From contig JBAXET010000001.1 in assembly GCA_037140275.1 (NCBI GenBank), positions 1,160-65,159 of the forward strand: a DNA stretch of 64,000 nucleotides, in the 5' to 3' direction. The DNA is from Ferruginibacter sp. (GTDB lineage Bacteria > Bacteroidota > Bacteroidia > Chitinophagales > Chitinophagaceae). This document shows, in pieces, positions 1-64,000 of the stretch. Under the pieces are notes generated by a model. It did no database searches. It had not been told where the DNA came from and saw only the letters and a program-made list of their open reading frames with translations. The stretch's first letter is position 1. Each line of letters starts with the position of its first letter. The position numbers were made by a program, and so were the translations under genes.

Positions 1-230
1 GAAGTACGCAAATCTATTTCTACATAATCCGCTCCGGCAGTAATGGCATTTGAATAAGCAGCAATAGTATTTTCCTGGGCATTAGTATGATTGCCGCGAT
101 GTGCAATTACAACAAGCTTATTTTTGCTTTTAGGAATAGCAGCATGCTGACCATGCACATCTTGAAATACACAGCTAAGCAAGACATAAGAATATAGAAA
201 ATATGGAAGCTTATTTATTTTATTATTCAT
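1..230 (-). CDS. glycerophosphodiester phosphodiesterase (GDPD/GlpQ family), N-terminal part only; the gene runs off the left edge
   Basis: Reverse-strand ATG at 228-230 gives MNNKINKLPYFLYSYVLLSCVF (signal-like), then VVIAHRGNHTNAQENTIAAYSNAITAGADYVEIDLRT. This is the HRG...ENT...GAD.VE.D signature of GDPD enzymes. The ORF is absent from the ORF track because it is truncated. Confidence 0.7.
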   Translation of the reverse strand, partial: MNNKINKLPYFLYSYVLLSCVFQDVHGQHAAIPKSKNKLVVIAHRGNHTNAQENTIAAYSNAITAGADYVEIDLRT

Positions 231-402
231 TTTTTTAATTAAATAATTTATTCAATAATTAGATCAGTAATATTACTTTAACATATGGGTTAAAACGCTT
301 TGGTAAAACGGTTTAACATTAAGTTAATACCTGCATATATAAAATTCAGAATTAACACAGAGTTATATTGTTCCTTTGCAGATTAAATTTATTTAACCGT
401 TT

Positions 403-2871
403 ATGATGAAAGTATTGTGTACCGGCCTGTTATTGTTTTTATTTCATCAATCTTATTCACAGCAAACTGCTGAACTGGGAGGAAATTATAAAATCACAGG
501 AGCAATCACCGATTCTGTATCAAAACAGCCTGTTGAATATGCCACTATTTCAATAGTCAGTAATACTCTTCAAAAAACTATTGACGGTAGTATAAGTACA
601 AAAGCAGGTTTTTTTCAGCTGAAGAAAATACCAGCAGGGTGGTACACCATCACAATACAATGCATAGGGTATAATGATTTTTCAATAAAAATTAATTTGA
701 AAGGTGATGCAGTATTAACTAATCTGGCATTGACGAAAAAAGTGAGCACCATGCAGGGTATTACCGTAACAATTAATAAGGGAGTCATAGAAAATAAAAT
801 AGACAAAATCATTTTTAATGTAGATAAAGACATTACCTCACAAAGTGGTATGGCTACAGATGCATTAAAGAAAATTCCACAGGTATCGGTAGATGTAAGC
901 GGCAATGTGGAATTACTGGGCAATCCCAGTGTACGCTTTTTAATTAACGGAAAGCCCTCGGGCATTTTTGGCAACAGCCCTGCCGATGCATTGCAATCTA
1001 TTCCGGCCAGCCAGATACAGAGTATTGAAGTCATTACCAGTCCTACCGCAAAGTATGATGCCTCAGGTACCGGTGGCATCATCAATATCATCCTTAAAAA
1101 AAGTAAAGTAGAAGGCTTTAATGGAAATATAAACCTTGCTGCAGGCACAAGACTTGAAAATGCCAGTATCAGCAGCAGTCTTAAAAAAAATAATTTTGGA
1201 GTGAACGCTTATTTCAGCGGCAACTTACAATTAGTGTCAAAAACACCTGTTACTACAGATCGTTTGTCTGCAAATACAGGTGCCGGCAATTCAAGGCTGA
1301 TGCAGGAAAGTGAAACCGATTTCAGCAGAAACGGATATAAATCAGGATTTGGTTTTGACTGGAGCCCCTCAAAAAAAGATAACCTGAGCGGCTCCATAGG
1401 TTTTAATCATTTCGAAAACAGAAATACAGGCAATTACAATCAGAGTAGTATTACCTACAATGCTGCAGGAAGTCAAACAAGTATTATTAACAGCCTGCGG
1501 GCTGCAGACACAAAAGTATATGTGAATACCACCGATAATGAAATGTCGTATAAACGAAAATTCAATAAAGAACAACAGGAACTTGAATTTTTTTATACCG
1601 GCAGTTATTCTAATAATAATACTTTTTATAATCAGCATCAGCAATATCAAAATACTGGTGCCAATTTTGCAGGCTCAAACAGTTTAAACCCCGGCAAGGA
1701 AAATGAAACCGAGCTGGGCATTAATTATGCGCATCCTTTTGGAGAAGATATAGTACTGGAAACGGGAATAAAAACCGGAATAGAATCAATCATCAGCAGT
1801 GCAGATGTATATACTTTAAACACGGTATCTAATGAATATATAAGAGATCTAAAACAATCTTTTCAATCCAATTTTAAGCGAAATGTGTATGCCGCTTATG
1901 CATCACTATCTTTTCCTTTGTATAAAATATTTGACGTTAAGGCCGGGTTAAGGTATGAATACACTTCAAATAATGCTACGTATTCAAACGCTGCAAAAAC
2001 TGCCATTCCTGATTATAAGAATACAGCACCTTCAATTATTATATCACATTCTTTTAAGAATAATGAAATCCTGAAATTTGGATATTCTTACCGTTTAGAA
2101 AGGCCCGACTTCAGAGACCTGAATCCTTTCATGAATTTAAGTGACCCTCATAATATTACAACAGGCAACCCCAACTTGCAACCGGAGATAGGCCATATTT
2201 ATGAACTCACTTTTATTAAAACTTATAAAAAAGGAGCCAATATAAATGTGGTTGTATATACGCAGAGAAACAGTCCTGATATTAAACCTTATATCACTTA
2301 TTACCCTTCCTATAAAATCGGCGATTCATTATTTACAGATGTAACCATTACCACCAGAGCAACAATTGCAGCTGAGGTTAGATCCGGTCTCAATCTTTCT
2401 GTAACCATTCCGGTGAGTAAGCAATTATCATTACGATCCAATATATTGCTGTTTAACAGGCACCTTAATAATATTAATGATACTCCGGCAATAATAAATG
2501 GTTTGGGAATCAGATCCAACCTAAATGTCACGTATCAATTTTCAAAATCAATAGCTGCAGAAGCATTTGGGAATTATATGTCGGGAATGAAATGGCAGGG
2601 CAAAAGGCCTGCAGCATTTTCTTATACAATGGCCATAAGAAAACAATTTAAAAATACCAAGGGTAGTATAGGTTTTGTTGCGGTAAATCCATTCAACCAA
2701 TATATCAATCAAAAAACAGTACAGCAGGCAAAGGGATTTGTTACTAATACCTTTCAACAATTGCCTTACCGATCTTTTGGAATCAGCTTTGCCTATAAAT
2801 TTGGTAAATTAAAATTTAGTAAGCCTAAAGAATCTGACAATTATTTATATACCCCACCTTCTGAAAATTAA
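403..2871 (+). CDS. TonB-dependent outer-membrane receptor (carboxypeptidase-regulatory-like N-domain, plug and beta-barrel)
   Basis: Signal peptide MMKVLCTGLLLFLFHQSYSQQ. N-terminal YKITGAITDS..PVEYATISI CarbopepD_reg-like fold. Plug motifs (IPQVSVD, GGIINIILKK). Aromatic C-terminal beta-strand region. Confidence 0.8.
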   Translation: MMKVLCTGLLLFLFHQSYSQQTAELGGNYKITGAITDSVSKQPVEYATISIVSNTLQKTIDGSISTKAGFFQLKKIPAGWYTITIQCIGYNDFSIKINLKGDAVLTNLALTKKVSTMQGITVTINKGVIENKIDKIIFNVDKDITSQSGMATDALKKIPQVSVDVSGNVELLGNPSVRFLINGKPSGIFGNSPADALQSIPASQIQSIEVITSPTAKYDASGTGGIINIILKKSKVEGFNGNINLAAGTRLENASISSSLKKNNFGVNAYFSGNLQLVSKTPVTTDRLSANTGAGNSRLMQESETDFSRNGYKSGFGFDWSPSKKDNLSGSIGFNHFENRNTGNYNQSSITYNAAGSQTSIINSLRAADTKVYVNTTDNEMSYKRKFNKEQQELEFFYTGSYSNNNTFYNQHQQYQNTGANFAGSNSLNPGKENETELGINYAHPFGEDIVLETGIKTGIESIISSADVYTLNTVSNEYIRDLKQSFQSNFKRNVYAAYASLSFPLYKIFDVKAGLRYEYTSNNATYSNAAKTAIPDYKNTAPSIIISHSFKNNEILKFGYSYRLERPDFRDLNPFMNLSDPHNITTGNPNLQPEIGHIYELTFIKTYKKGANINVVVYTQRNSPDIKPYITYYPSYKIGDSLFTDVTITTRATIAAEVRSGLNLSVTIPVSKQLSLRSNILLFNRHLNNINDTPAIINGLGIRSNLNVTYQFSKSIAAEAFGNYMSGMKWQGKRPAAFSYTMAIRKQFKNTKGSIGFVAVNPFNQYINQKTVQQAKGFVTNTFQQLPYRSFGISFAYKFGKLKFSKPKESDNYLYTPPSEN

Positions 2872-2910
2872 AAGTAAATAATAGTACTAAGTACAAAATA
2901 TTGTATATAT

Positions 2911-2947
2911 AAAAAGCTGATCGCATTCTTTTGCGATCAGCTTTTTT
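2911..2947. terminator. bidirectional rho-independent terminator between convergent genes
   Basis: Perfect 11-bp stem AGCTGATCGCA (2915-2925) / TGCGATCAGCT (2932-2942) with loop TTCTTT. It is flanked by A5 on the left and T6 on the right, so a U-run follows the hairpin on both strands. Confidence 0.8.
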
Positions 2948-2958
2948 ATAGCGCTTCT

Positions 2959-4395
2959 TTATTTACTTATCTCAAACTTATCTAACTCCTTACCTCCAGC
3001 ATTTAACTGCCTTACGGTTATGTTTTTGCCATTCACATCTATTACTGTAAATGAGTGCTGGGTTGAAATGAATTTATTTGTAAATTTTTGCCAGCTATCA
3101 GTATCATTTTCCTGTTCAGGATTATATAAGCTTTGTCCGCCGGCGCCGGTTACAATATAAATAACACCTTTGGGATGGGTATTAGTTTTGCCATCAAAAG
3201 GCTTGTCCAATGTCCACCTTCCATTAACTACTCTGCCTCTTATGGTTTTATTATCCTTACCTCCTACCAATAAAGTGCCTTTTTTATCAGGGGCAAAAAA
3301 CATGGGGTAAGAGCGTTGATAATTGTGTACATGGCCGGTAAGAACAACATCAACTTTGCCTTTTTCAAAAACCGGTGCCAGTAAGCGCATTTGCTGTTGT
3401 TCAAAATGATCAACAGAAGAACTAAATCCCGGATGATGGTAAATTACAAAACGCCATACAGCATCTTTAGCATCTGCAAGGTCTTTAGCCACCCAATCCG
3501 TTAATTCTTTATCGGTCCAGTCAACATAAGTATCTGCATCTAGCACGGTATAATGAGCATTACCATAGTTAAACGAAAAATTGGTCATGCGTGGATAACG
3601 CTCGGCAGCTCCATCTAAAAAGGCTTTTTTATTTACCTCTGATCCCTTTAGCATTGGCACATATGCACCACCTTCTTTACCAATAGGACCATTCAATGGC
3701 TGATCCCAAAATAAGTAATACGCTAGTGCATCAGGATACTTATCAAGATCACGGGTATCTGCATCATGATTTCCAACTGCTGCAATAAATGGAACAGAAC
3801 GCATTAATGGCACACCAATACTATCTACTTTATCTGAATTGTATATCGGCCAAAATTTTGTCTTATATTCCGAAGCCAGCCCATAATCATAAACGATATC
3901 ACCGGAAATAGTTACAAAATCAGGATGGGCAGCATACATGCCATTGGCAATTTGCCTGGCTTCTGCTGTTCCTGCGCCCATATCTCCAGATGCCACAAAC
4001 CTGAAAGGTTGGTCAGCAGATTTTGGTGCTGTTGCCTGTGCAGTAAAAACTTCTTTGTTATTTTTTAATACTCTGTAGGTAAATGTATTTCCTGCTGTTA
4101 ATTGTTTTAATGTGGTCTGATATACGGCGTATGGATTGGCACCTGCAATATTTATTGCAGTAGCTGCCGGTTTTTCTGATTTTATCCATTTTGTATTCTC
4201 AATGGTTTTATACTCTACCTGCCAGTTGGCTGTTGAATCTGCCGCATGCCATAATAATTGCAACGATTGAACAATAGTGGCATTGCCAATTTGCAAATAA
4301 GGACTTGTAATAAAAATATCTTTAGCTGTACCTGTTTGAGCAAAAGTTGTATAACAACAAAGGATGCATAAGGCAATTAGTAATTTATTTCTCAT
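2959..4395 (-). CDS. purple acid phosphatase-like metallophosphoesterase (exported)
   Basis: Signal peptide MRNKLLIALCILCCYTTFAQT. All five PAP blocks are present: GDMG, GDIVYDYG, GNHD, VIYHHP and GHVHNYQR. There is an N-terminal FN3-like PAP domain. Confidence 0.8.
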   Translation of the reverse strand: MRNKLLIALCILCCYTTFAQTGTAKDIFITSPYLQIGNATIVQSLQLLWHAADSTANWQVEYKTIENTKWIKSEKPAATAINIAGANPYAVYQTTLKQLTAGNTFTYRVLKNNKEVFTAQATAPKSADQPFRFVASGDMGAGTAEARQIANGMYAAHPDFVTISGDIVYDYGLASEYKTKFWPIYNSDKVDSIGVPLMRSVPFIAAVGNHDADTRDLDKYPDALAYYLFWDQPLNGPIGKEGGAYVPMLKGSEVNKKAFLDGAAERYPRMTNFSFNYGNAHYTVLDADTYVDWTDKELTDWVAKDLADAKDAVWRFVIYHHPGFSSSVDHFEQQQMRLLAPVFEKGKVDVVLTGHVHNYQRSYPMFFAPDKKGTLLVGGKDNKTIRGRVVNGRWTLDKPFDGKTNTHPKGVIYIVTGAGGQSLYNPEQENDTDSWQKFTNKFISTQHSFTVIDVNGKNITVRQLNAGGKELDKFEISK

Positions 4396-4931
4396 TTTTT
4401 AGATTGTTTTATTTGTTTGGGTTTATACCACATCCAAAATCCGCTTAAAGTAAGGAACAGTAAAGCTAGCCCCATTATACTTGAATATATTTTTTTTGAT
4501 AGCCCCAATTTGTTGGTCAGCCAGCCATCCACTATTGCTCCATCATGAATATCCTGGATCAGACTGCCATTTTTTTGTTCAATATGAATGGTGTTGCCGG
4601 TTTCCCCGTCTACCTGAATATTGAAATAATTCTTAAATGAAAAATTGATATAGCCCTTGGCAGGTTTCAACTGAATATTTTCTGCGTATTTAAAATGATT
4701 GTTTGTTTTTTCATTAATTGATCTAACAGCCATTGATTCCAATGAATCTAATGGCAACCATTTTTGCAATGAAGTACTTGCAGTAATTTTATTATCGAAG
4801 ATTACAGTAGTGAAAACAGCTTTCCAGGCCAGCATCACAGCGGTGATAGAAATAAAAAAGAAAAAAATGAAAAGTACAGATGCAATTTTTCTGTGCCATA
4901 CCCTGGATTGAAGTAATATTGATTTTGACAT
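4392..4931 (-). CDS. PepSY-type small membrane protein
   Basis: The start is moved to the internal Met (MSKSILLQSRVWHRKIASVLFIFFFFISITAVMLAW), because the longer ORF overlaps the upstream gene. Topology is TM, soluble domain, TM, typical of PepSY-associated TM proteins. Its stop overlaps the downstream PAP start in an ATGA overlap at 4392-4395. Confidence 0.55.
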   Translation of the reverse strand: MSKSILLQSRVWHRKIASVLFIFFFFISITAVMLAWKAVFTTVIFDNKITASTSLQKWLPLDSLESMAVRSINEKTNNHFKYAENIQLKPAKGYINFSFKNYFNIQVDGETGNTIHIEQKNGSLIQDIHDGAIVDGWLTNKLGLSKKIYSSIMGLALLFLTLSGFWMWYKPKQIKQSKK

Positions 4932-4998
4932 GCTTGTATTTTTATTAAAAAAGGTACCACTAACCATAGTGATACCTTTACTTTTTGCTCTGCAATTA

Positions 4999-6417
4999 TT
5001 AATGTTGATTTCCTCTACCATTACTCTGATAACAACCGATATCCTTACCTGGTGCGGTAATTTCAGAAGCACCATATTTAATGTCCTGAGGCACATCAGC
5101 CCTTGGCGTAAATCCTGTAAAGCCAACGCCGATACATGGCGAATTTGCTTTAAGCGCAAAATTATAAGTACCTACCACAGAAATATCTCTTAGCATCAAA
5201 CCCGTAGGCAATGGAACAGGTGCATTTACAAATTGTGGATTATTAGCACCTACTAAAGTTGAAGGTGCGGTATATACATCACCTACTTTCCAACCTACAG
5301 GTAAATATGTAGACGCTTTAGGAAAATCTGTTTCCTGTGGCTGACTGATTGCAGTACTTACCGATAAAGATGGAATGAACTGGCTGGCAATAGCAGCAGA
5401 ATCTGCATAATACCAGTTATAGCCATAACGTATATTGGCAGTATCAGCAATTGGATTATTAACAATACGTAACCCAAATTTACAGTTCACAATTAAATTA
5501 TTATAAGCCATACCACCTGCACCTTCTTCAAAATTGATAGAACCGCCACGACCAGCAGCTGCTCTTCTGTAACCGCAGTTAATAATGGTGTTATTATACA
5601 TTCTTACATTAGAACTTGTTGCTCCAATAGCCACATTTACATTGGACAATTTAGGGCCATTAGTAGCCATACCTACAATAAGGTTATAAGCAAAATCACC
5701 AATGGTACCTGCTTTTGCATTCATAGCTTCACCACCTGTATAGCCGCATTTTTCAAATGTATTTCTCATTACATGAATTTTACCGCCGTTAATTCTCCAG
5801 GGATCATCCACACTTCCGTAAATCCATGAATCTTCCAGAACAAAAATACCGTTGGGATTGGCAAAGTACAATGGATATGTACTTGCACCGCTGGTAAAAG
5901 TTTTTAATGCCGCACTTATTGCAGCACCACCAAATTCAACATGTGTCCATTTAAATACCATATATTTTGCAGAAGGTGCGCCTATAATACCTGTCCACTT
6001 TCCTTTTAATGCCGGATCAGTATTAGGGTCTGCGCCTAGTTGATCGGTTTTAGTCACACCGGGGTAAGTGATCCATATTGGAGCATCTTTGGTTCCCAAG
6101 CAAAATAAGGAACCCTGAATACCTAAACCACATGGGGCATTCGTTCCTGCAGTTGTATTTAAACCAAAATTTAAACGTACCCCTTCCTGTATGGTTAAAG
6201 TATCTCCGGCATTTACATAAATATCGCCGCAAACGGTATAGGTTTTTCCTGCCAGCATAGTTCCTTTAATGGCGCCGCTTAAGCAAGCCGCATCACTGAT
6301 AGGAGATGCAATTGGAATTTCTGCTTTCCAAAGATCTTTGTTGTCTTTTAATTTTTTACATGAGCCCAGCAATACTATAATTGCTACAGCGCCAAGTAAT
6401 AAAAAATTCTTTTTCAT
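4999..6417 (-). CDS. surface lipoprotein with right-handed parallel beta-helix repeats, unknown function
   Basis: Lipobox LLGSC. Repeated PbH1-like turns (MRNTFEKCGY, YNLIVGMATNG, YNNTIINCGY, YNNLIVNCKFG). It starts 20 nt downstream of a TonB receptor gene. Confidence 0.5.
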   Translation of the reverse strand: MKKNFLLLGAVAIIVLLGSCKKLKDNKDLWKAEIPIASPISDAACLSGAIKGTMLAGKTYTVCGDIYVNAGDTLTIQEGVRLNFGLNTTAGTNAPCGLGIQGSLFCLGTKDAPIWITYPGVTKTDQLGADPNTDPALKGKWTGIIGAPSAKYMVFKWTHVEFGGAAISAALKTFTSGASTYPLYFANPNGIFVLEDSWIYGSVDDPWRINGGKIHVMRNTFEKCGYTGGEAMNAKAGTIGDFAYNLIVGMATNGPKLSNVNVAIGATSSNVRMYNNTIINCGYRRAAAGRGGSINFEEGAGGMAYNNLIVNCKFGLRIVNNPIADTANIRYGYNWYYADSAAIASQFIPSLSVSTAISQPQETDFPKASTYLPVGWKVGDVYTAPSTLVGANNPQFVNAPVPLPTGLMLRDISVVGTYNFALKANSPCIGVGFTGFTPRADVPQDIKYGASEITAPGKDIGCYQSNGRGNQH

Positions 6418-6437
6418 ATTTTTAAATTGAATGATGA

Positions 6438-9200
6438 TTAAAATTTATAGCGCAGCCCAAATAAATAAGATGTTTTGTAATAGTCCTTCTGAATAATGAT
6501 CTTGTTATCAGCATCAGATTGTAAGGCCAGCGCCCTTGATCCACTCGATTGTAAATAGGTGTTGTAAGACTGATGTAATGACAATTCATAAGGTGCATTG
6601 GTAATATTATTGATCTTACCATAGAAGGTCAGTTTCTTTACAATCCTTTTTTCAAATGAAAAATCTAACTGTGTAGTGGGTGCCTGCCAGTAGTGTAAAC
6701 CGTAGTAAGGACTGATATAAGAAATTCTTTCTCCTGTGTATACCAGTGCAGTCTGTATATCTAAACCAATTGTAGGATTTTTATAAATCAGCGATACATT
6801 ACCTATATGATTTGACTGACCCTGTAAAGGCCTTGTTTCTGACACATATTTTAATTGTCTGGTAACCGCATCAGACAAAATCATACTGTCGTTAGTGATA
6901 CTAGATTTTGTATACGTGTAATTGGCAGAGATACCGAATGAACCAAAATATTTTGTAACCACAGCTTCAAAACCGTAGTTGGTAGCATTACCAATATTTA
7001 CCGGAGTCAGGTATAAGCTATTGCCATTAAATGTTTTTTTAGAAGATATTTCAATCGGGTCTTCTATTCTTTTATAAAATACACCCAATAAAATCTGGTC
7101 GGCAGTCTTTGAATACAATTCATACCTCAAATCCAAATTATCAGCATAAGTATGTTTTAAGTTGATAGGATCGCCTTTCTCCTGAAAAAATTCACCATCA
7201 GGTCCATCAGGTATCAGTTCAGCAAAGCCTGGTCTTGCCAGTGCCTGATAATAGGCCAACCTTAAAACTTGATTTTTACCAATAGCATATTTAAATTGCA
7301 AGCTTGGCAATACATCAGTATAATTAATTACACCCGATTTTGCATTTACATCTTTACCCAATGCAGTTTCATATTGCTGGTTGGTATATTCAACTCTTAC
7401 TCCTCCTAAAGCTTCCAGTTTTTTACTGAGCTGTATTTTTCCCTGGATATAAGCAGCACTTATTTTTTCTTTAAAAGTATAGTTGTTACCACTTACACTT
7501 GGCACTCCACCACCAGTATTAAAAATAAATACGGCACTGTTGATATTGCTGTACACTTCATTCAGTGTAGGGCTTAAGCTGTATGCATTGTAAAAATTAT
7601 CTCTGTCTTTGCTTCTTAACAATCCCCCAACTTTAATCTCAAGTGCTTTTGTAAATACACTCATGTTTTTGGTAAGATTAGCATAAGCTGAATAATCTTT
7701 ATCACTATTATGTGCCCATATGCGGCTCATCGATTGTAATTTATCAGCAGTTAATGAAGTACTTACAATAGCATATTGATGAGAAAATTGTGCCTGATCC
7801 GGAATATGATTATTCGCAATAGAATATGCTGCACTCCAGTCGAATTTTAAAGAAGAAGAAAGCTGATGAATACCCTGTAATGTGGAGTTATAAATAGACT
7901 GGTACTGCCAGGTGCTTCTTTGAGATGCAGTAACTAATGAATTCAATGCAACTGTATCAAAAATAGTACGTGACTGCAAATCATCCAAACGAACAAATGT
8001 ATTGGTCAAAGAAATTTTATTGCGTGTATTGATCTGGTAATCCAGCTTACCATTTAAGCCTAAACGCTCACTTTGAGAGGAGTACTTACGGAATTGCAAA
8101 TCAGAAAACAAGGGAATATTACCAAAACCCGGCTGTGAGTTAGGTAAGAAGAAATTTGAAGTAGTACCGCGGTACATATTCTGATAACTGCCGGATACAA
8201 TAAAACCAAATTTCTTATCCTTTCCAAAACGATTGCCAAAAGTTAACCCTAAAGTTGAATTTACAGGAAAATTTTTACTGCTGTAATTCAGATGTGCATT
8301 TGAAAAATCTGCAGGTACTGCATTATAAGTATTGCCATTGATTTCGGCAGGTGATTTTTTACTGATGGTTCCTTTATCAAATTTTTGATAGGTTTGATCA
8401 CTCAAGATATTATTGTACCCAAGCGCAAAATTTGCCTGAAACAATTTAGTACGGGGCGCATCTTTCATCACCAGATTAATAGTTCCTCCAATAGCATCAC
8501 CTTCCATTGATGGGGTTAAACTTTTACCTACTTCCAGTCTTTCTAATAATTCAGAAGGAAAAAGGTCCAGGGGAATAAAACGGTTCTTATTATCCGGACT
8601 TGGAATTTTAATGCCATTCACCAATGTGTTGATGTATCTTTTTTCCATACCTCTGATAATAGGGTAACGGCCTTCACCTGAACTGCTTTTTTCGATAGTA
8701 ACACCACTCACCCTTTGCATGGCATTGGCTACAGTGATATCAGGCAGTAACTGCAAGGTTTTTGAAGATAGAATATTTAATACCGGATCAGCCATTTTCT
8801 CCAAACGTCTTGCACCTTTGTCATCTTTAGCGGCAACCGAAGAAATGGTGATAGAAGAAAGATCCAGTGTGTTTGGTTCAGCAGTAATGTTTACAACAGT
8901 AACTCCTGTAGCTGCTACAGCCACTGTTGTATCTATATTGGTTTTATATCCCTGGAAGCTGATTTTAATAGTATACGTGCCGGGATTAAGTTTTGTAAAG
9001 CTGAAACTGCCATCGAGCTTAACAATTGAACCAAAGGAGGTTCCTTCCAGCTTTACTACCGCACCTACTAATGGCTCGCCGGTATTAACATCAACTACTT
9101 TTCCTTTAAGAGTTTGTGAAATCGCCGGTATTGATATTGAAAGAATAAAAATAAAAAGCAAAGCATGCTTTTTCAGATTGCTGCAAAATTTCATAATCAT
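6438..9200 (-). CDS. TonB-dependent receptor (CarbopepD_reg, plug and barrel)
   Basis: The start is set at MIMKFCSNLKKHALLFIFILSISIPAISQ (ATG at 9200). Contains LKGKVVDVNTGEPLVGAVV, plug motifs (GRYPIIRGM, GGTINLVMKD) and a terminal aromatic residue (...LRYKF). Confidence 0.8.
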   Translation of the reverse strand: MIMKFCSNLKKHALLFIFILSISIPAISQTLKGKVVDVNTGEPLVGAVVKLEGTSFGSIVKLDGSFSFTKLNPGTYTIKISFQGYKTNIDTTVAVAATGVTVVNITAEPNTLDLSSITISSVAAKDDKGARRLEKMADPVLNILSSKTLQLLPDITVANAMQRVSGVTIEKSSSGEGRYPIIRGMEKRYINTLVNGIKIPSPDNKNRFIPLDLFPSELLERLEVGKSLTPSMEGDAIGGTINLVMKDAPRTKLFQANFALGYNNILSDQTYQKFDKGTISKKSPAEINGNTYNAVPADFSNAHLNYSSKNFPVNSTLGLTFGNRFGKDKKFGFIVSGSYQNMYRGTTSNFFLPNSQPGFGNIPLFSDLQFRKYSSQSERLGLNGKLDYQINTRNKISLTNTFVRLDDLQSRTIFDTVALNSLVTASQRSTWQYQSIYNSTLQGIHQLSSSLKFDWSAAYSIANNHIPDQAQFSHQYAIVSTSLTADKLQSMSRIWAHNSDKDYSAYANLTKNMSVFTKALEIKVGGLLRSKDRDNFYNAYSLSPTLNEVYSNINSAVFIFNTGGGVPSVSGNNYTFKEKISAAYIQGKIQLSKKLEALGGVRVEYTNQQYETALGKDVNAKSGVINYTDVLPSLQFKYAIGKNQVLRLAYYQALARPGFAELIPDGPDGEFFQEKGDPINLKHTYADNLDLRYELYSKTADQILLGVFYKRIEDPIEISSKKTFNGNSLYLTPVNIGNATNYGFEAVVTKYFGSFGISANYTYTKSSITNDSMILSDAVTRQLKYVSETRPLQGQSNHIGNVSLIYKNPTIGLDIQTALVYTGERISYISPYYGLHYWQAPTTQLDFSFEKRIVKKLTFYGKINNITNAPYELSLHQSYNTYLQSSGSRALALQSDADNKIIIQKDYYKTSYLFGLRYKF

Positions 9201-9482
9201 TTTGTTTTGGAAAACGAAGTTGCAATTATAAAAAGCAGTAAAAGACAATAGGATGATTATTGACAATTAGATAACTATTACATAACAGAGACTTAAGCTT
9301 AGGATAACAATTTGTTTATATTGCTTTAGTTACTTTACTTATCCTTATAATAATATTTATGTAAAACTAAAATCAGGTACAATGAAAAGCATCCAATTTT
9401 TCTTCATTGAATTATTTATTCGCATTTTCCTTTTTCGTATTTCTTTTTTTAGTTCGCCATTTAAGTTTTTGAAAGTTGGTTA

Positions 9483-10340
9483 ATGAAAGAAATTAAAAAA
9501 AGAAAACTCGACATTCTGGTTATTTCTGATATTCATCTTGGCACATTTGGCTGCCATGCCAAAGAATTGTTGCATTATCTTAAGTCGGTAAAACCCAAAA
9601 CAGTCATTTTAAACGGCGATATCATTGATATCTGGCAGTTCAGTAAACGCTACTGGCCTAAAAGCCATATGAAAGTGGTAAAGTATATTATGGGCTGGAT
9701 GAGTAAGGGTGTAAAAATCCATTATATTACCGGCAACCACGATGAAATGCTGCGCAAGTTTGTGGGCTTTAAAATGGGTTCTCTAAAAATTGTAAATAAA
9801 GTAGTGCTGGATTTAGAAGATGGAAAGAAAGCCTGGTTTTTTCATGGGGATGTATTTGATGTAACCATGCAGCACAGTAAATGGCTGGCAAAACTGGGTG
9901 CTGTGGGTTATGATACATTAATACTGATTAATCGTTTTGTTAATTTTATTTCGGAGAAAGTTTTTAAGAGAGGGAAATTGTCTTTATCTAAAAAGATTAA
10001 AAACACCGTAAAGAGTGCAGTAAAGTTTATCAATAGCTTTGAACAAACTGCTGCAGATATTGGTATCAGTAATCAGTATGATTATGTGGTATGCGGACAT
10101 ATTCATCAACCCGAAATGAGAACAGTGGAAAATGAAAATGGAAAAATTATCTACCTTAACAGTGGAGACTGGATTGAAAATTTAACAGCACTGGAATATG
10201 TGAATAATGAATGGACTATTTACCGCTTTGACGAAACAGCAATGGAACAAATGAAAGCAGTGGCTGCAGAAGACGAAGAACCGGATAACAGTACCCTATT
10301 CGACAATATGGTGGAAGAGTTTAACTTAATGCGCAACTGA
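9483..10340 (+). CDS. LpxH-like metallophosphoesterase; candidate PlcP-type phospholipase C rather than a true UDP-2,3-diacylglucosamine diphosphatase
   Basis: Metallophosphoesterase motifs ISDIHLG, GDIIDIW, GNHD, FHGD and CGHIH. No signal peptide. The stop TGA shares a base with the next ATG (ATGA at 10338-10342). Confidence 0.65.
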   Translation: MKEIKKRKLDILVISDIHLGTFGCHAKELLHYLKSVKPKTVILNGDIIDIWQFSKRYWPKSHMKVVKYIMGWMSKGVKIHYITGNHDEMLRKFVGFKMGSLKIVNKVVLDLEDGKKAWFFHGDVFDVTMQHSKWLAKLGAVGYDTLILINRFVNFISEKVFKRGKLSLSKKIKNTVKSAVKFINSFEQTAADIGISNQYDYVVCGHIHQPEMRTVENENGKIIYLNSGDWIENLTALEYVNNEWTIYRFDETAMEQMKAVAAEDEEPDNSTLFDNMVEEFNLMRN

Positions 10341-11428
10341 TGAAAATATTATATGCTATACAGGGAACAGGTAATGGCCATTTAAGCAGGGCAAGGGATA
10401 TTATTCCTTTGTTGCAGCAAAAAGGCGATCTGGATATTTTAGTCAGCGGTATACAGGCCGATGTGGAATTGCCTTATCCTGTTAAGTACAAATTCAAAGG
10501 GTTGAGTTTTATTTTTGGTAAGAAAGGAGGCATCGACCTGCTGGCCACTTACCGTAAAAGCAATATAAAAAAATTATACAACGAAATTAAAAGCTTGCCT
10601 ATTGAAGAATATGATCTGGTGATCAATGATTTTGAACCGGTAAGTGCATGGGCTTGTAAAATTAAACACAAAACCTGCATTGGCTTAAGTCATCAAGCTG
10701 CAGTGATCAATAAAAAAAGTCCTAAGCCAGAAAAGAAGGATCCTGTAGGAAAAGCCATCTTACATAATTATGCCCCTGTTACCGAAGCTTATGGCTTTCA
10801 TTTTGGGGCTTACGATAAAAATATTTCCACCCCTGTTATCAGAAGTCAGGTACGCAATGCTATTCCAGAAAATAAAGGGCATTATACTGTTTATTTACCT
10901 GCTTATGAAGATAAGCGCATAATAAAAGTGTTAAGTCAGATTAAAAATATACAATGGGAAGTTTTCAGTAAGCATTCTAAAAAGGAGTATACAGAAAAAA
11001 ATATACACATTCGCCCTATTAATAATGATGCGTTTATTGATAGTATGATTACCTGCACCGGAATGTTGTGTGGTGGCGGGTTTGAAACACCTGCCGAAGT
11101 ACTGTATTTAAAAAAGAAGCTGATGGTTATTCCTATGAAAGGGCAATACGAGCAACAGTGTAATGCAGCAGCCCTGCAAACTATGGGTGTACCCGTAATA
11201 AAAAGTTTGAAAGAAAAACATCTGGAGAAAATTAAAACATGGACGAATTCTACACTGATCATCTCTGTTAACTATCCAAACATCACTGAAAAAATAGTGA
11301 ACGATATTATAAAAAAACATATGACCGGAAAAAAACCGGATACAATTTCGTTAGGAGAATCTGCTTATTCACACAAAAAATTAAAAGAGATCAGTCTGGA
11401 GAAAATATTAAAACAGGCGGGCGGCTAA
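10340..11428 (+). CDS. GT-B glycosyltransferase (MGDG-synthase / GT28-like family), candidate glycosyl-diacylglycerol synthase
   Basis: N-terminus MKILYAIQGTGNGHLSRARDIIP is typical of this glycosyltransferase family. C-terminal GGGFETPAEVLYLKKKLMVIP nucleotide-sugar binding region. Translationally coupled to the preceding gene. Confidence 0.6.
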   Translation: MKILYAIQGTGNGHLSRARDIIPLLQQKGDLDILVSGIQADVELPYPVKYKFKGLSFIFGKKGGIDLLATYRKSNIKKLYNEIKSLPIEEYDLVINDFEPVSAWACKIKHKTCIGLSHQAAVINKKSPKPEKKDPVGKAILHNYAPVTEAYGFHFGAYDKNISTPVIRSQVRNAIPENKGHYTVYLPAYEDKRIIKVLSQIKNIQWEVFSKHSKKEYTEKNIHIRPINNDAFIDSMITCTGMLCGGGFETPAEVLYLKKKLMVIPMKGQYEQQCNAAALQTMGVPVIKSLKEKHLEKIKTWTNSTLIISVNYPNITEKIVNDIIKKHMTGKKPDTISLGESAYSHKKLKEISLEKILKQAGG

Positions 11429-11432
11429 TACT

Positions 11433-12788
11433 ATGTTATTTACAAAGGAAGAATTTGGAGCAGATTTTAATTGGGGAGTTTCCACTGCCGCTTACCAGAT
11501 AGAAGGAGCACATATTACTGATGGTAAAGGACTTTCTATATGGGATACTTTCTCCCAGAAAAAGAAAAAAATCATTGATAATCACAATGGGAATATCGCC
11601 TGTGATTATTATAACCGCTATGCAGAAGATATTGCCTTACTGTATAAACTAAATATTCCTAATTACCGGTTCTCTATTTCCTGGAGCCGCATTCTACCTC
11701 AGGGTACCGGCCCTATCAATCACAAGGGAGTTGACTTTTACAACCGCATCATAGATTTCTGTTTAGAATTAGGTATTGAACCATGGATTACTATATACCA
11801 CTGGGACTTACCGGAAGTATTGCAAAAAAAAGGAGGCTGGACAAACCGTGAAGTCATTCACTGGTTTGGATATTATGTAGATTGTTGCATTAAATTATTT
11901 GGCGACAGGGTAAAAAAATGGATGATTTTAAACGAACCCATGGTATTTACAGGTGCCGGGTATTTTTTAGGAGTGCATGCCCCCGGGAAAAAAGGGCTTA
12001 CCAATTTTTTATCTGCAGCTCACCATGCAGCTTTATGCCAGGCCGAAGGTGGCAGGATAATTAAAACATTGCGCAATGATTGTAAAGTGGGCACCACCAT
12101 ATCCTATTCGCATATTGAGCCTTTCAGAAATACTGACAGAGATATAATAGCATCAAAAAAAGTAGATGCATTATTAAACCGCTTGTTTATTGAGCCATTA
12201 CTGGGAATGGGCTATCCCACCAAAGAGCTGAAAATTTTAGAACGGATAGAACGTTTCATGCATCATGGCGATGAGGGAAAGCTGGCTTTTGATATGGATT
12301 TTATTGGCTTACAGAATTACACCAGAGAATTGGTAAGTTATGCCCCTTTAATGCCTTTTGTAAGAGCTAAAATTATTAAAGCCAATAAAAGAAATGTGGC
12401 GCATACCCTGATGAATTGGGAAATTTATCCGCCATCAATATATAATGCATTAAAAAGAATTAATGCATATTCAGGGGTTAAAGAAATTATTATAACAGAA
12501 AATGGTGCCGCATTTAAAGATGAACTTAGTAATGGTGCAGTACATGATTTTGAGCGGCTTGACTATTTAAAAAATCATCTGGAGCAGGTATTGCTGGCTA
12601 AAAAGGAAGGTGTGAAAGTAAATGGCTATTTTGTATGGACCCTGCTGGACAATTTTGAATGGGCAGAAGGGTTTCATCCAAGGTTTGGATTAGTATATGT
12701 GGACTTTGATACACAAAAAAGAGTCATCAAAGCATCCGGTAAGTGGTACAGTGAATTTATAAAAAACGATCAGCCGGTTATTTCGTAA
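11433..12788 (+). CDS. GH1 beta-glucosidase (cytoplasmic)
   Basis: FNWGVSTAAYQIEGA N-terminus. Acid/base motif ILNEP and nucleophile motif ITENG. 451 aa with no signal peptide. Starts 4 nt after the preceding stop. Confidence 0.9.
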   Translation: MLFTKEEFGADFNWGVSTAAYQIEGAHITDGKGLSIWDTFSQKKKKIIDNHNGNIACDYYNRYAEDIALLYKLNIPNYRFSISWSRILPQGTGPINHKGVDFYNRIIDFCLELGIEPWITIYHWDLPEVLQKKGGWTNREVIHWFGYYVDCCIKLFGDRVKKWMILNEPMVFTGAGYFLGVHAPGKKGLTNFLSAAHHAALCQAEGGRIIKTLRNDCKVGTTISYSHIEPFRNTDRDIIASKKVDALLNRLFIEPLLGMGYPTKELKILERIERFMHHGDEGKLAFDMDFIGLQNYTRELVSYAPLMPFVRAKIIKANKRNVAHTLMNWEIYPPSIYNALKRINAYSGVKEIIITENGAAFKDELSNGAVHDFERLDYLKNHLEQVLLAKKEGVKVNGYFVWTLLDNFEWAEGFHPRFGLVYVDFDTQKRVIKASGKWYSEFIKNDQPVIS

Positions 12789-12797
12789 ACTGATAGA

Positions 12798-13283
12798 TTA
12801 TTTTCCGGATGGGATATTTTCCATTGCAATGGGTAAAAATAAATACCAGGACAGCGCAAAAAGAAAGTATTTGTTATCTCCTTCATCTAATTTTTCAGAC
12901 TTCACTTTTACAATACCTTTATCAGGCTTTAACTTACAGGTTATAATAGGTTTATCAGGATTGTTTTTATAAAACACTAATTCTGCATTGGGGTTATTGC
13001 GGAATAAATAGTTAAATTTTTTATCGTCAATTTCAATCACTCCCTTATCTGAATGCCATTTTTCGTAAGAGGCTTTCCCAAAAACTACACCGTACTCATT
13101 TTTTAAAACAGTTTTATCTTTCCACAACCCTGATTTATTAATAAAGAATACCCGTTTCCCCCATTTACACTCGGCCCTAAAAATGGAAGTTTTGTAATTA
13201 ATGCTTAACGAGAGTACAAGAGTATCATCATCATATAATTCGTAGGCCAATAAAGGTTTTTCAGATATTTGTTTCCAGTGCAT
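12798..13283 (-). CDS. hypothetical protein
   Basis: The ORF fills the gap between flanking genes. It has a hydrophobic C-terminal segment (YFLFALSWYLFLPIAM). No family recognised. Confidence 0.4.
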   Translation of the reverse strand: MHWKQISEKPLLAYELYDDDTLVLSLSINYKTSIFRAECKWGKRVFFINKSGLWKDKTVLKNEYGVVFGKASYEKWHSDKGVIEIDDKKFNYLFRNNPNAELVFYKNNPDKPIITCKLKPDKGIVKVKSEKLDEGDNKYFLFALSWYLFLPIAMENIPSGK

Positions 13284-13363
13284 GGTAATTAATTATAGGG
13301 CAACTTAACTGATTAGTGTTACTTTATCATTACCAAATTGTTAAGTAAATGATTTTAGGTGCT

Positions 13364-14899
13364 TCATTTGCCTTTATAATTTTTAAGCAGGTAAATGAAA
13401 ATATTTCTGGCTGCTTTTCCCCCGCGTAATTGCGAAATAACTACAGGAGTGCATATTTTTTCAAATATGTTATGGTACAGTTTTACAGGATCAGAAAAAC
13501 TATTTGATACTGTTATAAAATAGGCATCGTCTCCCTGCTGTAACTTTTTTCTGTATTCATTTAACCAGGCATAAGTATGTATATCATTTAATTCTCCTAT
13601 TGCAATAAAATCTAGCTGCAGCGGCTGGGCAATATAATTATCGATATGAGCTCCCGGGAACCATTTATTATTGATGATGAAACTGGTGCTGGTATTCCCG
13701 GCTTTAAAATCCATTTCATATACTTTTTTAAAACCCTTCTGTATGTCCTGCCATCCGTACATATCTAATGTGGCATCTCCGTCTCCTAAACCGGCTATAT
13801 CTTTTTTACCCATTGAACCCGGTATAAAATTGATGAGGACAATGCCTGCAAAGGCGATTATTAACAGAAAAATTACTGCGAGATAAGAGAACCGCTGTAA
13901 CCGTTTTCCAATAAGTAAATCAGTTTCTGTTTTAAAATTGATATAACAGGCAGTAATTAAGATCAGTGGAATATAGGCAGGTCCGGACCAATGGGGCAGC
14001 GTATCGCGAAACAAGGAAATAAAGAATAATAGAAGAATCAGCGGTAAACTGAGGGAAAGTAACAAGTGTCTGATATGATACCTGATGAAATTAATATTTT
14101 TCATCAGGGCAATAATTGAAAATACAATAAGAAAAAAACTGATGGGATTATTATATAAAATACCTCCGGTAATTTCCCTGATAAAACTATCCACCTGTAA
14201 TCCGCTGTTTATGGCTACCCTGCTGCTGTGAAAAGTATAGGTGATAAAATTATTTTGGATATTCCATATTAAAATTGGACTTACAACCACAGCTGATAGA
14301 ATTATTGCTGCATATAAATAGAAATTAGTCAATAATTTTCGGTGATAAAATAAAATGTATAATCCAAATCCGAACCATAAAAATATTCCATGTACTTTAC
14401 TCATGGTGCAAAGGCCAGCAACTAATCCAAACAGTAACAGTTTCTGATTAAGCTGTTTTGATTCGGGCAGCGATTGTATAATACCTGTCAGCAAACTGAT
14501 ACTACATATCCAGAAAAAAAGCTGGGGTGCATCGGGCAAAATAAATGTACCGGCAATAATACTGCAATAAGGCGAAGCTGTAAATAAAAGCGCCGCAAGA
14601 AAACCTGTCCTGGCATTCCGGATTTTTTGAGCACAACTAAAAATTAAAAAAGTATTTAGTACCGATAAAATAACTGGGGCCAGTCGTACAAAAAAAGCAC
14701 TGGTAAAGTTCAGATTGAAAGTGGTGATCCGTATCAGCAGCGCCACCATGGGAGGATGGTCAAAATAATTCCATTGCAGATGCCGGGCATAAGTCAAATA
14801 GTATACCTCATCATTTCCTAAATCAACCGAAACAGCAATAATGCATCTTACCAATGCAGCCAGCGCAATCAGCCAGTATAACTTCCTTTTTATCAGCAT
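13364..14899 (-). CDS. ArnT/PMT-like GT-C glycosyltransferase (GT39/GT83-like), polytopic membrane protein
   Basis: N-terminal loop DLGNDEVYYLTYARH carries the DE..Y motif of ArnT/PMT enzymes. About 11 to 13 hydrophobic segments are followed by a soluble C-terminal domain of roughly 150 aa. Confidence 0.7.
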   Translation of the reverse strand: MLIKRKLYWLIALAALVRCIIAVSVDLGNDEVYYLTYARHLQWNYFDHPPMVALLIRITTFNLNFTSAFFVRLAPVILSVLNTFLIFSCAQKIRNARTGFLAALLFTASPYCSIIAGTFILPDAPQLFFWICSISLLTGIIQSLPESKQLNQKLLLFGLVAGLCTMSKVHGIFLWFGFGLYILFYHRKLLTNFYLYAAIILSAVVVSPILIWNIQNNFITYTFHSSRVAINSGLQVDSFIREITGGILYNNPISFFLIVFSIIALMKNINFIRYHIRHLLLSLSLPLILLLFFISLFRDTLPHWSGPAYIPLILITACYINFKTETDLLIGKRLQRFSYLAVIFLLIIAFAGIVLINFIPGSMGKKDIAGLGDGDATLDMYGWQDIQKGFKKVYEMDFKAGNTSTSFIINNKWFPGAHIDNYIAQPLQLDFIAIGELNDIHTYAWLNEYRKKLQQGDDAYFITVSNSFSDPVKLYHNIFEKICTPVVISQLRGGKAARNIFIYLLKNYKGK

Positions 14900-15276
14900 T
14901 AGTAATGGAAAGTAAATAAGGAGTTAATACTATAATTCCAGATAAATACTAGTCCTATAACAATTGCCTTGCTAATATAAAAGTTTAATCTGGTGTTTTT
15001 TTGAATTAAGAAGAGTAATCCGGTGCTTAGTGCCAGACCAATCATTGATATTAAAAGAAATTTTAAAAATTGCAGGCTGATTCCGGGATCATTATTCTGA
15101 AAAGTATAGTACCGGTTAAGCAGGTAGTTATTCACCACTGCAAAAGAAAAACCAGTAGAATTTGCAACGTACTTATTCCATTTCAGTTTTTCTTTACATA
15201 ACCAGGTTACAGAAAAATCTATACCTATGCCAGTACAACCTACCATTCCAAATTTTGCCAATCGAACCAGTTGCAT
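14899..15276 (-). CDS. GtrA family membrane protein
   Basis: 125 aa with four TM segments, FGMVGCTGIGIDF at the N-terminus and a ...YSINSLFTF C-terminal pattern. There is a TAATG overlap with the downstream GT-C gene. Confidence 0.7.
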   Translation of the reverse strand: MQLVRLAKFGMVGCTGIGIDFSVTWLCKEKLKWNKYVANSTGFSFAVVNNYLLNRYYTFQNNDPGISLQFLKFLLISMIGLALSTGLLFLIQKNTRLNFYISKAIVIGLVFIWNYSINSLFTFHY

Positions 15277-15294
15277 GTATATGTATTATTGCTA

Positions 15295-15987
15295 TTAATA
15301 TATAGCAGTATGAGGTAGTTTATTATCCCATTCAGGTACCTGGCGTTTAATTATTTTGGGTAGCCTTATACGCAGCCTACTATTCATGAGTACAATAGAA
15401 AGGGTGGCAAATGAAATACCAATAAAAGCTCCAAACAACACATCAACAGGAAAATGTTGTGCAAGATATACTCTGGAATAGCCTACCAGTGCAGCTGCAA
15501 TAAACAAAATAATACCCGTAAACTTATTTTTAAAATGTACCGCTAAAACTGTAGCTAAAGCAAATGCCGAAGTAGTATGACCAGATGGAAAACTGCTGGA
15601 GCCGCCACCGCTGTTACCAAAATTATCGAGGTGGTATAAATATTGACTGGCTTCAAAATATATTCTTGGGCGTGGCGCGTAGATGCAATTTTTTAATATC
15701 TGAGTAAAAAGGCCTGAAGATAAATAGGCTAATAATATCAGTACAGCCAATTTTTTTTGCTTGCGATAGAATAGCAATGCGCAAAGGCTAATGGCAAAAA
15801 TACCGTCGCCAAAAAAAGTATAGTTTACAAAAAATACATTCAAACTAAAGCAGTGAAAACTATTGAGCGAAATAAAACTTTCTGCCTTTGATACTGTCAG
15901 CAGTATTAATCCGCAGCTTATCAGGAACAGTAAACTGCTCCCGTAGAAATGATAGTTAGATTTTAGTGTTGTATTCAGTTGTTTCAT
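15295..15987 (-). CDS. PAP2-family lipid phosphatase
   Basis: The three PAP2 motifs are present: KNCIYAPRPR, SFPSGHT and SRVYLAQHFPVDV. The protein is polytopic. Confidence 0.8.
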   Translation of the reverse strand: MKQLNTTLKSNYHFYGSSLLFLISCGLILLTVSKAESFISLNSFHCFSLNVFFVNYTFFGDGIFAISLCALLFYRKQKKLAVLILLAYLSSGLFTQILKNCIYAPRPRIYFEASQYLYHLDNFGNSGGGSSSFPSGHTTSAFALATVLAVHFKNKFTGIILFIAAALVGYSRVYLAQHFPVDVLFGAFIGISFATLSIVLMNSRLRIRLPKIIKRQVPEWDNKLPHTAIY

Positions 15988-16063
15988 ATTAATGAGTTAA
16001 GCAAAGTTGTGAAGACAATGCAAACAAATTATTACCACAGCATTAAGAAAATGTAAAATAGTG

Positions 16064-16083
16064 CCTGCCTGAGAACAGGCAGG
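16064..16083 (-). terminator. possible terminator hairpin at the end of the phosphonate operon
   Basis: 8-bp GC-rich stem CCTGCCTG / CAGGCAGG with loop AGAA. On the minus strand it is followed by GCACTATTTTACATTTT, which is only moderately U-rich. Confidence 0.4.
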
Positions 16084-16125
16084 GCTAATTGCACGGATGG
16101 GTATTGTTAGAGAAGAAAGCTGTTA

Positions 16126-16200
16126 TTATGCGGTAACAAGCATAATGATTGCTGCTGTTAACTGCAACCAGTTAGCTAGTTTTTCAAATTGACTATTCAT
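16126..16200 (-). CDS. candidate 24-aa small ORF (MNSQFEKLANWLQLTAAIIMLVTA)
   Basis: The ATG lies 2 nt after the TAA of the FAD oxidoreductase gene (TAACTATG). The C-terminal half is hydrophobic. It sits between the last annotated gene and the hairpin at 16064-16083. There is no other support. Confidence 0.2.
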   Translation of the reverse strand: MNSQFEKLANWLQLTAAIIMLVTA

Positions 16201-16202
16201 AG

Positions 16203-17330
16203 TTATAAAAAATTTACTATTTCTTCCGCTAAACCAAATGCTAACGTCATACCTGCTCCTCCTAAACCATTGATGATATACACACCGGGTTCGGGGGAAT
16301 AAAATAAATCAGTATCGCCATTGGTTAATTTAGGATAGATACCGTTCCAAGTTTCTGCAATCTGCCAGTCTTTACACTTGGCAATTTGTTTTAAATAATC
16401 AATAATGAGGGTATTGATATGTGCCCTATCGAAGGGATCATGCGTTAATCCGTATTCGTGCGAATCGCCAATGGTAATCTGTCCGGCATCGTTTTGACAG
16501 GCCATTACATGTATACCCCAATCCATATACTCTTTCATTTCCGATTCATACCTTTTTTTTAACACAGGTAAAGATGCAGCAGCGGTAAAACTTTTATAAT
16601 GGGTTAAAGAAAGCCCTCCGCATAAGGGCACTCCCATACTCTGGTTATTTGGTAGTGTATCCGTACGCATCATCTGCAGTTTACATTTGGTAAGCGGTAA
16701 TTTATTATATTCTTCGGGATATAGTGTTTCAAAATCTGCACCACTGCATACAAATATCAGATCGGCTTCATGCTGTTCAGTTGTACCAATATATACTGTT
16801 GTATCAGCTATATAAGAAATGCATTTCCCCCGGAAAAATGCTACTCCAAATTTTTCTGTCAGGTATTCCGGAATGGCAGCAATGGTTTTAACCGGATTGA
16901 TAATCATCTCATCTTTGCTGTATAAGCCACCCAGCAATGTATTAGTCTCTGCAGCAGGAGATATATCAGCAACCTGTTGTTTGTTTAATAATTCAACAGG
17001 CCTGTTTGTATAAAATACTTCGTGCAGTTCCTGCAGTACCTGCCATTCATCGGGGTGATGGGCAACATGAAGGCTGCCTGCAGTATCATACCAAATAGTA
17101 GTGTCATCGCAAATTTGTTTCCAGATGCTTTTACTGCGCAGGGCTCTTTCATACATATTACCTGTTGGCTGACCTATTGGCCAAACCAATCCAAAATTTC
17201 TAATGGATGCCCCCACTGCTTTATGGTTACGGTCGAATACTTTAACAGCATACCCCTTCACTGCTAAAGCTCTTGCAGTAGCCAGGCCAACAATACCTGC
17301 GCCTATAACGATGGCTGAACGTTGCTCCAT
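16203..17330 (-). CDS. FAD-dependent oxidoreductase of the phosphonate-associated DAO family (TIGR03364-like); candidate aminophosphonate oxidase
   Basis: N-terminal Rossmann motif AIVIGAGIVGLATA, 375 aa, DAO-like C-terminal GLGGAGMTLAFGLAE. It overlaps the upstream permease gene by 28 nt and lies in an operon with PhnX-like and PhnZ-like genes. Confidence 0.7.
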   Translation of the reverse strand: MEQRSAIVIGAGIVGLATARALAVKGYAVKVFDRNHKAVGASIRNFGLVWPIGQPTGNMYERALRSKSIWKQICDDTTIWYDTAGSLHVAHHPDEWQVLQELHEVFYTNRPVELLNKQQVADISPAAETNTLLGGLYSKDEMIINPVKTIAAIPEYLTEKFGVAFFRGKCISYIADTTVYIGTTEQHEADLIFVCSGADFETLYPEEYNKLPLTKCKLQMMRTDTLPNNQSMGVPLCGGLSLTHYKSFTAAASLPVLKKRYESEMKEYMDWGIHVMACQNDAGQITIGDSHEYGLTHDPFDRAHINTLIIDYLKQIAKCKDWQIAETWNGIYPKLTNGDTDLFYSPEPGVYIINGLGGAGMTLAFGLAEEIVNFL

Positions 17331-18607
17331 ATAATTGCCGTTCTTTTGTATTTGCTGATAAAATATATTGCGGAAATAACAGTGCCAATAATTCCAAATA
17401 CAGAAAGTGTTAATACACTCTGAGAATAAAAACTCACCCAGTGTAGCTTTACTTTAAATATTTCTTTACCCAGCAACACCATTATACTGCCTAAATAACC
17501 AAATGAGTCTGACAGGTACATCAAAAAACCTACATTTCCCCTGAATTGAAATGCAGCAATCATCCTGTCAAATAATAAACAGTTGAAAGGTATATAGGCA
17601 GTATAAAGACCAAGGCCAACCAGCATCATCCAGTTGCCGGGATGAATCATTTGCAGTGTAAACAACCATGTTGAAATTCCAGTAATAGCAAAACCTGCAA
17701 TAATTAAAATATGAGAAGTAATAAATGCTGTAAAATTATTTTTGATCAGCACCATTGCTGCAATAACAACCAGTACAATTAATGTTATGGGGATTTCCGT
17801 TTTTGTAAAAATTGCAGCCTGATTGGCAAAGCCCAATTCGTTCCAGATGTCTGCAGCAAAATTATCTCTCAGGTCTCTGAAGATGGTAAGAAAAACATAA
17901 ATGATAATAAGTGTAAGCAGTCCGGGAAGAAAACTGGAAAAAAGCAGCTTTCTATTTTCCTTTGTCATTGGCACTCTTTCTTGCTTTAAGGCGATATCTG
18001 ATGCTGATGGAGCAGGAACTTTTTCCAGTAAATACAGCAATAATAGTAGTGGAAATATAAATACAAGGCCGGTTATAAAAGGTGACCAAAATTCAGAAAC
18101 TCCCATATTCAGCATCAGGTATTTAGCGACGAATTTTACAAAACCGGACGAAAAAATAAAACTAACTGCCAGAGCAGCTCCAATAAAATCAGTTGCCCTT
18201 CTGCCTTCTACGTACGAAAAAATAATTCCCCATATCATACCTAATGGAAATCCATTGATTAATAAAAAAACGATATTGTATGGAGCAGGAACAACGGCAA
18301 AAAAGAATAATGCCACCCATGCAATACTGATAAGGAGCAGGATTAATTTCCAGCGGCCAAAACGTTTTAATTCAGCAATAAATTTTATACCGTAAAATTT
18401 ACTCAATGTATAGCCAATGGCCTGGCTTATAACCAGGCATACTTTATAATTGATGCCTAAAAAATTCAATCCTTCAAAAGTGCCTGCTGTAAAAGGCTTT
18501 CGGAATGCATATACCACTGCATAGGTTAAAAATGTAATGAGTGCCGCATATAATGCAACCTGTAATTCACTTTTAGAAAATTTATTATTAAGCGATGTGT
18601 TTTGCAA
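17303..18607 (-). CDS. polytopic (about 12 TM) permease, MFS-like; candidate aminophosphonate importer
   Basis: 434 aa, hydrophobic throughout. It overlaps both neighbours (20 nt and 28 nt). I recall this family being annotated as a DUF next to phosphonatase-like genes in Bacteroidota, but I could not verify that here. Confidence 0.55.
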   Translation of the reverse strand: MQNTSLNNKFSKSELQVALYAALITFLTYAVVYAFRKPFTAGTFEGLNFLGINYKVCLVISQAIGYTLSKFYGIKFIAELKRFGRWKLILLLISIAWVALFFFAVVPAPYNIVFLLINGFPLGMIWGIIFSYVEGRRATDFIGAALAVSFIFSSGFVKFVAKYLMLNMGVSEFWSPFITGLVFIFPLLLLLYLLEKVPAPSASDIALKQERVPMTKENRKLLFSSFLPGLLTLIIIYVFLTIFRDLRDNFAADIWNELGFANQAAIFTKTEIPITLIVLVVIAAMVLIKNNFTAFITSHILIIAGFAITGISTWLFTLQMIHPGNWMMLVGLGLYTAYIPFNCLLFDRMIAAFQFRGNVGFLMYLSDSFGYLGSIMVLLGKEIFKVKLHWVSFYSQSVLTLSVFGIIGTVISAIYFISKYKRTAIIWSNVQPSL

Positions 18608-19307
18608 GTACTGCAGAGTTTAGAATAAGTGGTAATTCAGAAATGTCATCTATAACTGCATCAGGTGTAAAACCAATCAGTTGATTTCGGGTATATGCAC
18701 CGGTACTAATTCCTACAACTAATCCGCAGCCAGCATTTCTTCCTTCCAAAATATCCACTTCGGTATCGCCCACTTTAGCTACAAAAGCAGGATCTGTTAT
18801 GCCTGTAGCTTGCATAATAGTCTGAATCATTTCCGGCGACGGCCTTCCATTTTTAACTTCATCACTGGATATTACAAAGTCAATAAGATTTGTCCTGTTC
18901 CAACCAAAACGTTTTAAAATGGTATCAGTTATTTTTTTTGAAAACCCTGTGTTCAATGCTACTTTAATATTGTGGGATTGCAGTTGAGAAAAAACATATT
19001 CTGCATTATGCATAGGTTGCAGTGCAGTATCATTTTCGTAAAATGATACCATAATATCTATAAATACAGCGTGAATACCCTCAATATGATCAGGATTATT
19101 CTTTAATTCAGCAGGATAGAATTTTTCAAGTAGCAAACCGATGGCTACAGATTTTTTATACCCCATTACTGATGTAATTTCATTAAATGGTATAGTATAT
19201 CCAAACTGATGTAAAGCATATTTAAATGCTTCTGCTATAGTGCCATTTTCTTTTACTGTTGTGCCGGCTATATCAAATACTACTAATTGTATATTACTTC
19301 TCCTCAT
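18588..19307 (-). CDS. phosphonatase-like HAD hydrolase (PhnX-like, TIGR03351-type)
   Basis: The nucleophile motif is VVFDIAGTTV (DxAGT instead of DxDxT). Cap-domain Lys region VMGYKKSVAI. NGRPSPEM has Arg replacing the usual HAD Lys. C-terminal motif VGDTEVDILEGRNAG. Confidence 0.75.
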   Translation of the reverse strand: MRRSNIQLVVFDIAGTTVKENGTIAEAFKYALHQFGYTIPFNEITSVMGYKKSVAIGLLLEKFYPAELKNNPDHIEGIHAVFIDIMVSFYENDTALQPMHNAEYVFSQLQSHNIKVALNTGFSKKITDTILKRFGWNRTNLIDFVISSDEVKNGRPSPEMIQTIMQATGITDPAFVAKVGDTEVDILEGRNAGCGLVVGISTGAYTRNQLIGFTPDAVIDDISELPLILNSAVLAKHIA

Positions 19308-19309
19308 TA

Positions 19310-19906
19310 TTATAATTGAATGGTCGGTGAAAATTGTTTTTCTAAATGCAGTGTAATCAGTTCTTTAAAATATTGAAATGAAATTTCTACAGGTAAATTT
19401 TCTTCTTTGGCTAATTCATCCCAGCGGCGCATGTCAATAAAATTTTCAAAGAGTTCATCCTGTTCAAATAATATGGCTTCATCAGGATTCATCATACCAC
19501 CCTGGTATTCCAGTGTTTTTTTACTGGCATCAGAAAGGCCGTTATAATATTCAGGATACTTAAAAGTGAGATAACGCTTTGCTGATACGTGATTTTCTAC
19601 CAAACGTGCAATACGTTCAGAAAACCCCCTTTTACGTAAAAACTGTGCGCCAATTTTTTCATGATTGATGATGCCGAAATCGCCCATTGTATTATTTACA
19701 TAGGCCGATACACAAATATGTCCGATATCATGCAGAAATGCAGCCAGTATCATTTCATCATCATACCCTCCCTGCCTGGCTAATTGTGCTGCCTGTACCA
19801 TATGCTCCAGCTGGGTAACTTTTTCTCCGGCATATTCATTACCTCCATGGGAGGCATATAAATCAATAATATCTGCGGCTATTGACTGTGGTATTACAGC
19901 GTGCAT
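19310..19906 (-). CDS. phnZ: PhnZ-like HD-domain di-iron oxygenase (C-P bond cleaving)
   Basis: The match to PhnZ as I recall it is close along the whole length: EYAGEKVTQLEH, AAFLHDIGH, GFSERIARLVENHVSAKRYL and LSDASKKTLEYQGGMM. 198 aa. Confidence 0.75.
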   Translation of the reverse strand: MHAVIPQSIAADIIDLYASHGGNEYAGEKVTQLEHMVQAAQLARQGGYDDEMILAAFLHDIGHICVSAYVNNTMGDFGIINHEKIGAQFLRKRGFSERIARLVENHVSAKRYLTFKYPEYYNGLSDASKKTLEYQGGMMNPDEAILFEQDELFENFIDMRRWDELAKEENLPVEISFQYFKELITLHLEKQFSPTIQL

Positions 19907-19923
19907 AAAAATATTTTTACAGT

Positions 19924-21003
19924 TTATTTATTAAATTTAATGGCCTTGGCTACAGGATGCTCGGTGTTAAATGAAACACCTAAAAGGGTAGCAATACTAT
20001 TAGCGATTTGTTTCTGATACAATTGTTGAGGTATTTTAATTTCTCCCGCTGGCTCAATGCCAGGGCCAATTACTCCAAGCCATGCCTCACCTGATCCCTT
20101 TACTAAAAAACTATGTTTATTCCATTGATTGTTTTTGTACCCTCTGCCATGATCTGTAGTAATTAATAAAGTAGTGTTGTTTTTATAATTGGGATTCGTT
20201 TGTATAAAATACCAGAGGTCTGCAATCATTTTATCCACCTGTGCAGCCTGCTGTAAATAGTTATCATATTGGCTGCTATGTGCCGATTCATCAGTTTCTC
20301 CAAGACTCATAAAAACAATTTTAGGCTGATGCTGTTTGATATATTCTTTTGCAGATAAAAAAGTGAGAATATCGTAACGGGTTTGTTTTTTTTCAATGAC
20401 TACTTTATCCTGTACATCATTGATCATTTTCATAGTGCTGTTTTCGGCAGTATCAGGTAAAGTTTCATATCCGCTGTATACCGGAAGCCCATTTCTTTGT
20501 TGCCCAAGAATATAAGGAAAAACCGACCATGAGCTGAAAGCGACAACTTTGCCTTTATAATTCTCCTTTTCATTCAGGTACTCCAAAATATTGGTATTCT
20601 TATTTACCAGTTCCTTGTTGGAATAAATCAGGGGGTCGCTATATCCGGTAAGTATTTCATTATATCCGGGATATGAAAATTTATACAAATTACTTACGTC
20701 TACATTATTGCCATACATTCTGTTACCCATTAACTGGCCCTGCTTTGCCAGTACATTCCAAAAAAAAGGCATCAGTTTTTTTCTTCGCTCATTTACATCT
20801 GTATCCCAATACTGCAATTTGGTAAGTAAGGTGTCGGCAGCGTATTTAGGATCACTTATTAAAGCGGAATCTGCACCTGAAAATATTTCCTGCCATCTGA
20901 ATCCGTCTGTAGTGATAATGAAAATATTTTCGGACTGCTGCTTTTGCTGCGCAACGGATGTCAACGATAGTGACAAGAAAATAAAACTGATAAATTTTAT
21001 CAT
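19924..21003 (-). CDS. exported alkaline-phosphatase-superfamily enzyme (NPP / phosphodiesterase-like)
   Basis: Signal peptide MIKFISFIFLSLSLTSVAQQ. Motifs ITTDGFRWQEIF, SLGETDESAHS and LITTDHGRG resemble the metal and nucleophile motifs of type I phosphodiesterase / nucleotide pyrophosphatase-like AP-superfamily members. Confidence 0.6.
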   Translation of the reverse strand: MIKFISFIFLSLSLTSVAQQKQQSENIFIITTDGFRWQEIFSGADSALISDPKYAADTLLTKLQYWDTDVNERRKKLMPFFWNVLAKQGQLMGNRMYGNNVDVSNLYKFSYPGYNEILTGYSDPLIYSNKELVNKNTNILEYLNEKENYKGKVVAFSSWSVFPYILGQQRNGLPVYSGYETLPDTAENSTMKMINDVQDKVVIEKKQTRYDILTFLSAKEYIKQHQPKIVFMSLGETDESAHSSQYDNYLQQAAQVDKMIADLWYFIQTNPNYKNNTTLLITTDHGRGYKNNQWNKHSFLVKGSGEAWLGVIGPGIEPAGEIKIPQQLYQKQIANSIATLLGVSFNTEHPVAKAIKFNK

Positions 21004-21089
21004 GGGTTACTATGATTACGCAAAGCACCACTTTTAATGTAAACTCCTCTTTAAGCAATCATTATGTAAACGTTACGTTTCAATTGAAA

Positions 21090-21117
21090 TAAAAAACGGA
21101 CTCCTGTGGGAGTCCGT
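21090..21117 (-). terminator. rho-independent terminator after the 677-aa TonB receptor gene
   Basis: Perfect 9-bp stem ACGGACTCC (21096-21104) / GGAGTCCGT (21109-21117) with loop TGTG. The A-run at 21091-21096 on the plus strand gives a U-run after the hairpin on the minus strand. Confidence 0.8.
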
Positions 21118-21226
21118 CTTAACTAACGCAAAAAAACTGCACTTGTAAACTAAACCAAACGCTGCTGTTTTTGAGTTGCAAAACCTGGAAAGGTTTCGCT
21201 TTTGACTGCTTGCTATATGAGAAATA

Positions 21227-23260
21227 TTAAATTTTTACTGTTACTGCAATCCATCCGCTTCGTCCAACTCCATTAATACCACTTCCATGTGTACGGTAAT
21301 CTTTATTGAATATATTCTGTAACCCAATATTAAAATTGAACACAGATAATTTAAACCCTGTGTACAAATTAACTATTTGCCAGCCCGCTGTGCCATTGAT
21401 GCCGATTCGATTATCATCCTTATCCCCCTGCGCCAACCTGTTTTGCTTAGCTGCGAACATACACTCGGCAGCAGTAAACCAGTTTTTATTTTTGTAAGTG
21501 GCTGCAACTCTTCCGTTAAAAGGCGGTATACGGCGTAACGGCTCTTTCTTGCTCAGGCTTTGTCCATATGTATAAGTAATTCCACTGCTAAAGTACACAT
21601 GCTTTGTTACCTCAGCGTTAAATTCAGTTTCAAATCCTTTAATAAATGCAGCTTCTGTGTTTTCTTTTTTATAAACAGGGTAGCCATTGATCACCTGTCC
21701 TTCTGCTTTTACCCTTGTGATAATATCAGACAAGTGCATATAATAAGCAGCAAATGTTGCGTTTATTTTTTTTGAAGAAAACTTATAGCCAATTTCTGTG
21801 TGTTGCGATTTTTCGGGATGTAAATCAGCAGTGGGTATTTCGTAACGAAAATCCACAATGCCCAATGTTCCCATATCATCAATATTAGGTGCCCTGTATC
21901 CGCTGCTGAATGAAATGTATGCAGATTGCTGCTTGTTAATACAATACAAAACAGCTGCATTACTTACTAAAGCTGAAGGGCTAATTTTTATATTGCCCAG
22001 GCTGGTATCAGTAATAGCAATATCAAATATATTGTAACGTAACCCTCCATCCACCAGCCATTTTCCCAGGTGGATATGATGCAGACTGTATACAGCATAA
22101 TTGCCATATTTTGCACCGTTTGGATACAGACCTCTCTTTATGTCTGCAATATAGGTGAGTGTATTGATATCTTTTCTTGTACTGGACACTCTGTCGCGGT
22201 AAATTTCAATACCTGAATTAGCTGTCCATATTTTATTTAACACCGATACAATATCTGCCGTAATGCCCACTGTTGCAGTAGCATCCTTTTCTTTTCTTAA
22301 ACTGGTACTACCATTTTTTAAACTGCTTCGGCCTTCTTTTCCCTGTTGAAAGGAAACGGTAAATTCAGTTTCTTTTAAAAGTGGAGTGCTGCCTTTTACA
22401 TTTACTCTGGCATAAGTTAATAAACGCTGTTGAGGGTCCATTTCATTAAGTCTGAAATTTTCTAACCGAACTTTATGATAAACCGGTACATGTTCCTGTT
22501 GTAAAAACTGATTGGCCATAATTAATTCAATATTCTGCCTCAGTAAAATTTTTGCTTTAATATCAAAAGCCCATTCATTATACCCCGAAGGCGACTGTTT
22601 TCCGGTAGTATCACCACCAATAATATCACCGAAATTTCTTTTACTGATACCGGCTAATATGGCTAATTTTTGTCCACTGTAAGCCGCTTCCCCTCTTATT
22701 GTTTTCTCCATATCACCGGTCATGTATTTACTCATCAATTTTCCGGTAAACAAAGACTTTTGGTTGGTAAATTCCGGATTATTAGAAATTATATTTATAA
22801 CTCCCCCTATAGCATCAGAGCCATACTGTACAGAGCCTGTTCCTTTTGCTACTTCTATTTTATTGATTGTATAAGCATCTATCGTATTCAGGTATTGATT
22901 AGGCCCGTAACGAAAGATGGAATTGTTTAATCGAATACCATCTGTTAATATCAAAAGCTGATTTCCGGTTACGCCTCTTACAAATGGTGATCCGCCTCCG
23001 TGATTGGTTTTTTGTACAAATACACCATTCATTGCCATCATGGCTTCGGGAGTAGTACGAAACTGATAGTCATCCATTGTTTTTCTGCCCAATACATTTA
23101 CAGTAAAGGGCAATAACAATGATTCAGATTTTTTGCGGGTTGCAGTTACAACCAGTTCTTTTAATTTATTAGCAGAGTCAGCAACAACTGTTTGCTGCTG
23201 AGCAGCAATATTTGAAGAAATCATTAATGCAGCAACAATGACGAATAGTATATGTTTCAT
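21227..23260 (-). CDS. TonB-dependent receptor (small, 22-strand type)
   Basis: Signal peptide, TonB-box-like ELVVTATR, and plug motifs NGVFVQKTNHGGGSPFVRGVTGNQLLILTDGIRLNN and GSDAIGGVINIIS. Starts 19 nt downstream of the 922-aa phosphoesterase gene. Confidence 0.8.
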   Translation of the reverse strand: MKHILFVIVAALMISSNIAAQQQTVVADSANKLKELVVTATRKKSESLLLPFTVNVLGRKTMDDYQFRTTPEAMMAMNGVFVQKTNHGGGSPFVRGVTGNQLLILTDGIRLNNSIFRYGPNQYLNTIDAYTINKIEVAKGTGSVQYGSDAIGGVINIISNNPEFTNQKSLFTGKLMSKYMTGDMEKTIRGEAAYSGQKLAILAGISKRNFGDIIGGDTTGKQSPSGYNEWAFDIKAKILLRQNIELIMANQFLQQEHVPVYHKVRLENFRLNEMDPQQRLLTYARVNVKGSTPLLKETEFTVSFQQGKEGRSSLKNGSTSLRKEKDATATVGITADIVSVLNKIWTANSGIEIYRDRVSSTRKDINTLTYIADIKRGLYPNGAKYGNYAVYSLHHIHLGKWLVDGGLRYNIFDIAITDTSLGNIKISPSALVSNAAVLYCINKQQSAYISFSSGYRAPNIDDMGTLGIVDFRYEIPTADLHPEKSQHTEIGYKFSSKKINATFAAYYMHLSDIITRVKAEGQVINGYPVYKKENTEAAFIKGFETEFNAEVTKHVYFSSGITYTYGQSLSKKEPLRRIPPFNGRVAATYKNKNWFTAAECMFAAKQNRLAQGDKDDNRIGINGTAGWQIVNLYTGFKLSVFNFNIGLQNIFNKDYRTHGSGINGVGRSGWIAVTVKI

Positions 23261-23279
23261 ACAAATTAAGTTGTGCTGT

Positions 23280-26048
23280 TTATTTTTTAAACCCTTTTTT
23301 CATATCATCCACATCATCCATTTCGGGGCCCTGTAAAATTTTACGCCAGTCAATGCTGCGATGGTATTTCTGCATGGCTTTCTCTACATCAAAAACCCGC
23401 GGATCATGTTGTTCTAAAGTATAGGGTGTAAAATCTGGTGTGGCAGTAAAAAAATCCTGCAACAATGAAGCCGTAACATCATATTGATTTACATACGGTA
23501 CATCCAGTATATTATAAATAGTTTTTAAGATAGCCCCAAAGTTAGCATGGGTATGACTAACATAGCCTTTTTTTACATAAGGTCCGGCCATCATTAAAAC
23601 ACTGCGGTGTGCATCAATATGATCAACTCCACCCTGCGGATCATCTTCAGTAATAATCACCAGCATATTTTTCCAGTATGGAGTACGGGAAAGAAAATGT
23701 AAAATTCTTCCTACTGCCAGATCATTATCTGCAACAAAAGAATTGCGTGAAGAATAGCCATCCTCAGGTCTGTTACCAGCCCCATGATCATTGGGCACCT
23801 GCATAGTAATTAATGAAGGCAATTTTTTATTGCCCTTGAGCCACATTTTAGTAAACTCGTCTTCAAACTGGTTCATCCTGAACTGGTCAGGTATATTCAT
23901 GTTAAAACCTGCATAGTTATGACTGGTACGGGTGAACAAGGCTTTTTGCATAGGCACCATTACTGCATGTGCAGCACCTGTTGCAGTATCCATCCACTCT
24001 TCTCTTACATGAGCAGTTTCATTGGCTTCGCCAAAATTGTAAAAATTAATACCCTTTCTTTCCAAAGCTTCCCATAAACCGCCGGTTTCTGCATAATCTT
24101 CGGGATCCATACTTCCTGTAGAGCCCGGAAATCTTCTGCCTGGTGCTTTAGAAAAATACTTGGCTGTTTTATCCACGCTTGAATTGGCTTCCACCCATTC
24201 ATTAGGTATTACGCCCATCATCCAGTGGTGACCATGAATTGAGGCATCACTGTCGCAATAAAAATTATCGCTGAATGAAAATTGTTTGGCTGCTTTATGA
24301 TGATTGGGCGTGACTTTTAATTTTTTATTGCTAGCACGTAAAGAATCGGGTAATGTATATTCACAATCCACACCAAATCTTGCTAAAGTACTGTCGCCAT
24401 TGGCATTTTTTAACTGGCCAAAAATTTCATCATAAGTTCTGTTTTCTTTGGTGATGTACACGATATATTTTATCGGACTTTGTCTTAATCCGGGCAATGC
24501 CGGTAACGGATTGCTGATATCATTTTTAACTGTTACCGCTTCAAATGTATTACTAATAGTTTGTGCTGTATATGCAGCTAATTCAGCTGCAGCGGGAATT
24601 TTAATTTTTTGAAAGCTCCCTAATTGGATATCGCCAATATAAGTACCCTGCGGCGGTGTTATAAATCCTGCACCCCCATTTGGTCCGGCACCCAAACCCC
24701 TGCAACTGATCACATACATTTCTTTTTCATCTGCAGATAGTTTTACTCTTGTGGGGCCCCAGCCTGCAGGTATTAATCCTTTGGTGGTTTTAGTAGCCAC
24801 ATCAATTACAGCAACGGCATTAAAGCCCAGTAATGCCACATACAAAGTTTTTTCATCCTTACTTAATGTAATGCCAAATGGCAATAAGCCTCTGTATTTG
24901 TCAATGCGTTTGTCAACAGTAATAGGAATATGTGCCAGAATTTTGTGATTTTTGTAATCTATCACGGCAATATTATCATTGGTGGCATTGGTAACATAGG
25001 CATAATTTTTTCCTACAGCAATTGAATTAGGACTGGCACCGCCCACCACTTCTGCATCCTCAATCATTTCGCCAATTTGATAGCCGGTCTTAAACTTATC
25101 AATAACTTTATTGCTGTGTAAATTAATCGTAAACACACTCATCGCTTCCGGTGAATTAGGATTGCCTACACCCGGAATTTGTTTTCCTTCAATTATTGTT
25201 CCTTCAATAGATGCTTTAGTATTATCTCCATAAGGATGATGTGGGATCATCATGGAATTATAATTAGCCGAGTCCATTCCTTTCACCAACGGATAGGCAT
25301 AAGTGCCTACATTAGCAACAAATGCTGTTTGCTTATCTGCGCTTATGGCCAGGCCAAATGGCTGACGGCCTGCAGGAATAGATGCAGTAATTTTTTTTGA
25401 CATCAGATCGTATCTCACCAGGCGAAAATTACCCCTGTCTAAAATCAGCAACTCATTATCATTTAGCAATAAGTCTGAGGTAAAACTGTCTTCAAAATCT
25501 TCGCCATCCACTTTTACATTTAATGATATAGAATCTACCCGCTGCATATTTTCTATATCGTAAACAATTACAGCACCGTTATCACCACCGCTTAAATACA
25601 CTGTTTTAGAATTGGCTGCAAAAGCAACACCCAAAAACGAACCGTCTTTTAAAGGTGATGGTATAATTGTAGTTTGAAACGAGTCACTGGCAAATACATT
25701 TCCTGATACAGGTTCATGTGCCAACGGGGAATTGATTTTTTGATTATAGCTGGGTACTCTTATCTTCTGTAATGAGGCAATATCAATAATAGTAAATACC
25801 CCATTATGCAGGGTAACTGCTTTTTTTCCATTGGGTGATACCGCCATTCCAAATGGATCATTGGTAATGCGTATTAAACTGCCGGCGGGGGTAAGCCATC
25901 TGCCACTGGGCAATACAGAAATACCTTTTTCATTGATTGTTGCAAATTGATTTTTGCCGGGAACCTGTAAAGTGGTCACTGATTTTAATTGTGCAACAGC
26001 TGCAGTACCTGTAATAATTGCGGCTAACAGAAGTATTTGTTTTTTCAT
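23280..26048 (-). CDS. exported fusion protein: N-terminal YVTN-type beta-propeller plus C-terminal phosphoesterase (phospholipase C / AcpA family, PF04185-like)
   Basis: Signal peptide MKKQILLLAAIITGTAAVAQ. Repeated YVTN-like blades (KTVYLSGGDNGAVIVYD, NYAYVTNATNDNIAVIDY, KTLYVALLGFNAVAVIDV, KEMYVISCRG). C-terminal motifs IKYIVYITKENRTYDEIFG, VPNDHGAG and ITEDDPQGGVDHIDAHRS. Confidence 0.75.
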   Translation of the reverse strand: MKKQILLLAAIITGTAAVAQLKSVTTLQVPGKNQFATINEKGISVLPSGRWLTPAGSLIRITNDPFGMAVSPNGKKAVTLHNGVFTIIDIASLQKIRVPSYNQKINSPLAHEPVSGNVFASDSFQTTIIPSPLKDGSFLGVAFAANSKTVYLSGGDNGAVIVYDIENMQRVDSISLNVKVDGEDFEDSFTSDLLLNDNELLILDRGNFRLVRYDLMSKKITASIPAGRQPFGLAISADKQTAFVANVGTYAYPLVKGMDSANYNSMMIPHHPYGDNTKASIEGTIIEGKQIPGVGNPNSPEAMSVFTINLHSNKVIDKFKTGYQIGEMIEDAEVVGGASPNSIAVGKNYAYVTNATNDNIAVIDYKNHKILAHIPITVDKRIDKYRGLLPFGITLSKDEKTLYVALLGFNAVAVIDVATKTTKGLIPAGWGPTRVKLSADEKEMYVISCRGLGAGPNGGAGFITPPQGTYIGDIQLGSFQKIKIPAAAELAAYTAQTISNTFEAVTVKNDISNPLPALPGLRQSPIKYIVYITKENRTYDEIFGQLKNANGDSTLARFGVDCEYTLPDSLRASNKKLKVTPNHHKAAKQFSFSDNFYCDSDASIHGHHWMMGVIPNEWVEANSSVDKTAKYFSKAPGRRFPGSTGSMDPEDYAETGGLWEALERKGINFYNFGEANETAHVREEWMDTATGAAHAVMVPMQKALFTRTSHNYAGFNMNIPDQFRMNQFEDEFTKMWLKGNKKLPSLITMQVPNDHGAGNRPEDGYSSRNSFVADNDLAVGRILHFLSRTPYWKNMLVIITEDDPQGGVDHIDAHRSVLMMAGPYVKKGYVSHTHANFGAILKTIYNILDVPYVNQYDVTASLLQDFFTATPDFTPYTLEQHDPRVFDVEKAMQKYHRSIDWRKILQGPEMDDVDDMKKGFKK

Positions 26049-26114
26049 ATTCGTGCTATAAGAATAGTAAAGATGATGATTTTATTAAAATAGTACTATG
26101 GAAATTAATAAAAC

Positions 26115-26144
26115 ACAGACGGAACTTATATAAGTTCCGTCTGT
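26115..26144 (-). terminator. rho-independent terminator after the SusD-like gene
   Basis: 30-nt perfect palindrome ACAGACGGAACTTATATAAGTTCCGTCTGT. On the minus strand it is followed by GTTTTATT. Confidence 0.7.
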
Positions 26145-26172
26145 TAAAAAAATTATGATGTAATGAATTTCA

Positions 26173-27753
26173 TTATTGAACTACCCACATCTTAGCATTG
26201 ATATTATCATTACCACTATACTGGCTTTGTACTGCAGCTGTATTATTTACTTTATTGGTAGATAATTCAGATGAAGGGTATTGCCAGCGCAAAGGAATAT
26301 TACCACTGTTACCAATACCAGGACCGGTTAAAAATGCAGGAACTCCTGTTCTGCGCCATTGGTAATACGCTTCAAAGCCTGAGTTGCGGCCAAAGCCCAG
26401 GTATTTTTGTAACAATATCTGATTTAAACCAGCTGTATTGTTACCTGCATATTTTACAGCAGTTTGGTTGAAGTAGTTGGCATAACTGAAATTTACAGTA
26501 TAACTAACATAATCACCGGGGGCAGTACCTCTTAAAAAGCTAACGGTATTGTTTCCATCAGTAATGCCATAAAAAGCAAACATTGCTTTAATGCCTTTTT
26601 GATACCAGCTGTCTGCATCACCTGTAGCCCAGCCACGATTGATACCTTCGGCTATATTGAAGCACATTTCGGGATAGCCAATGATAAAGGTATTTTCTCC
26701 GGTTAAGCCATCATAATATCTTTTACGGCCAATTGGAGAATATAAACCTGCTACCACTTTGCCACCTAATGTACTCATGTCTTCGCCATTACCACCACCT
26801 ACAAATGATTTGTAAGATGTATCCGGAAAGCCTAATGCTCTTGCAGGATCAGCCACTTTCATTGCACGCAGGTCATTTAAGGCAGACAGGTTATTTAACC
26901 AGGTTGCAGCTACGCATAAACGTAAAGCATCATTGCCATAGTTCTGACTGTTGTTAGGGTATTGATTGTATGCAGCATTATATACGTACTCCAGATTATC
27001 AGAGGAGCTTTCCATCAGCGGATACTTATTTGCATTAGTGATGGTTTCACTGAACTTTTGTTTGATACTTAAATCAGCATCTGTTTCCTTTTTACTCAAG
27101 TGAATCAGCAAACGTAATTTATAGGTATTCACAACTTTTTGCCATTGCTTTAACGCATCCAATGGTGTTTTTGCTCCGCTGCTTCTTTCCTGAAAATAAA
27201 AGTCTCCCAATAATGAAGTGGTAGAAGAGCTGATCAACCCTGCTAACTGTGTGTTAGCGTCTTCTAACAATTGTAAACTTTGTTTAAAAACTTCTTTCTG
27301 AGTATCATACTTAGGAGTGGTATTGTCTAAGCCTTTCATGGCTTCACTCATTGGCAGATCGCCCACTTTTAAAGTCATATTAATAAAGAAATACGCTTTA
27401 AAAAATTTAGCCAGTGCACTATATGGATTATTAGTAGTACCTGATGCTTTAGCAGCTTCTGTTTCCATTGCAACCACATCTCTTAAGTTACCATAATTTA
27501 ATCCTGCAGCACCTGTCCAGTATTCGTTAGTGCCATAGTAAGTGTAAGAGGATAAAGTGAACTGACAGAATTTATCAGCATCGCCTCCCGGAAAAACAGG
27601 CATGGCGTTTTCAACACTTCTTAATAATAAATAGGCAGGTACACTTTGCGGTAAGTTTGGATTGGTAGCATACTCATCAAATTTTTTGCTGCATCCTGTA
27701 CCAATAACAACTAGTGCCATTGCTGCAAGAATGATATATTTTACTTTTTTCAT
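26173..27753 (-). CDS. SusD/RagB-family outer-membrane lipoprotein (SusD-like_2 type)
   Basis: Lipobox IGTGCSKK. 526 aa, directly downstream (24 nt) of a SusC-like gene. TPR-like helical composition, with C-terminal NIPLRWQYPSSE. Confidence 0.75.
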   Translation of the reverse strand: MKKVKYIILAAMALVVIGTGCSKKFDEYATNPNLPQSVPAYLLLRSVENAMPVFPGGDADKFCQFTLSSYTYYGTNEYWTGAAGLNYGNLRDVVAMETEAAKASGTTNNPYSALAKFFKAYFFINMTLKVGDLPMSEAMKGLDNTTPKYDTQKEVFKQSLQLLEDANTQLAGLISSSTTSLLGDFYFQERSSGAKTPLDALKQWQKVVNTYKLRLLIHLSKKETDADLSIKQKFSETITNANKYPLMESSSDNLEYVYNAAYNQYPNNSQNYGNDALRLCVAATWLNNLSALNDLRAMKVADPARALGFPDTSYKSFVGGGNGEDMSTLGGKVVAGLYSPIGRKRYYDGLTGENTFIIGYPEMCFNIAEGINRGWATGDADSWYQKGIKAMFAFYGITDGNNTVSFLRGTAPGDYVSYTVNFSYANYFNQTAVKYAGNNTAGLNQILLQKYLGFGRNSGFEAYYQWRRTGVPAFLTGPGIGNSGNIPLRWQYPSSELSTNKVNNTAAVQSQYSGNDNINAKMWVVQ

Positions 27754-27777
27754 TATATAATTTTTAGTGATTTGTTT

Positions 27778-30700
27778 TTAGAAAACAATATTTAGATTAA
27801 CACCATAACTTCTTGTGGTGGGTGTTTGTAAGTTTGGCTCCCTGCTGTTACCATCAGAGATATTTCTACCACTGTACTGATCCACATCAATATCATGAAA
27901 AGCAGATGGGAAGAAATACAAAAGGTTTCTGCCAACCAGTGACACATCAATTTTACTGATATAAGATTTCTTACCCAGGAATTTGGTAGGTAAAGAATAG
28001 GTTAGCACCACTTCTCTTAATTTGGCATAGGTTTTAGCAACTGAAGTATGTTCAAAGTTGTTGAAATAACTGCTCACATAATCCTGAATAAAACCCACTA
28101 CACCTGCATTAGGTTTAAAATTTAATGCGCTCATGTTTGTAATAACCCCTGTTACCGGATCGTATGCTATTCCAGGACTTCCGGCTGCAAGTTGCACCCC
28201 TTCGCCTACATAAGAACCTTTAAAGCCCGGTGTTACAACAAAAGAATTGGTAGCAGCATTGTACACCACATTCTTAGCTTCTAAAGCACGGGCAGCACCT
28301 ACAGCACCTTCTGCAGTTCCTGCATAACTTCCGCCTTCTGTTCCTTTTCTTTTTACATAATCCTGAACAATTCCACCTACTTTACCATCAAACTGGAAAG
28401 AAATACTGAATGTTTTATAAGTAAATTTGTTATTGATCGCCCAGCTAAAATCCACGTCACCATTACCCACGTATTGTGATTTTGGTAAATAAACAGGATA
28501 GCCTGCGCTGTTATTAATTACCTGTCCGTCAGAAGTTTTTGCAGTGATGTTAGCAAATAATTTATCTACCCTGTCGCCCTGATGAAACTGATAGTTTTCG
28601 AAGTTTGAAGGCAGATCTTTATATACTTCTTTATAAGTACTCCAGTTAACCAATACATCCCAACGCAGGTCTTTTTTCTGCATTGGCGTACCGTTTAATG
28701 ATAATTCAACACCTGAAAGTTTAGTTTTAATTGCATTAGATGATAATGAATTTAAACCTGATGTTTGAGACAATGGAGAATTTACAATTCTTGGGCCATT
28801 AATATTTGAATAATAAGTAGCGCTAAATCCTAAACGGTTATTTAAAAAACGCATATCCAAACCTAACTCTGTACTGTTGGTTTTAGAAGATTGTACGTTT
28901 GGATCAATTTTATTACCAGGGGCAAAAGCACCTGTTTGGTTATTATATACAGTGGCTATACTATATGCCGGATCTGATAAACTGAAAGCCGGACCTCCAT
29001 AAATAGTAACATATGGAGCGCCATAACCAAGTGGATATGCAGCAGGTCCTATATATCTTGCAACATCCGGAGCTTTAGCCGTAGCATAACTGGTTCTTAA
29101 TTTTAAGAAGCTGATTGCTTTTGGCAGCTTTAAATAATCTGACAATACAGTGGCTACAGAAGCAGAAGGATAATAGTAAATATTATTTTCTTTACGTAAT
29201 GCAGATGATTTATCCACCCTGCCCGATAAGTTTAATGACAAATAATTTTTAACATCCACACTGATAGAAGTGTACGCACTTAATACCAGCATTTTTGAAT
29301 TATAACTATATGCTTTAGCCGGGTTTAATGAGTTAGAGAAAGCATATAAACCCGGTACATTTAAATAATCGGTAGTGGTAAAGCTTGAATTATAAGAAAA
29401 ACTTCTGGCGTTAACGCCTGCTAATGCATCTACTTTCAGCAGTTCTTTTAATTTGCCGTTGTATTTTACAATACCTTCTACGTTATTGTCAATTAATGAA
29501 CGCCTGTCTTCTCTATAATCGCCACGATTCGCTTCACGTCCGTAAGGGTGAGCAGAATAAGGTAGTTTTTCATTTCTTAATACATCATTGCCTGTAATAT
29601 TACCACGAACTACAGCTTCTACATTCTTATTGGCTTTATAGGTCAATCCAATATTACCAAACATATCAGTTTTGTAATGTCCACGTAACCATTCATAACT
29701 CATAAACCATGGATTGTGGTAACGCTGGTATTCGGCAAAATTTGATTGCACCCCTTCTTTACCGGGCTGCCAGTAGTTACGGATATTAGCATCGTTAACA
29801 CTCCAGTCTGCACCAGTCCAGATAGTCATACTGTAGATAACAGAGTTTGGTCCGTATTGTACATCCGGAATATTTGGAGTTGTCTGGCGATTATAATTTA
29901 ATGCGCCGTCAATTTTAAATTTGCTACTCAAATCATAACTGGTATTTAAATTAAAATTGTAAATATTCAGTTTGGTATTAGGGATAATACCTTTTTGATT
30001 AGAATTAGATAATGACATCCTGATAGAAGAACGGTCATTAGCAGAACTGAAACTGATATTGTTAGTATTCAGTAAACCTGCCTGAATAAAATTTTTCATG
30101 TTATTAGCCCCTCTTGCTGTATAAGGAGAAGGGATTCTTTTACCTGTAACAGGATCAATAGGACTATCATACTGTGGAAGTAACTGACCATTTAAAGCAG
30201 GTCCCCATACATCATAATCACCATCATTAATTCCACCGCCTTTACCATCACCAAATGAATATTGAGAATAATCACCGCCGCCATATAAGGTTTGTGTTTT
30301 TGGCACAGCAATAAATCCTTTATCCATTTGCAGGCTGGAGTTTATTTCAATAGTATACCCCTTGGCATTTTTCTTACCTTTTTTAGTGGTAATTAAAATA
30401 GCACCGTTTTGAGCACGGCTGCCATATAATGCAGTTGCAGCTAAACCTTTTAATACGGTATAGCTTTCAATATCATCCGGACTGATGTTCCAGGTATCTG
30501 AAGTGATGGGCATACCATCCACAACATATAATGTAATGTTGCCGCCACGTAATGATACTGATGGCGCTGCAAGCATTTCTCTATTGATGGCCACATCAAG
30601 GCCTGCAACCTTGCCCACCAAACCATTTATGGGATTGGGTTCACGGGCTTTAACCAGATCTTGTCCTTTAATTTCCTGAACGGCATAACCCAGACGTTTG

Positions 30701-31059
30701 GTTTCTTTTTTAATACCCAATGCTGTTACCACTACTTCACTCATTGACTTGGTATCGTTTTCCATTTCAATGAACAATGCTGCAGTTGTTTCAATTGTTC
30801 TTTTTATAGTGATGAATCCTGCAGAAGAAAAAACAAGTATATCTCCTTTTTTAGCAGCTATAGAAAACATACCATCACCATCTGTGGTGGTGGCTTTTCC
30901 AGTACTTTCTATTGTTATGTTTACTCCCTGAATACCCTTGGTATCAGATTTGGTAATTACCCGGCCAGATATCAGTTGCTGAGCAAAACTGAATACCGGC
31001 AAAAGCATTAATAGTAATAATACTTTTGATTTTGACGGCATGATTTTTTTTGAATGCAT
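27778..31059 (-). CDS. SusC/RagA-family TonB-linked outer-membrane transporter
   Basis: CarbopepD_reg N-domain (ISGRVITKSDTKGIQGVNI). Plug motifs VVVTALGIKKETKRLGYA, VAGLDV and GSRAQNGAILITTKKG. About 1090 aa, with terminal ...LNIVF. An alternative start exists at 31041 (MPSKSK). Confidence 0.85.
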   Translation of the reverse strand: MHSKKIMPSKSKVLLLLMLLPVFSFAQQLISGRVITKSDTKGIQGVNITIESTGKATTTDGDGMFSIAAKKGDILVFSSAGFITIKRTIETTAALFIEMENDTKSMSEVVVTALGIKKETKRLGYAVQEIKGQDLVKAREPNPINGLVGKVAGLDVAINREMLAAPSVSLRGGNITLYVVDGMPITSDTWNISPDDIESYTVLKGLAATALYGSRAQNGAILITTKKGKKNAKGYTIEINSSLQMDKGFIAVPKTQTLYGGGDYSQYSFGDGKGGGINDGDYDVWGPALNGQLLPQYDSPIDPVTGKRIPSPYTARGANNMKNFIQAGLLNTNNISFSSANDRSSIRMSLSNSNQKGIIPNTKLNIYNFNLNTSYDLSSKFKIDGALNYNRQTTPNIPDVQYGPNSVIYSMTIWTGADWSVNDANIRNYWQPGKEGVQSNFAEYQRYHNPWFMSYEWLRGHYKTDMFGNIGLTYKANKNVEAVVRGNITGNDVLRNEKLPYSAHPYGREANRGDYREDRRSLIDNNVEGIVKYNGKLKELLKVDALAGVNARSFSYNSSFTTTDYLNVPGLYAFSNSLNPAKAYSYNSKMLVLSAYTSISVDVKNYLSLNLSGRVDKSSALRKENNIYYYPSASVATVLSDYLKLPKAISFLKLRTSYATAKAPDVARYIGPAAYPLGYGAPYVTIYGGPAFSLSDPAYSIATVYNNQTGAFAPGNKIDPNVQSSKTNSTELGLDMRFLNNRLGFSATYYSNINGPRIVNSPLSQTSGLNSLSSNAIKTKLSGVELSLNGTPMQKKDLRWDVLVNWSTYKEVYKDLPSNFENYQFHQGDRVDKLFANITAKTSDGQVINNSAGYPVYLPKSQYVGNGDVDFSWAINNKFTYKTFSISFQFDGKVGGIVQDYVKRKGTEGGSYAGTAEGAVGAARALEAKNVVYNAATNSFVVTPGFKGSYVGEGVQLAAGSPGIAYDPVTGVITNMSALNFKPNAGVVGFIQDYVSSYFNNFEHTSVAKTYAKLREVVLTYSLPTKFLGKKSYISKIDVSLVGRNLLYFFPSAFHDIDVDQYSGRNISDGNSREPNLQTPTTRSYGVNLNIVF

Positions 31060-31300
31060 GTAGCTTCGGTTTTTGGTGAATGTGCTTTTAGTTTTTGAGC
31101 TACGAAATTCAAATTGCCATGTGACCGAATAGTGAAGGAAAGATTAACAAAGGTTTACTTAAAGGTTAACAGAAAATTAAGTTAATGTAAACAAATTGTT
31201 TTTTGCTGTTTTTTAAAATCAGGAGTAATTTTTATATCCCTTATCCAATGCTGCAGTTCTCAATTTTGCTGCCGGATATAAGTATAGATATTGTAACAAT

Positions 31301-31339
31301 AAAAAAGAATGGCTGTTTCTAAAAAAGAAACAGCCATTC
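31301..31339 (-). terminator. rho-independent terminator after the SusD-like gene
   Basis: Perfect 13-bp stem GAATGGCTGTTTC (31307-31319) / GAAACAGCCATTC (31327-31339). A6 at 31301-31306 on the plus strand gives a U6 tail on the minus strand. Confidence 0.85.
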
Positions 31340-31358
31340 GATTAAAATATTTGTATAC

Positions 31359-32879
31359 TTAGTACCCGGGATTTTGATACATTTTTACAGGATCCAGTTT
31401 ATACTCATTATATGGAATAGGAAAAAAATAATCCTTGGTTGTACAATTGGTTAAAGGCGAGTTGTCGTAATTGGCCTGTGATTTTTCATTCATATATGCT
31501 ACCAGTTCAGTAGCGGTAAAAAATCGGGTAAGGTCGTGCCAGCGATGATGCTCAAAAGCAAGCTCAACCCTTCTTTCGTGCAGAATAGCGAGTTTTAAAG
31601 TTGGAAACTTTGCAGTATATGCAGGATTGCCCAGCATTGCAGCATAGTTGGGTACACCAGCTCTTGCCCTTACCATATCCAGATAGGAAATTGCAGTTGC
31701 ATTATCTCCTAAATACATATTCACTTCTGCAAGATTTAAAATCACATCTGCATAACGAATCAGTATCCAGTCATTTCCACCATAGCCCAATGTACTTGCA
31801 GCTGCACTTGCATCACGGAATTTAGTGATGAAATAGGCTGATGTAGCCGGAGCTAATTTTGCAGAGTAATTAGTACGTACATCACCTGTTTCAAATTCAT
31901 TCAGCAGATCTTTTGTAAGTAAACCGCCTGCGGCCTGTGAAACAAAAAGCGAATTGATAGTTTCGCCTTTAGCCTGGTTGGATCTTGCTAATGAAGAGGA
32001 ATAGCTGGCATCGCCCTGTTTATATACAATCTGAAATATAATTTCGGCATTGGTAGATTTTTTAGTTACATCAAAAACATCTACGTAAGGAATATCAGAT
32101 AAATTGGCAAATGTTTTCTGATTGAAACAAGCCAGTAAATAGGTTTTAGCAAAGTTTAAATTTTCTGTAGCTTTTGAAGCATCCAGATTTCTTGCCATGG
32201 TTAAATATACCTGTCCCAGTAATGCATTGGCTGCCTGCAAGGATACCCTTCCTTTATTAGCAGCAGTTTGAATCACCGGTAAATTACTTGCCACCGCATC
32301 TTTTAAATCAGCCACAATTTGTGTATACACCACATCTGCTTTTGCCCTGAACGTTAAAGCCGCAGCCTGCTCTGCGGAAGTCAATCTTTCTGTTACCAAT
32401 GGCACATCCCCAAATTCTCTTACCAAATTAAAATACATATATGCTCTGATAAATTTCAGTTCAGCAATATATTGTGTTTTAGTACTCTCATTGGCAAAAG
32501 TAATTTTAGGAATGATAGACAAAATCATATTTGCTCTTGCAATTGGTACATATAATGCTGTCCAGTGACTTTGTAAATAACTGTTACTGGCAACAATTGA
32601 AAATGCTGTAAACTGAAATGGCTCACCATTGTTTGATTGATTGTCCGTTGTATTTACATCATCTGCACGGTCGTCTGTCCATAACTGTGCGCCTTCGCCC
32701 ACACAGTTACTGCTTCTTAGTGCCTGATATACACCATATACGCCGGTGGTAATGTCAGTTTCGGTTTGATACCCATTATCCACTGCAACAGCATTTGGAC
32801 TAAACTGTTCTAAATTAGATTTGCTGCAACTGCACAGAAAAAGAATTACAGCTGCAATGAAAGAAATTATTTTATACAT
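31359..32879 (-). CDS. RagB/SusD-family outer-membrane lipoprotein
   Basis: Lipobox FLCSCSKS. Canonical SusD features RAYMYFNLVREFGDVPL and ERRVELAFEHHRWHDLTRF. C-terminus ...MYQNPGY. Confidence 0.85.
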   Translation of the reverse strand: MYKIISFIAAVILFLCSCSKSNLEQFSPNAVAVDNGYQTETDITTGVYGVYQALRSSNCVGEGAQLWTDDRADDVNTTDNQSNNGEPFQFTAFSIVASNSYLQSHWTALYVPIARANMILSIIPKITFANESTKTQYIAELKFIRAYMYFNLVREFGDVPLVTERLTSAEQAAALTFRAKADVVYTQIVADLKDAVASNLPVIQTAANKGRVSLQAANALLGQVYLTMARNLDASKATENLNFAKTYLLACFNQKTFANLSDIPYVDVFDVTKKSTNAEIIFQIVYKQGDASYSSSLARSNQAKGETINSLFVSQAAGGLLTKDLLNEFETGDVRTNYSAKLAPATSAYFITKFRDASAAASTLGYGGNDWILIRYADVILNLAEVNMYLGDNATAISYLDMVRARAGVPNYAAMLGNPAYTAKFPTLKLAILHERRVELAFEHHRWHDLTRFFTATELVAYMNEKSQANYDNSPLTNCTTKDYFFPIPYNEYKLDPVKMYQNPGY

Positions 32880-32906
32880 AAATTTATTTTTATGATTTGC
32901 TGAATA

Positions 32907-35900
32907 TTAAAATTGAACTTTTACACCTGCGCTGAAAGAACGAGCCAAAGGATATTTACCATAGTCTACGCCCGGTGTAAGGTTAGATCCGTTGTTAAAA
33001 TCCACTTCCGGATTGTATCCCAGATATTTGGTAATGGTAAATGCATTATCAACAGCAGTGTACCATCTCAATCCGCTGATACCTAATTTTTTTGCAAATG
33101 TCAGCGAAGAAAGATCTATTCCAAAAGTAATGTTGGTACATCTGAAGAATGAACCATCCTGCAAATAATAATCAGACAAACGGGTGCTGTTACTTTGCGA
33201 TCCTCCGCGTGATGCCCTGTATTCATGACCATTGCCAGGCATTGCTTCGCTTCTGTAACGATCATTTATTACTGCATACTGATTACCCGAACCCTCCATA
33301 TTTCTGATATAATAATCCTGACCGTCAATTACTTTGTTGCCCTGAGCACCGTTAAATGAAGCGCTAAGTTCAAACATTTTATAATTCATGTTAACACCAA
33401 AGCCATAAGTGAATTTAGCATAAGGACTACCAATGATATCTTTATCAGCATCTGTTATAACGCCATCTCCATTTTTATCAACAAAATACAGATCGCCCGG
33501 ATTTAATGGGGTGGTAGAATATGTGGAAATAGGGAAGCCCTGTACTTTATATCCGGAAGGAAATTTATTGCCATTAGATTTATATACCGCAAGATCTGCA
33601 CTCACATTGGCCATATCTTTTTCTCTCACCATTCCGGCTACTCTTAATCCATAGAATGAACCAACAGGATCACCTTCTCTGGTTACATGAGTAATATAAC
33701 TTCTTTCAGCACCATTGATTTGAATTTCGCTTGCACCACCCAGACTTATTACTTTATTTTTATTAGCAGTGACATTGCCACTGAAATTTAAATTAAAGTC
33801 TTTTGATTGAATGATCTTGGCATCTATCTGCAAATCAAAGCCCTTGTTTTGAATATTTGAATTATGCAGGTTAGTTAGTATTGAAGTAGCGCCTGTTAAA
33901 GAAGAAATGCTTTGATTATACAACAGATTATAAGATTTGCTGCTGTAATAGTTTACTATAAAAGACAAACGATTATTCAACACAGAAGCATCTGCACCAA
34001 AATTATATTGTGCAGTGGACTCCCAGCCTAATTTAGCATCTGTAATACCTCCTGCCCAAGTGGCATTGTACACCGTACCGCCAATAACGTAACCACCTGC
34101 ACCGGTAAGATCCTGCTCATATCTGTAATTACCAATATTATTATTGCCGGTTAAGCCCCAGCTGGCGCGTAATTTAAGGCTAGAGTTTTTTCCCAGCCAA
34201 TCATGATAAAAAGATTCGTTAGATACATTCCATCCTGCAGAAACAGAACCGAATTGCCCCCAGCGATTTTCAGGTCCAAAACGTGATGACGCATCAGAAC
34301 GGAAAGATCCGGTTACAAAATACCTTCTGTCATAACTATATACCACCCTTGCCAAATACGACATTAATGTAGTGGTTGATTTACCTGAGTTAGATAGTCT
34401 TGAAAAATCCCCCGCTGTTGAACCGCCTGAAGTAATTTCAGGAACCAGGTCATTGGTAAAGTTTTTAACAGCTACTGCAATAATATCTGATTTAGTTTCC
34501 TGTGAGGTAGAACCAGCCAGTGCATCAATACTATGTTTACCAAATTGTTTTTTATAATTCAATGTAAATTCTGCCAATACATCCTGTATAGTCATAAACT
34601 GAGCAGATGCATTTGCTGCAAGTATTGATTGTGTTGACCCGGCTGGATTAATTCCACTGCTTAAATTTGTAGGATAATAATACTCATACTTTTCTGTATA
34701 GGTTTCTCCTCCTAAATTGATTTTAGCCGAAAGGTTTTTTATTATTTCATAAGTGCCATTCACATTATAGGTAGCTCTGGTTCCTTTACGATTAATCTTA
34801 ACCCTTTGCGCCAAAGCCAATGGATTTTCGATGCCCTGAAATGCATATCCAAAACCATCTGTTTGTGCGCCTGCACCAACATTAGCCAATGCTAAACTTC
34901 CATCTGCATTATAAGCCGGAAAAATGGGCATATAAACCAGAGCTCCTAAAATAGGCCCCTGATTAAAACGTCCTTCCTGTACTTCACGGTTATTGTTATT
35001 GGTAACAAAAACGCTTGCAGATGTTTTTAATTTTTTAGTAACATCCGCATCAATGTTGGCTCTTAAATTAATTCTTCTTTGATAGGTACTGTTTAAAATC
35101 CCCGGCTGATCTAAATAACCTCCGCTGATTAAATATCTGGTACCTGCATTACCTCCTGAAAAAGAGAGATTATGCCTTTGTGCCAATGCATTGCCATACA
35201 ACACATCCTGCCAATCGGTATTGTATTTTGGTGCTAATACTTTTTGTGATGCAAAATCATATAAATCTTTAATGATACTTACTGAACTTCCAGTTGCAGT
35301 TTGACCTGCTTTAGTATTACGTGTAGCATTATCATCTGAGTAAAATGCGTCATTCCAGGTTATACCTTTTGAAATTAAAATATCTTTGTAGTTGGCATTT
35401 CTTCCGCTTACAAACAAGTCTGCAAATTGTGCAGCATCTAATAATTTTACTTTGTTGGCCAGTTGCTGATTGCTTAGCTGATAATCATAGGTAAATTTAC
35501 CTTTACCAATTCTTCCTCTTTTGGTTGTAATGATTACCACACCCGCAGAAGCACGTGAGCCGTAAATTGCAGCAGATGCTGCATCTTTCAAAATTTCTAT
35601 AGATTCAATATCATCAGGATTAATAAAAATATCGTTACCTGATGTTGCCGGATTATATCCTCCGGTTGCATTACCACCATTACCCTGTCCCTGGCTGATA
35701 TTTCCACCAATGGCATAACCGTCAATAACATATAATGGTTCTGAGCTGGCATTGATGGAACCAATACCACGCACCCGAATTTTTGCTCCGGAATAAGGTG
35801 CACCACTTACTTGTGATACCTGAACTCCGGCTACTTTACCTACTAATGCCTGACTTAAAGTTGGGCTTGATAAATTCAACTCTCTGGCTTTAACACTCGA

Positions 35901-36380
35901 TAAAGCACCGGTTACATCGCTCTTGCGAAGACGCTGATATCCTATCGATACTTCATCTAATAGTTTAACATCTTCCTTCAATTTAATAGCAATGGAAGTG
36001 GATCCGGTCTTAACTTCCTGAGGCATATAACCTGCATAAGAAATAACTAGTGTAGTACCTTCTGTTACATCTAAAGTAAATCTGCCCTCAGCGTCTGTTA
36101 CACTGCCTTTTTTACTGTTTTTTACAGTTACGTTTACACCTGACAGTGGTTTGTTATTTTCGTCGGTTATAATACCCGATACTTTAACTGTTGCCGCAAC
36201 AGTTTTTTGAAACCCGGCTACAGCCGTTTCGGGTGAGCTTGACAACAGCCCAACCGCAATTGCCAGGCAGCATACCTGACTTAATTTTCTTACCGGCTTA
36301 AGGAAAGAAAATTGTAAAAATTTTTCTTGCATACTAGTCTTGATTTTATATTTTAAAATGTTTTTAATACTATTTTTCAC
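32907..36380 (-). CDS. SusC/RagA-family TonB-linked outer-membrane transporter
   Basis: CarbopepD_reg domain (VSGIITDENNKPLSGVNV). Plug motifs VSIGYQRLRKSDVTGALS, VAGVQV and GSRASAGVVIITTKRG. C-terminus ...GVKVQF. The likely true start is the internal Met at 36332. I could see no STN signalling domain. Confidence 0.85.
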   Translation of the reverse strand: MKNSIKNILKYKIKTSMQEKFLQFSFLKPVRKLSQVCCLAIAVGLLSSSPETAVAGFQKTVAATVKVSGIITDENNKPLSGVNVTVKNSKKGSVTDAEGRFTLDVTEGTTLVISYAGYMPQEVKTGSTSIAIKLKEDVKLLDEVSIGYQRLRKSDVTGALSSVKARELNLSSPTLSQALVGKVAGVQVSQVSGAPYSGAKIRVRGIGSINASSEPLYVIDGYAIGGNISQGQGNGGNATGGYNPATSGNDIFINPDDIESIEILKDAASAAIYGSRASAGVVIITTKRGRIGKGKFTYDYQLSNQQLANKVKLLDAAQFADLFVSGRNANYKDILISKGITWNDAFYSDDNATRNTKAGQTATGSSVSIIKDLYDFASQKVLAPKYNTDWQDVLYGNALAQRHNLSFSGGNAGTRYLISGGYLDQPGILNSTYQRRINLRANIDADVTKKLKTSASVFVTNNNNREVQEGRFNQGPILGALVYMPIFPAYNADGSLALANVGAGAQTDGFGYAFQGIENPLALAQRVKINRKGTRATYNVNGTYEIIKNLSAKINLGGETYTEKYEYYYPTNLSSGINPAGSTQSILAANASAQFMTIQDVLAEFTLNYKKQFGKHSIDALAGSTSQETKSDIIAVAVKNFTNDLVPEITSGGSTAGDFSRLSNSGKSTTTLMSYLARVVYSYDRRYFVTGSFRSDASSRFGPENRWGQFGSVSAGWNVSNESFYHDWLGKNSSLKLRASWGLTGNNNIGNYRYEQDLTGAGGYVIGGTVYNATWAGGITDAKLGWESTAQYNFGADASVLNNRLSFIVNYYSSKSYNLLYNQSISSLTGATSILTNLHNSNIQNKGFDLQIDAKIIQSKDFNLNFSGNVTANKNKVISLGGASEIQINGAERSYITHVTREGDPVGSFYGLRVAGMVREKDMANVSADLAVYKSNGNKFPSGYKVQGFPISTYSTTPLNPGDLYFVDKNGDGVITDADKDIIGSPYAKFTYGFGVNMNYKMFELSASFNGAQGNKVIDGQDYYIRNMEGSGNQYAVINDRYRSEAMPGNGHEYRASRGGSQSNSTRLSDYYLQDGSFFRCTNITFGIDLSSLTFAKKLGISGLRWYTAVDNAFTITKYLGYNPEVDFNNGSNLTPGVDYGKYPLARSFSAGVKVQF

Positions 36381-36448
36381 AAGCAGGCAACTATAAGCAG
36401 TAAAATTTATTTATGTAACAAGGTCATTCCGGAAGTAATCAGGATTAT

Positions 36449-37363
36449 TTACCATTTTACATTTACCCTATTCACATTATTTTTTCTGGAGGATGTTACT
36501 GCAATTCCAGTTTTGTACTGTTGGTTTAAAAAAGTAAACCCTTCCAATTCATCTGCACGGTCTACATCTACCGATTTAATAACCACTTGTTTTCCTGCGG
36601 CTACAGATTTTTCCAGATCCACATATGTAAACCGCCATCTTCTTCCTTCTATCTGATTTTGAATTAATACCAGACAACCCTTGTTGGCCATCCAATACAG
36701 ATTTTGTACCCATGGGCTGCAGGTAAATTTTTTATACTGCACTCCTTTTTCTGATGTCTTTTTTGCTTTTGCCAAAGCAGCGGGATTATATAAGCGCACT
36801 TCATTTGCCTTATCACCATAATCGGCAGTAGCCACATACCATTTACTTTTATATTTTACATATTCGGGTCTGGTACCCTGAATACAGGTATCATCGTCAA
36901 TAGTATTAATCAGATTGCCATCTAAAGTTCCGGTATGCTGTAAGCCCTTCCAGTCAACACAATAAATAACAGCACGCCATAATGTACCTGCTGCATTCAG
37001 GCGAATACTGTTTCCAATAAAAACCGGATTCTTGCCATGATAGGCAATTCCTGTTGGATGATTAATTACATCTGTATCATTAATCGTAAGCTTTATTTCT
37101 TTATGCTGATATACCAGACTGTCATTTTCAATTTTATAGGTTCTAATTATTCCTGCTTCTCTGTCACCATACAAAAAAATATTATCCCCTTGTTTAGATA
37201 CACCCTGACAGGCACCCAACGAATCAACTGAATAACTTTGAGTAATATTCATGTCTGCATCAACTGTAAAAGATGGCAGCATTGCAATTAATACAATGAA
37301 CAGTACAATAATTGCCCAGTCAGTAATTTTCATTCCATTAAGTTGTTTTATGAATACAGGCAT
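36449..37363 (-). CDS. hypothetical membrane-anchored or exported protein, no recognisable family
   Basis: N-terminal hydrophobic anchor (MKITDWAIIVLFIVLIAMLPSF, alternative start 37333). The beta-rich composition suggests a propeller or lectin-like fold. No motif recognised. Confidence 0.45.
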   Translation of the reverse strand: MPVFIKQLNGMKITDWAIIVLFIVLIAMLPSFTVDADMNITQSYSVDSLGACQGVSKQGDNIFLYGDREAGIIRTYKIENDSLVYQHKEIKLTINDTDVINHPTGIAYHGKNPVFIGNSIRLNAAGTLWRAVIYCVDWKGLQHTGTLDGNLINTIDDDTCIQGTRPEYVKYKSKWYVATADYGDKANEVRLYNPAALAKAKKTSEKGVQYKKFTCSPWVQNLYWMANKGCLVLIQNQIEGRRWRFTYVDLEKSVAAGKQVVIKSVDVDRADELEGFTFLNQQYKTGIAVTSSRKNNVNRVNVKW

Positions 37364-37383
37364 TTTGCTTTTATAAATGGTTA

Positions 37384-38688
37384 TTAAGGATCTATCGGTT
37401 CTGTTGGATTGATGTGTAAGGCTTCTATCAAAGGATAAAATTCTATTTCGGTTTCGCTCAACCGTACCCCATTTTTATAAGGCGCCTCATTCAATTCTTT
37501 TATACAACGTGCAATTAAAGTATTGCCAATCATATTGCTTTGCCCTTTAGTGGTGCAGGTAATTCCCGGTTTATCAAAGGGCATTCCGTAACGGAACATC
37601 AGGCGTGCAGTGTTTCGCATATTAGTGGTGGTATGCCTGGCGTGCGGATCTATAATGATGGCATTGGCCGGAATACCCAGCTTTTCTATCATGTATTGTT
37701 TCATTTCTGTAGCCTCACAAAATTTTGTTTTATAGGGATGTACTTTACCACCGGAAGTAACTATAAATGGAGCCAATCCTTTTTTATACTGAATTGCTGC
37801 AAGCCTGCAACGCAACATCCCTTCTGCACTTAATGCCACTTGTGGTTCGTCAGGACCCGCTCCCGGTATCATTATCACCGAATATTTATAACTCTGCCAA
37901 TTGATATTTTTTATCCTGTCAGCTGCCGGTTTATTTTCGCCTTTAGCCATTGGTTCAAAATCAGCTGCCTGTTCTCTTTCATTCATTTCTAAAAAATGAA
38001 GTGCAAATGTTAGTGAGGGGTAAAAAAATAATTTATTTCCGTTACTTTCTACTGCTACCAGAGATGTGGTGTTATATAATAAACCAACATAGTTATATGG
38101 GTAGGTATTGGTATTGCGGGGGTCTTTGGTATTAAAGCTTATAGAATCTATTAAAGGATAATTGGGTTTATTACCTCCGGCATATACACCAATGCAAAAA
38201 TTAATACCATTGGCATCCTGCTCCCAGGCTTTTAGCAACATTTCTTTTGGAGATATATTTTGAAATAGAACATAATAGCCGGATGGAACTAAATGATCCC
38301 TTACCAGTTTACCCAATGCATTTTGCGGCTGATACAAATCGTTTAATCTTTCACTTACTTTTTTTATTTCAGTTTCTGTGAACCGCATTCTGTTTAAATA
38401 ACATAGACCGTCTCTGCCGCAATTCATCAGTCCGGCAGATAATGAATCGCTTTTTATTGTTGTAATACCCGCTAATATTTCATCGGCTTCCAGCAATTTT
38501 TTTACTTCCGGCAACTGCTGAAATAAAGTAAGTAAGTAATAATTTTTTGACTGAACAAAATTATTGCCTTTTATCAGTTGATATTTGGGATCGGGACTGT
38601 TTTTTTGTGAAAAAGAGGAAAGGGATATCAGGCAGCAAATCACCTGAAAATAAACGAAATAATACCTGCAATTTATTTTCGGAAACAT
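37384..38688 (-). CDS. exported protein with C-terminal DUF218 (YdcF/SanA/ElyC-like) domain and an unassigned N-terminal domain of about 260 aa
   Basis: Signal-like N-terminus ...VICCLISLSSFSQ. The C-terminal stretch VIMIPGAGPDE...FIVTSGGKVHPY...EATEMKQYMIEKLGIPANAIIIDPHARHTTTN matches the DUF218 pattern. Confidence 0.55.
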   Translation of the reverse strand: MFPKINCRYYFVYFQVICCLISLSSFSQKNSPDPKYQLIKGNNFVQSKNYYLLTLFQQLPEVKKLLEADEILAGITTIKSDSLSAGLMNCGRDGLCYLNRMRFTETEIKKVSERLNDLYQPQNALGKLVRDHLVPSGYYVLFQNISPKEMLLKAWEQDANGINFCIGVYAGGNKPNYPLIDSISFNTKDPRNTNTYPYNYVGLLYNTTSLVAVESNGNKLFFYPSLTFALHFLEMNEREQAADFEPMAKGENKPAADRIKNINWQSYKYSVIMIPGAGPDEPQVALSAEGMLRCRLAAIQYKKGLAPFIVTSGGKVHPYKTKFCEATEMKQYMIEKLGIPANAIIIDPHARHTTTNMRNTARLMFRYGMPFDKPGITCTTKGQSNMIGNTLIARCIKELNEAPYKNGVRLSETEIEFYPLIEALHINPTEPIDP

Positions 38689-38854
38689 AATTCATATTGA
38701 TTTGAAACGCAAATCTATAAGCGGGTATAAGTTAAAGTTCCCCGAACAACATAAATAATAATATCATGTTGTAACTATAATAATTTAATAAGAATTTCAT
38801 CATGATAACATAACAATTGAGTGTTTACTTTAAACAAATTTTAAAAAATATATT

Positions 38855-39541
38855 ATGATCAGAATGGTAGTTTTTGACATGGCCGGAACAACAGTAAATG
38901 AAGACAATGTTGTTTACAAAACACTTCAAAAAGCAATTAATGAAGAAGGGTTTGATTTTACATTAAAGCAGGTGCTAGCTGAAGGTGCTGGAATGGAAAA
39001 ATTGCAGGCCATAAAAAGTGTGTTAAAAGTTTTTGGTAATGTTGAAGATGATGCGGTGGCGTATAAGATCTATACCCGTTTTATCATTATGCTGGAAACT
39101 GCTTACGACACAATGGATATTCTGCCACAGGATAATGCTGCAGCAACTTTCAGAGAATTAAAAAACCGTAATATCCTGGTAGTGCTGAATACCGGATACA
39201 ATTCTGCTACTGCCGAATCTCTTATTACAAAATTAGGCTGGACAAAAGGAGTAGAATTTGATGGGCTGGTAACTGCTTCCGATGTACAGCATAACAGGCC
39301 CGAGCCAGATATGATTTTACTGGCGATGGAACAATTTGATATTACTGATGCTGCTGAAGTAATTAAAATAGGCGACTCTACTATTGATATTGAAGAAGGC
39401 AGAAATGCAGGATGTGCCTTCAATGTTGGCATTACTACCGGTGCACATACAAGAGAACAATTAGAAACAGCAAATCCAAGTTTCATTTTAGAGAACCTGC
39501 TGCAACTGGTAGAAAAACTGGATATCATCTCAAATAACTAA
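38855..39541 (+). CDS. phosphonatase-like HAD hydrolase (PhnX-like); probable phosphonoacetaldehyde hydrolase partner of PhnW
   Basis: VVFDMAGTTV (DxAGT). Cap Lys region GAGMEKLQAIKSVL. HNRPEPDM has Arg in place of Lys. IGDSTIDIEEGRNAG. Ends 18 nt upstream of phnW. Confidence 0.75.
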   Translation: MIRMVVFDMAGTTVNEDNVVYKTLQKAINEEGFDFTLKQVLAEGAGMEKLQAIKSVLKVFGNVEDDAVAYKIYTRFIIMLETAYDTMDILPQDNAAATFRELKNRNILVVLNTGYNSATAESLITKLGWTKGVEFDGLVTASDVQHNRPEPDMILLAMEQFDITDAAEVIKIGDSTIDIEEGRNAGCAFNVGITTGAHTREQLETANPSFILENLLQLVEKLDIISNN

Positions 39542-39559
39542 AAATTACATTTCTCATTT

Positions 39560-40654
39560 ATGGATAAAATATTATTTACTCCCGGGCCACTAACTACCAG
39601 TATGTCTGTAAAAGAAGCTATGTTACACGACTATGGTTCCCGGGATGATCTGTTCATCGGTATTATTAAAGAAATCAGGGAAGGGTTGCTGCAACTGGCC
39701 GGCGTATCCAAATCAGAAGGCTATGAAGCTGTAATTATGCAGGGCTCCGGAACTTTTGGAGTAGAATCTACTATATCATCTGCAATACCTAGTAACGGGA
39801 AATTACTTGTACTGATTAATGGCGCTTACGGAGAAAGAATTGCCCATATTGCTGCAATACACAACATACCTTTTGAAACACTGACTTGTGAAGAAAATGA
39901 CACTCCTGATCTTGAAAAAACAGAGCAGTTATTAGCCAGCGGAGAATTTACACATATGGTAATTGTACACTGCGAAACCACCACCGGCATTTTTAATCCC
40001 ATTGAAATATTTGGCAGCATCGCAAAAAAATATGGCGTTATTTATATCGTTGATTCCATGAGTGCGTTTGGCGCTGTACCATTCAATATGGCTTACTGCA
40101 ATATCGATTTTTTAATCTCGTCTTCTAATAAATGTATAGAAGGTACGCCAGGCTTTTCGTTTATACTTGCTAAAAACAGTTCACTTCTTAACTGCAAAGG
40201 ACAGGCAGATACATTAGTATTAGATTTGTATGCTCAATGGGAAGGATTAGAAAAAGATGGTCAGTTTAGGTTTACACCTCCAATTCAGGTTTTACTTTCA
40301 TTTAGGCAGGCACTTACAGAGCTGTACAAAGAAGGCGGGGTACAGGGAAGATCTGAAAGGTATATTTCTAATTTTAAAATTTTAAAATCAGGTATGCGTG
40401 CATTAGGTTTCATCGAATACCTTGATGCCGATAAACAAGGCTATATTATTAATACCTATCATTATCCCGAAAATGCATCCTTCGATTTCAAAAAATTCTA
40501 TAACGAACTTAACCAGCTTGGTTTTGTAATTTATCCGGGGAAACTTTCTAAAGCAAACTGCTTTAGAATTGGGAATATAGGCAGGCTTTTTCCGGATGAT
40601 ATTGAGCGACTTTTGGTGGCAATCAACAGTGTGAAAGTGAATATGGGATTTTAA
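39560..40654 (+). CDS. phnW: 2-aminoethylphosphonate--pyruvate transaminase
   Basis: Resembles PhnW along the full length: LFTPGPLTTS, VHCETTTGIFNPIE, IDFLISSSNKCIEGTPGF (PLP lysine), LDLYAQW and GFVIYPGKLSKANCFRIGNIG. 364 aa. Confidence 0.9.
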   Translation: MDKILFTPGPLTTSMSVKEAMLHDYGSRDDLFIGIIKEIREGLLQLAGVSKSEGYEAVIMQGSGTFGVESTISSAIPSNGKLLVLINGAYGERIAHIAAIHNIPFETLTCEENDTPDLEKTEQLLASGEFTHMVIVHCETTTGIFNPIEIFGSIAKKYGVIYIVDSMSAFGAVPFNMAYCNIDFLISSSNKCIEGTPGFSFILAKNSSLLNCKGQADTLVLDLYAQWEGLEKDGQFRFTPPIQVLLSFRQALTELYKEGGVQGRSERYISNFKILKSGMRALGFIEYLDADKQGYIINTYHYPENASFDFKKFYNELNQLGFVIYPGKLSKANCFRIGNIGRLFPDDIERLLVAINSVKVNMGF

Positions 40655-40682
40655 TGTGATTGCAAATTTATTATTGTATACA

Positions 40683-40722
40683 ATACAGAAGGGGGTGATT
40701 AATCATCCCCTTCTGTATTTTT
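40683..40722 (+). terminator. rho-independent terminator of the phnX-like/phnW unit; it overlaps the 3' end of the convergent gene
   Basis: 12-bp stem ATACAGAAGGGG (40683-40694) / CCCCTTCTGTAT (40707-40718), followed by T5 (40718-40722). The right arm encodes the last codons of the minus-strand 813-aa ORF. Confidence 0.75.
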
Positions 40723-43140
40723 AATAGGTTGTACAAATGCAGCACGAACCGGAACCGGCACTTTTGCATTTTCGCCCTTAATACTTTTCCATACCATAGC
40801 GTTCATCAGTTCATCAGAAACACGATCTATCTCCGAAAAATTTAGTCCCTTAGCCATGGCTGCCAACTTGGTGCCTCCCGGATTAACATCATTTAAATTC
40901 ACCGTAACAGGAAGACTTTTAAAAGCGGTATTATCCGGAGTTTTACTGAAAGAACGCCACATAGGAGTAGCTGATGCATCATACTGGCTCATTGGCGGAA
41001 GTCCGAGAATAAGTTCGATGGTACGCAGCATGGATGAAGACGAATACATGGTATGATCAACAAAATTACGTTTAACATAGCCGCCGGCCAGATAAGCTGT
41101 AGTGCGATGTGCATCCACATGATCGGGTCCATTTTGTGCATCATCTTCTGCAATGAATATTACAGTATTTTCCCAAATAGCACTCTTGCTTAAATACTCC
41201 ACCATCATACCAATAGCAAGATCATTATCTGCCACATGTGCAAAAGGAGTTGGTCTTCCTGCAGCCGTTCCTTCTGTATGATCACTTAACATCCTAAAAG
41301 TATTGAGCCGGGGCAATGCATTTATTTTAAGTAATGAATCAAAGTCATTTTTCCACATGCGAAAACGGGTGGTGTCCGTATCCCTTAAATCACCTGTAGG
41401 ATAAGCTGCAGCAAAATGATCTTTTAATACCGGAATCCTTGGTGTGTTATTGCCATTTACAAATTCACCATAAGTACGATAGCTTACATTAAAACGGTTG
41501 GCCTGATCCCAGATATATAATTTATTGAGGCCGGTTTCACCAATGGCACCTTTACCTCTTCCTCCATAACTGGTGGGCCAGTTTTTTTCCATATAATCCG
41601 TTGCATAGGCACCCAAACACCAGTTATGACCATCAGCACTTACTTCACCATCAACATAAAAATTATCAAGCAATACAAAATTATCCACCAGTGAATGATG
41701 ATTAGGCGTGATATTTCGTCCAAATAAAAGCAGGCTGGTATCCCCATTTCCCTTGGGCATATCTGATAATACCTGATCGTAAGTACGGTTTTCTTTAATA
41801 ATATAAAATACATATTTAATGGGCGATGAGTCTCCTATTTTACGGGGAATAGGGTTTCCTTCTTCTCCATTAGCAATTGATTCCTGCTCCTGATTATATG
41901 GGGTATTGTGATACACTGCTTGTGAGTACACTGCTAATGCAGCAACATCCGGCAAAGGAATAATACTTAAAGTGCCAGTAAATAAACCTCCGATATATTG
42001 TACTTGTTTAGGCTGGGATGTATCACCTGCATGAAGCAAAACGGCTTGCTTTTTAGCAATAGGATTTGGACCATTTGGATTGGCCAATGAAGAAAATCCT
42101 TTTCCATTGGCTACAAATAATTTATTATCAATTACCCTCACTGTAGTAGGATACCATCCTGTAGGAACAAATCCAAGCGAATGGCTGTATCCCGGTTTAC
42201 TTACATCAAAAACTGCCAGACAGTTATTATCGGCATTAGCCACATACAATGTTTTATCGTTATTGCTTAAAGCAACAGAATTACTTGTAGTGCCACTCAG
42301 CTTTGTTGGATAAACAGCTGTATTAAGGGTTTCCAATACTTTTGATTTTTTTAAATCAATTACTGAAACTGTGTTGTCATTTGCATTGGTAACATACAGA
42401 TACCGGCCATTACGGGAAAGACAAAGATCATTGGGGTTATCTCCTACTTCGATAGAATCAGTAATTGTATTTTTTCTGGTATCAAATGTTACTACTTTAT
42501 CGCTTCCCCAAAGGCTGATGTATAATTTAGACTGATCATTTGATAAAAGGCAGGTATATGCTTCTGTGCCCAATTCAATTTTATTTTGAATAGCTTTTGT
42601 TTTTAAATCAATCAGGTAAAGGCTGTTATCCTGTTTGGTTACAACATACATAATGCCTTTCTTATCATCAATTGCCAGCCCTGTGGGAGAAATAGCGGGC
42701 GCATTTTTTTGTTTACTCCAAATACTACCTAGTCTGAAGGTATCACTGGCAATTAATTTATTATTAGTTATAGCATAACGCAGAATCCAGTTATTATCGC
42801 CCCCGGAAACATATAACGATTGTTCATCTGCACTGAATGTCAGACCACCCCAGGCTTTACCAATCACCAGTTTATCTAATTCAATATCATTCTTTGCATC
42901 CAGTAATTGAATAGATTGAACACTTTGACCGTTGTTGGTAACTGCAGCATAACGATGCTGCTTACTTACTGCAATATTTAAAGGAAGGTCACCCAATGGA
43001 AGGCTTTTGCCTACAGGCGTTAAAGACCATCCATTAGGGAGTGTTACTCTTTTTTGCTCAATAGAATTAAGATCCTGTGCCTGTAAAAAGTTAAACGTCA
43101 ATAACAGGGAGAAAAAAGATAGTATTTTATTCGGTGCCAT
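40699..43140 (-). CDS. exported YVTN beta-propeller plus phosphoesterase (PLC/AcpA family) fusion; paralog of 23280-26048
   Basis: Signal peptide ...LLLTFNFLQAQ. Blades RYAAVTNNGQSVQ, QSLYVSGGDNNWILRY, RYLYVTNANDNTVSVIDL and KTLYVANADNNCLAVFDV. C-terminal motifs IKYVFYIIKENRTYDQV and IAEDDAQNGPDHVDAHRT. Confidence 0.75.
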   Translation of the reverse strand: MAPNKILSFFSLLLTFNFLQAQDLNSIEQKRVTLPNGWSLTPVGKSLPLGDLPLNIAVSKQHRYAAVTNNGQSVQSIQLLDAKNDIELDKLVIGKAWGGLTFSADEQSLYVSGGDNNWILRYAITNNKLIASDTFRLGSIWSKQKNAPAISPTGLAIDDKKGIMYVVTKQDNSLYLIDLKTKAIQNKIELGTEAYTCLLSNDQSKLYISLWGSDKVVTFDTRKNTITDSIEVGDNPNDLCLSRNGRYLYVTNANDNTVSVIDLKKSKVLETLNTAVYPTKLSGTTSNSVALSNNDKTLYVANADNNCLAVFDVSKPGYSHSLGFVPTGWYPTTVRVIDNKLFVANGKGFSSLANPNGPNPIAKKQAVLLHAGDTSQPKQVQYIGGLFTGTLSIIPLPDVAALAVYSQAVYHNTPYNQEQESIANGEEGNPIPRKIGDSSPIKYVFYIIKENRTYDQVLSDMPKGNGDTSLLLFGRNITPNHHSLVDNFVLLDNFYVDGEVSADGHNWCLGAYATDYMEKNWPTSYGGRGKGAIGETGLNKLYIWDQANRFNVSYRTYGEFVNGNNTPRIPVLKDHFAAAYPTGDLRDTDTTRFRMWKNDFDSLLKINALPRLNTFRMLSDHTEGTAAGRPTPFAHVADNDLAIGMMVEYLSKSAIWENTVIFIAEDDAQNGPDHVDAHRTTAYLAGGYVKRNFVDHTMYSSSSMLRTIELILGLPPMSQYDASATPMWRSFSKTPDNTAFKSLPVTVNLNDVNPGGTKLAAMAKGLNFSEIDRVSDELMNAMVWKSIKGENAKVPVPVRAAFVQPIKNTEGDD

Positions 43141-43346
43141 AATTTTAAGTTTATCAATTCCACTAAAACCTGAAATTAGGGAAGAATAAAATTCTTTTAC
43201 GCAATCAGAAATTATTTCTTCATTATCATTTTAATTACGGTTAAACTCTTTTACTACCCTGCTGGTGTTTGTTATTTTTAAATAAACTACAGGAATGTAG
43301 AAATAGTAAAATGATACATTGAAAATTACAGCACAGTAAGTTGTAC

Positions 43347-44618
43347 CTATTTTTTTGTAAAATATTTAAGGGATAACCAGGAAAGCGGTACCAGTAATGC
43401 AGCAAGAATAAAAAAAGAGGTATAATTTGTTTGGGTGAGCACCGGCACCATCCAGGTAGTGATCAGTATTCCCAATACAGCTGCAGTGCCACCCATTCCG
43501 GCAACGGTACCTACATTTTTTCCATTAAACAGATCGGATGGTATGGTTTGAATGTTGCCAATAAAAAACTGAAATCCAAAAAGTGTGATACTGATTAAGC
43601 CAATAGTAATTTCCGGCTGATCTTTTAAATGATTAAGCAGCAACACAATTACAATTAATGAAATCAGCATGATTATACTGCCGATTGTAATGGCATTTTT
43701 TCTTGCAGTAACTGCATTAACTCCTTTTTTTATTTGCCTGGAGGAATAAAAGCCCCCTATTAAACTGCCTAAAGCAGCTAATAAATAAGGGAACCAGGCA
43801 AAAGCACCTATTTGTTTTATATCAAAAGCAAATTGTTCTTTTAAAAATGTAGGCAGCCATGTTACAAATAACCACCAAACAGGATCTATAAAAAAACGGG
43901 GGGAAATAACAGCCCATGTATTTTTAAAGGCCAGTAATTCTTTCCAGGTATAAACTTTAATTGTTTCAGCATTTTTTTCCTTTGCGGCAGTAGTTTCTGT
44001 AATATAGTCCTGTTCCTTTTTGGTTATCCAGGGATGTTTATCCGGAGTGGATTTATTAATAATCAACCAGGGAATCAGCCATACTAATCCTAACAGGGCA
44101 ATACTTGCAAAAGTGCCTTGCCAGCCAATCAACAGATATAATGATGCAATAATTGGCGCACTTACTACCGAACCCAATGATGCACCTGCCCCAAAAATAC
44201 CCTGTGCTATAGCCCGTTCTTTTGGAGGAAACCATTCTGCATTACTTTTGGTGGCACCCGGCCAATTACCTGCTTCGCTGATGCCCAGTAAAAAACGAAA
44301 AATACTAAAAGAAGAAATACCTTTTGCCAGCGCATGAAGTGCAATAGATATACTCCATGCCGCAATAGAATACGCCATTCCCAGTCTTGTGCCAATCGCA
44401 TCCATCATTTTGCCGGTTACCGTTTGCCCTATAGCATAAGCAATCATAAAAAAAGTGGTAAGTAAGGCTAATGCATTTTTATTATCCGCATCGGCAATGC
44501 CAAAATCTTTATAAATATAGGGCCACATAATATTGATGGCACTGCGGTCAATATAATTGATCACAGTGGCTAACCCAATCAGGGTAATGATCCACCAGCG
44601 GAGGCCTGTAATTTTCAT
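43347..44618 (-). CDS. MFS transporter, anion:cation symporter (hexuronate ExuT-like) family
   Basis: RWWIITLIGLATVINYIDRSAINIMWP N-terminus. 12 TM segments, 423 aa. Adjacent to kduI and kduD. Confidence 0.75.
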   Translation of the reverse strand: MKITGLRWWIITLIGLATVINYIDRSAINIMWPYIYKDFGIADADNKNALALLTTFFMIAYAIGQTVTGKMMDAIGTRLGMAYSIAAWSISIALHALAKGISSFSIFRFLLGISEAGNWPGATKSNAEWFPPKERAIAQGIFGAGASLGSVVSAPIIASLYLLIGWQGTFASIALLGLVWLIPWLIINKSTPDKHPWITKKEQDYITETTAAKEKNAETIKVYTWKELLAFKNTWAVISPRFFIDPVWWLFVTWLPTFLKEQFAFDIKQIGAFAWFPYLLAALGSLIGGFYSSRQIKKGVNAVTARKNAITIGSIIMLISLIVIVLLLNHLKDQPEITIGLISITLFGFQFFIGNIQTIPSDLFNGKNVGTVAGMGGTAAVLGILITTWMVPVLTQTNYTSFFILAALLVPLSWLSLKYFTKK

Positions 44619-44632
44619 TATTTTTATTATTA

Positions 44633-45463
44633 TTATTTAAGAGAAGCTATGGGCTGGGGATCCATATCCGTAAACTCTTTATTTTCTCCTGCCATACCCC
44701 ATATAAAACCATAACTGGCAGTACCAACACCAAAGTGCATGCTCCATGGAGCAGAGATGGCCACTTCATTATTGGCAATTACCAAATGCCTTGTTTCCTG
44801 CGGCTCTCCCATAAAATGCATTACTCTTTGAGCAGCATCTATATCAAAATAAAAATAGGCTTCCATGCGGCGGGTATGCGTATGCGGTGGAACTGAATTC
44901 CAAACACTCCCCGCCTCCAGCGTTGTTAAGCCCATCACTAACTGACAACTTTGAATACCATCATTGTGAATGTACTTATAAATGGTTCTTTTATTTGAAG
45001 TGGATATATCTCCTAAATTAACCGGAGCCGCTTCAGCTTTAGTCATCATCCTGTTTGGATAAGTATGATGTGCCGGAAGCGACAGTATATAAAAATATGC
45101 CGGTGTGTCTGCTGCATTGCTGCTAAAACTTACTTCTTTGGTTCCTTTTCCCAGATACACACATTCCAGCTTATCTATTTCATAAGTATGCCCATCTGCA
45201 GTTACGGTTCCTTTTCCTCCCACATTAATAATACCCATTTCTCTTCTTTCTAAAAAGAAATTTGCCTTCAGTTCATCTTCGTTAGGTAAACTGATGGCTG
45301 CAACGGTGGGCACTGCCCCTCCTATTATTAAACGATCAAAATGGGAATATACCAATTCAATTTTTCCGGGTTGCATTAAGTTTTGCACTAAAAAATTGTC
45401 ACGCAGTTGCTGCGTATTCATCTGGCTGGTTTCTTTCGGGCTATTTTGAAATCTGATTTGCAT
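44633..45463 (-). CDS. kduI: 5-dehydro-4-deoxy-D-glucuronate isomerase
   Basis: The start is set at the internal Met (MQIRFQNSPKE), which avoids overlap with kduD. Matches KduI along the full length: VYSHFDRLIIGGAVP, FFLERREMGIINVGG, HTHTRRMEAYFYF and GEPQETRHLV...FIWGMAGEN. Confidence 0.9.
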   Translation of the reverse strand: MQIRFQNSPKETSQMNTQQLRDNFLVQNLMQPGKIELVYSHFDRLIIGGAVPTVAAISLPNEDELKANFFLERREMGIINVGGKGTVTADGHTYEIDKLECVYLGKGTKEVSFSSNAADTPAYFYILSLPAHHTYPNRMMTKAEAAPVNLGDISTSNKRTIYKYIHNDGIQSCQLVMGLTTLEAGSVWNSVPPHTHTRRMEAYFYFDIDAAQRVMHFMGEPQETRHLVIANNEVAISAPWSMHFGVGTASYGFIWGMAGENKEFTDMDPQPIASLK

Positions 45464-45504
45464 TTTTTTAAGTATTAGGTTTAAATATTTAGTTGTAATA
45501 AATT

Positions 45505-46266
45505 TTATCTGGCCATCCATCCTCCATCTACAGTAATGATAGTACCATTGATATAATCTGAAGCCGGTGAAGAAAGGAATACATAGGCACCCGTTAAGTC
45601 GGATGTTAGTCCCCAGCGATTGGCGGGTATTCTTGCCAGGATAGCTTCACTTCTTTCAACATCTGCTCTTAGCGCTGTAGTATTATTGGTAGCAATATAT
45701 CCAGGGGCCACACCATTTACTGTAATACCATGTGGTGCCCATTCGTTAGCAAATGCTTTTAATAAGGAAGCTATGGCTCCTTTACTTGCTGCATATCCCG
45801 GAACATTGATGCCTCCCTGAAAACTTAATAATGAACAGGTGAATATAATCTTGCCATATTTTTCTGCTATCATTCTTTTACCCAACTCCCTGGTGATAAT
45901 GAATTGAGCATTCAAATTGATATCTATAATGGTATCCCAATATTCATCTGAGTGGGTAGCAGCCGGCTCTCTCATGATATGCCCAGCGTTGTTAATGATG
46001 ATATCAATTTTAGGATGATCTGATTTTACTTTATTTAAAAAAGTATATAAAGATGCTCTGTTAGAAAAATCTGCCTGATAGGGATAAAAATTTTTTCCTG
46101 CAGCTTCAATAGCTTTTGCTACCTCACTTCCGGTATCGGGTAAATTATTTGCTACGCCAATAATATCAGCGCCTGATTGTGCCAGCTCTATGGCAATATC
46201 CATTCCAATGCCACTGCTGCAGCCGGTAACTAATGCGATTTTCTGGTCTACTCTAAAATTTAACAT
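45505..46266 (-). CDS. kduD: 2-dehydro-3-deoxy-D-gluconate 5-dehydrogenase (SDR)
   Basis: KIALVTGCSSGIGMDIA cofactor motif. YAASKGAIASLLKAFANEW. C-terminus RWGLTSDLTGAYVFLSSPASDYINGTIITVDGGWMAR closely resembles KduD. Confidence 0.85.
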   Translation of the reverse strand: MLNFRVDQKIALVTGCSSGIGMDIAIELAQSGADIIGVANNLPDTGSEVAKAIEAAGKNFYPYQADFSNRASLYTFLNKVKSDHPKIDIIINNAGHIMREPAATHSDEYWDTIIDINLNAQFIITRELGKRMIAEKYGKIIFTCSLLSFQGGINVPGYAASKGAIASLLKAFANEWAPHGITVNGVAPGYIATNNTTALRADVERSEAILARIPANRWGLTSDLTGAYVFLSSPASDYINGTIITVDGGWMAR

Positions 46267-46294
46267 GTATGTTGTTTTGGTTTTTATATGCCAC

Positions 46295-47491
46295 TTATAA
46301 TAAGTTGATCAGCAGCTGATCAAAATCTGAAGCGTTTTTCTTTATTACTCCTTTGCAGGTAGTGCAATTATATTTTGCTGCTGCTTTCCATATACATTGA
46401 TAGGCGTTATTCATAGTAAATGGCTTTATCTCCTGATACCTCCATTTTGTATTGTCGGCCCAAAATGGCAAAATTGCTGCATACCCCTTTTCTAAAGATT
46501 TCTTCGACTGGGTTTGCACTGTCCACAAATTGGTATCTGTAGTTTCTGATAATTGTGCAATAATGGTAAAAGCATCTAAAATAAAAGTGGAATAATGCAT
46601 TGATGTAGTTCTGGCTAATTCCAATGGAAAAAATCCATTGGCATCCATTTGTACATCTAATCTGTTTATTGCCCGCTGTACTATTTTATTTGCCATTGCT
46701 TTGTCTTCAATAAAATTGGCAATGGCTAAACTTGTTGCATCAAACCATACGCCATGATTATTTTTTGCATCTCTTTCATCTATGCCTATTTTGCTGGTTT
46801 CCATCCAGGTTAAAAACTGGCTCATCCATTTCTTTAGTTTCTTTTGCTTGCCTTCTTTAAAATTTTCTGAATGCTGTAATAATGTAACGCCGTCTATTAA
46901 AAAAATAAAATGCCTTACTTCTATTAGTCCTTCAGCCCTGCCTTCAGTAACTCCTTTAACCGCCTGTCCAAAATTTAAATTCGGATGCATTGCTGTAGCA
47001 GAATCAAGGAACCATACTTTTATTAATTTACCGGCATGCTTTGCATATTCCTCATTGCCTGAAAAATAGTAGGCTAGCGAAAGGTTATAAATATTTTCGC
47101 AAAGCCTTGGCATATTTTCTTTATCGGGATAATTTTTTATTTCAGGATTTACTTCTCCATCTTTTCTAATATAGGGTAAGCCATCTGCTTTTGAAGGATC
47201 GGGCCACCAATAAGGCGCAATACTCATATAATCATGCTTATCGCCGCTTGGAGGCAAATCAGTTTTGTCCATCACACTCACGGCTTTATATTTTAAAGCC
47301 TTGTCAGCATCTTTTATCAACTGCTCATAAGCGGGCATTACAGCAGCATCTTTTGCTATTATTTTTGCTTTGCTTTCGGCAAGAATTTTAAAGTCAAGCT
47401 TTACCATATCCGACTTGGATAATTCTGCTTTTTGTGCATTAATCAGCAGTGTAAAACAAATCATCAACACTGCCAGTACTGTTTTTTTCAT
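46295..47491 (-). CDS. alginate-lyase-family (PL5-like alpha/alpha toroid) polysaccharide lyase, exported
   Basis: The start is set at MKKTVLAVLMICFTLLINAQ. Motifs WWPDP...GLPYIRKDGEVNP, RDAKNNHGVWF (catalytic Asn-His) and ELARTTSMHYSTF (Arg/Tyr). Confidence 0.7.
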   Translation of the reverse strand: MKKTVLAVLMICFTLLINAQKAELSKSDMVKLDFKILAESKAKIIAKDAAVMPAYEQLIKDADKALKYKAVSVMDKTDLPPSGDKHDYMSIAPYWWPDPSKADGLPYIRKDGEVNPEIKNYPDKENMPRLCENIYNLSLAYYFSGNEEYAKHAGKLIKVWFLDSATAMHPNLNFGQAVKGVTEGRAEGLIEVRHFIFLIDGVTLLQHSENFKEGKQKKLKKWMSQFLTWMETSKIGIDERDAKNNHGVWFDATSLAIANFIEDKAMANKIVQRAINRLDVQMDANGFFPLELARTTSMHYSTFILDAFTIIAQLSETTDTNLWTVQTQSKKSLEKGYAAILPFWADNTKWRYQEIKPFTMNNAYQCIWKAAAKYNCTTCKGVIKKNASDFDQLLINLL

Positions 47492-47510
47492 TGTATTTTT
47501 TTTAAACCTA

Positions 47511-47957
47511 CTATTTATTAATTTGAACCACTGCAATAGCTTCTATTTCTATTAATTTATCTTTTGCTGCCAATACAGCAACTCCAATTGCTGTGCTTGC
47601 AGGCATATTGGTATCTCCCAAAACTTCCTTTCTTACTTTTCTGAAAATATTCATCTTCTCTTCCGTATAGTTTGGAATATAGATATTCGTTTTTACGATG
47701 TCTTTAAAGCTTGCTCCGGCTTTTTCCAGTACTAGTCGGATGTTCTCAAATGTTGAACGGGTTTGCGCTTCAAAATCGGCTCCATCCCCCGTTAAGCCTG
47801 CAACATAAATGGTTCGGATTGTGCCATGAGTTACACTTACTGCTTTTGAATAACTTGGGCCCGAATCAAAATATGTTTTAGTTACAGTTCTTTGAATGTT
47901 ATTATCACAAGAACCCATAAATAGCATTGCCAAAAATCCAATACATATTTGTTTCAT
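47511..47957 (-). CDS. Rid (YjgF/RidA) family protein with lipoprotein signal peptide
   Basis: The start is set at MKQICIGFLAMLFMGSC (lipobox). Rid core YVAGLTG...TNIYI...PASTAIGVAVLAAKDKLIEIEAIAV. The canonical RidA Arg (PARS) is replaced by PAST here. Confidence 0.7.
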   Translation of the reverse strand: MKQICIGFLAMLFMGSCDNNIQRTVTKTYFDSGPSYSKAVSVTHGTIRTIYVAGLTGDGADFEAQTRSTFENIRLVLEKAGASFKDIVKTNIYIPNYTEEKMNIFRKVRKEVLGDTNMPASTAIGVAVLAAKDKLIEIEAIAVVQINK

Positions 47958-47967
47958 GTGCTGCTGT

Positions 47968-49413
47968 TTAATCGCCATCGGCCTGGTTTATTTCCTTCTT
48001 TTTTTTGTCTTTCTTTTCTTTTTTGTCGTCACTGTTTTCCTCATTTTTTTTTGCTTCTCTTGCTTTAATTTTTGCCCCATGCCTGCCGCTTCCATCTGCA
48101 TCATCTACAATTCCACCTGCAGGATTTAATTTATCTAATACTTGTTTTAAACGACCATAAGCCTCCATGGCTTCTTTATTATCGGTATAGTTAGTCATGA
48201 GTTTTTCTTCAAAAGGTGAATTTGTCATGTCAAACAATTCATTTTCTCTGTTCAACTTCCATCTTCCGTCTCTTACATACCATTTATTGCCTAACTCACA
48301 AAAAATCCAATCGCGGGGATTTCCTTTTTGTCCTACTAATTGAGGTAAAAAACTACGTCCATCCAAAATATTTTTTGTTGGTAATGCAGCACCTGCAACA
48401 GCTGCAAAAGTGGGTAACAAATCGCTTGCGTCAATTAATGTTGTAGAAACTTGATTAGGAGCTATAACGCCGGGCCAGTTTGCTAAAGTTGGAACCAATC
48501 CCCCGCACTCTAACATTTCACCTTTTTTACCTGAAAGTTTTTTGCCGCCAATAGTACCTCGTTTGGCATATACCCCTGCGGTACCATTATCACCCATAAA
48601 TACGATTAAAGTATTGTCGCGTAAATGCAGGCTATCCAAGGTTTTTAAAAGTTTACCTACCAGCTTATCCATATAAGCAATGTTATCGGCGTATAAATCA
48701 CTGCCCGGTTTACTTTCAGGAGTGGGTTGTATTTGTCCATGAACTTCTACCAACGAATAATATAAAAAGAAAGGTTTAGTCTTGTTATCAGATAACCATT
48801 TAACCATATGGTTATGCATAAGATCTGGCATATAGTTGGATCCTAATTCTTTGTCAACTCCATTTTCTGTATATATTTCTGCTTTAGCTTTTTCTTTACT
48901 CCAGTATACACCACTTCCTTTAAAACGGATATAATCGTCGAAGCCAAAGTCGGAGGGATTTAAAGGCAGCTGCCCCCATTTACCTGTCATAGAAGTTACA
49001 TAACCTGCCGACTTTAAAACGGTGGGAATCATCACTTCCTCAGATGGTTTTAAATTGCCGCACATATCCTGATTTACTGCACCTGTACGAAAGGCATACC
49101 GGCCAGTAAGGATTAAAGCACGTGAAGGACCACATAGGGGTGCGGTATATGAATGTTGAAAGCGGATACCGTTTTTAGCCAGTTGATCAATATTTGGCGT
49201 ATGATTACTATCCGATCCATAAGCACTCACATCCCCTATTCCCAAATCATCGGCAAGAATATAAATGATGTTTGGTTTAGCTGGTAATGCTTTTACTCCT
49301 TTTGTTTGCACTACATGTTCTGTTGCTGAAACTGTTTTAGTTTTTTTGCTTTTTTGAGCTGTAGCATACTGCAAAGAAGTAAGCATCACTAAACTGAATA
49401 ATATTTTTTTCAT
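47968..49413 (-). CDS. S1-family sulfatase (formylglycine-dependent) with a Lys/Glu-rich C-terminal tail
   Basis: Signal peptide. PNIIYILADDLGIGDV and the sulfatase signature APLCGPSRALILTGRY. The tail is ...KIKAREAKKNEENSDDKKEKKDKKKKEINQADGD. Confidence 0.85.
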   Translation of the reverse strand: MKKILFSLVMLTSLQYATAQKSKKTKTVSATEHVVQTKGVKALPAKPNIIYILADDLGIGDVSAYGSDSNHTPNIDQLAKNGIRFQHSYTAPLCGPSRALILTGRYAFRTGAVNQDMCGNLKPSEEVMIPTVLKSAGYVTSMTGKWGQLPLNPSDFGFDDYIRFKGSGVYWSKEKAKAEIYTENGVDKELGSNYMPDLMHNHMVKWLSDNKTKPFFLYYSLVEVHGQIQPTPESKPGSDLYADNIAYMDKLVGKLLKTLDSLHLRDNTLIVFMGDNGTAGVYAKRGTIGGKKLSGKKGEMLECGGLVPTLANWPGVIAPNQVSTTLIDASDLLPTFAAVAGAALPTKNILDGRSFLPQLVGQKGNPRDWIFCELGNKWYVRDGRWKLNRENELFDMTNSPFEEKLMTNYTDNKEAMEAYGRLKQVLDKLNPAGGIVDDADGSGRHGAKIKAREAKKNEENSDDKKEKKDKKKKEINQADGD

Positions 49414-49446
49414 ATCAGGAATTGTTTAACTTATTTAATTTCATTT

Positions 49447-50910
49447 TTAATAGTCTTTCTTAATAACCCAATTCACCCCAACATCATTTTTATTTAATTT
49501 CCATTTTGGATCAAACTGAGTAACCTCTTTTTCGGTGAGCTTTATTTGATGAATGGATAATCTTTGATTAATAGTATCGATAATGGAGGCATTTGCAGAA
49601 ATAGTAGCAAAGTAAAAGCCATTTTTCTGCTCAACTGTATTTTTATTTAAAAACGAAAACCCATCAAGATTGACAGTGCCATTTGTATAATAATTATTTT
49701 TACAAACTGAATAAGTCACCGGCTCTGTTTCTACCGCAACTTTATTATTTCCTAAAGCTTGAATAATGAAATTATTTACAATGCAAAGATTTTGGGGCAC
49801 TGTAAAAGGGAGGCCTTTACTCTTATTGCCGTAACCGATTTTAAAAACAGGTGTTTCACAATTAACCATTGTATTGAAAGCCACAATAGCGTTGTCGGCC
49901 GGATAATACCCGTTTAATGGCGATCCCAGTAATCCGCTCATGATAACAATACCTGCTTTTGAAGGATCTTTATCACTTCCCTCTGCATTAACAATATAAT
50001 TATTAAAAACAGTTTGATTGGCATTAATAATTCTGATACCACCGCTGGTATTACGACCATTTTTGCCATTAAAATAATTGCCGTAAACAAAACATTTTTG
50101 GCCATGGCGCAATACCATTTGTCCATCATTGCTGATAAAAGTATTGAACCTGTAAATATTATCCCAGCTTTTATTACTGATCACTTCTGCTTCCAGCCGG
50201 TGATCTTCAAAATAGTTGTATTCTATTATATTAAAGCCATGGGTAAAGGAGGTAAAGCTATCGCCTATACGCATGTCTTCTCCTCCATTATCAGTGGGCA
50301 AAGTACGATAGCCAAAATAATTGTGGTGTATGTGATGATAGGTGGAAGCTGCCATATCGCTGCCATCCACATAGCCTACTTCTTTTTTATACCGCACCAC
50401 TAAATATGGCCCCTGATTGGTTTTACCCAAAAAATAACAATGATCTACTTCATTAAATGTGCCTTGCACACTTATCCAGTTATTATTAACCATAACATCA
50501 ATTGGAGTATAATTGATAACGGCACAATTGGTAATGCGGCAATGTATTGCGTTAACGCTAAACGATAGTACATCCCCTTTATCTAATGTTGAAGTACCCT
50601 GATACAAAAATCCTGTTGCCTGCAAACCAGTACCATCAAGTAATAGTTGCGAACTGCCTGTAAAAATTACTTTACCCGGTGTTTCTGCTTTAAGATAAAT
50701 TGAGTTTGCCAATGTACCTTTTGATGCCGGGTTAAAATCAATTTTAACATCTGCATAAACCCCATTTTTCCATACTATTATATCTCCTGCATTAATTTTT
50801 TTCATTAACAGATTAAATTGCTGAACATCATTTACAGTGTATTGCTCAGCTTTTGGCCGAAACCAAAAAGCTGTAATGCATACAATCACTATCGCTAATT
50901 TCTTTTTCAT
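49447..50910 (-). CDS. polysaccharide lyase family 6 (chondroitinase B / PL6 alginate lyase-like) beta-helix enzyme
   Basis: N-terminus INAGDIIVWKNGVYADV. Core MRIGDS...EAEVISNKSWDNIYRFNTFISNDGQMVLRHGQ aligns by eye with the catalytic Lys/Arg region of chondroitinase B (EAEIITSKSQEN...NFRHG). Confidence 0.8.
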   Translation of the reverse strand: MKKKLAIVIVCITAFWFRPKAEQYTVNDVQQFNLLMKKINAGDIIVWKNGVYADVKIDFNPASKGTLANSIYLKAETPGKVIFTGSSQLLLDGTGLQATGFLYQGTSTLDKGDVLSFSVNAIHCRITNCAVINYTPIDVMVNNNWISVQGTFNEVDHCYFLGKTNQGPYLVVRYKKEVGYVDGSDMAASTYHHIHHNYFGYRTLPTDNGGEDMRIGDSFTSFTHGFNIIEYNYFEDHRLEAEVISNKSWDNIYRFNTFISNDGQMVLRHGQKCFVYGNYFNGKNGRNTSGGIRIINANQTVFNNYIVNAEGSDKDPSKAGIVIMSGLLGSPLNGYYPADNAIVAFNTMVNCETPVFKIGYGNKSKGLPFTVPQNLCIVNNFIIQALGNNKVAVETEPVTYSVCKNNYYTNGTVNLDGFSFLNKNTVEQKNGFYFATISANASIIDTINQRLSIHQIKLTEKEVTQFDPKWKLNKNDVGVNWVIKKDY

Positions 50911-50928
50911 GTAACCTTTTACAATAAT

Positions 50929-52674
50929 TTATTTAGTTATTTTCCAGGGCCATGGTTTTGCTTTTGTTCTCAATGCCTCTTTCTCCCATAATGCTGATAA
51001 TGCTTTCACTTTTTCAGGAAATTGTAATGCCAAATTATTTGTTTCACTTGGATCATTTTCCATGTTGTACAATTCCCAATTATTTTCATCCGCTGCAGTA
51101 AAATTTTTATTTTTAAGCGTTTTTGAAACCAATTTCCAATTGCCAGCACGCAAAGCTCTGTTGCCCTCATGTTCCCAAAAAATGAAATTTCGTTTTACTG
51201 GTTTGTTGGTAAAAGCTGGCAATAAACTTTTCCCTTCAGCAGGTTGAACAGCATTATTATTAAATTCTTGGGGGTAATTAATACCGGCAATATCAATACA
51301 GGTTGCCATAATATCTATTAAATGCCCGGGTTGGTTGCGTAGTTGCCCTTTGGCTTTTATTCCTTTTGGCCACTGAATAATTAAAGGTGTTGCAATACCG
51401 CCTTCATGCGTCCAATGCTTGTACATACTGAATGGGGTATTACTAACATTAGCCCATTCTACACCATAAGTAACCCAGGTATTGGCATTACCCGGCATTA
51501 CGCCTTTGCCACTTCTTAAAAATTCACCAGTTCTGGTATACACTGGTTTTTTTCCTGTAAAAATGGAGTCGTATGCATATGGGTGTATTTTTTTCTGTTC
51601 TTCTGTTAAAGCCTTTTCAGGCTGATCAGAATCCAATGGCTCTGCACAACCACCATTATCATGCATATAAAATATAATGGTATTTTCCAATTCGCCTTTT
51701 TGCTCCAACACCGAAATTATTTTTCCTATTCCCTGGTCCATAATATCAATCATGGCTGCATATACTTCCATTTTTTTAACCTGCCATGCTTTCATCGGCT
51801 CATCCTTCCATTCAGGAATATCAACGCCTTTTTTTGTTAATACTGCATTGCTGCTGATGATGCCGAGCATTTTTAATTTTTCAAAACGTTGCTGCCGTAT
51901 TGCATCCCAACCCTTATCATACATGCCCTTATATTTCTGAACAATACTGTCGGGGGCATGCAAAGGCCAATGTGCTGCGGTATAAGCGATATAAAAAAAG
52001 AAAGGTTTTCCCTTTGGATTTTCATTTATGAATTTTATAGCGGTATCTGTTATGGCGTTGGTATAGTAAAAATTTTTGGGTGCTGCAATAAAGGTATTAT
52101 TGCTGATGAGTGTACCGGGATCATAATAACTTCCCGAACCATTTAATGTTCCAAAATAGCGTTGAAATCCACGTTGGCAGGGCCAGTTGGATGTATCGCC
52201 ATCTCTTGTGATGCTTTTTGCTATATGCCATTTGCCTGTCATATAAGTTGCATACCCTGCCTGCTGAAAAACTTCAGCCATAGTAACTGCATTCTTACTC
52301 AGATCATCTGTATAACCGGGCTCCTTAAAATTTTCAGTTGATAAATGCCCCATGCCTGCCTGGTGCGGATATAAACCTGTTAGCAAAGATGCCCGTGAAG
52401 GGCTACATCTTGCTGTGTTATAGAAATGTGTAAAAGACAATCCATTTGCCGCTAATTTATCAATATTAGGTGTTCTTATTTCAGAACCATAACAACCAAT
52501 ATCCGAAAAGCCCATATCATCTGTTAGTATCACAATTAAGTTCGGCTTCTTTTCCTTTTGTGAAAAAACTGATGCAGCAATAAAAATAGTACAAATAAAA
52601 AAAGTACACATTCCCTTTATATAGAGGGATTGGGCTCCATTATTTATTTTATTTTTAAAATCAGTCATTCTCAA
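50929..52674 (-). CDS. S1-family arylsulfatase
   Basis: KPNLIVILTDDMGFSDIGCYG and the signature ARCSPSRASLLTGLYPHQAG. 581 aa. The real start may be the internal Met at 52611, just before the signal peptide. Confidence 0.85.
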   Translation of the reverse strand: MRMTDFKNKINNGAQSLYIKGMCTFFICTIFIAASVFSQKEKKPNLIVILTDDMGFSDIGCYGSEIRTPNIDKLAANGLSFTHFYNTARCSPSRASLLTGLYPHQAGMGHLSTENFKEPGYTDDLSKNAVTMAEVFQQAGYATYMTGKWHIAKSITRDGDTSNWPCQRGFQRYFGTLNGSGSYYDPGTLISNNTFIAAPKNFYYTNAITDTAIKFINENPKGKPFFFYIAYTAAHWPLHAPDSIVQKYKGMYDKGWDAIRQQRFEKLKMLGIISSNAVLTKKGVDIPEWKDEPMKAWQVKKMEVYAAMIDIMDQGIGKIISVLEQKGELENTIIFYMHDNGGCAEPLDSDQPEKALTEEQKKIHPYAYDSIFTGKKPVYTRTGEFLRSGKGVMPGNANTWVTYGVEWANVSNTPFSMYKHWTHEGGIATPLIIQWPKGIKAKGQLRNQPGHLIDIMATCIDIAGINYPQEFNNNAVQPAEGKSLLPAFTNKPVKRNFIFWEHEGNRALRAGNWKLVSKTLKNKNFTAADENNWELYNMENDPSETNNLALQFPEKVKALSALWEKEALRTKAKPWPWKITK

Positions 52675-52694
52675 TTATATTTTATTTCAAGCTT

Positions 52695-53846
52695 TTACTT
52701 ATCTGCCACGCACCTAAAACCCAAATGCTCCATTCCCGAATCTTCTGAAGTCTTCATTCGGGCTGCCACCCTATAGCCACTGCAATAGGAATCATTACAT
52801 AAAAAACTTCCTCCCCTGATTACCCTTTTTTTAGCCAGTGGTTCATCGGGATCAAAACTTTTTATTGGTCCTTTTGGCTGTATTGCTGTTCCGGATTTAT
52901 TCAATTGGTCGTAATAAGTATTATTATATAAATCTGCACACCATTCCCAAACATTTCCGGCCACATCATATAAACCATATCCATTGGGTGCAAAAGATTT
53001 TACCGGGGCAGCTCCAAAAAAACCATCTTTTGTTTCATTTTTGTTTGGAAAACTTCCCTGCCAGTAGTTACACTTTATACTTCCGGAATCTACCTGTTCA
53101 TTTCCCCAGGCATAAATATTATTTTGTAAGCCTCCCCTTGCAGCATATTCCCACTCTGCTTCTGTAGGCAATCTTTTTCCTGCCCATTTACAATAGGCAA
53201 TTGCATCAAACCAGCTGATGTGAATAACAGGAAATTTTTCTTTTCCAATGATATCACTACCTGCTCCTTTTGGATGTTTCCAGTTGGCACCATGCATCCA
53301 ATTCCACCACTGACTGTAATCGCGTAAATCAACGGTTGCTGCAGTTGGAACAAATACAAGTGAAGCAGCTTTTAATATTTCAGCAGAGGGTTTGGCTGTG
53401 CCTGCGGGTAATTGTTTTTTCAGCTCTTCCCATTTCACATCTTTTTCAGCAGTGGTAATATATCCGGTTGCTTTTACAAAAGCAGCAAACTGTTCATTGG
53501 TAACTTCTGTGGCATCCATATAAAAGCCCTTTACTGTTACCTGATGTTTAGGATATTCGTCCATACGGCCCTGCTCACTATCTGCACCCATACTAAATGT
53601 GCCTCCCTCAATCCAAACCATTCCACTATAACTTACTTTAGTTTTACCTGCGGATGATGATAACGAAGTAGTATTTTTTTTAAGTGAGGTAAATCGGTCA
53701 GGCAGTTTTGATGTACAGCAAGATTTGTTGATATTGGTTGCACTATCTTTTACCACCCGCTTTGGTATAGCCGGCTGTTGAGCATTTGCGGTAAATGAAA
53801 CTACCCAAAAAAAAGAATAAAAAATATATCTGCTTGCCATTTTCAT
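52695..53846 (-). CDS. formylglycine-generating enzyme (aerobic FGE / SUMF1 family), exported
   Basis: Signal peptide. MVWIEGGTFSMG, PTEAEWEYAARGG, GNVWEWCAD and RGGSFLC motifs. Confidence 0.85.
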   Translation of the reverse strand: MKMASRYIFYSFFWVVSFTANAQQPAIPKRVVKDSATNINKSCCTSKLPDRFTSLKKNTTSLSSSAGKTKVSYSGMVWIEGGTFSMGADSEQGRMDEYPKHQVTVKGFYMDATEVTNEQFAAFVKATGYITTAEKDVKWEELKKQLPAGTAKPSAEILKAASLVFVPTAATVDLRDYSQWWNWMHGANWKHPKGAGSDIIGKEKFPVIHISWFDAIAYCKWAGKRLPTEAEWEYAARGGLQNNIYAWGNEQVDSGSIKCNYWQGSFPNKNETKDGFFGAAPVKSFAPNGYGLYDVAGNVWEWCADLYNNTYYDQLNKSGTAIQPKGPIKSFDPDEPLAKKRVIRGGSFLCNDSYCSGYRVAARMKTSEDSGMEHLGFRCVADK

Positions 53847-53856
53847 TTTTAAAATC

Positions 53857-55461
53857 TTACTTCACCTGTGATTGTAAAAATGCCATCATTTTTGCATTCA
53901 TCATTTTAGTTATAGCTGCATAATTTTTTTCCTTTGCCACGTTTACAGTTTCTAAAGGATCTTTTTTATAGTCATACAATTCAACTCCAATAATCAGATC
54001 CTTATTAAATTTTTGTGTGCTCCTGAAACCATTATTCATCCAAATGGTATAGCGGTATTGTTTGGTGCGGATGGAGTAGCCCATGGCATTCGCATCTGCA
54101 TATCCCAATCTTTCATTTTCAGCTGTTGCATTACTTCTTGGGTACTGACTTACTGAATAATCTTTAACTGATCCAGCAGGATTTTTCATTAGTGGTACTA
54201 AACTTTTTCCATCCAAAATAGTGGGAATAGTTAATCCTGCCAACTCACATAAGGTTGGAAAAATATCAACATGTTCTGATAGTGCGTTGGTTTTTGAAGA
54301 CTTAAAACCGGGTGCTGCAATTAGTAATGGCGCATGAGTAGCTTCCTCAAAATTGGTATGTTTACACCATAAATTATGGTCGCCTAAATGCCAACCATGG
54401 TCGCCCCATAATACAATGATGGTATTTTTAGTTAGCCCCAGCGAATCTAAAGCGTCTAATAATTTTCCTACGTTAGCATCTGTATAAGAAATGGCTGCAT
54501 AATAGCCATGGATTAATTCTTTTTGTTTTTCGGCCGGTAATGTTAAGCCATATGGCTTTTGATCTGTAAAAGATGTTAATGCAGGAATATCAGAATAACC
54601 TCTTAGTTCACCAGCGTTATGATAGGCTACTGCAACAGGGTTTTTAGTTTGCTCCTGAAATTTAGCCAAAGGCATATCTTCTCTTTTATACAAATCCCAA
54701 TACTTTTTGGGTGCTACAAAAGGCAAGTGCGGCTTGGCAATACCTACGGCAAAAAAGAAAGGCTGATTGCTTTTACTTAATTGCACCAATATGTTTTTTG
54801 CCTGCAACATATTTGCGCCATCTGTATAAGCATAATCAGGCACGTCAGCATTTTCTACAGAAGGTTTGATTTTCGTTTCTGCATATTGGTTGGCCTCTGC
54901 CTTTGTTTTACCGTTGGCCAAAGCTTCATTGATATATTTTAATGCCAAAGCTTTTGTTTCGGGTAATTGGTATCTGTTTTCGGCAGGCTCTCCATATGTA
55001 CCATAATATTTACTGTCTGTTTTATAAAATGGTATACTCCAGGAGGGCTTATCAATATCTTTATCAACACATCTTACATCGTACACCTTTCCAATTCCCT
55101 GAGTAGAATACCCCTGAGATATGAAATACTGAGGCAGACTTAAAATATCTGGATTGATATCCCTCATTTTGGTTTTCAGATCCCATATTTTAGTGTAATC
55201 TGGCCTTTTGCCCGTCATTAAACTTGCGCGTGTTGGACCACACACTGCCTGTTGCACATAATTACTCATAAATACAGTACCCATTTTGGCCAGCCGGTCA
55301 ATATTGGGTGTTTTTATCTGTGTATTTCCATAGCACCCTAATATTGGTTTTAAATCATCAATGGCAATAAAGAGAATATTGGGTTTAGATTTTTGTTGTG
55401 CTACTATACCAAAGTCACAAAACAATAACAATGCTGCAATCAATCCAATTATCTTTCTCAT
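53857..55461 (-). CDS. S1-family sulfatase, iduronate-2-sulfatase-like (S1_7-like)
   Basis: KPNILFIAIDDLKPILGCYGN, QQAVCGPTRASLMTGKRPDYT and LWGDHGWHLGDH. Tandem paralog of the next gene. Confidence 0.85.
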   Translation of the reverse strand: MRKIIGLIAALLLFCDFGIVAQQKSKPNILFIAIDDLKPILGCYGNTQIKTPNIDRLAKMGTVFMSNYVQQAVCGPTRASLMTGKRPDYTKIWDLKTKMRDINPDILSLPQYFISQGYSTQGIGKVYDVRCVDKDIDKPSWSIPFYKTDSKYYGTYGEPAENRYQLPETKALALKYINEALANGKTKAEANQYAETKIKPSVENADVPDYAYTDGANMLQAKNILVQLSKSNQPFFFAVGIAKPHLPFVAPKKYWDLYKREDMPLAKFQEQTKNPVAVAYHNAGELRGYSDIPALTSFTDQKPYGLTLPAEKQKELIHGYYAAISYTDANVGKLLDALDSLGLTKNTIIVLWGDHGWHLGDHNLWCKHTNFEEATHAPLLIAAPGFKSSKTNALSEHVDIFPTLCELAGLTIPTILDGKSLVPLMKNPAGSVKDYSVSQYPRSNATAENERLGYADANAMGYSIRTKQYRYTIWMNNGFRSTQKFNKDLIIGVELYDYKKDPLETVNVAKEKNYAAITKMMNAKMMAFLQSQVK

Positions 55462-55464
55462 GTT

Positions 55465-57060
55465 TTATTTCTTTTCCTGTGATTTAAAATAAGCTACCAT
55501 TTTATTGTACATATCTTTTGAAATGACTTTATAATTTTTATCATTTACCACATTTACTTTTTCCAAAGGATCCTTTACATAATCATACATTTCAGTTGCA
55601 TACACTTTGTTTTCACTAAATGCGTCTTTCCCTGTAAAATCACTCATCCAGATTGTGTAACGATATTTATCGGTACGTAAACTGTACCCCATAATTTTAT
55701 TACTGGTATAGCCCAGTTTTTCCATTTCCTTTTTATTTAATTTTCTGGGGTATTGGCTTACTGAAAATTCTTTTACAGTTGCAGTATTATTTTTCATTAA
55801 TGGCACCAGCGATTTTCCTTCCAGTTGCGAAGGAACCGGCAACCCTGCCAATGCACAAACGGTTGGAAAAATATCAACATGTTCTGTTAATGAAGTGGTT
55901 TTGCCAGGTTTAAAATTAGGTGCTGCAAAAATCAATGGCGCCCTTGTAGCCTGTTCAAAATTGGTATGTTTTTCCCACAAATCATGATCACCTAAATGCC
56001 ATCCGTGATCACCCCACAATACAATTATCGTGTTTTTTAGAATGCCTAAAGAATCTAAAGTGTTCAATAAAATACCTACCTGTGCATCTGTATAAGATGT
56101 TGATGCAAAATAGCCCTGTATCAATTCCTGCTGTTTTTCTAACTTCAATCCAATACGAAGGGAATCAGGCGATAAGGTTGCAAATTCAGGAATATCAGGA
56201 TAATTTCTTAATTCGCCGGATTTATGATAGGCAATCAACGGACCATCTTTTGAATGTTCCTGGAAAGAAGCAATAGGCATATCTTCTCTCTTATACATAT
56301 CCCAATATTTTTTGGGAGCCACAAAAGGAAGGTGTGGCTTATGAAAACCAACAGCCATAAAAAATGGCTTTTTAGATTTTGAAAAATCTATTATTTGATC
56401 TCTTGATTTTAGTGCAATAACACCATCTTCATATGCATTGTCGGGCACATCAATACATTCGGTAGATGGCCCCTTAGTTGTAGTTGGACTTTCATCATCA
56501 TCATCTGTTTTTTCTTTTTTGATTTTTTCTTTATTTGCAAACAAGGCTTTTGTTTCAGGCTTTTGATATTGTTTATTAGCCGGCTTGCCCATTCCATTGG
56601 GATAGTCCTCCTCATTATCTACTAAATAAGGAGTATTCCATGATAGCGGATCTATCTTTTTAAGTGCACTGCTTGGATGAAATATTTTACCGGCACCACA
56701 AGTAACATATCCTTGAGTGATTAAATATTGAGGTAAGGTTACAATATCAGGATTCATATCCCGCATTTGCGTTTTTAAATCCCATATTTTAGTATAGTCC
56801 GGCCGCATTCCCGTCATCAGGCTTGCCCTGGTTGGACCGCATACTGCCTGTTGCACATAATTACTTAAAAACACTGTTCCCATTTTTGCCAACCTGTCAA
56901 TATTTGGAGTTTTAACTATTTTATTTCCATAACAGCCCAGTTCCGGTTTTAGATCATCAATAGCAATAAAAAGAATATTGGGCTTAGATGATTGTTGGGC
57001 AAAAGCATCAATGGCAAAAGTGAGCAATAAAGCACTAATGAGCCAGGTGAATTTTTTCAT
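55465..57060 (-). CDS. S1-family sulfatase, iduronate-2-sulfatase-like (S1_7-like), with an acidic/Lys-rich insertion
   Basis: KPNILFIAIDDLKPELGCYGN and QQAVCGPTRASLMTGMRPDYT. The insertion KEKIKKEKTDDDDESPTTTKGPSTE has no counterpart in the paralog at the equivalent position. Confidence 0.85.
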   Translation of the reverse strand: MKKFTWLISALLLTFAIDAFAQQSSKPNILFIAIDDLKPELGCYGNKIVKTPNIDRLAKMGTVFLSNYVQQAVCGPTRASLMTGMRPDYTKIWDLKTQMRDMNPDIVTLPQYLITQGYVTCGAGKIFHPSSALKKIDPLSWNTPYLVDNEEDYPNGMGKPANKQYQKPETKALFANKEKIKKEKTDDDDESPTTTKGPSTECIDVPDNAYEDGVIALKSRDQIIDFSKSKKPFFMAVGFHKPHLPFVAPKKYWDMYKREDMPIASFQEHSKDGPLIAYHKSGELRNYPDIPEFATLSPDSLRIGLKLEKQQELIQGYFASTSYTDAQVGILLNTLDSLGILKNTIIVLWGDHGWHLGDHDLWEKHTNFEQATRAPLIFAAPNFKPGKTTSLTEHVDIFPTVCALAGLPVPSQLEGKSLVPLMKNNTATVKEFSVSQYPRKLNKKEMEKLGYTSNKIMGYSLRTDKYRYTIWMSDFTGKDAFSENKVYATEMYDYVKDPLEKVNVVNDKNYKVISKDMYNKMVAYFKSQEKK

Positions 57061-57127
57061 TTTTATTTTTTTATACTTAATTAGACGATATAATTTTCTT
57101 AAACTGTTGATTTACTTTTTTAAAATT

Positions 57128-58303
57128 TTACTCCAGCCAAAGCAACGGATTTCTTACGGGCAGGTTTCTGATTACTTCTTCGTTAGATGGAAAATGATCC
57201 AATTTTTTCCATAGTGTCCACCACTTTTTAATATTATAACTGTTATACCCAAACAATAAAAAAGGTTGTGCTACCGGCCATTCGTTCCAAAACATAATAT
57301 CTGCCGGGAATGTCCATGTATTTTTTTTTTCAACAAAAGGATACATAAATTCTATGGCTGTCTTTAGACTTCGACTATCCTTAAAAGTTACATGCCAAAG
57401 ATCATTTTTTTTATTGGCTAACACTTGGCAAATTGTTGCCATTGCGTCAAGATTAAATAATGAATATCCGTAAGGCTTTGTTCTTTTCAGTTCCAGCGGA
57501 AAGCTGCCATCTTTCTCCATCTGATCAGGCAATAATACATTTGTAAATCTGTTTTGGCACATGTTAAGCAAGGGCTGATCATTTACCAGTTTTGCAAATA
57601 CAGCTACCTGCATAATCCAGCAGGTTGCATGATTATTTTTTGCATCCCGTTCTTCAATTCCGTAACGGTGTGTAGTAACCCAGTTTAAATACTGCGCAAA
57701 CCAGTTTTTAATTTTTTGCAGTTGGTCATTATCAATCACTTTAAATTTTTCAAGTACCATCACACTTTGGGCAACTTCTATCAACTGAATCATGTCAATT
57801 ATCCCAATACTTCTTCCAGTTACCTTTCCTTTTATAGCCTGTGCATATAATAAGGATGGGTTCATTATGGTAGCTGTATCAATAAACCAGGCTGTTAAAT
57901 GCCTTATAGCCTGATTTGCATAGCTGACTTTTTTGGTAATAATATATGCCGAAGTCAAAGACCCAATTATTTGGCTAAACCGTATCATTGCTTTACGGTG
58001 ATCAGTAAAATTTGCAGGATTAGTCAACCCATCTTTTTGAATATAGGGCCCATTCAAATCTTGAGGATTGGGCCACCAATAATCGCCTTCAGAAAAATAA
58101 TCATGAATGCCTCCTGCAGATCTTTCAGCGTGTACTGCAGTTACAGTAACAGGATGCTGTGATAATGCCCAATTAGCATTTTCAAGTACTTTATTTTTTA
58201 GAACTTTTATTACTTTATTTTTAATCGGGATACCGCTATACACATACTGATTACTGCAAACAAAAACCAGGACAATACAACATATCTTATTTAAGATTTT
58301 CAT
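57128..58303 (-). CDS. alginate-lyase-family (PL5-like) polysaccharide lyase, exported; paralog of 46295-47491
   Basis: YWWPNPQDLNGPYIQKDGLTNP, RDAKNNHATCW and ELKRTKPYGYSLF. Has a signal peptide. Confidence 0.7.
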   Translation of the reverse strand: MKILNKICCIVLVFVCSNQYVYSGIPIKNKVIKVLKNKVLENANWALSQHPVTVTAVHAERSAGGIHDYFSEGDYWWPNPQDLNGPYIQKDGLTNPANFTDHRKAMIRFSQIIGSLTSAYIITKKVSYANQAIRHLTAWFIDTATIMNPSLLYAQAIKGKVTGRSIGIIDMIQLIEVAQSVMVLEKFKVIDNDQLQKIKNWFAQYLNWVTTHRYGIEERDAKNNHATCWIMQVAVFAKLVNDQPLLNMCQNRFTNVLLPDQMEKDGSFPLELKRTKPYGYSLFNLDAMATICQVLANKKNDLWHVTFKDSRSLKTAIEFMYPFVEKKNTWTFPADIMFWNEWPVAQPFLLFGYNSYNIKKWWTLWKKLDHFPSNEEVIRNLPVRNPLLWLE

Positions 58304-59181
58304 TTCAGTGTTGCTATAAATTTCATGATCGCAATATCGATCTCCTTATTTTTTTCTTTATCAAATTTGCCATGTAATCCTCCCGGCACTGTAATGAATT
58401 CAGTTTTAACACCAAGCTGTTGTAATTTTTTATATAAGTCAACAGACTGTTGATACGGAACTGTTGGGTCTGCATCGCCATGTACAATAAAAATGGGCGG
58501 GCTATTTTTAGTTATATAATTTATTGGAGAAACAGATCTGGCAAATAAGGAGTCTTTTGCTTTATCGCCCATCCAGTTGGTGGCTGATTTACTCGTAATA
58601 TTTTTTCCATAAGCCCAGTCCCAAACATCAGTGATGCCATATTTGTCAATGATGGCTGCTACTTTTATATTCTCAACACCCGGGCAGTTAGTATCAAACC
58701 GGTGATCATTGGCAAGCAAACCGCCCATCAATGCCAAATGTCCTCCGGCACTGCCTCCCATTATAATAATTTTGTTTACATCTATATTTAATGAAGCTGC
58801 ATTTTTAATCAGATAGAGTAATGCGCAACGGGTATCTTCTATTGCTGCCGGTGCAGTTGCCTGGCCTGTTAATCTGTATTCGATATTAGCCACAGCAAAC
58901 CCGGCTTTAAAATAGGTATTAAATCCGCCCTGTGATTCTTTAACGCCATGATTCCAGCCTCCACCATGAATATTGATAATTATTGCAGCAGGTGCTGCAG
59001 TTTTTGGGGGAAGGTAAAGATCAACTTTACCTTCCCATCCATTAACTTTTGTGTACACCACATTTAATTGTGCAGTAAATTCCGTTGGAAAATTTACGGG
59101 TTTATATACACTGTCTGCATTTGTTTGCGCTAGCAAACTGGTAGGGATTAAAAAAAATAATATGGCTGTAACTATTTTCAT
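58300..59181 (-). CDS. alpha/beta-hydrolase esterase (HSL / carbohydrate-esterase-like), exported
   Basis: Oxyanion motif IHGGGWNHG and nucleophile elbow GGSAGGH. C-terminal HGDADPTVP...GGLHG. There is an ATGA overlap with the downstream lyase gene. Confidence 0.75.
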   Translation of the reverse strand: MKIVTAILFFLIPTSLLAQTNADSVYKPVNFPTEFTAQLNVVYTKVNGWEGKVDLYLPPKTAAPAAIIINIHGGGWNHGVKESQGGFNTYFKAGFAVANIEYRLTGQATAPAAIEDTRCALLYLIKNAASLNIDVNKIIIMGGSAGGHLALMGGLLANDHRFDTNCPGVENIKVAAIIDKYGITDVWDWAYGKNITSKSATNWMGDKAKDSLFARSVSPINYITKNSPPIFIVHGDADPTVPYQQSVDLYKKLQQLGVKTEFITVPGGLHGKFDKEKNKEIDIAIMKFIATLK

Positions 59182-59186
59182 CAGAT

Positions 59187-60797
59187 CTAGTACCCGGGAT
59201 TTTGTGGAATTATTAAATGCGTATTATTATCTATTTCACGCTGAGGAATAGGTAATAATAATTTATTGGCTGTTATATAACTCTGTAATGTTACTAAAGT
59301 TGGCACCGGACTTGGGTATTTACCATAATGATTGGTAAACATAAATGCAACATGATTTTTTAATCTTGTTACTGCATCTTCAGTTTGAGTTGGCATTGTG
59401 GTATTATATCTTACTAAATCAAAAAAGCGCATGTTTTCAAATGCAAATTCTAATTTCCTTTCTCTAGACAGTGAGTCTGCAAATCTTTGATCAGTTGGAA
59501 CAGTTATTAATGTTAAAGGAGTAGCACTCAGACCCGCCCTTGATCTTGTTTGGTTTATAAGATTTAGACTTGCCTGGGAATAACCTTGTGCTTCAGCCAG
59601 CATTAATACAACATCGGCAAACCTCATCACCACCCAATCATTTTCGCCATCATTCAATAATGTTACCGGCGTGATATGTTTTTTAGGATATAATCTTCTG
59701 CTGGTGCTGGTAATCGCTGTGGTTGCTGTTGGCCATATGCCAAGTGTTACCGCTTTACGGGTATCACCAGGCGCATATTGATTCTCCGTTTCGTATGCTC
59801 CATTATTAAATCCGCTGCCATCTCCATTAACTATAGCTGTACCGCTTAACTCAGGTGCAAATGCGTTTGGCCATGGAGAACCCAATCCAATACCACCAGC
59901 TTTATATCTAACAGCAAACATTATTTCTTTGTTCATTTCATTGCTCACAGAAAAAATATCTGCATAAGGGGTTAAACCAGCAGTTAATAAAGCGTAGCCA
60001 CTATTTGTAATTACATCATTTAATAATGGAATAGCATCCGACTTTCGGTTTAAGGTAAGATACACTTTAGCCAATAAAGCTTTTGCAGTCCATGCATTTA
60101 CTTTCCCCAAATTGTTGCCCGAATTTGAAGCAGCAAAGGCAGTATAATTTAACGATATCCCATTGTTAGCGGCGTATTGCAAATCAGCAATAATTAATTT
60201 ATAGATATCGTCAACTGAAGATCTGTTTATATTAACTGCACTTAATGCTTCAGCACCTTTAAATGGTTTATGTATTAAAAAAACACCTCCGTACAATCTC
60301 ACTAAATTAAAATAATGGTAGGCACGTAAAAAAGCAGCCTGTGCAGTAAGTTCCTTAAATTCATTATCGCTGATAGTAACCTTTGTTGTTCCTTTGCTTA
60401 GTGTACCTGCAGTTTCATCATAATTCAGTGCCAGTGCATCTAAAATTGTATTTACATTACGAATATTAGAATAATTAGCAGACCAATAAGTATACACAGC
60501 AGTTAATGATGTACTTGGTATATATTGATCCAAATCACTGAGTTCTCTGTTAGGCACTGATTTACTACCGGCATTACCCATAATGCCAATATCACTTCTT
60601 AACTCTGTCATTTTCCATTCATCAACTAATGTTGCTCTTAAACCGGCATAGCAGCCGTTTAATGCTATTTGAACATCAGAAGTAGTTTTAAAATAATCTT
60701 CCACTGCCACATTGTTGAGTGGCAGCCTGTCTATATTTTTTTTGCAAGAAGCCAGAAAGAGCATGCTTACAAAAAGAAATTTTATTAAATTTTTCAT
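59187..60797 (-). CDS. RagB/SusD-family outer-membrane lipoprotein
   Basis: Lipobox FLASCKKN. RAYHYFNLVRLYGGV, ERKLEFAFENMRFFDLVRY and a ...IIPQNPGY C-terminus. Confidence 0.85.
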   Translation of the reverse strand: MKNLIKFLFVSMLFLASCKKNIDRLPLNNVAVEDYFKTTSDVQIALNGCYAGLRATLVDEWKMTELRSDIGIMGNAGSKSVPNRELSDLDQYIPSTSLTAVYTYWSANYSNIRNVNTILDALALNYDETAGTLSKGTTKVTISDNEFKELTAQAAFLRAYHYFNLVRLYGGVFLIHKPFKGAEALSAVNINRSSVDDIYKLIIADLQYAANNGISLNYTAFAASNSGNNLGKVNAWTAKALLAKVYLTLNRKSDAIPLLNDVITNSGYALLTAGLTPYADIFSVSNEMNKEIMFAVRYKAGGIGLGSPWPNAFAPELSGTAIVNGDGSGFNNGAYETENQYAPGDTRKAVTLGIWPTATTAITSTSRRLYPKKHITPVTLLNDGENDWVVMRFADVVLMLAEAQGYSQASLNLINQTRSRAGLSATPLTLITVPTDQRFADSLSRERKLEFAFENMRFFDLVRYNTTMPTQTEDAVTRLKNHVAFMFTNHYGKYPSPVPTLVTLQSYITANKLLLPIPQREIDNNTHLIIPQNPGY

Positions 60798-60823
60798 TTT
60801 AAATGATTTTATTATTGAATGAA

Positions 60824-63800
60824 TTAAAAGTTTATGTCTAAGCCCGCAACTATTGTTCTTGGTATTGGAAAAGCACCACGCTGATATCCATCAATTAACA
60901 CAGAACTGTATGGCCCGCTCTGAAATCTTCCTTCCGGATTCAGCCCTCTGTAATTGGAGGCCATATGGAAATATAAATTTTGAGCAGATACATAAAATCT
61001 TAGTCCATTCAATCGCATTTTTTTAACCAGCGCTGCCTTAAGTGCATAACTTAAATTAACTTCTCTGATTGACCAATAAGATGCATCTTCAATAACATAG
61101 TCCGTCAGCATCCAGTTAAAACCTGTACCTCTTGAAACGGGTGTTTTACCATCGCCTGGGAACATGGCACTTACCCACCTGTTAGCATTGTAGGTTGTTA
61201 TAGTTCTTCCAGATTCATTATAATTAGGATCGCCATTAATCAATTTTCCACCATGACTTCCCTGTAAGAAAATGCTCAACTGAAATCCTTTGTAAGAAAC
61301 ATTGTTTGTAAATCCCCAAATAAAGTCCGGATTAGGATGTCCCAGAATTACCCTGTCATTATTATCAATTACATTATCACCATTGGTATCAACTAATTTT
61401 AAACCACCCGGAGTAAATACAGAAGACAAAGTAGAGGTTAAACCTTTTGCCTGTGCAGCAGTTATTTCTGCTTGCGATAACCATACGCCGTCAGTTTTAA
61501 AACCTAAATACTCTACTAAGGGTTTTCCAACCTGATTTCTGTACACTTCTGAACGTTCCCCCTGGTTTAACAGGTAGGCTTCGGTTCCCAGTTCAAGAAT
61601 TTTATTTTTGTTACGGGAAAGATTTGCTGAAGTTGTCCAGGCGAAATTTTTTGTTTTATAATTCGTACTATTAATATCCAATTCAAACCCCCTGTTTTGC
61701 AAACTTCCTAAATTATTCCAGTATTGCTGAACGCCTGTAAATGCCTGAACAGATTGCTGTAACAGTAATTTTTCGGTTTTTGACTGATAAATATCAAGTG
61801 AAATACCAATTTTATTTTTAAACAAAGAAACATCCACACCAAAGTTTGACTGAAATGTTCTTTCCCATGTAATGTCTGGATTGGCGATAATTGAAGTTGA
61901 AGTAATTAATCCGGGATTACTGCTGCCTGTTGCTGTTCCAAAGGGATAATTCAACCCATATAATAAATCCACCCAGGCATTTTCGATAATTCTGTTGTTA
62001 CCTGTAGCACCATAACTTCCTCTGATCTTAAGATTGCTCAGCCATTTTACATCATAAAGAAATTTTTCTTTACTGGCTACCCAACCTGCAGATACTGCTG
62101 GGAATGTGCCCCATTTATTACCTTGGCCAAAATAAGAACTTCCATCTGTTCTTAAACTGGAGGAGAATAAATATTTATTTTTAAAAGCATAAGTTATACG
62201 GCCTAAAAACGAATTAAGTCCTATTTCTGATTTAGTACCTGTTGATTTGCTTTTATCAATCTGAGAAGCACTGGATAAAGTTCTTATATCATCACTTGGA
62301 AAATCAAGTCCGGTAGTTTGCTCTCTGTTAACAGTAGTTCTTTCTGTAGTAACACCAAACAAAGCAGTGATGTCGTGATCTTTAATTGCCTTTACATAGT
62401 TAAGGGTGTTTTCAGATAATAAATAAATGTTAGAATTATTAGTAAAGGTTCCGGTATTAACTGTACCATCTGCATTATAGTTTCTTTCAAAAAAAGAAAG
62501 TCCTTTACTATAATATACATAGCCGCTGGCTAATGATTTAAAGTTTAAGCCCGGCGCTAGATTAATATTTAACTCTGCTGAAGACTGCAAGCGGTATTCG
62601 CTTGAATTAACATCAGACCTATCCACGTCTGACTTAGGATTTTGCTGGGCAGAGCCACCCGGAGATGCAGAAGCACTTGTCCAGGTTGTTCCATCAGGTA
62701 ACGTGCCGGTGTAAGCAAGGTTTGCAAATTGTCGTTGATGCGCATAGTCTCCTGCTTTTACATTTGCCTGCAACGGATTTGTTCTGGCTAATGCAGCTGT
62801 TGCTTCATTATGGTACACCGGAAGCCATCCCGGCATTCTCCAGAAGTTGGTGAAGTTCTGTGAGGGAGATTGCTTATTGGTATAAGAAGGATTCAGGTTA
62901 ATGGCAAGTTTTACCCTTTTGCTGATTTCTATATCTGTTTTAGCCCTCAAATTATATTTATTGTAAGTGCTTTTATACATCATCCCCTCGTCGCCCTGAT
63001 AGCCGCCTGAAATATAATATTTGGCAGTTTTGCTTCCGCCTGAAACACTCATATCTACATTTTGAAACATCCCGGGTCTTATGGTTTGTTTTTGCCAATC
63101 TGTACCCTGTCCATTTAATAATTGGGTTTCTATTACATACGATGACTTATCTCCATCTGTTATTGTATTGGTTGCCTGATTTACGGTACTATCCAATTTT
63201 TTATTTGCCATTTCATTAAATAACATCTGTACGTATTCAGCTGTAGACTGCACATCATAAAGTTTATATGCTGACTTCTGACCTATAGCATATTTAAAAT
63301 TGTACTTTGGTTTTTCAGAAACACCTTTTTTTGTAGTAACTAATATTACCCCACTTGAACCCCTTGAACCATATATAGCTGCTGATGCAGCATCTTTTAA
63401 AACCTCAATGGATTCTACATCACCCGGATTTATAAAAGCCAATCCATCAGGTGTTATCTGGCCATCCACAACAACCAAAGGCGAAGCTCCGGCATTGATA
63501 GAACCAACTCCCCTGATAGATATTCTTGGATCTGCACCTGCTTCAGACGATACATTTTGTATTTGCACGCCCGCAACTTTTCCTTGCAGTGCCTGATCTA
63601 ATCTGGAAACCGGAGCTTCATTAATTCTGTCATTTTTATACTTGGAAACTGCTCCGGATATATTTGATCTTTTCTGTGTACCATATCCGATAACCACAAC
63701 TTCTGATTGGGTAGTGGCTTCAGAAACCAAAGAAACATCAACAAAGGTTTTACCTTCTATAGAAATGGTTTGTGCAGCATATCCTACAAAGGAAAAAACT

Positions 63801-64000
63801 AATGATTTTACATTTGCTCCTACGGTTATGGAAAAAGTTCCATCCTGTTTGCTTGTTGTTCCTACTTTCTCCTTAGTGGTTACTATAGATACTCCAGCAA
63901 GAGGATTCCCGGTAGAAAGGTCTGTAACCTTGCCGGTGATTTGTTTTTTTTGAGCTGATGCAAACCCTGTCAATAAAAGGAAGGGTAACATCAATAGCAA
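60824..64000 (-). CDS. SusC/RagA-family TonB-linked outer-membrane transporter (5' end truncated by the window edge)
   Basis: The signal-peptide end ...LTGFASAQ is followed by ITGKVTDLSTGNPLAGVSI, VVVIGYGTQKRSNISGAVS, VAGVQIQN and GSRGSSGVILVTTKKG, and the C-terminus is ...LDINF. The M at 64000 in the ORF track is a TTG at the window edge, not a proven start. Confidence 0.85.
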   Translation of the reverse strand: MLLMLPFLLLTGFASAQKKQITGKVTDLSTGNPLAGVSIVTTKEKVGTTSKQDGTFSITVGANVKSLVFSFVGYAAQTISIEGKTFVDVSLVSEATTQSEVVVIGYGTQKRSNISGAVSKYKNDRINEAPVSRLDQALQGKVAGVQIQNVSSEAGADPRISIRGVGSINAGASPLVVVDGQITPDGLAFINPGDVESIEVLKDAASAAIYGSRGSSGVILVTTKKGVSEKPKYNFKYAIGQKSAYKLYDVQSTAEYVQMLFNEMANKKLDSTVNQATNTITDGDKSSYVIETQLLNGQGTDWQKQTIRPGMFQNVDMSVSGGSKTAKYYISGGYQGDEGMMYKSTYNKYNLRAKTDIEISKRVKLAINLNPSYTNKQSPSQNFTNFWRMPGWLPVYHNEATAALARTNPLQANVKAGDYAHQRQFANLAYTGTLPDGTTWTSASASPGGSAQQNPKSDVDRSDVNSSEYRLQSSAELNINLAPGLNFKSLASGYVYYSKGLSFFERNYNADGTVNTGTFTNNSNIYLLSENTLNYVKAIKDHDITALFGVTTERTTVNREQTTGLDFPSDDIRTLSSASQIDKSKSTGTKSEIGLNSFLGRITYAFKNKYLFSSSLRTDGSSYFGQGNKWGTFPAVSAGWVASKEKFLYDVKWLSNLKIRGSYGATGNNRIIENAWVDLLYGLNYPFGTATGSSNPGLITSTSIIANPDITWERTFQSNFGVDVSLFKNKIGISLDIYQSKTEKLLLQQSVQAFTGVQQYWNNLGSLQNRGFELDINSTNYKTKNFAWTTSANLSRNKNKILELGTEAYLLNQGERSEVYRNQVGKPLVEYLGFKTDGVWLSQAEITAAQAKGLTSTLSSVFTPGGLKLVDTNGDNVIDNNDRVILGHPNPDFIWGFTNNVSYKGFQLSIFLQGSHGGKLINGDPNYNESGRTITTYNANRWVSAMFPGDGKTPVSRGTGFNWMLTDYVIEDASYWSIREVNLSYALKAALVKKMRLNGLRFYVSAQNLYFHMASNYRGLNPEGRFQSGPYSSVLIDGYQRGAFPIPRTIVAGLDINF

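Follow-up and report, generated by a model that had tools for sequence, protein, structure and literature searches.

A Ferruginibacter operon that probably pairs a stand-alone PhnZ-type oxygenase with a PbfD/PhnX-like route for releasing phosphate from aminoethylphosphonates

Operon architecture and surroundings

In the 64-kb window analysed here, the whole stretch of DNA taken from Ferruginibacter sp., a soil or freshwater Bacteroidota bacterium, positions 16203–21003 hold five minus-strand genes. From first to last, they encode an exported alkaline-phosphatase (AP)-superfamily bimetallo enzyme, a PhnZ-type HD-domain diiron oxygenase, a PhnX-like (phosphonoacetaldehyde hydrolase-like) HAD enzyme, a DUF5690 inner-membrane permease, and a PbfD-type FAD-dependent amine oxidase. 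The genes overlap by 28 and 20 nt or are separated by gaps of 2 and 17 nt. These are exactly the spacings given in an earlier, sequence-only reading of this DNA, whose ORF coordinates agree with ours and whose gene identities are borne out by TIGR and Pfam profile matches and by PDB matches.

The five genes form a real operon, probably one transcription unit. It is bracketed at both ends by terminator-like hairpins on the minus strand, one at 21093..21120 (12-bp stem, 6 GC pairs, T tail), separating the operon from the TonB receptor gene upstream, and the other at 16064..16083 (8-bp stem, 6 GC pairs), downstream of the PbfD gene. The region ahead of the first gene (21004..21092, minus strand) is a putative promoter/operator with two GTTTACAT boxes at 21064-21071 and 21037-21044; the box motif is not enriched across the 64-kb window. 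A block reading AACGTTTACATAAT..CTTAA..CAGTTTACATT..GGTGCTTTG upstream of the AP gene is kept in the Ferruginibacter loci L001, L002, and L020.

Among 21 loci, each from a different Bacteroidota species, 16 carry the same set of HD, PhnX-like, DUF5690, and PbfD genes, as do four more loci of metagenomic or genomic origin, and the arrangement is therefore not a product of chance. The architecture is kept in Chitinophagaceae, Cytophagales, Sphingobacteriaceae, and Hymenobacter; its conservation over the first three of these groups is new here.

Upstream of the operon and on the same strand lies a block (21227..31059) assigned by Pfam, consisting of genes for a TonB-dependent receptor (21227-23260), a beta-propeller protein with a PF04185 phosphoesterase domain (23280-26048), a SusD-like protein (26173-27753), and a SusC-like protein (27778-31059). 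The same SusC/SusD pair stands ahead of the phosphonate genes in most related loci.

A second aminophosphonate module, overlooked in the sequence-only reading and new here, sits on the plus strand at 38855..40654, 18 kb from the operon. It comprises a PhnX-like gene (38855-39541; TIGR03351, 218.3 bits) and a gene for the transaminase PhnW (39560-40654), the product of which scores above the models' own cutoffs with both NF010006 (458.5 bits) and TIGR02326 (457 bits). With this pair, the organism has three entry routes, not two.

The HD-domain oxygenase

The HD gene (19310..19906, minus strand) encodes a 198-aa protein that contains all four peptide stretches quoted in the sequence-only reading. 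In the PDB it matches PhnZ (4MLM) with E = 3.6e-46 and TmpB (6NPA) with E = 9.6e-29. The former, from the PhnY*/PhnZ oxidative aminoethylphosphonate (AEP) pathway (McSorley et al. 2012; marine fosmid HF130_AEPn_1), cleaves (R)-1-hydroxy-2-aminoethylphosphonate (HAEP) and is the nearest relative, with 46% identity to the crystallised enzyme against 30–35% to the compared TmpB-like and C-P-lyase-linked homologs. Likewise, the best profile is the PhnZ model TIGR03276 (198 bits, under its cutoff of 214.6), compared with 143 bits for the TmpB model and 124 for that of PhnZ1.

Residues Y25, E28, H35, H59, D60, H63, H82, H106, K110, S128, T131, Q135, R160, and D163 correspond to PhnZ Y24, E27, H34, H58, D59, H62, H80, H104, K108, S126, T129, Q133, R158, and D161, respectively. 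Thus, none of the six iron ligands is missing, the YxxE loop is kept, and the PhnZ-like active site described in the sequence-only reading is intact. The ligands, the loop, and the other compared positions are also kept in 20 other Bacteroidota homologs. The alignment with PhnZ and TmpB, which that reading had proposed as a way to score substrate-specifying residues, accordingly bears out the di-iron ligands and substrate residues but does not separate the subfamilies: the compared residues are common to PhnZ and TmpB-like proteins, with T129/S129 as the sole exception. The substrate assignment of the HD protein therefore rests on overall similarity and context.

This leaves some room for an enzyme that acts on a different alpha-hydroxyphosphonate, such as hydroxymethylphosphonate, N-methyl-HAEP, 1-hydroxyethylphosphonate, or 1,2-dihydroxyethylphosphonate, and would widen the substrate range in an undescribed way. 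The score under the TIGR03276 cutoff and the failure of the active-site positions to split the subfamilies would fit such a reading; PhnZ homologs with other substrates also exist (TmpB and G. maris PhnZ1), and PhnZ-like genes turn up in operons for C-P lyase and next to a phospholipase C gene, settings in which HAEP would not be the expected substrate. We nevertheless consider it unlikely, given the margin by which the PhnZ model outscores the other two, the closeness of the protein to the HAEP-cleaving 4MLM, the retention of the YxxE-loop Glu, which in PhnZ hydrogen-bonds the substrate amino group (PMC8177086), and the fact that the partner genes all have 2-aminoethylphosphonates as substrates.

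The FAD oxidase, the PhnX-like hydrolase, and the permease

The last operon gene (16203..17330, minus strand) encodes a 375-aa FAD enzyme that scores 409.7 bits with TIGR03364, above the cutoff of 285.1, and matches Pfam DAO with E = 1.8e-44. Characterised members of this TIGR03364/PbfD family convert N-methyl-AEP and AEP to phosphonoacetaldehyde (PAA); two of them, with a mutual identity of ~30%, both turn M1AEP and AEP into PAA (PMC10590968).

The PhnX-like gene (18588..19307, minus strand; 239 aa) has as its best PDB matches the phosphonoacetaldehyde hydrolases 2IOF and 1RQL (E ~1e-15). In the alignment, D12, which lies in a DxAGT motif, is the counterpart of the PhnX nucleophile, and a Lys of the cap domain that of K53, the Schiff-base Lys of PhnX. 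The protein scores 184.7 bits with TIGR03351 (cutoff 218.9) and 107 bits with TIGR01422; since both it and the HD protein fall under their NCBIfam trusted cutoffs, they are divergent members of their families. It is 35% identical to the PhnX-like protein of the second module and might act on a different aldehyde. With this hydrolase and PbfD alongside the PhnZ-type protein, the two parallel C-P cleavage chemistries proposed in the sequence-only reading are indeed encoded in one operon.

The product of the fourth gene (17303..18607, minus strand; 434 aa) belongs to Pfam DUF5690 (E = 2e-165). Its AF2 model (pLDDT 84.9) predicts an MFS fold, which is new here: the model matches MFS transporters, including G6PT/SLC37A4, PiPT, and DgoT, at TM 0.6-0.66, with organophosphate and phosphate transporters among the best structural matches. 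In line with the model, several homologs are labelled 'MFS family permease' by JGI, and in Hymenobacter an ordinary MFS transporter occupies the equivalent position. A comparable protein is AepP, a 2-AEP permease of the MFS that resembles GlpT (Murphy et al. 2021, PMC8316502): it too is a single-component inner-membrane permease beside AEP catabolic genes, and its fold is the one predicted for DUF5690. Unlike AepP, however, DUF5690 is a separate Pfam family that has no MFS_1 match, and profile comparison with an MFS_1 protein from the window gave no match either.

The exported AP-superfamily enzyme

The first gene (19924..21003, minus strand) encodes a 359-aa protein with a signal-peptide-like N-terminus, MIKFISFIFLSLSLTSVAQ. 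Its Pfam matches, to Phosphodiest and Metalloenzyme, are weak, and a sequence search of the PDB gave no match. The AF2 model (pLDDT 91.2), however, resembles AP-superfamily structures at TM ~0.5, namely sulfatases, PEtN transferases, LtaS, and the phosphonate monoester hydrolase 2w8s, and D33, S110, D238, H242, D284, H285, and H297 are invariant among 44 homologs.

The sequence-only reading proposed that this protein would act as a phosphonate-ester hydrolase. There is, in our estimate, a slightly less than even chance that it is instead a general Pho-regulon phosphomonoesterase/phosphodiesterase that is merely co-transcribed. Homologs with 58-60% identity adjoin pstSCAB-phoU (L039) or a His_Phos_2 phosphatase and a TonB receptor (L040), or have no phosphorus genes close by (L038). 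From these varied contexts it follows that the family is not tied to phosphonate genes; it numbers >6,800 homologs, and about half of the related phosphonate loci have no AP gene. Against a general role, the AP gene lies directly upstream of the PhnZ gene in nine loci (L001, L002, L006, L011, L020, L022, L023, L041, and L042). Among these, L002 keeps the AP-PhnZ pair even though PhnX-like, DUF5690, and PbfD are missing. An unrelated AP-family gene after tmpB in Labrenzia also hints at a recurrent functional link. What is new here is that the protein is a divergent bimetallo enzyme of a family not specific to phosphonate loci.

Source of the PhnZ substrate

The sequence-only reading noted the lack of a dioxygenase-like ORF, and both searches agree with it. 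A Pfam scan of all ORFs in the window that are 120 aa or longer found no TauD, PhyH, or 2OG-Fe(II) family member, and six-frame tblastn of the window with PhnY*-type PhyH and TmpA-type TauD probes gave nothing better than E = 0.5. Furthermore, 23 related Bacteroidota loci have no PhyH-/TauD-type dioxygenase gene at a distance of up to 10 kb from the HD gene. With PhnY* absent from the window and the related loci examined, the operon is not the PhnY*/PhnZ two-gene pathway, although it shares with that pathway the iron ligands, the YxxE loop, and presumably the C-P cleavage that turns (R)-HAEP into glycine and Pi.

The canonical two steps could still be run if the genome encoded, at another place, a PhnY*-type Fe/2-oxoglutarate dioxygenase that hydroxylates AEP for the operon's PhnZ. 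No enzyme other than PhnY* has been characterised as making (R)-HAEP from AEP, the searches covered the window and the related loci, and pairs of the classical PhyH-HD and TauD-HD kind do exist in other phyla. In all of the classical pairs seen, however, the dioxygenase gene overlaps or abuts the HD gene, and the window already has two dedicated AEP routes (PbfD with PhnX-like and PhnW with PhnX-like). Published surveys, moreover, find phnZ far oftener without phnY*: Zangelmi et al. 2021 counted 39 phnZ genes in phnWX/phnWAY clusters, lacking phnY* and never alongside pbfA, versus 7 phnY*Z pairs (PMC8154272). We regard a distant hydroxylase as improbable. In the published surveys, phnZ without phnY*, which the sequence-only reading took to be unusual, is the commoner arrangement.

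That an unrecognised operon enzyme makes HAEP from AEP, as that reading also suggested, seems highly improbable; candidates would be the FAD enzyme or the AP-superfamily protein, working in some unconventional way. The sole point in favour is the lack of a known local hydroxylase. The five products can all be clearly assigned to a fold and a family, and the chemistry of these is different: in TIGR03364 enzymes it is the C2-N bond that is oxidised, yielding PAA, from which PhnX then frees phosphate, and the AP protein has both a signal peptide and a bimetallo site of the hydrolase type. In addition, L002 keeps the AP-PhnZ pair without PbfD.

The other option of that reading, preformed HAEP, is also how the literature reads such clusters (PMC8154272; PMC10590968 Table S1). 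(R)-HAEP occurs in an Acanthamoeba phosphonoglycan, and Bdellovibrio lipids contain HAEP whose stereochemistry is not specified (PMC8154272).

Discussion

The combination of PhnZ, PbfD, and PhnX without PhnY* is already published, and the operon is a fairly ordinary new example of it. Of the 13 pbfD-phnX clusters tabulated by Zangelmi et al. 2023 (iScience, PMC10590968 Table S1), 11 also carry phnZ, which the authors interpret as a route of its own for preformed (R)-HAEP; the 11 organisms with the trio include the source of the characterised PbfD2, and Mariniblastus fucicola, Caulobacter segnis, and Pseudomonas brassicacearum are examples. As in the operon, a FAD oxidase of the TIGR03364 family is combined with a PhnX-type hydrolase and a homolog of PhnZ in clusters without phnW or phnY*, and the authors assign PbfD/PhnX to AEP and N-methyl-AEP, and PhnZ to preformed R-HAEP. 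We think it likely that the operon is a Bacteroidota member of this cluster type. It differs in several respects: the representative table contains no Bacteroidota trio, its Bacteroidota rows being Pedobacter (phnYA) and Dyadobacter (phnX and pbfA); the operon's hydrolase belongs to the TIGR03351 'PhnX-like' type, with a DUF5690 protein as transporter; and an exported AP-superfamily gene heads the operon, beside SusC/SusD-like genes.

The same logic, a core AEP route plus one accessory R-HAEP enzyme, underlies the phnWX-pbfA and phnWAY-pbfA clusters (Zangelmi et al. 2021, PMC8154272). There the accessory enzyme is PbfA, a PLP lyase yielding PAA, whereas the O2-dependent PhnZ yields glycine and Pi directly; the two are mutually exclusive in published surveys (PMC8154272).

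Together with its surroundings, the operon resembles the Pus (phosphate utilisation system) loci known from Flavobacterium and other Bacteroidota associated with plants, where outer-membrane importers of the SusC/SusD kind are encoded next to phosphoesterases (Lidbury et al. 2021, PMC8115612; Connolly et al. 2026 preprint). SusCD-like Pus loci carrying phosphonate-degrading genes have been reported (PMC8115612), although the characterised PusCD1 and PusCD2 import inositol-phosphate-type ligands and no phosphonate-linked PusCD has been characterised.

Taken step by step from homology, the pathway would begin with phosphonate-containing material crossing the outer membrane. Exported esterases, for which the AP-superfamily enzyme and the neighbouring propeller-phosphoesterase are candidates, would free aminophosphonates, which the MFS-fold DUF5690 permease would import. 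In the cytoplasm, Pi would be released by two independent routes. In one, PbfD would oxidatively deaminate AEP and N-methyl-AEP to PAA, which the PhnX-like hydrolase would split into acetaldehyde and Pi; in the other, PhnZ would oxidatively cleave preformed (R)-HAEP to glycine and Pi. As judged from the gene content, the operon thus probably turns aminoethylphosphonate-type compounds into phosphate through two different C-P-cleaving enzymes.

On balance, the operon appears to belong to a phosphorus-scavenging island of Ferruginibacter-like Chitinophagaceae with two Pi-releasing routes. PhnZ would serve there as a stand-alone accessory enzyme for environmental HAEP, not as the second step of the PhnY*/PhnZ pathway, and would thereby fill the place taken in many Proteobacteria by the lyase PbfA.

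Results

Layout of the operon

The five open reading frames named in the sequence-only reading lie, as claimed, on one strand (minus), with gaps of 17 and 2 nt and overlaps of 20 and 28 nt between them. The first encodes an alkaline phosphatase (AP)-superfamily protein (19924–21003, minus), for which the Phosphodiest, Metalloenzyme and Sulfatase profiles give weak matches. It is followed by the genes for an HD protein (19310–19906, minus), whose best family is TIGR03276; a PhnX-like HAD protein (18588–19307, minus) of TIGR03351, the ‘phosphonatase-like hydrolase’ family; a DUF5690 membrane protein (17303–18607, minus; Pfam DUF5690, E = 2e-165); and, last, a PbfD-type FAD protein (16203–17330, minus) matching Pfam DAO and TIGR03364. 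A terminator-like hairpin with a 12-bp stem (21120–21093) separates the upstream TonB-receptor gene from the AP gene, and a second terminator-like hairpin lies 3′ of the PbfD gene (16083–16064). With hairpins on both sides of five close-packed genes, the region looks like one transcription unit. Rfam searches at gathering thresholds returned no RNA families in the window.

A PhnZ-like HD protein

The HD protein contains all the peptide stretches quoted for it from the sequence. Its PDB sequence matches are PhnZ (4MLM and 4N6W, E = 3.6e-46) and TmpB (6NPA, E = 9.6e-29), and it is 46% identical to PhnZ, whereas its identity to the homologs of the TmpB-like and C-P-lyase-linked kinds is 30–35%. 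TIGR03276 (phosphonate degradation HD-domain oxygenase) is the top family at 198.0 bits, under its cutoff of 214.6; the TmpB and PhnZ1 models score 143 and 124 bits, respectively, each against a cutoff of 300. Both the diiron ligand motif, H...HD...H...H...D, and the role of the YxxE substrate-gating loop have been described (PMC8177086). In the alignment, the ligands H35, H59, D60, H82, H106 and D163 correspond to PhnZ H34, H58, D59, H80, H104 and D161, and the YxxE loop upstream of the first His is kept, with Y25 and E28 (in NEYAGEK) at the positions of PhnZ Y24 and E27. Equivalents of PhnZ H62, K108, S126, T129, Q133 and R158 are also retained, and the same PhnZ positions are conserved in 20 other collected Bacteroidota HD homologs. 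At the positions compared, the PhnZ active site is intact in the HD protein.

The alignment with PhnZ and TmpB, suggested earlier as a means of scoring substrate-specifying residues, does not assign the substrate at the compared positions. The 14 active-site positions checked are shared among the PhnZ, TmpB and other subfamilies, barring T/S at PhnZ 129 and one His62-to-Gln exchange, and were rejected as discriminators. Since these positions do not separate the subfamilies, the substrate call for the HD protein rests on overall similarity and gene context. The His62-to-Gln exchange occurs in a PhnZ-like protein encoded on a Novosphingobium plasmid (locus L030, 3869–4507), where the other sites are all conserved; its gene is flanked by those for a phosphocholine-specific phospholipase C and a TonB-dependent receptor, with no hydroxylase gene nearby.

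PhnX-like hydrolase, PbfD and PhnW

The top PDB matches of the operon’s PhnX-like protein are phosphonoacetaldehyde hydrolases. Its D12 (in DxAGT) aligns with the PhnX nucleophile D12, and the cap-domain Lys of MGYKK with the Schiff-base K53 (2IOF); the TIGR03351 score is 184.7 bits, under the cutoff of 218.9. The FAD protein scores 409.7 bits with TIGR03364, over the cutoff of 285.1. This family was named PbfD by Zangelmi et al. 2023, and two of its members, which share only about 30% identity, each turn N-methyl-AEP and aminoethylphosphonate (AEP) into phosphonoacetaldehyde, with O2 as acceptor (PMC10590968).

A second PhnX-like gene (38855–39541, plus; TIGR03351 218.3 bits; product 35% identical to the operon copy) is followed directly by a gene for PhnW, the 2-AEP:pyruvate transaminase (39560–40654, plus; 457–458 bits). 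This module sits 18 kb from the operon, on the opposite strand and beside a paralog of a propeller-phosphoesterase. As genes for PhnW, PbfD and PhnZ are all in the window, the organism would thus have three entry routes: AEP would be handled by PhnW, N-methyl-AEP as well as AEP by PbfD, and 1-hydroxy-2-aminoethylphosphonate (hydroxy-AEP, HAEP) by PhnZ. These routes correspond to the three natural 2-aminoethylphosphonate head groups of the literature (PMC10590968, PMC8154272). Two further ORFs, of 304 aa (36449–37363, minus) and 434 aa (37384–38688, minus; C-terminal DUF218), fall in the interval from the second SusC gene to the PhnX-like/PhnW module; for these, and for a 472-aa ORF with a lipoprotein-like N-terminus (4999–6417, minus), family matches were absent or partial.

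No PhnY*-type dioxygenase in the window

The statement that the 64-kb window holds no dioxygenase-like ORF was borne out by two approaches. In Pfam scans, none of the window ORFs of at least 120 aa matched a TauD, PhyH or 2OG-Fe(II) oxygenase family. In addition, tblastn was run over the six frames of the window and 23 related loci with two probes, a PhyH gene of the PhnY* type, which on its Rhodococcus plasmid overlaps an HD gene, and a TauD gene of the TmpA type, carried by a Labrenzia plasmid; no match was better than E = 0.5. Among 14 plasmid loci, the same two probes readily detect a dioxygenase beside the HD gene in six. Thus, whereas the PhnY*/PhnZ (TmpA/TmpB) pathway has an adjacent PhyH- or TauD-type dioxygenase, the present operon is without one within the 64-kb window.

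Related loci

A scan with one genome per species yielded 21 loci, every one of them in the Bacteroidota (Ferruginibacter, Puia, Parasediminibacterium, Chryseolinea, Cyclobacteriaceae and Mucilaginibacter). The top match, the chromosome of a Ferruginibacter MAG, shares its gene order with the window from SusC through the PAP2 gene, at 71–90% protein identity, which assigns the window to a Ferruginibacter-like member of the Chitinophagaceae. For the close relative OZ251999.1, a Ferruginibacter MAG, protein identity over the locus is 78–90%. In 16 of these 21 loci PbfD and the HD gene occur together, mostly with DUF5690, the PhnX-like gene and an adjoining SusC/SusD pair, and further loci carry the same string of SusC, SusD, (propeller-phosphoesterase), AP, HD, HAD, DUF5690 and DAO. 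On a Hymenobacter plasmid the same enzymes occur, with an ordinary MFS transporter replacing DUF5690. Outside the Bacteroidota, the PbfD-PhnX and PhnZ genes are divergent on a Comamonas plasmid, and in Nostoc and Variovorax PhnZ-like genes lie within or beside C-P lyase gene clusters. Taken with the Novosphingobium plasmid and the Bacteroidota loci, these contexts show that PhnZ-like genes without an adjacent hydroxylase are common.

Two neighbours seen in the related loci are not present in the window: a gene of the PHP family (histidinol-phosphatase-like, about 282 aa) directly 5′ of the DUF5690 gene in four loci from Cytophagales and other Bacteroidota (L004, L007, L010 and L021), and a gene for an exported protein of about 193 aa adjoining the PhnX-like gene in several Cytophagales-type loci.

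The AP-superfamily protein

PDB searches by sequence gave no significant relatives for either the AP protein or the DUF5690 protein, and structure prediction with fold search was therefore used for both. The AP protein has a signal-peptide-like N-terminus, and its D33, S110, D238, H242, D284, H285 and H297 are invariant among 44 homologs. With its model (pLDDT 91.2), Foldseek retrieved many AP-superfamily enzymes at probability 1.0 and TM of about 0.5, none of them close, including sulfatases, phosphoethanolamine transferases, LtaS, YejM and a phosphonate monoester hydrolase; the last (2w8s) ranks 19 among equally distant matches. As modelled, the protein is a divergent bimetallo AP-superfamily hydrolase, with the core fold, nucleophile and Asp/His metal ligands present.

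The periplasmic phosphonate-ester hydrolase role given to this protein by the sequence-only reading is possible, with support no better than for a Pho-regulon phosphoesterase. Homologs of 58–60% identity are encoded next to pstSCAB-phoU, or next to a His_Phos_2 phosphatase and a TonB receptor, or among no phosphorus genes, and the AP gene is missing from about half of the related phosphonate loci; these mixed contexts argue for a general Pho-regulon phosphoesterase, to which we would give a little under an even chance. What that role fits less well is the position of the AP gene directly 5′ of the PhnZ gene in nine loci, and the Ferruginibacter MAG locus L002 (8886–10597), where AP and PhnZ genes occur as a pair followed directly by PAP2, with the PhnX-like, DUF5690 and PbfD genes absent.

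The DUF5690 permease

The AlphaFold model of the DUF5690 protein (38 homologs, pLDDT 84.9) matches MFS transporters in Foldseek with TM 0.59–0.66, among them the glucose-6-phosphate/Pi antiporter G6PT, the phosphate transporter PiPT and the galactonate transporter DgoT. The protein is accordingly modelled with a 12-helix MFS fold. At the sequence level an MFS link was not seen: Pfam finds DUF5690 alone, and hhalign of a 16-sequence alignment against the window’s MFS_1 protein gives a probability of 0.2. The Hymenobacter MFS gene in the DUF5690-equivalent position likewise has no BLAST similarity to DUF5690. Identity with AepP is ruled out, AepP being a GlpT-like MFS_1 protein. The MFS_1 gene at 43347–44618 was also considered as a member of the phosphonate locus and set aside; its neighbours are KduI, SDR and alginate-lyase genes, which makes membership in the adjacent polysaccharide locus more probable. 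In the MAG locus L004 (7176–8479), the DUF5690 gene is broken into three ORFs, by either pseudogene formation or assembly error.

Putative promoter region and regulators

A block 5′ of the AP gene (21004–21092, minus) is conserved in the Ferruginibacter loci L001, L002 and L020. It contains two GTTTACAT boxes, 27 nt apart, and GGTGCTTTG at its end; an extra GTTTACAT lies 5′ of SusC (31185–31192). Across the window GTTTACAT is not enriched (6 found, 4.0 expected), and a sigma-70 scan, which is ill-suited to Bacteroidota promoters, gave 69 sites versus 65.5 in shuffles. An XRE-type HTH (XRE-cupin) regulator of about 190 aa is encoded beside the phosphonate genes in ten related loci (L004, L005, L007, L010, L013, L014, L015, L017, L018 and L024) but not in the window. 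In L022 the cluster is flanked by a PhoR/PhoB-like pair and in L006 there is a PhoB-like match, neither of which is found in the window.

The surrounding phosphorus island

Two large exported paralogs, 28% identical (23280–26048 and 40699–43140, both minus), each have a YncE-like beta-propeller at the N-terminus and a PF04185 domain of the phospholipase C/acid phosphatase family at the C-terminus; they are candidates for head-group-releasing enzymes. Orthologs lie 5′ of phosphonate genes in five related loci (L001, L017, L018, L022 and L023). At 9483–12788 (plus), consecutive genes encode a PlcP/LpxH-like metallophosphoesterase, a family-1-type glycosyltransferase and a GH1 glycosidase. As the same trio stands just past the phosphonate operon in the Ferruginibacter loci L001, L002 and L020, it suggests phosphorus-sparing membrane-lipid remodelling within the same island. 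The left window end holds two TonB-dependent receptor genes with one for a purple-acid-phosphatase-like metallophosphoesterase (2959–4395) in the interval 403–9266, and a glycerophosphodiester phosphodiesterase gene of which the window start leaves just the tail (3–134). At the other end, 43347–64000 (minus) is a separate polysaccharide utilisation locus with a SusC/SusD pair, five sulfatases, a formylglycine-generating enzyme, two alginate lyases, a chondroitinase-B-like lyase, KduI, an SDR and an MFS transporter, probably targeting a sulfated uronic-acid polymer.

Discussion

The sequence-only reading regarded a PhnZ-like enzyme without a PhnY-type hydroxylase as unusual. The observation itself holds and the interpretation does so in part: the gene identities, the PhnZ active site and the absence of PhnY* from the window all stand. 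As a kind, however, the arrangement is not new, since the central point, PhnZ without PhnY* and acting on preformed HAEP, is already in print (PMC8154272, PMC10590968). In the survey of 19,425 complete genomes by Zangelmi et al. 2021, phnZ homologs occurred in 15 of 1,186 phnWX clusters and 24 of 75 phnWAY clusters, with just 7 phnY*Z clusters, and phnZ was never alongside pbfA in the surveyed phnWX/phnWAY clusters; the authors read this distribution as R-HAEP being processed separately (PMC8154272). Table S1 of Zangelmi et al. 2023 further lists phnZ in 11 of 13 pbfD-phnX clusters without phnW, among them that of Mariniblastus fucicola, the source of the characterised PbfD2 (PMC10590968). The present operon likewise has PbfD, a PhnX-type hydrolase and PhnZ contiguous, and phnW outside the cluster (18 kb off).

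The setting has a precedent as well. Phosphonate-degrading genes have been reported in the SusCD-like Pus loci (Lidbury et al. 2021), which a 2026 preprint repeats for aminophosphonate genes. The present operon is near a SusC/SusD pair and a phosphoesterase rather than CAZymes, an arrangement kept in related loci; the SusC-like (27778–31059), SusD-like (26173–27753) and PF04185 phosphoesterase (23280–26048) genes are all upstream. Given these precedents, the operon is a Chitinophagaceae member of a known cluster type, inside a known kind of locus.

The identities of PhnZ, the PhnX-like protein and PbfD, together with their active sites, are backed by homology, as are the MFS fold of the DUF5690 protein and the AP-superfamily fold of the first gene product. 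On this basis, the exported esterases would release aminophosphonates, which DUF5690 would import; PbfD and the PhnX-like hydrolase would convert AEP and N-methyl-AEP to acetaldehyde and Pi, while PhnZ would use preformed (R)-HAEP and O2 to give glycine and Pi. The operon may also be under phosphate regulation. A broader reading joins the operon and the SusC/SusD pair into a system for phosphonate-esterified macromolecules, such as amoebal lipophosphonoglycan (with AEP and (R)-HAEP) or sphingophosphonolipid head groups, in which the AP protein would hydrolyse phosphonate esters in the periplasm as a new type of enzyme, the DUF5690 proteins would be aminophosphonate importers of a new family, and the PusCD-like pair would be the first outer-membrane importer specific for phosphonate conjugates. 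We consider this combination unlikely as a whole.

For C-P bond biochemistry there is little gain, the enzyme trio and the scavenging of preformed hydroxy-AEP by PhnZ having been published. The value is ecological and for annotation, in that the PbfD/PhnX/PhnZ set is fixed in several Bacteroidota families, within SusCD-linked phosphorus-scavenging islands. The main points of interest are the DUF5690 permease, the AP-superfamily enzyme and the possible link to phosphonoglycan or phosphonolipid scavenging. The uncharacterised DUF5690 family gains a testable function, aminophosphonate import, and a large, unstudied AP-superfamily branch is flagged as a candidate head-group-releasing esterase. The operon also lends support to the idea that soils and freshwater contain hydroxy-AEP often enough for an enzyme devoted to it to be maintained.
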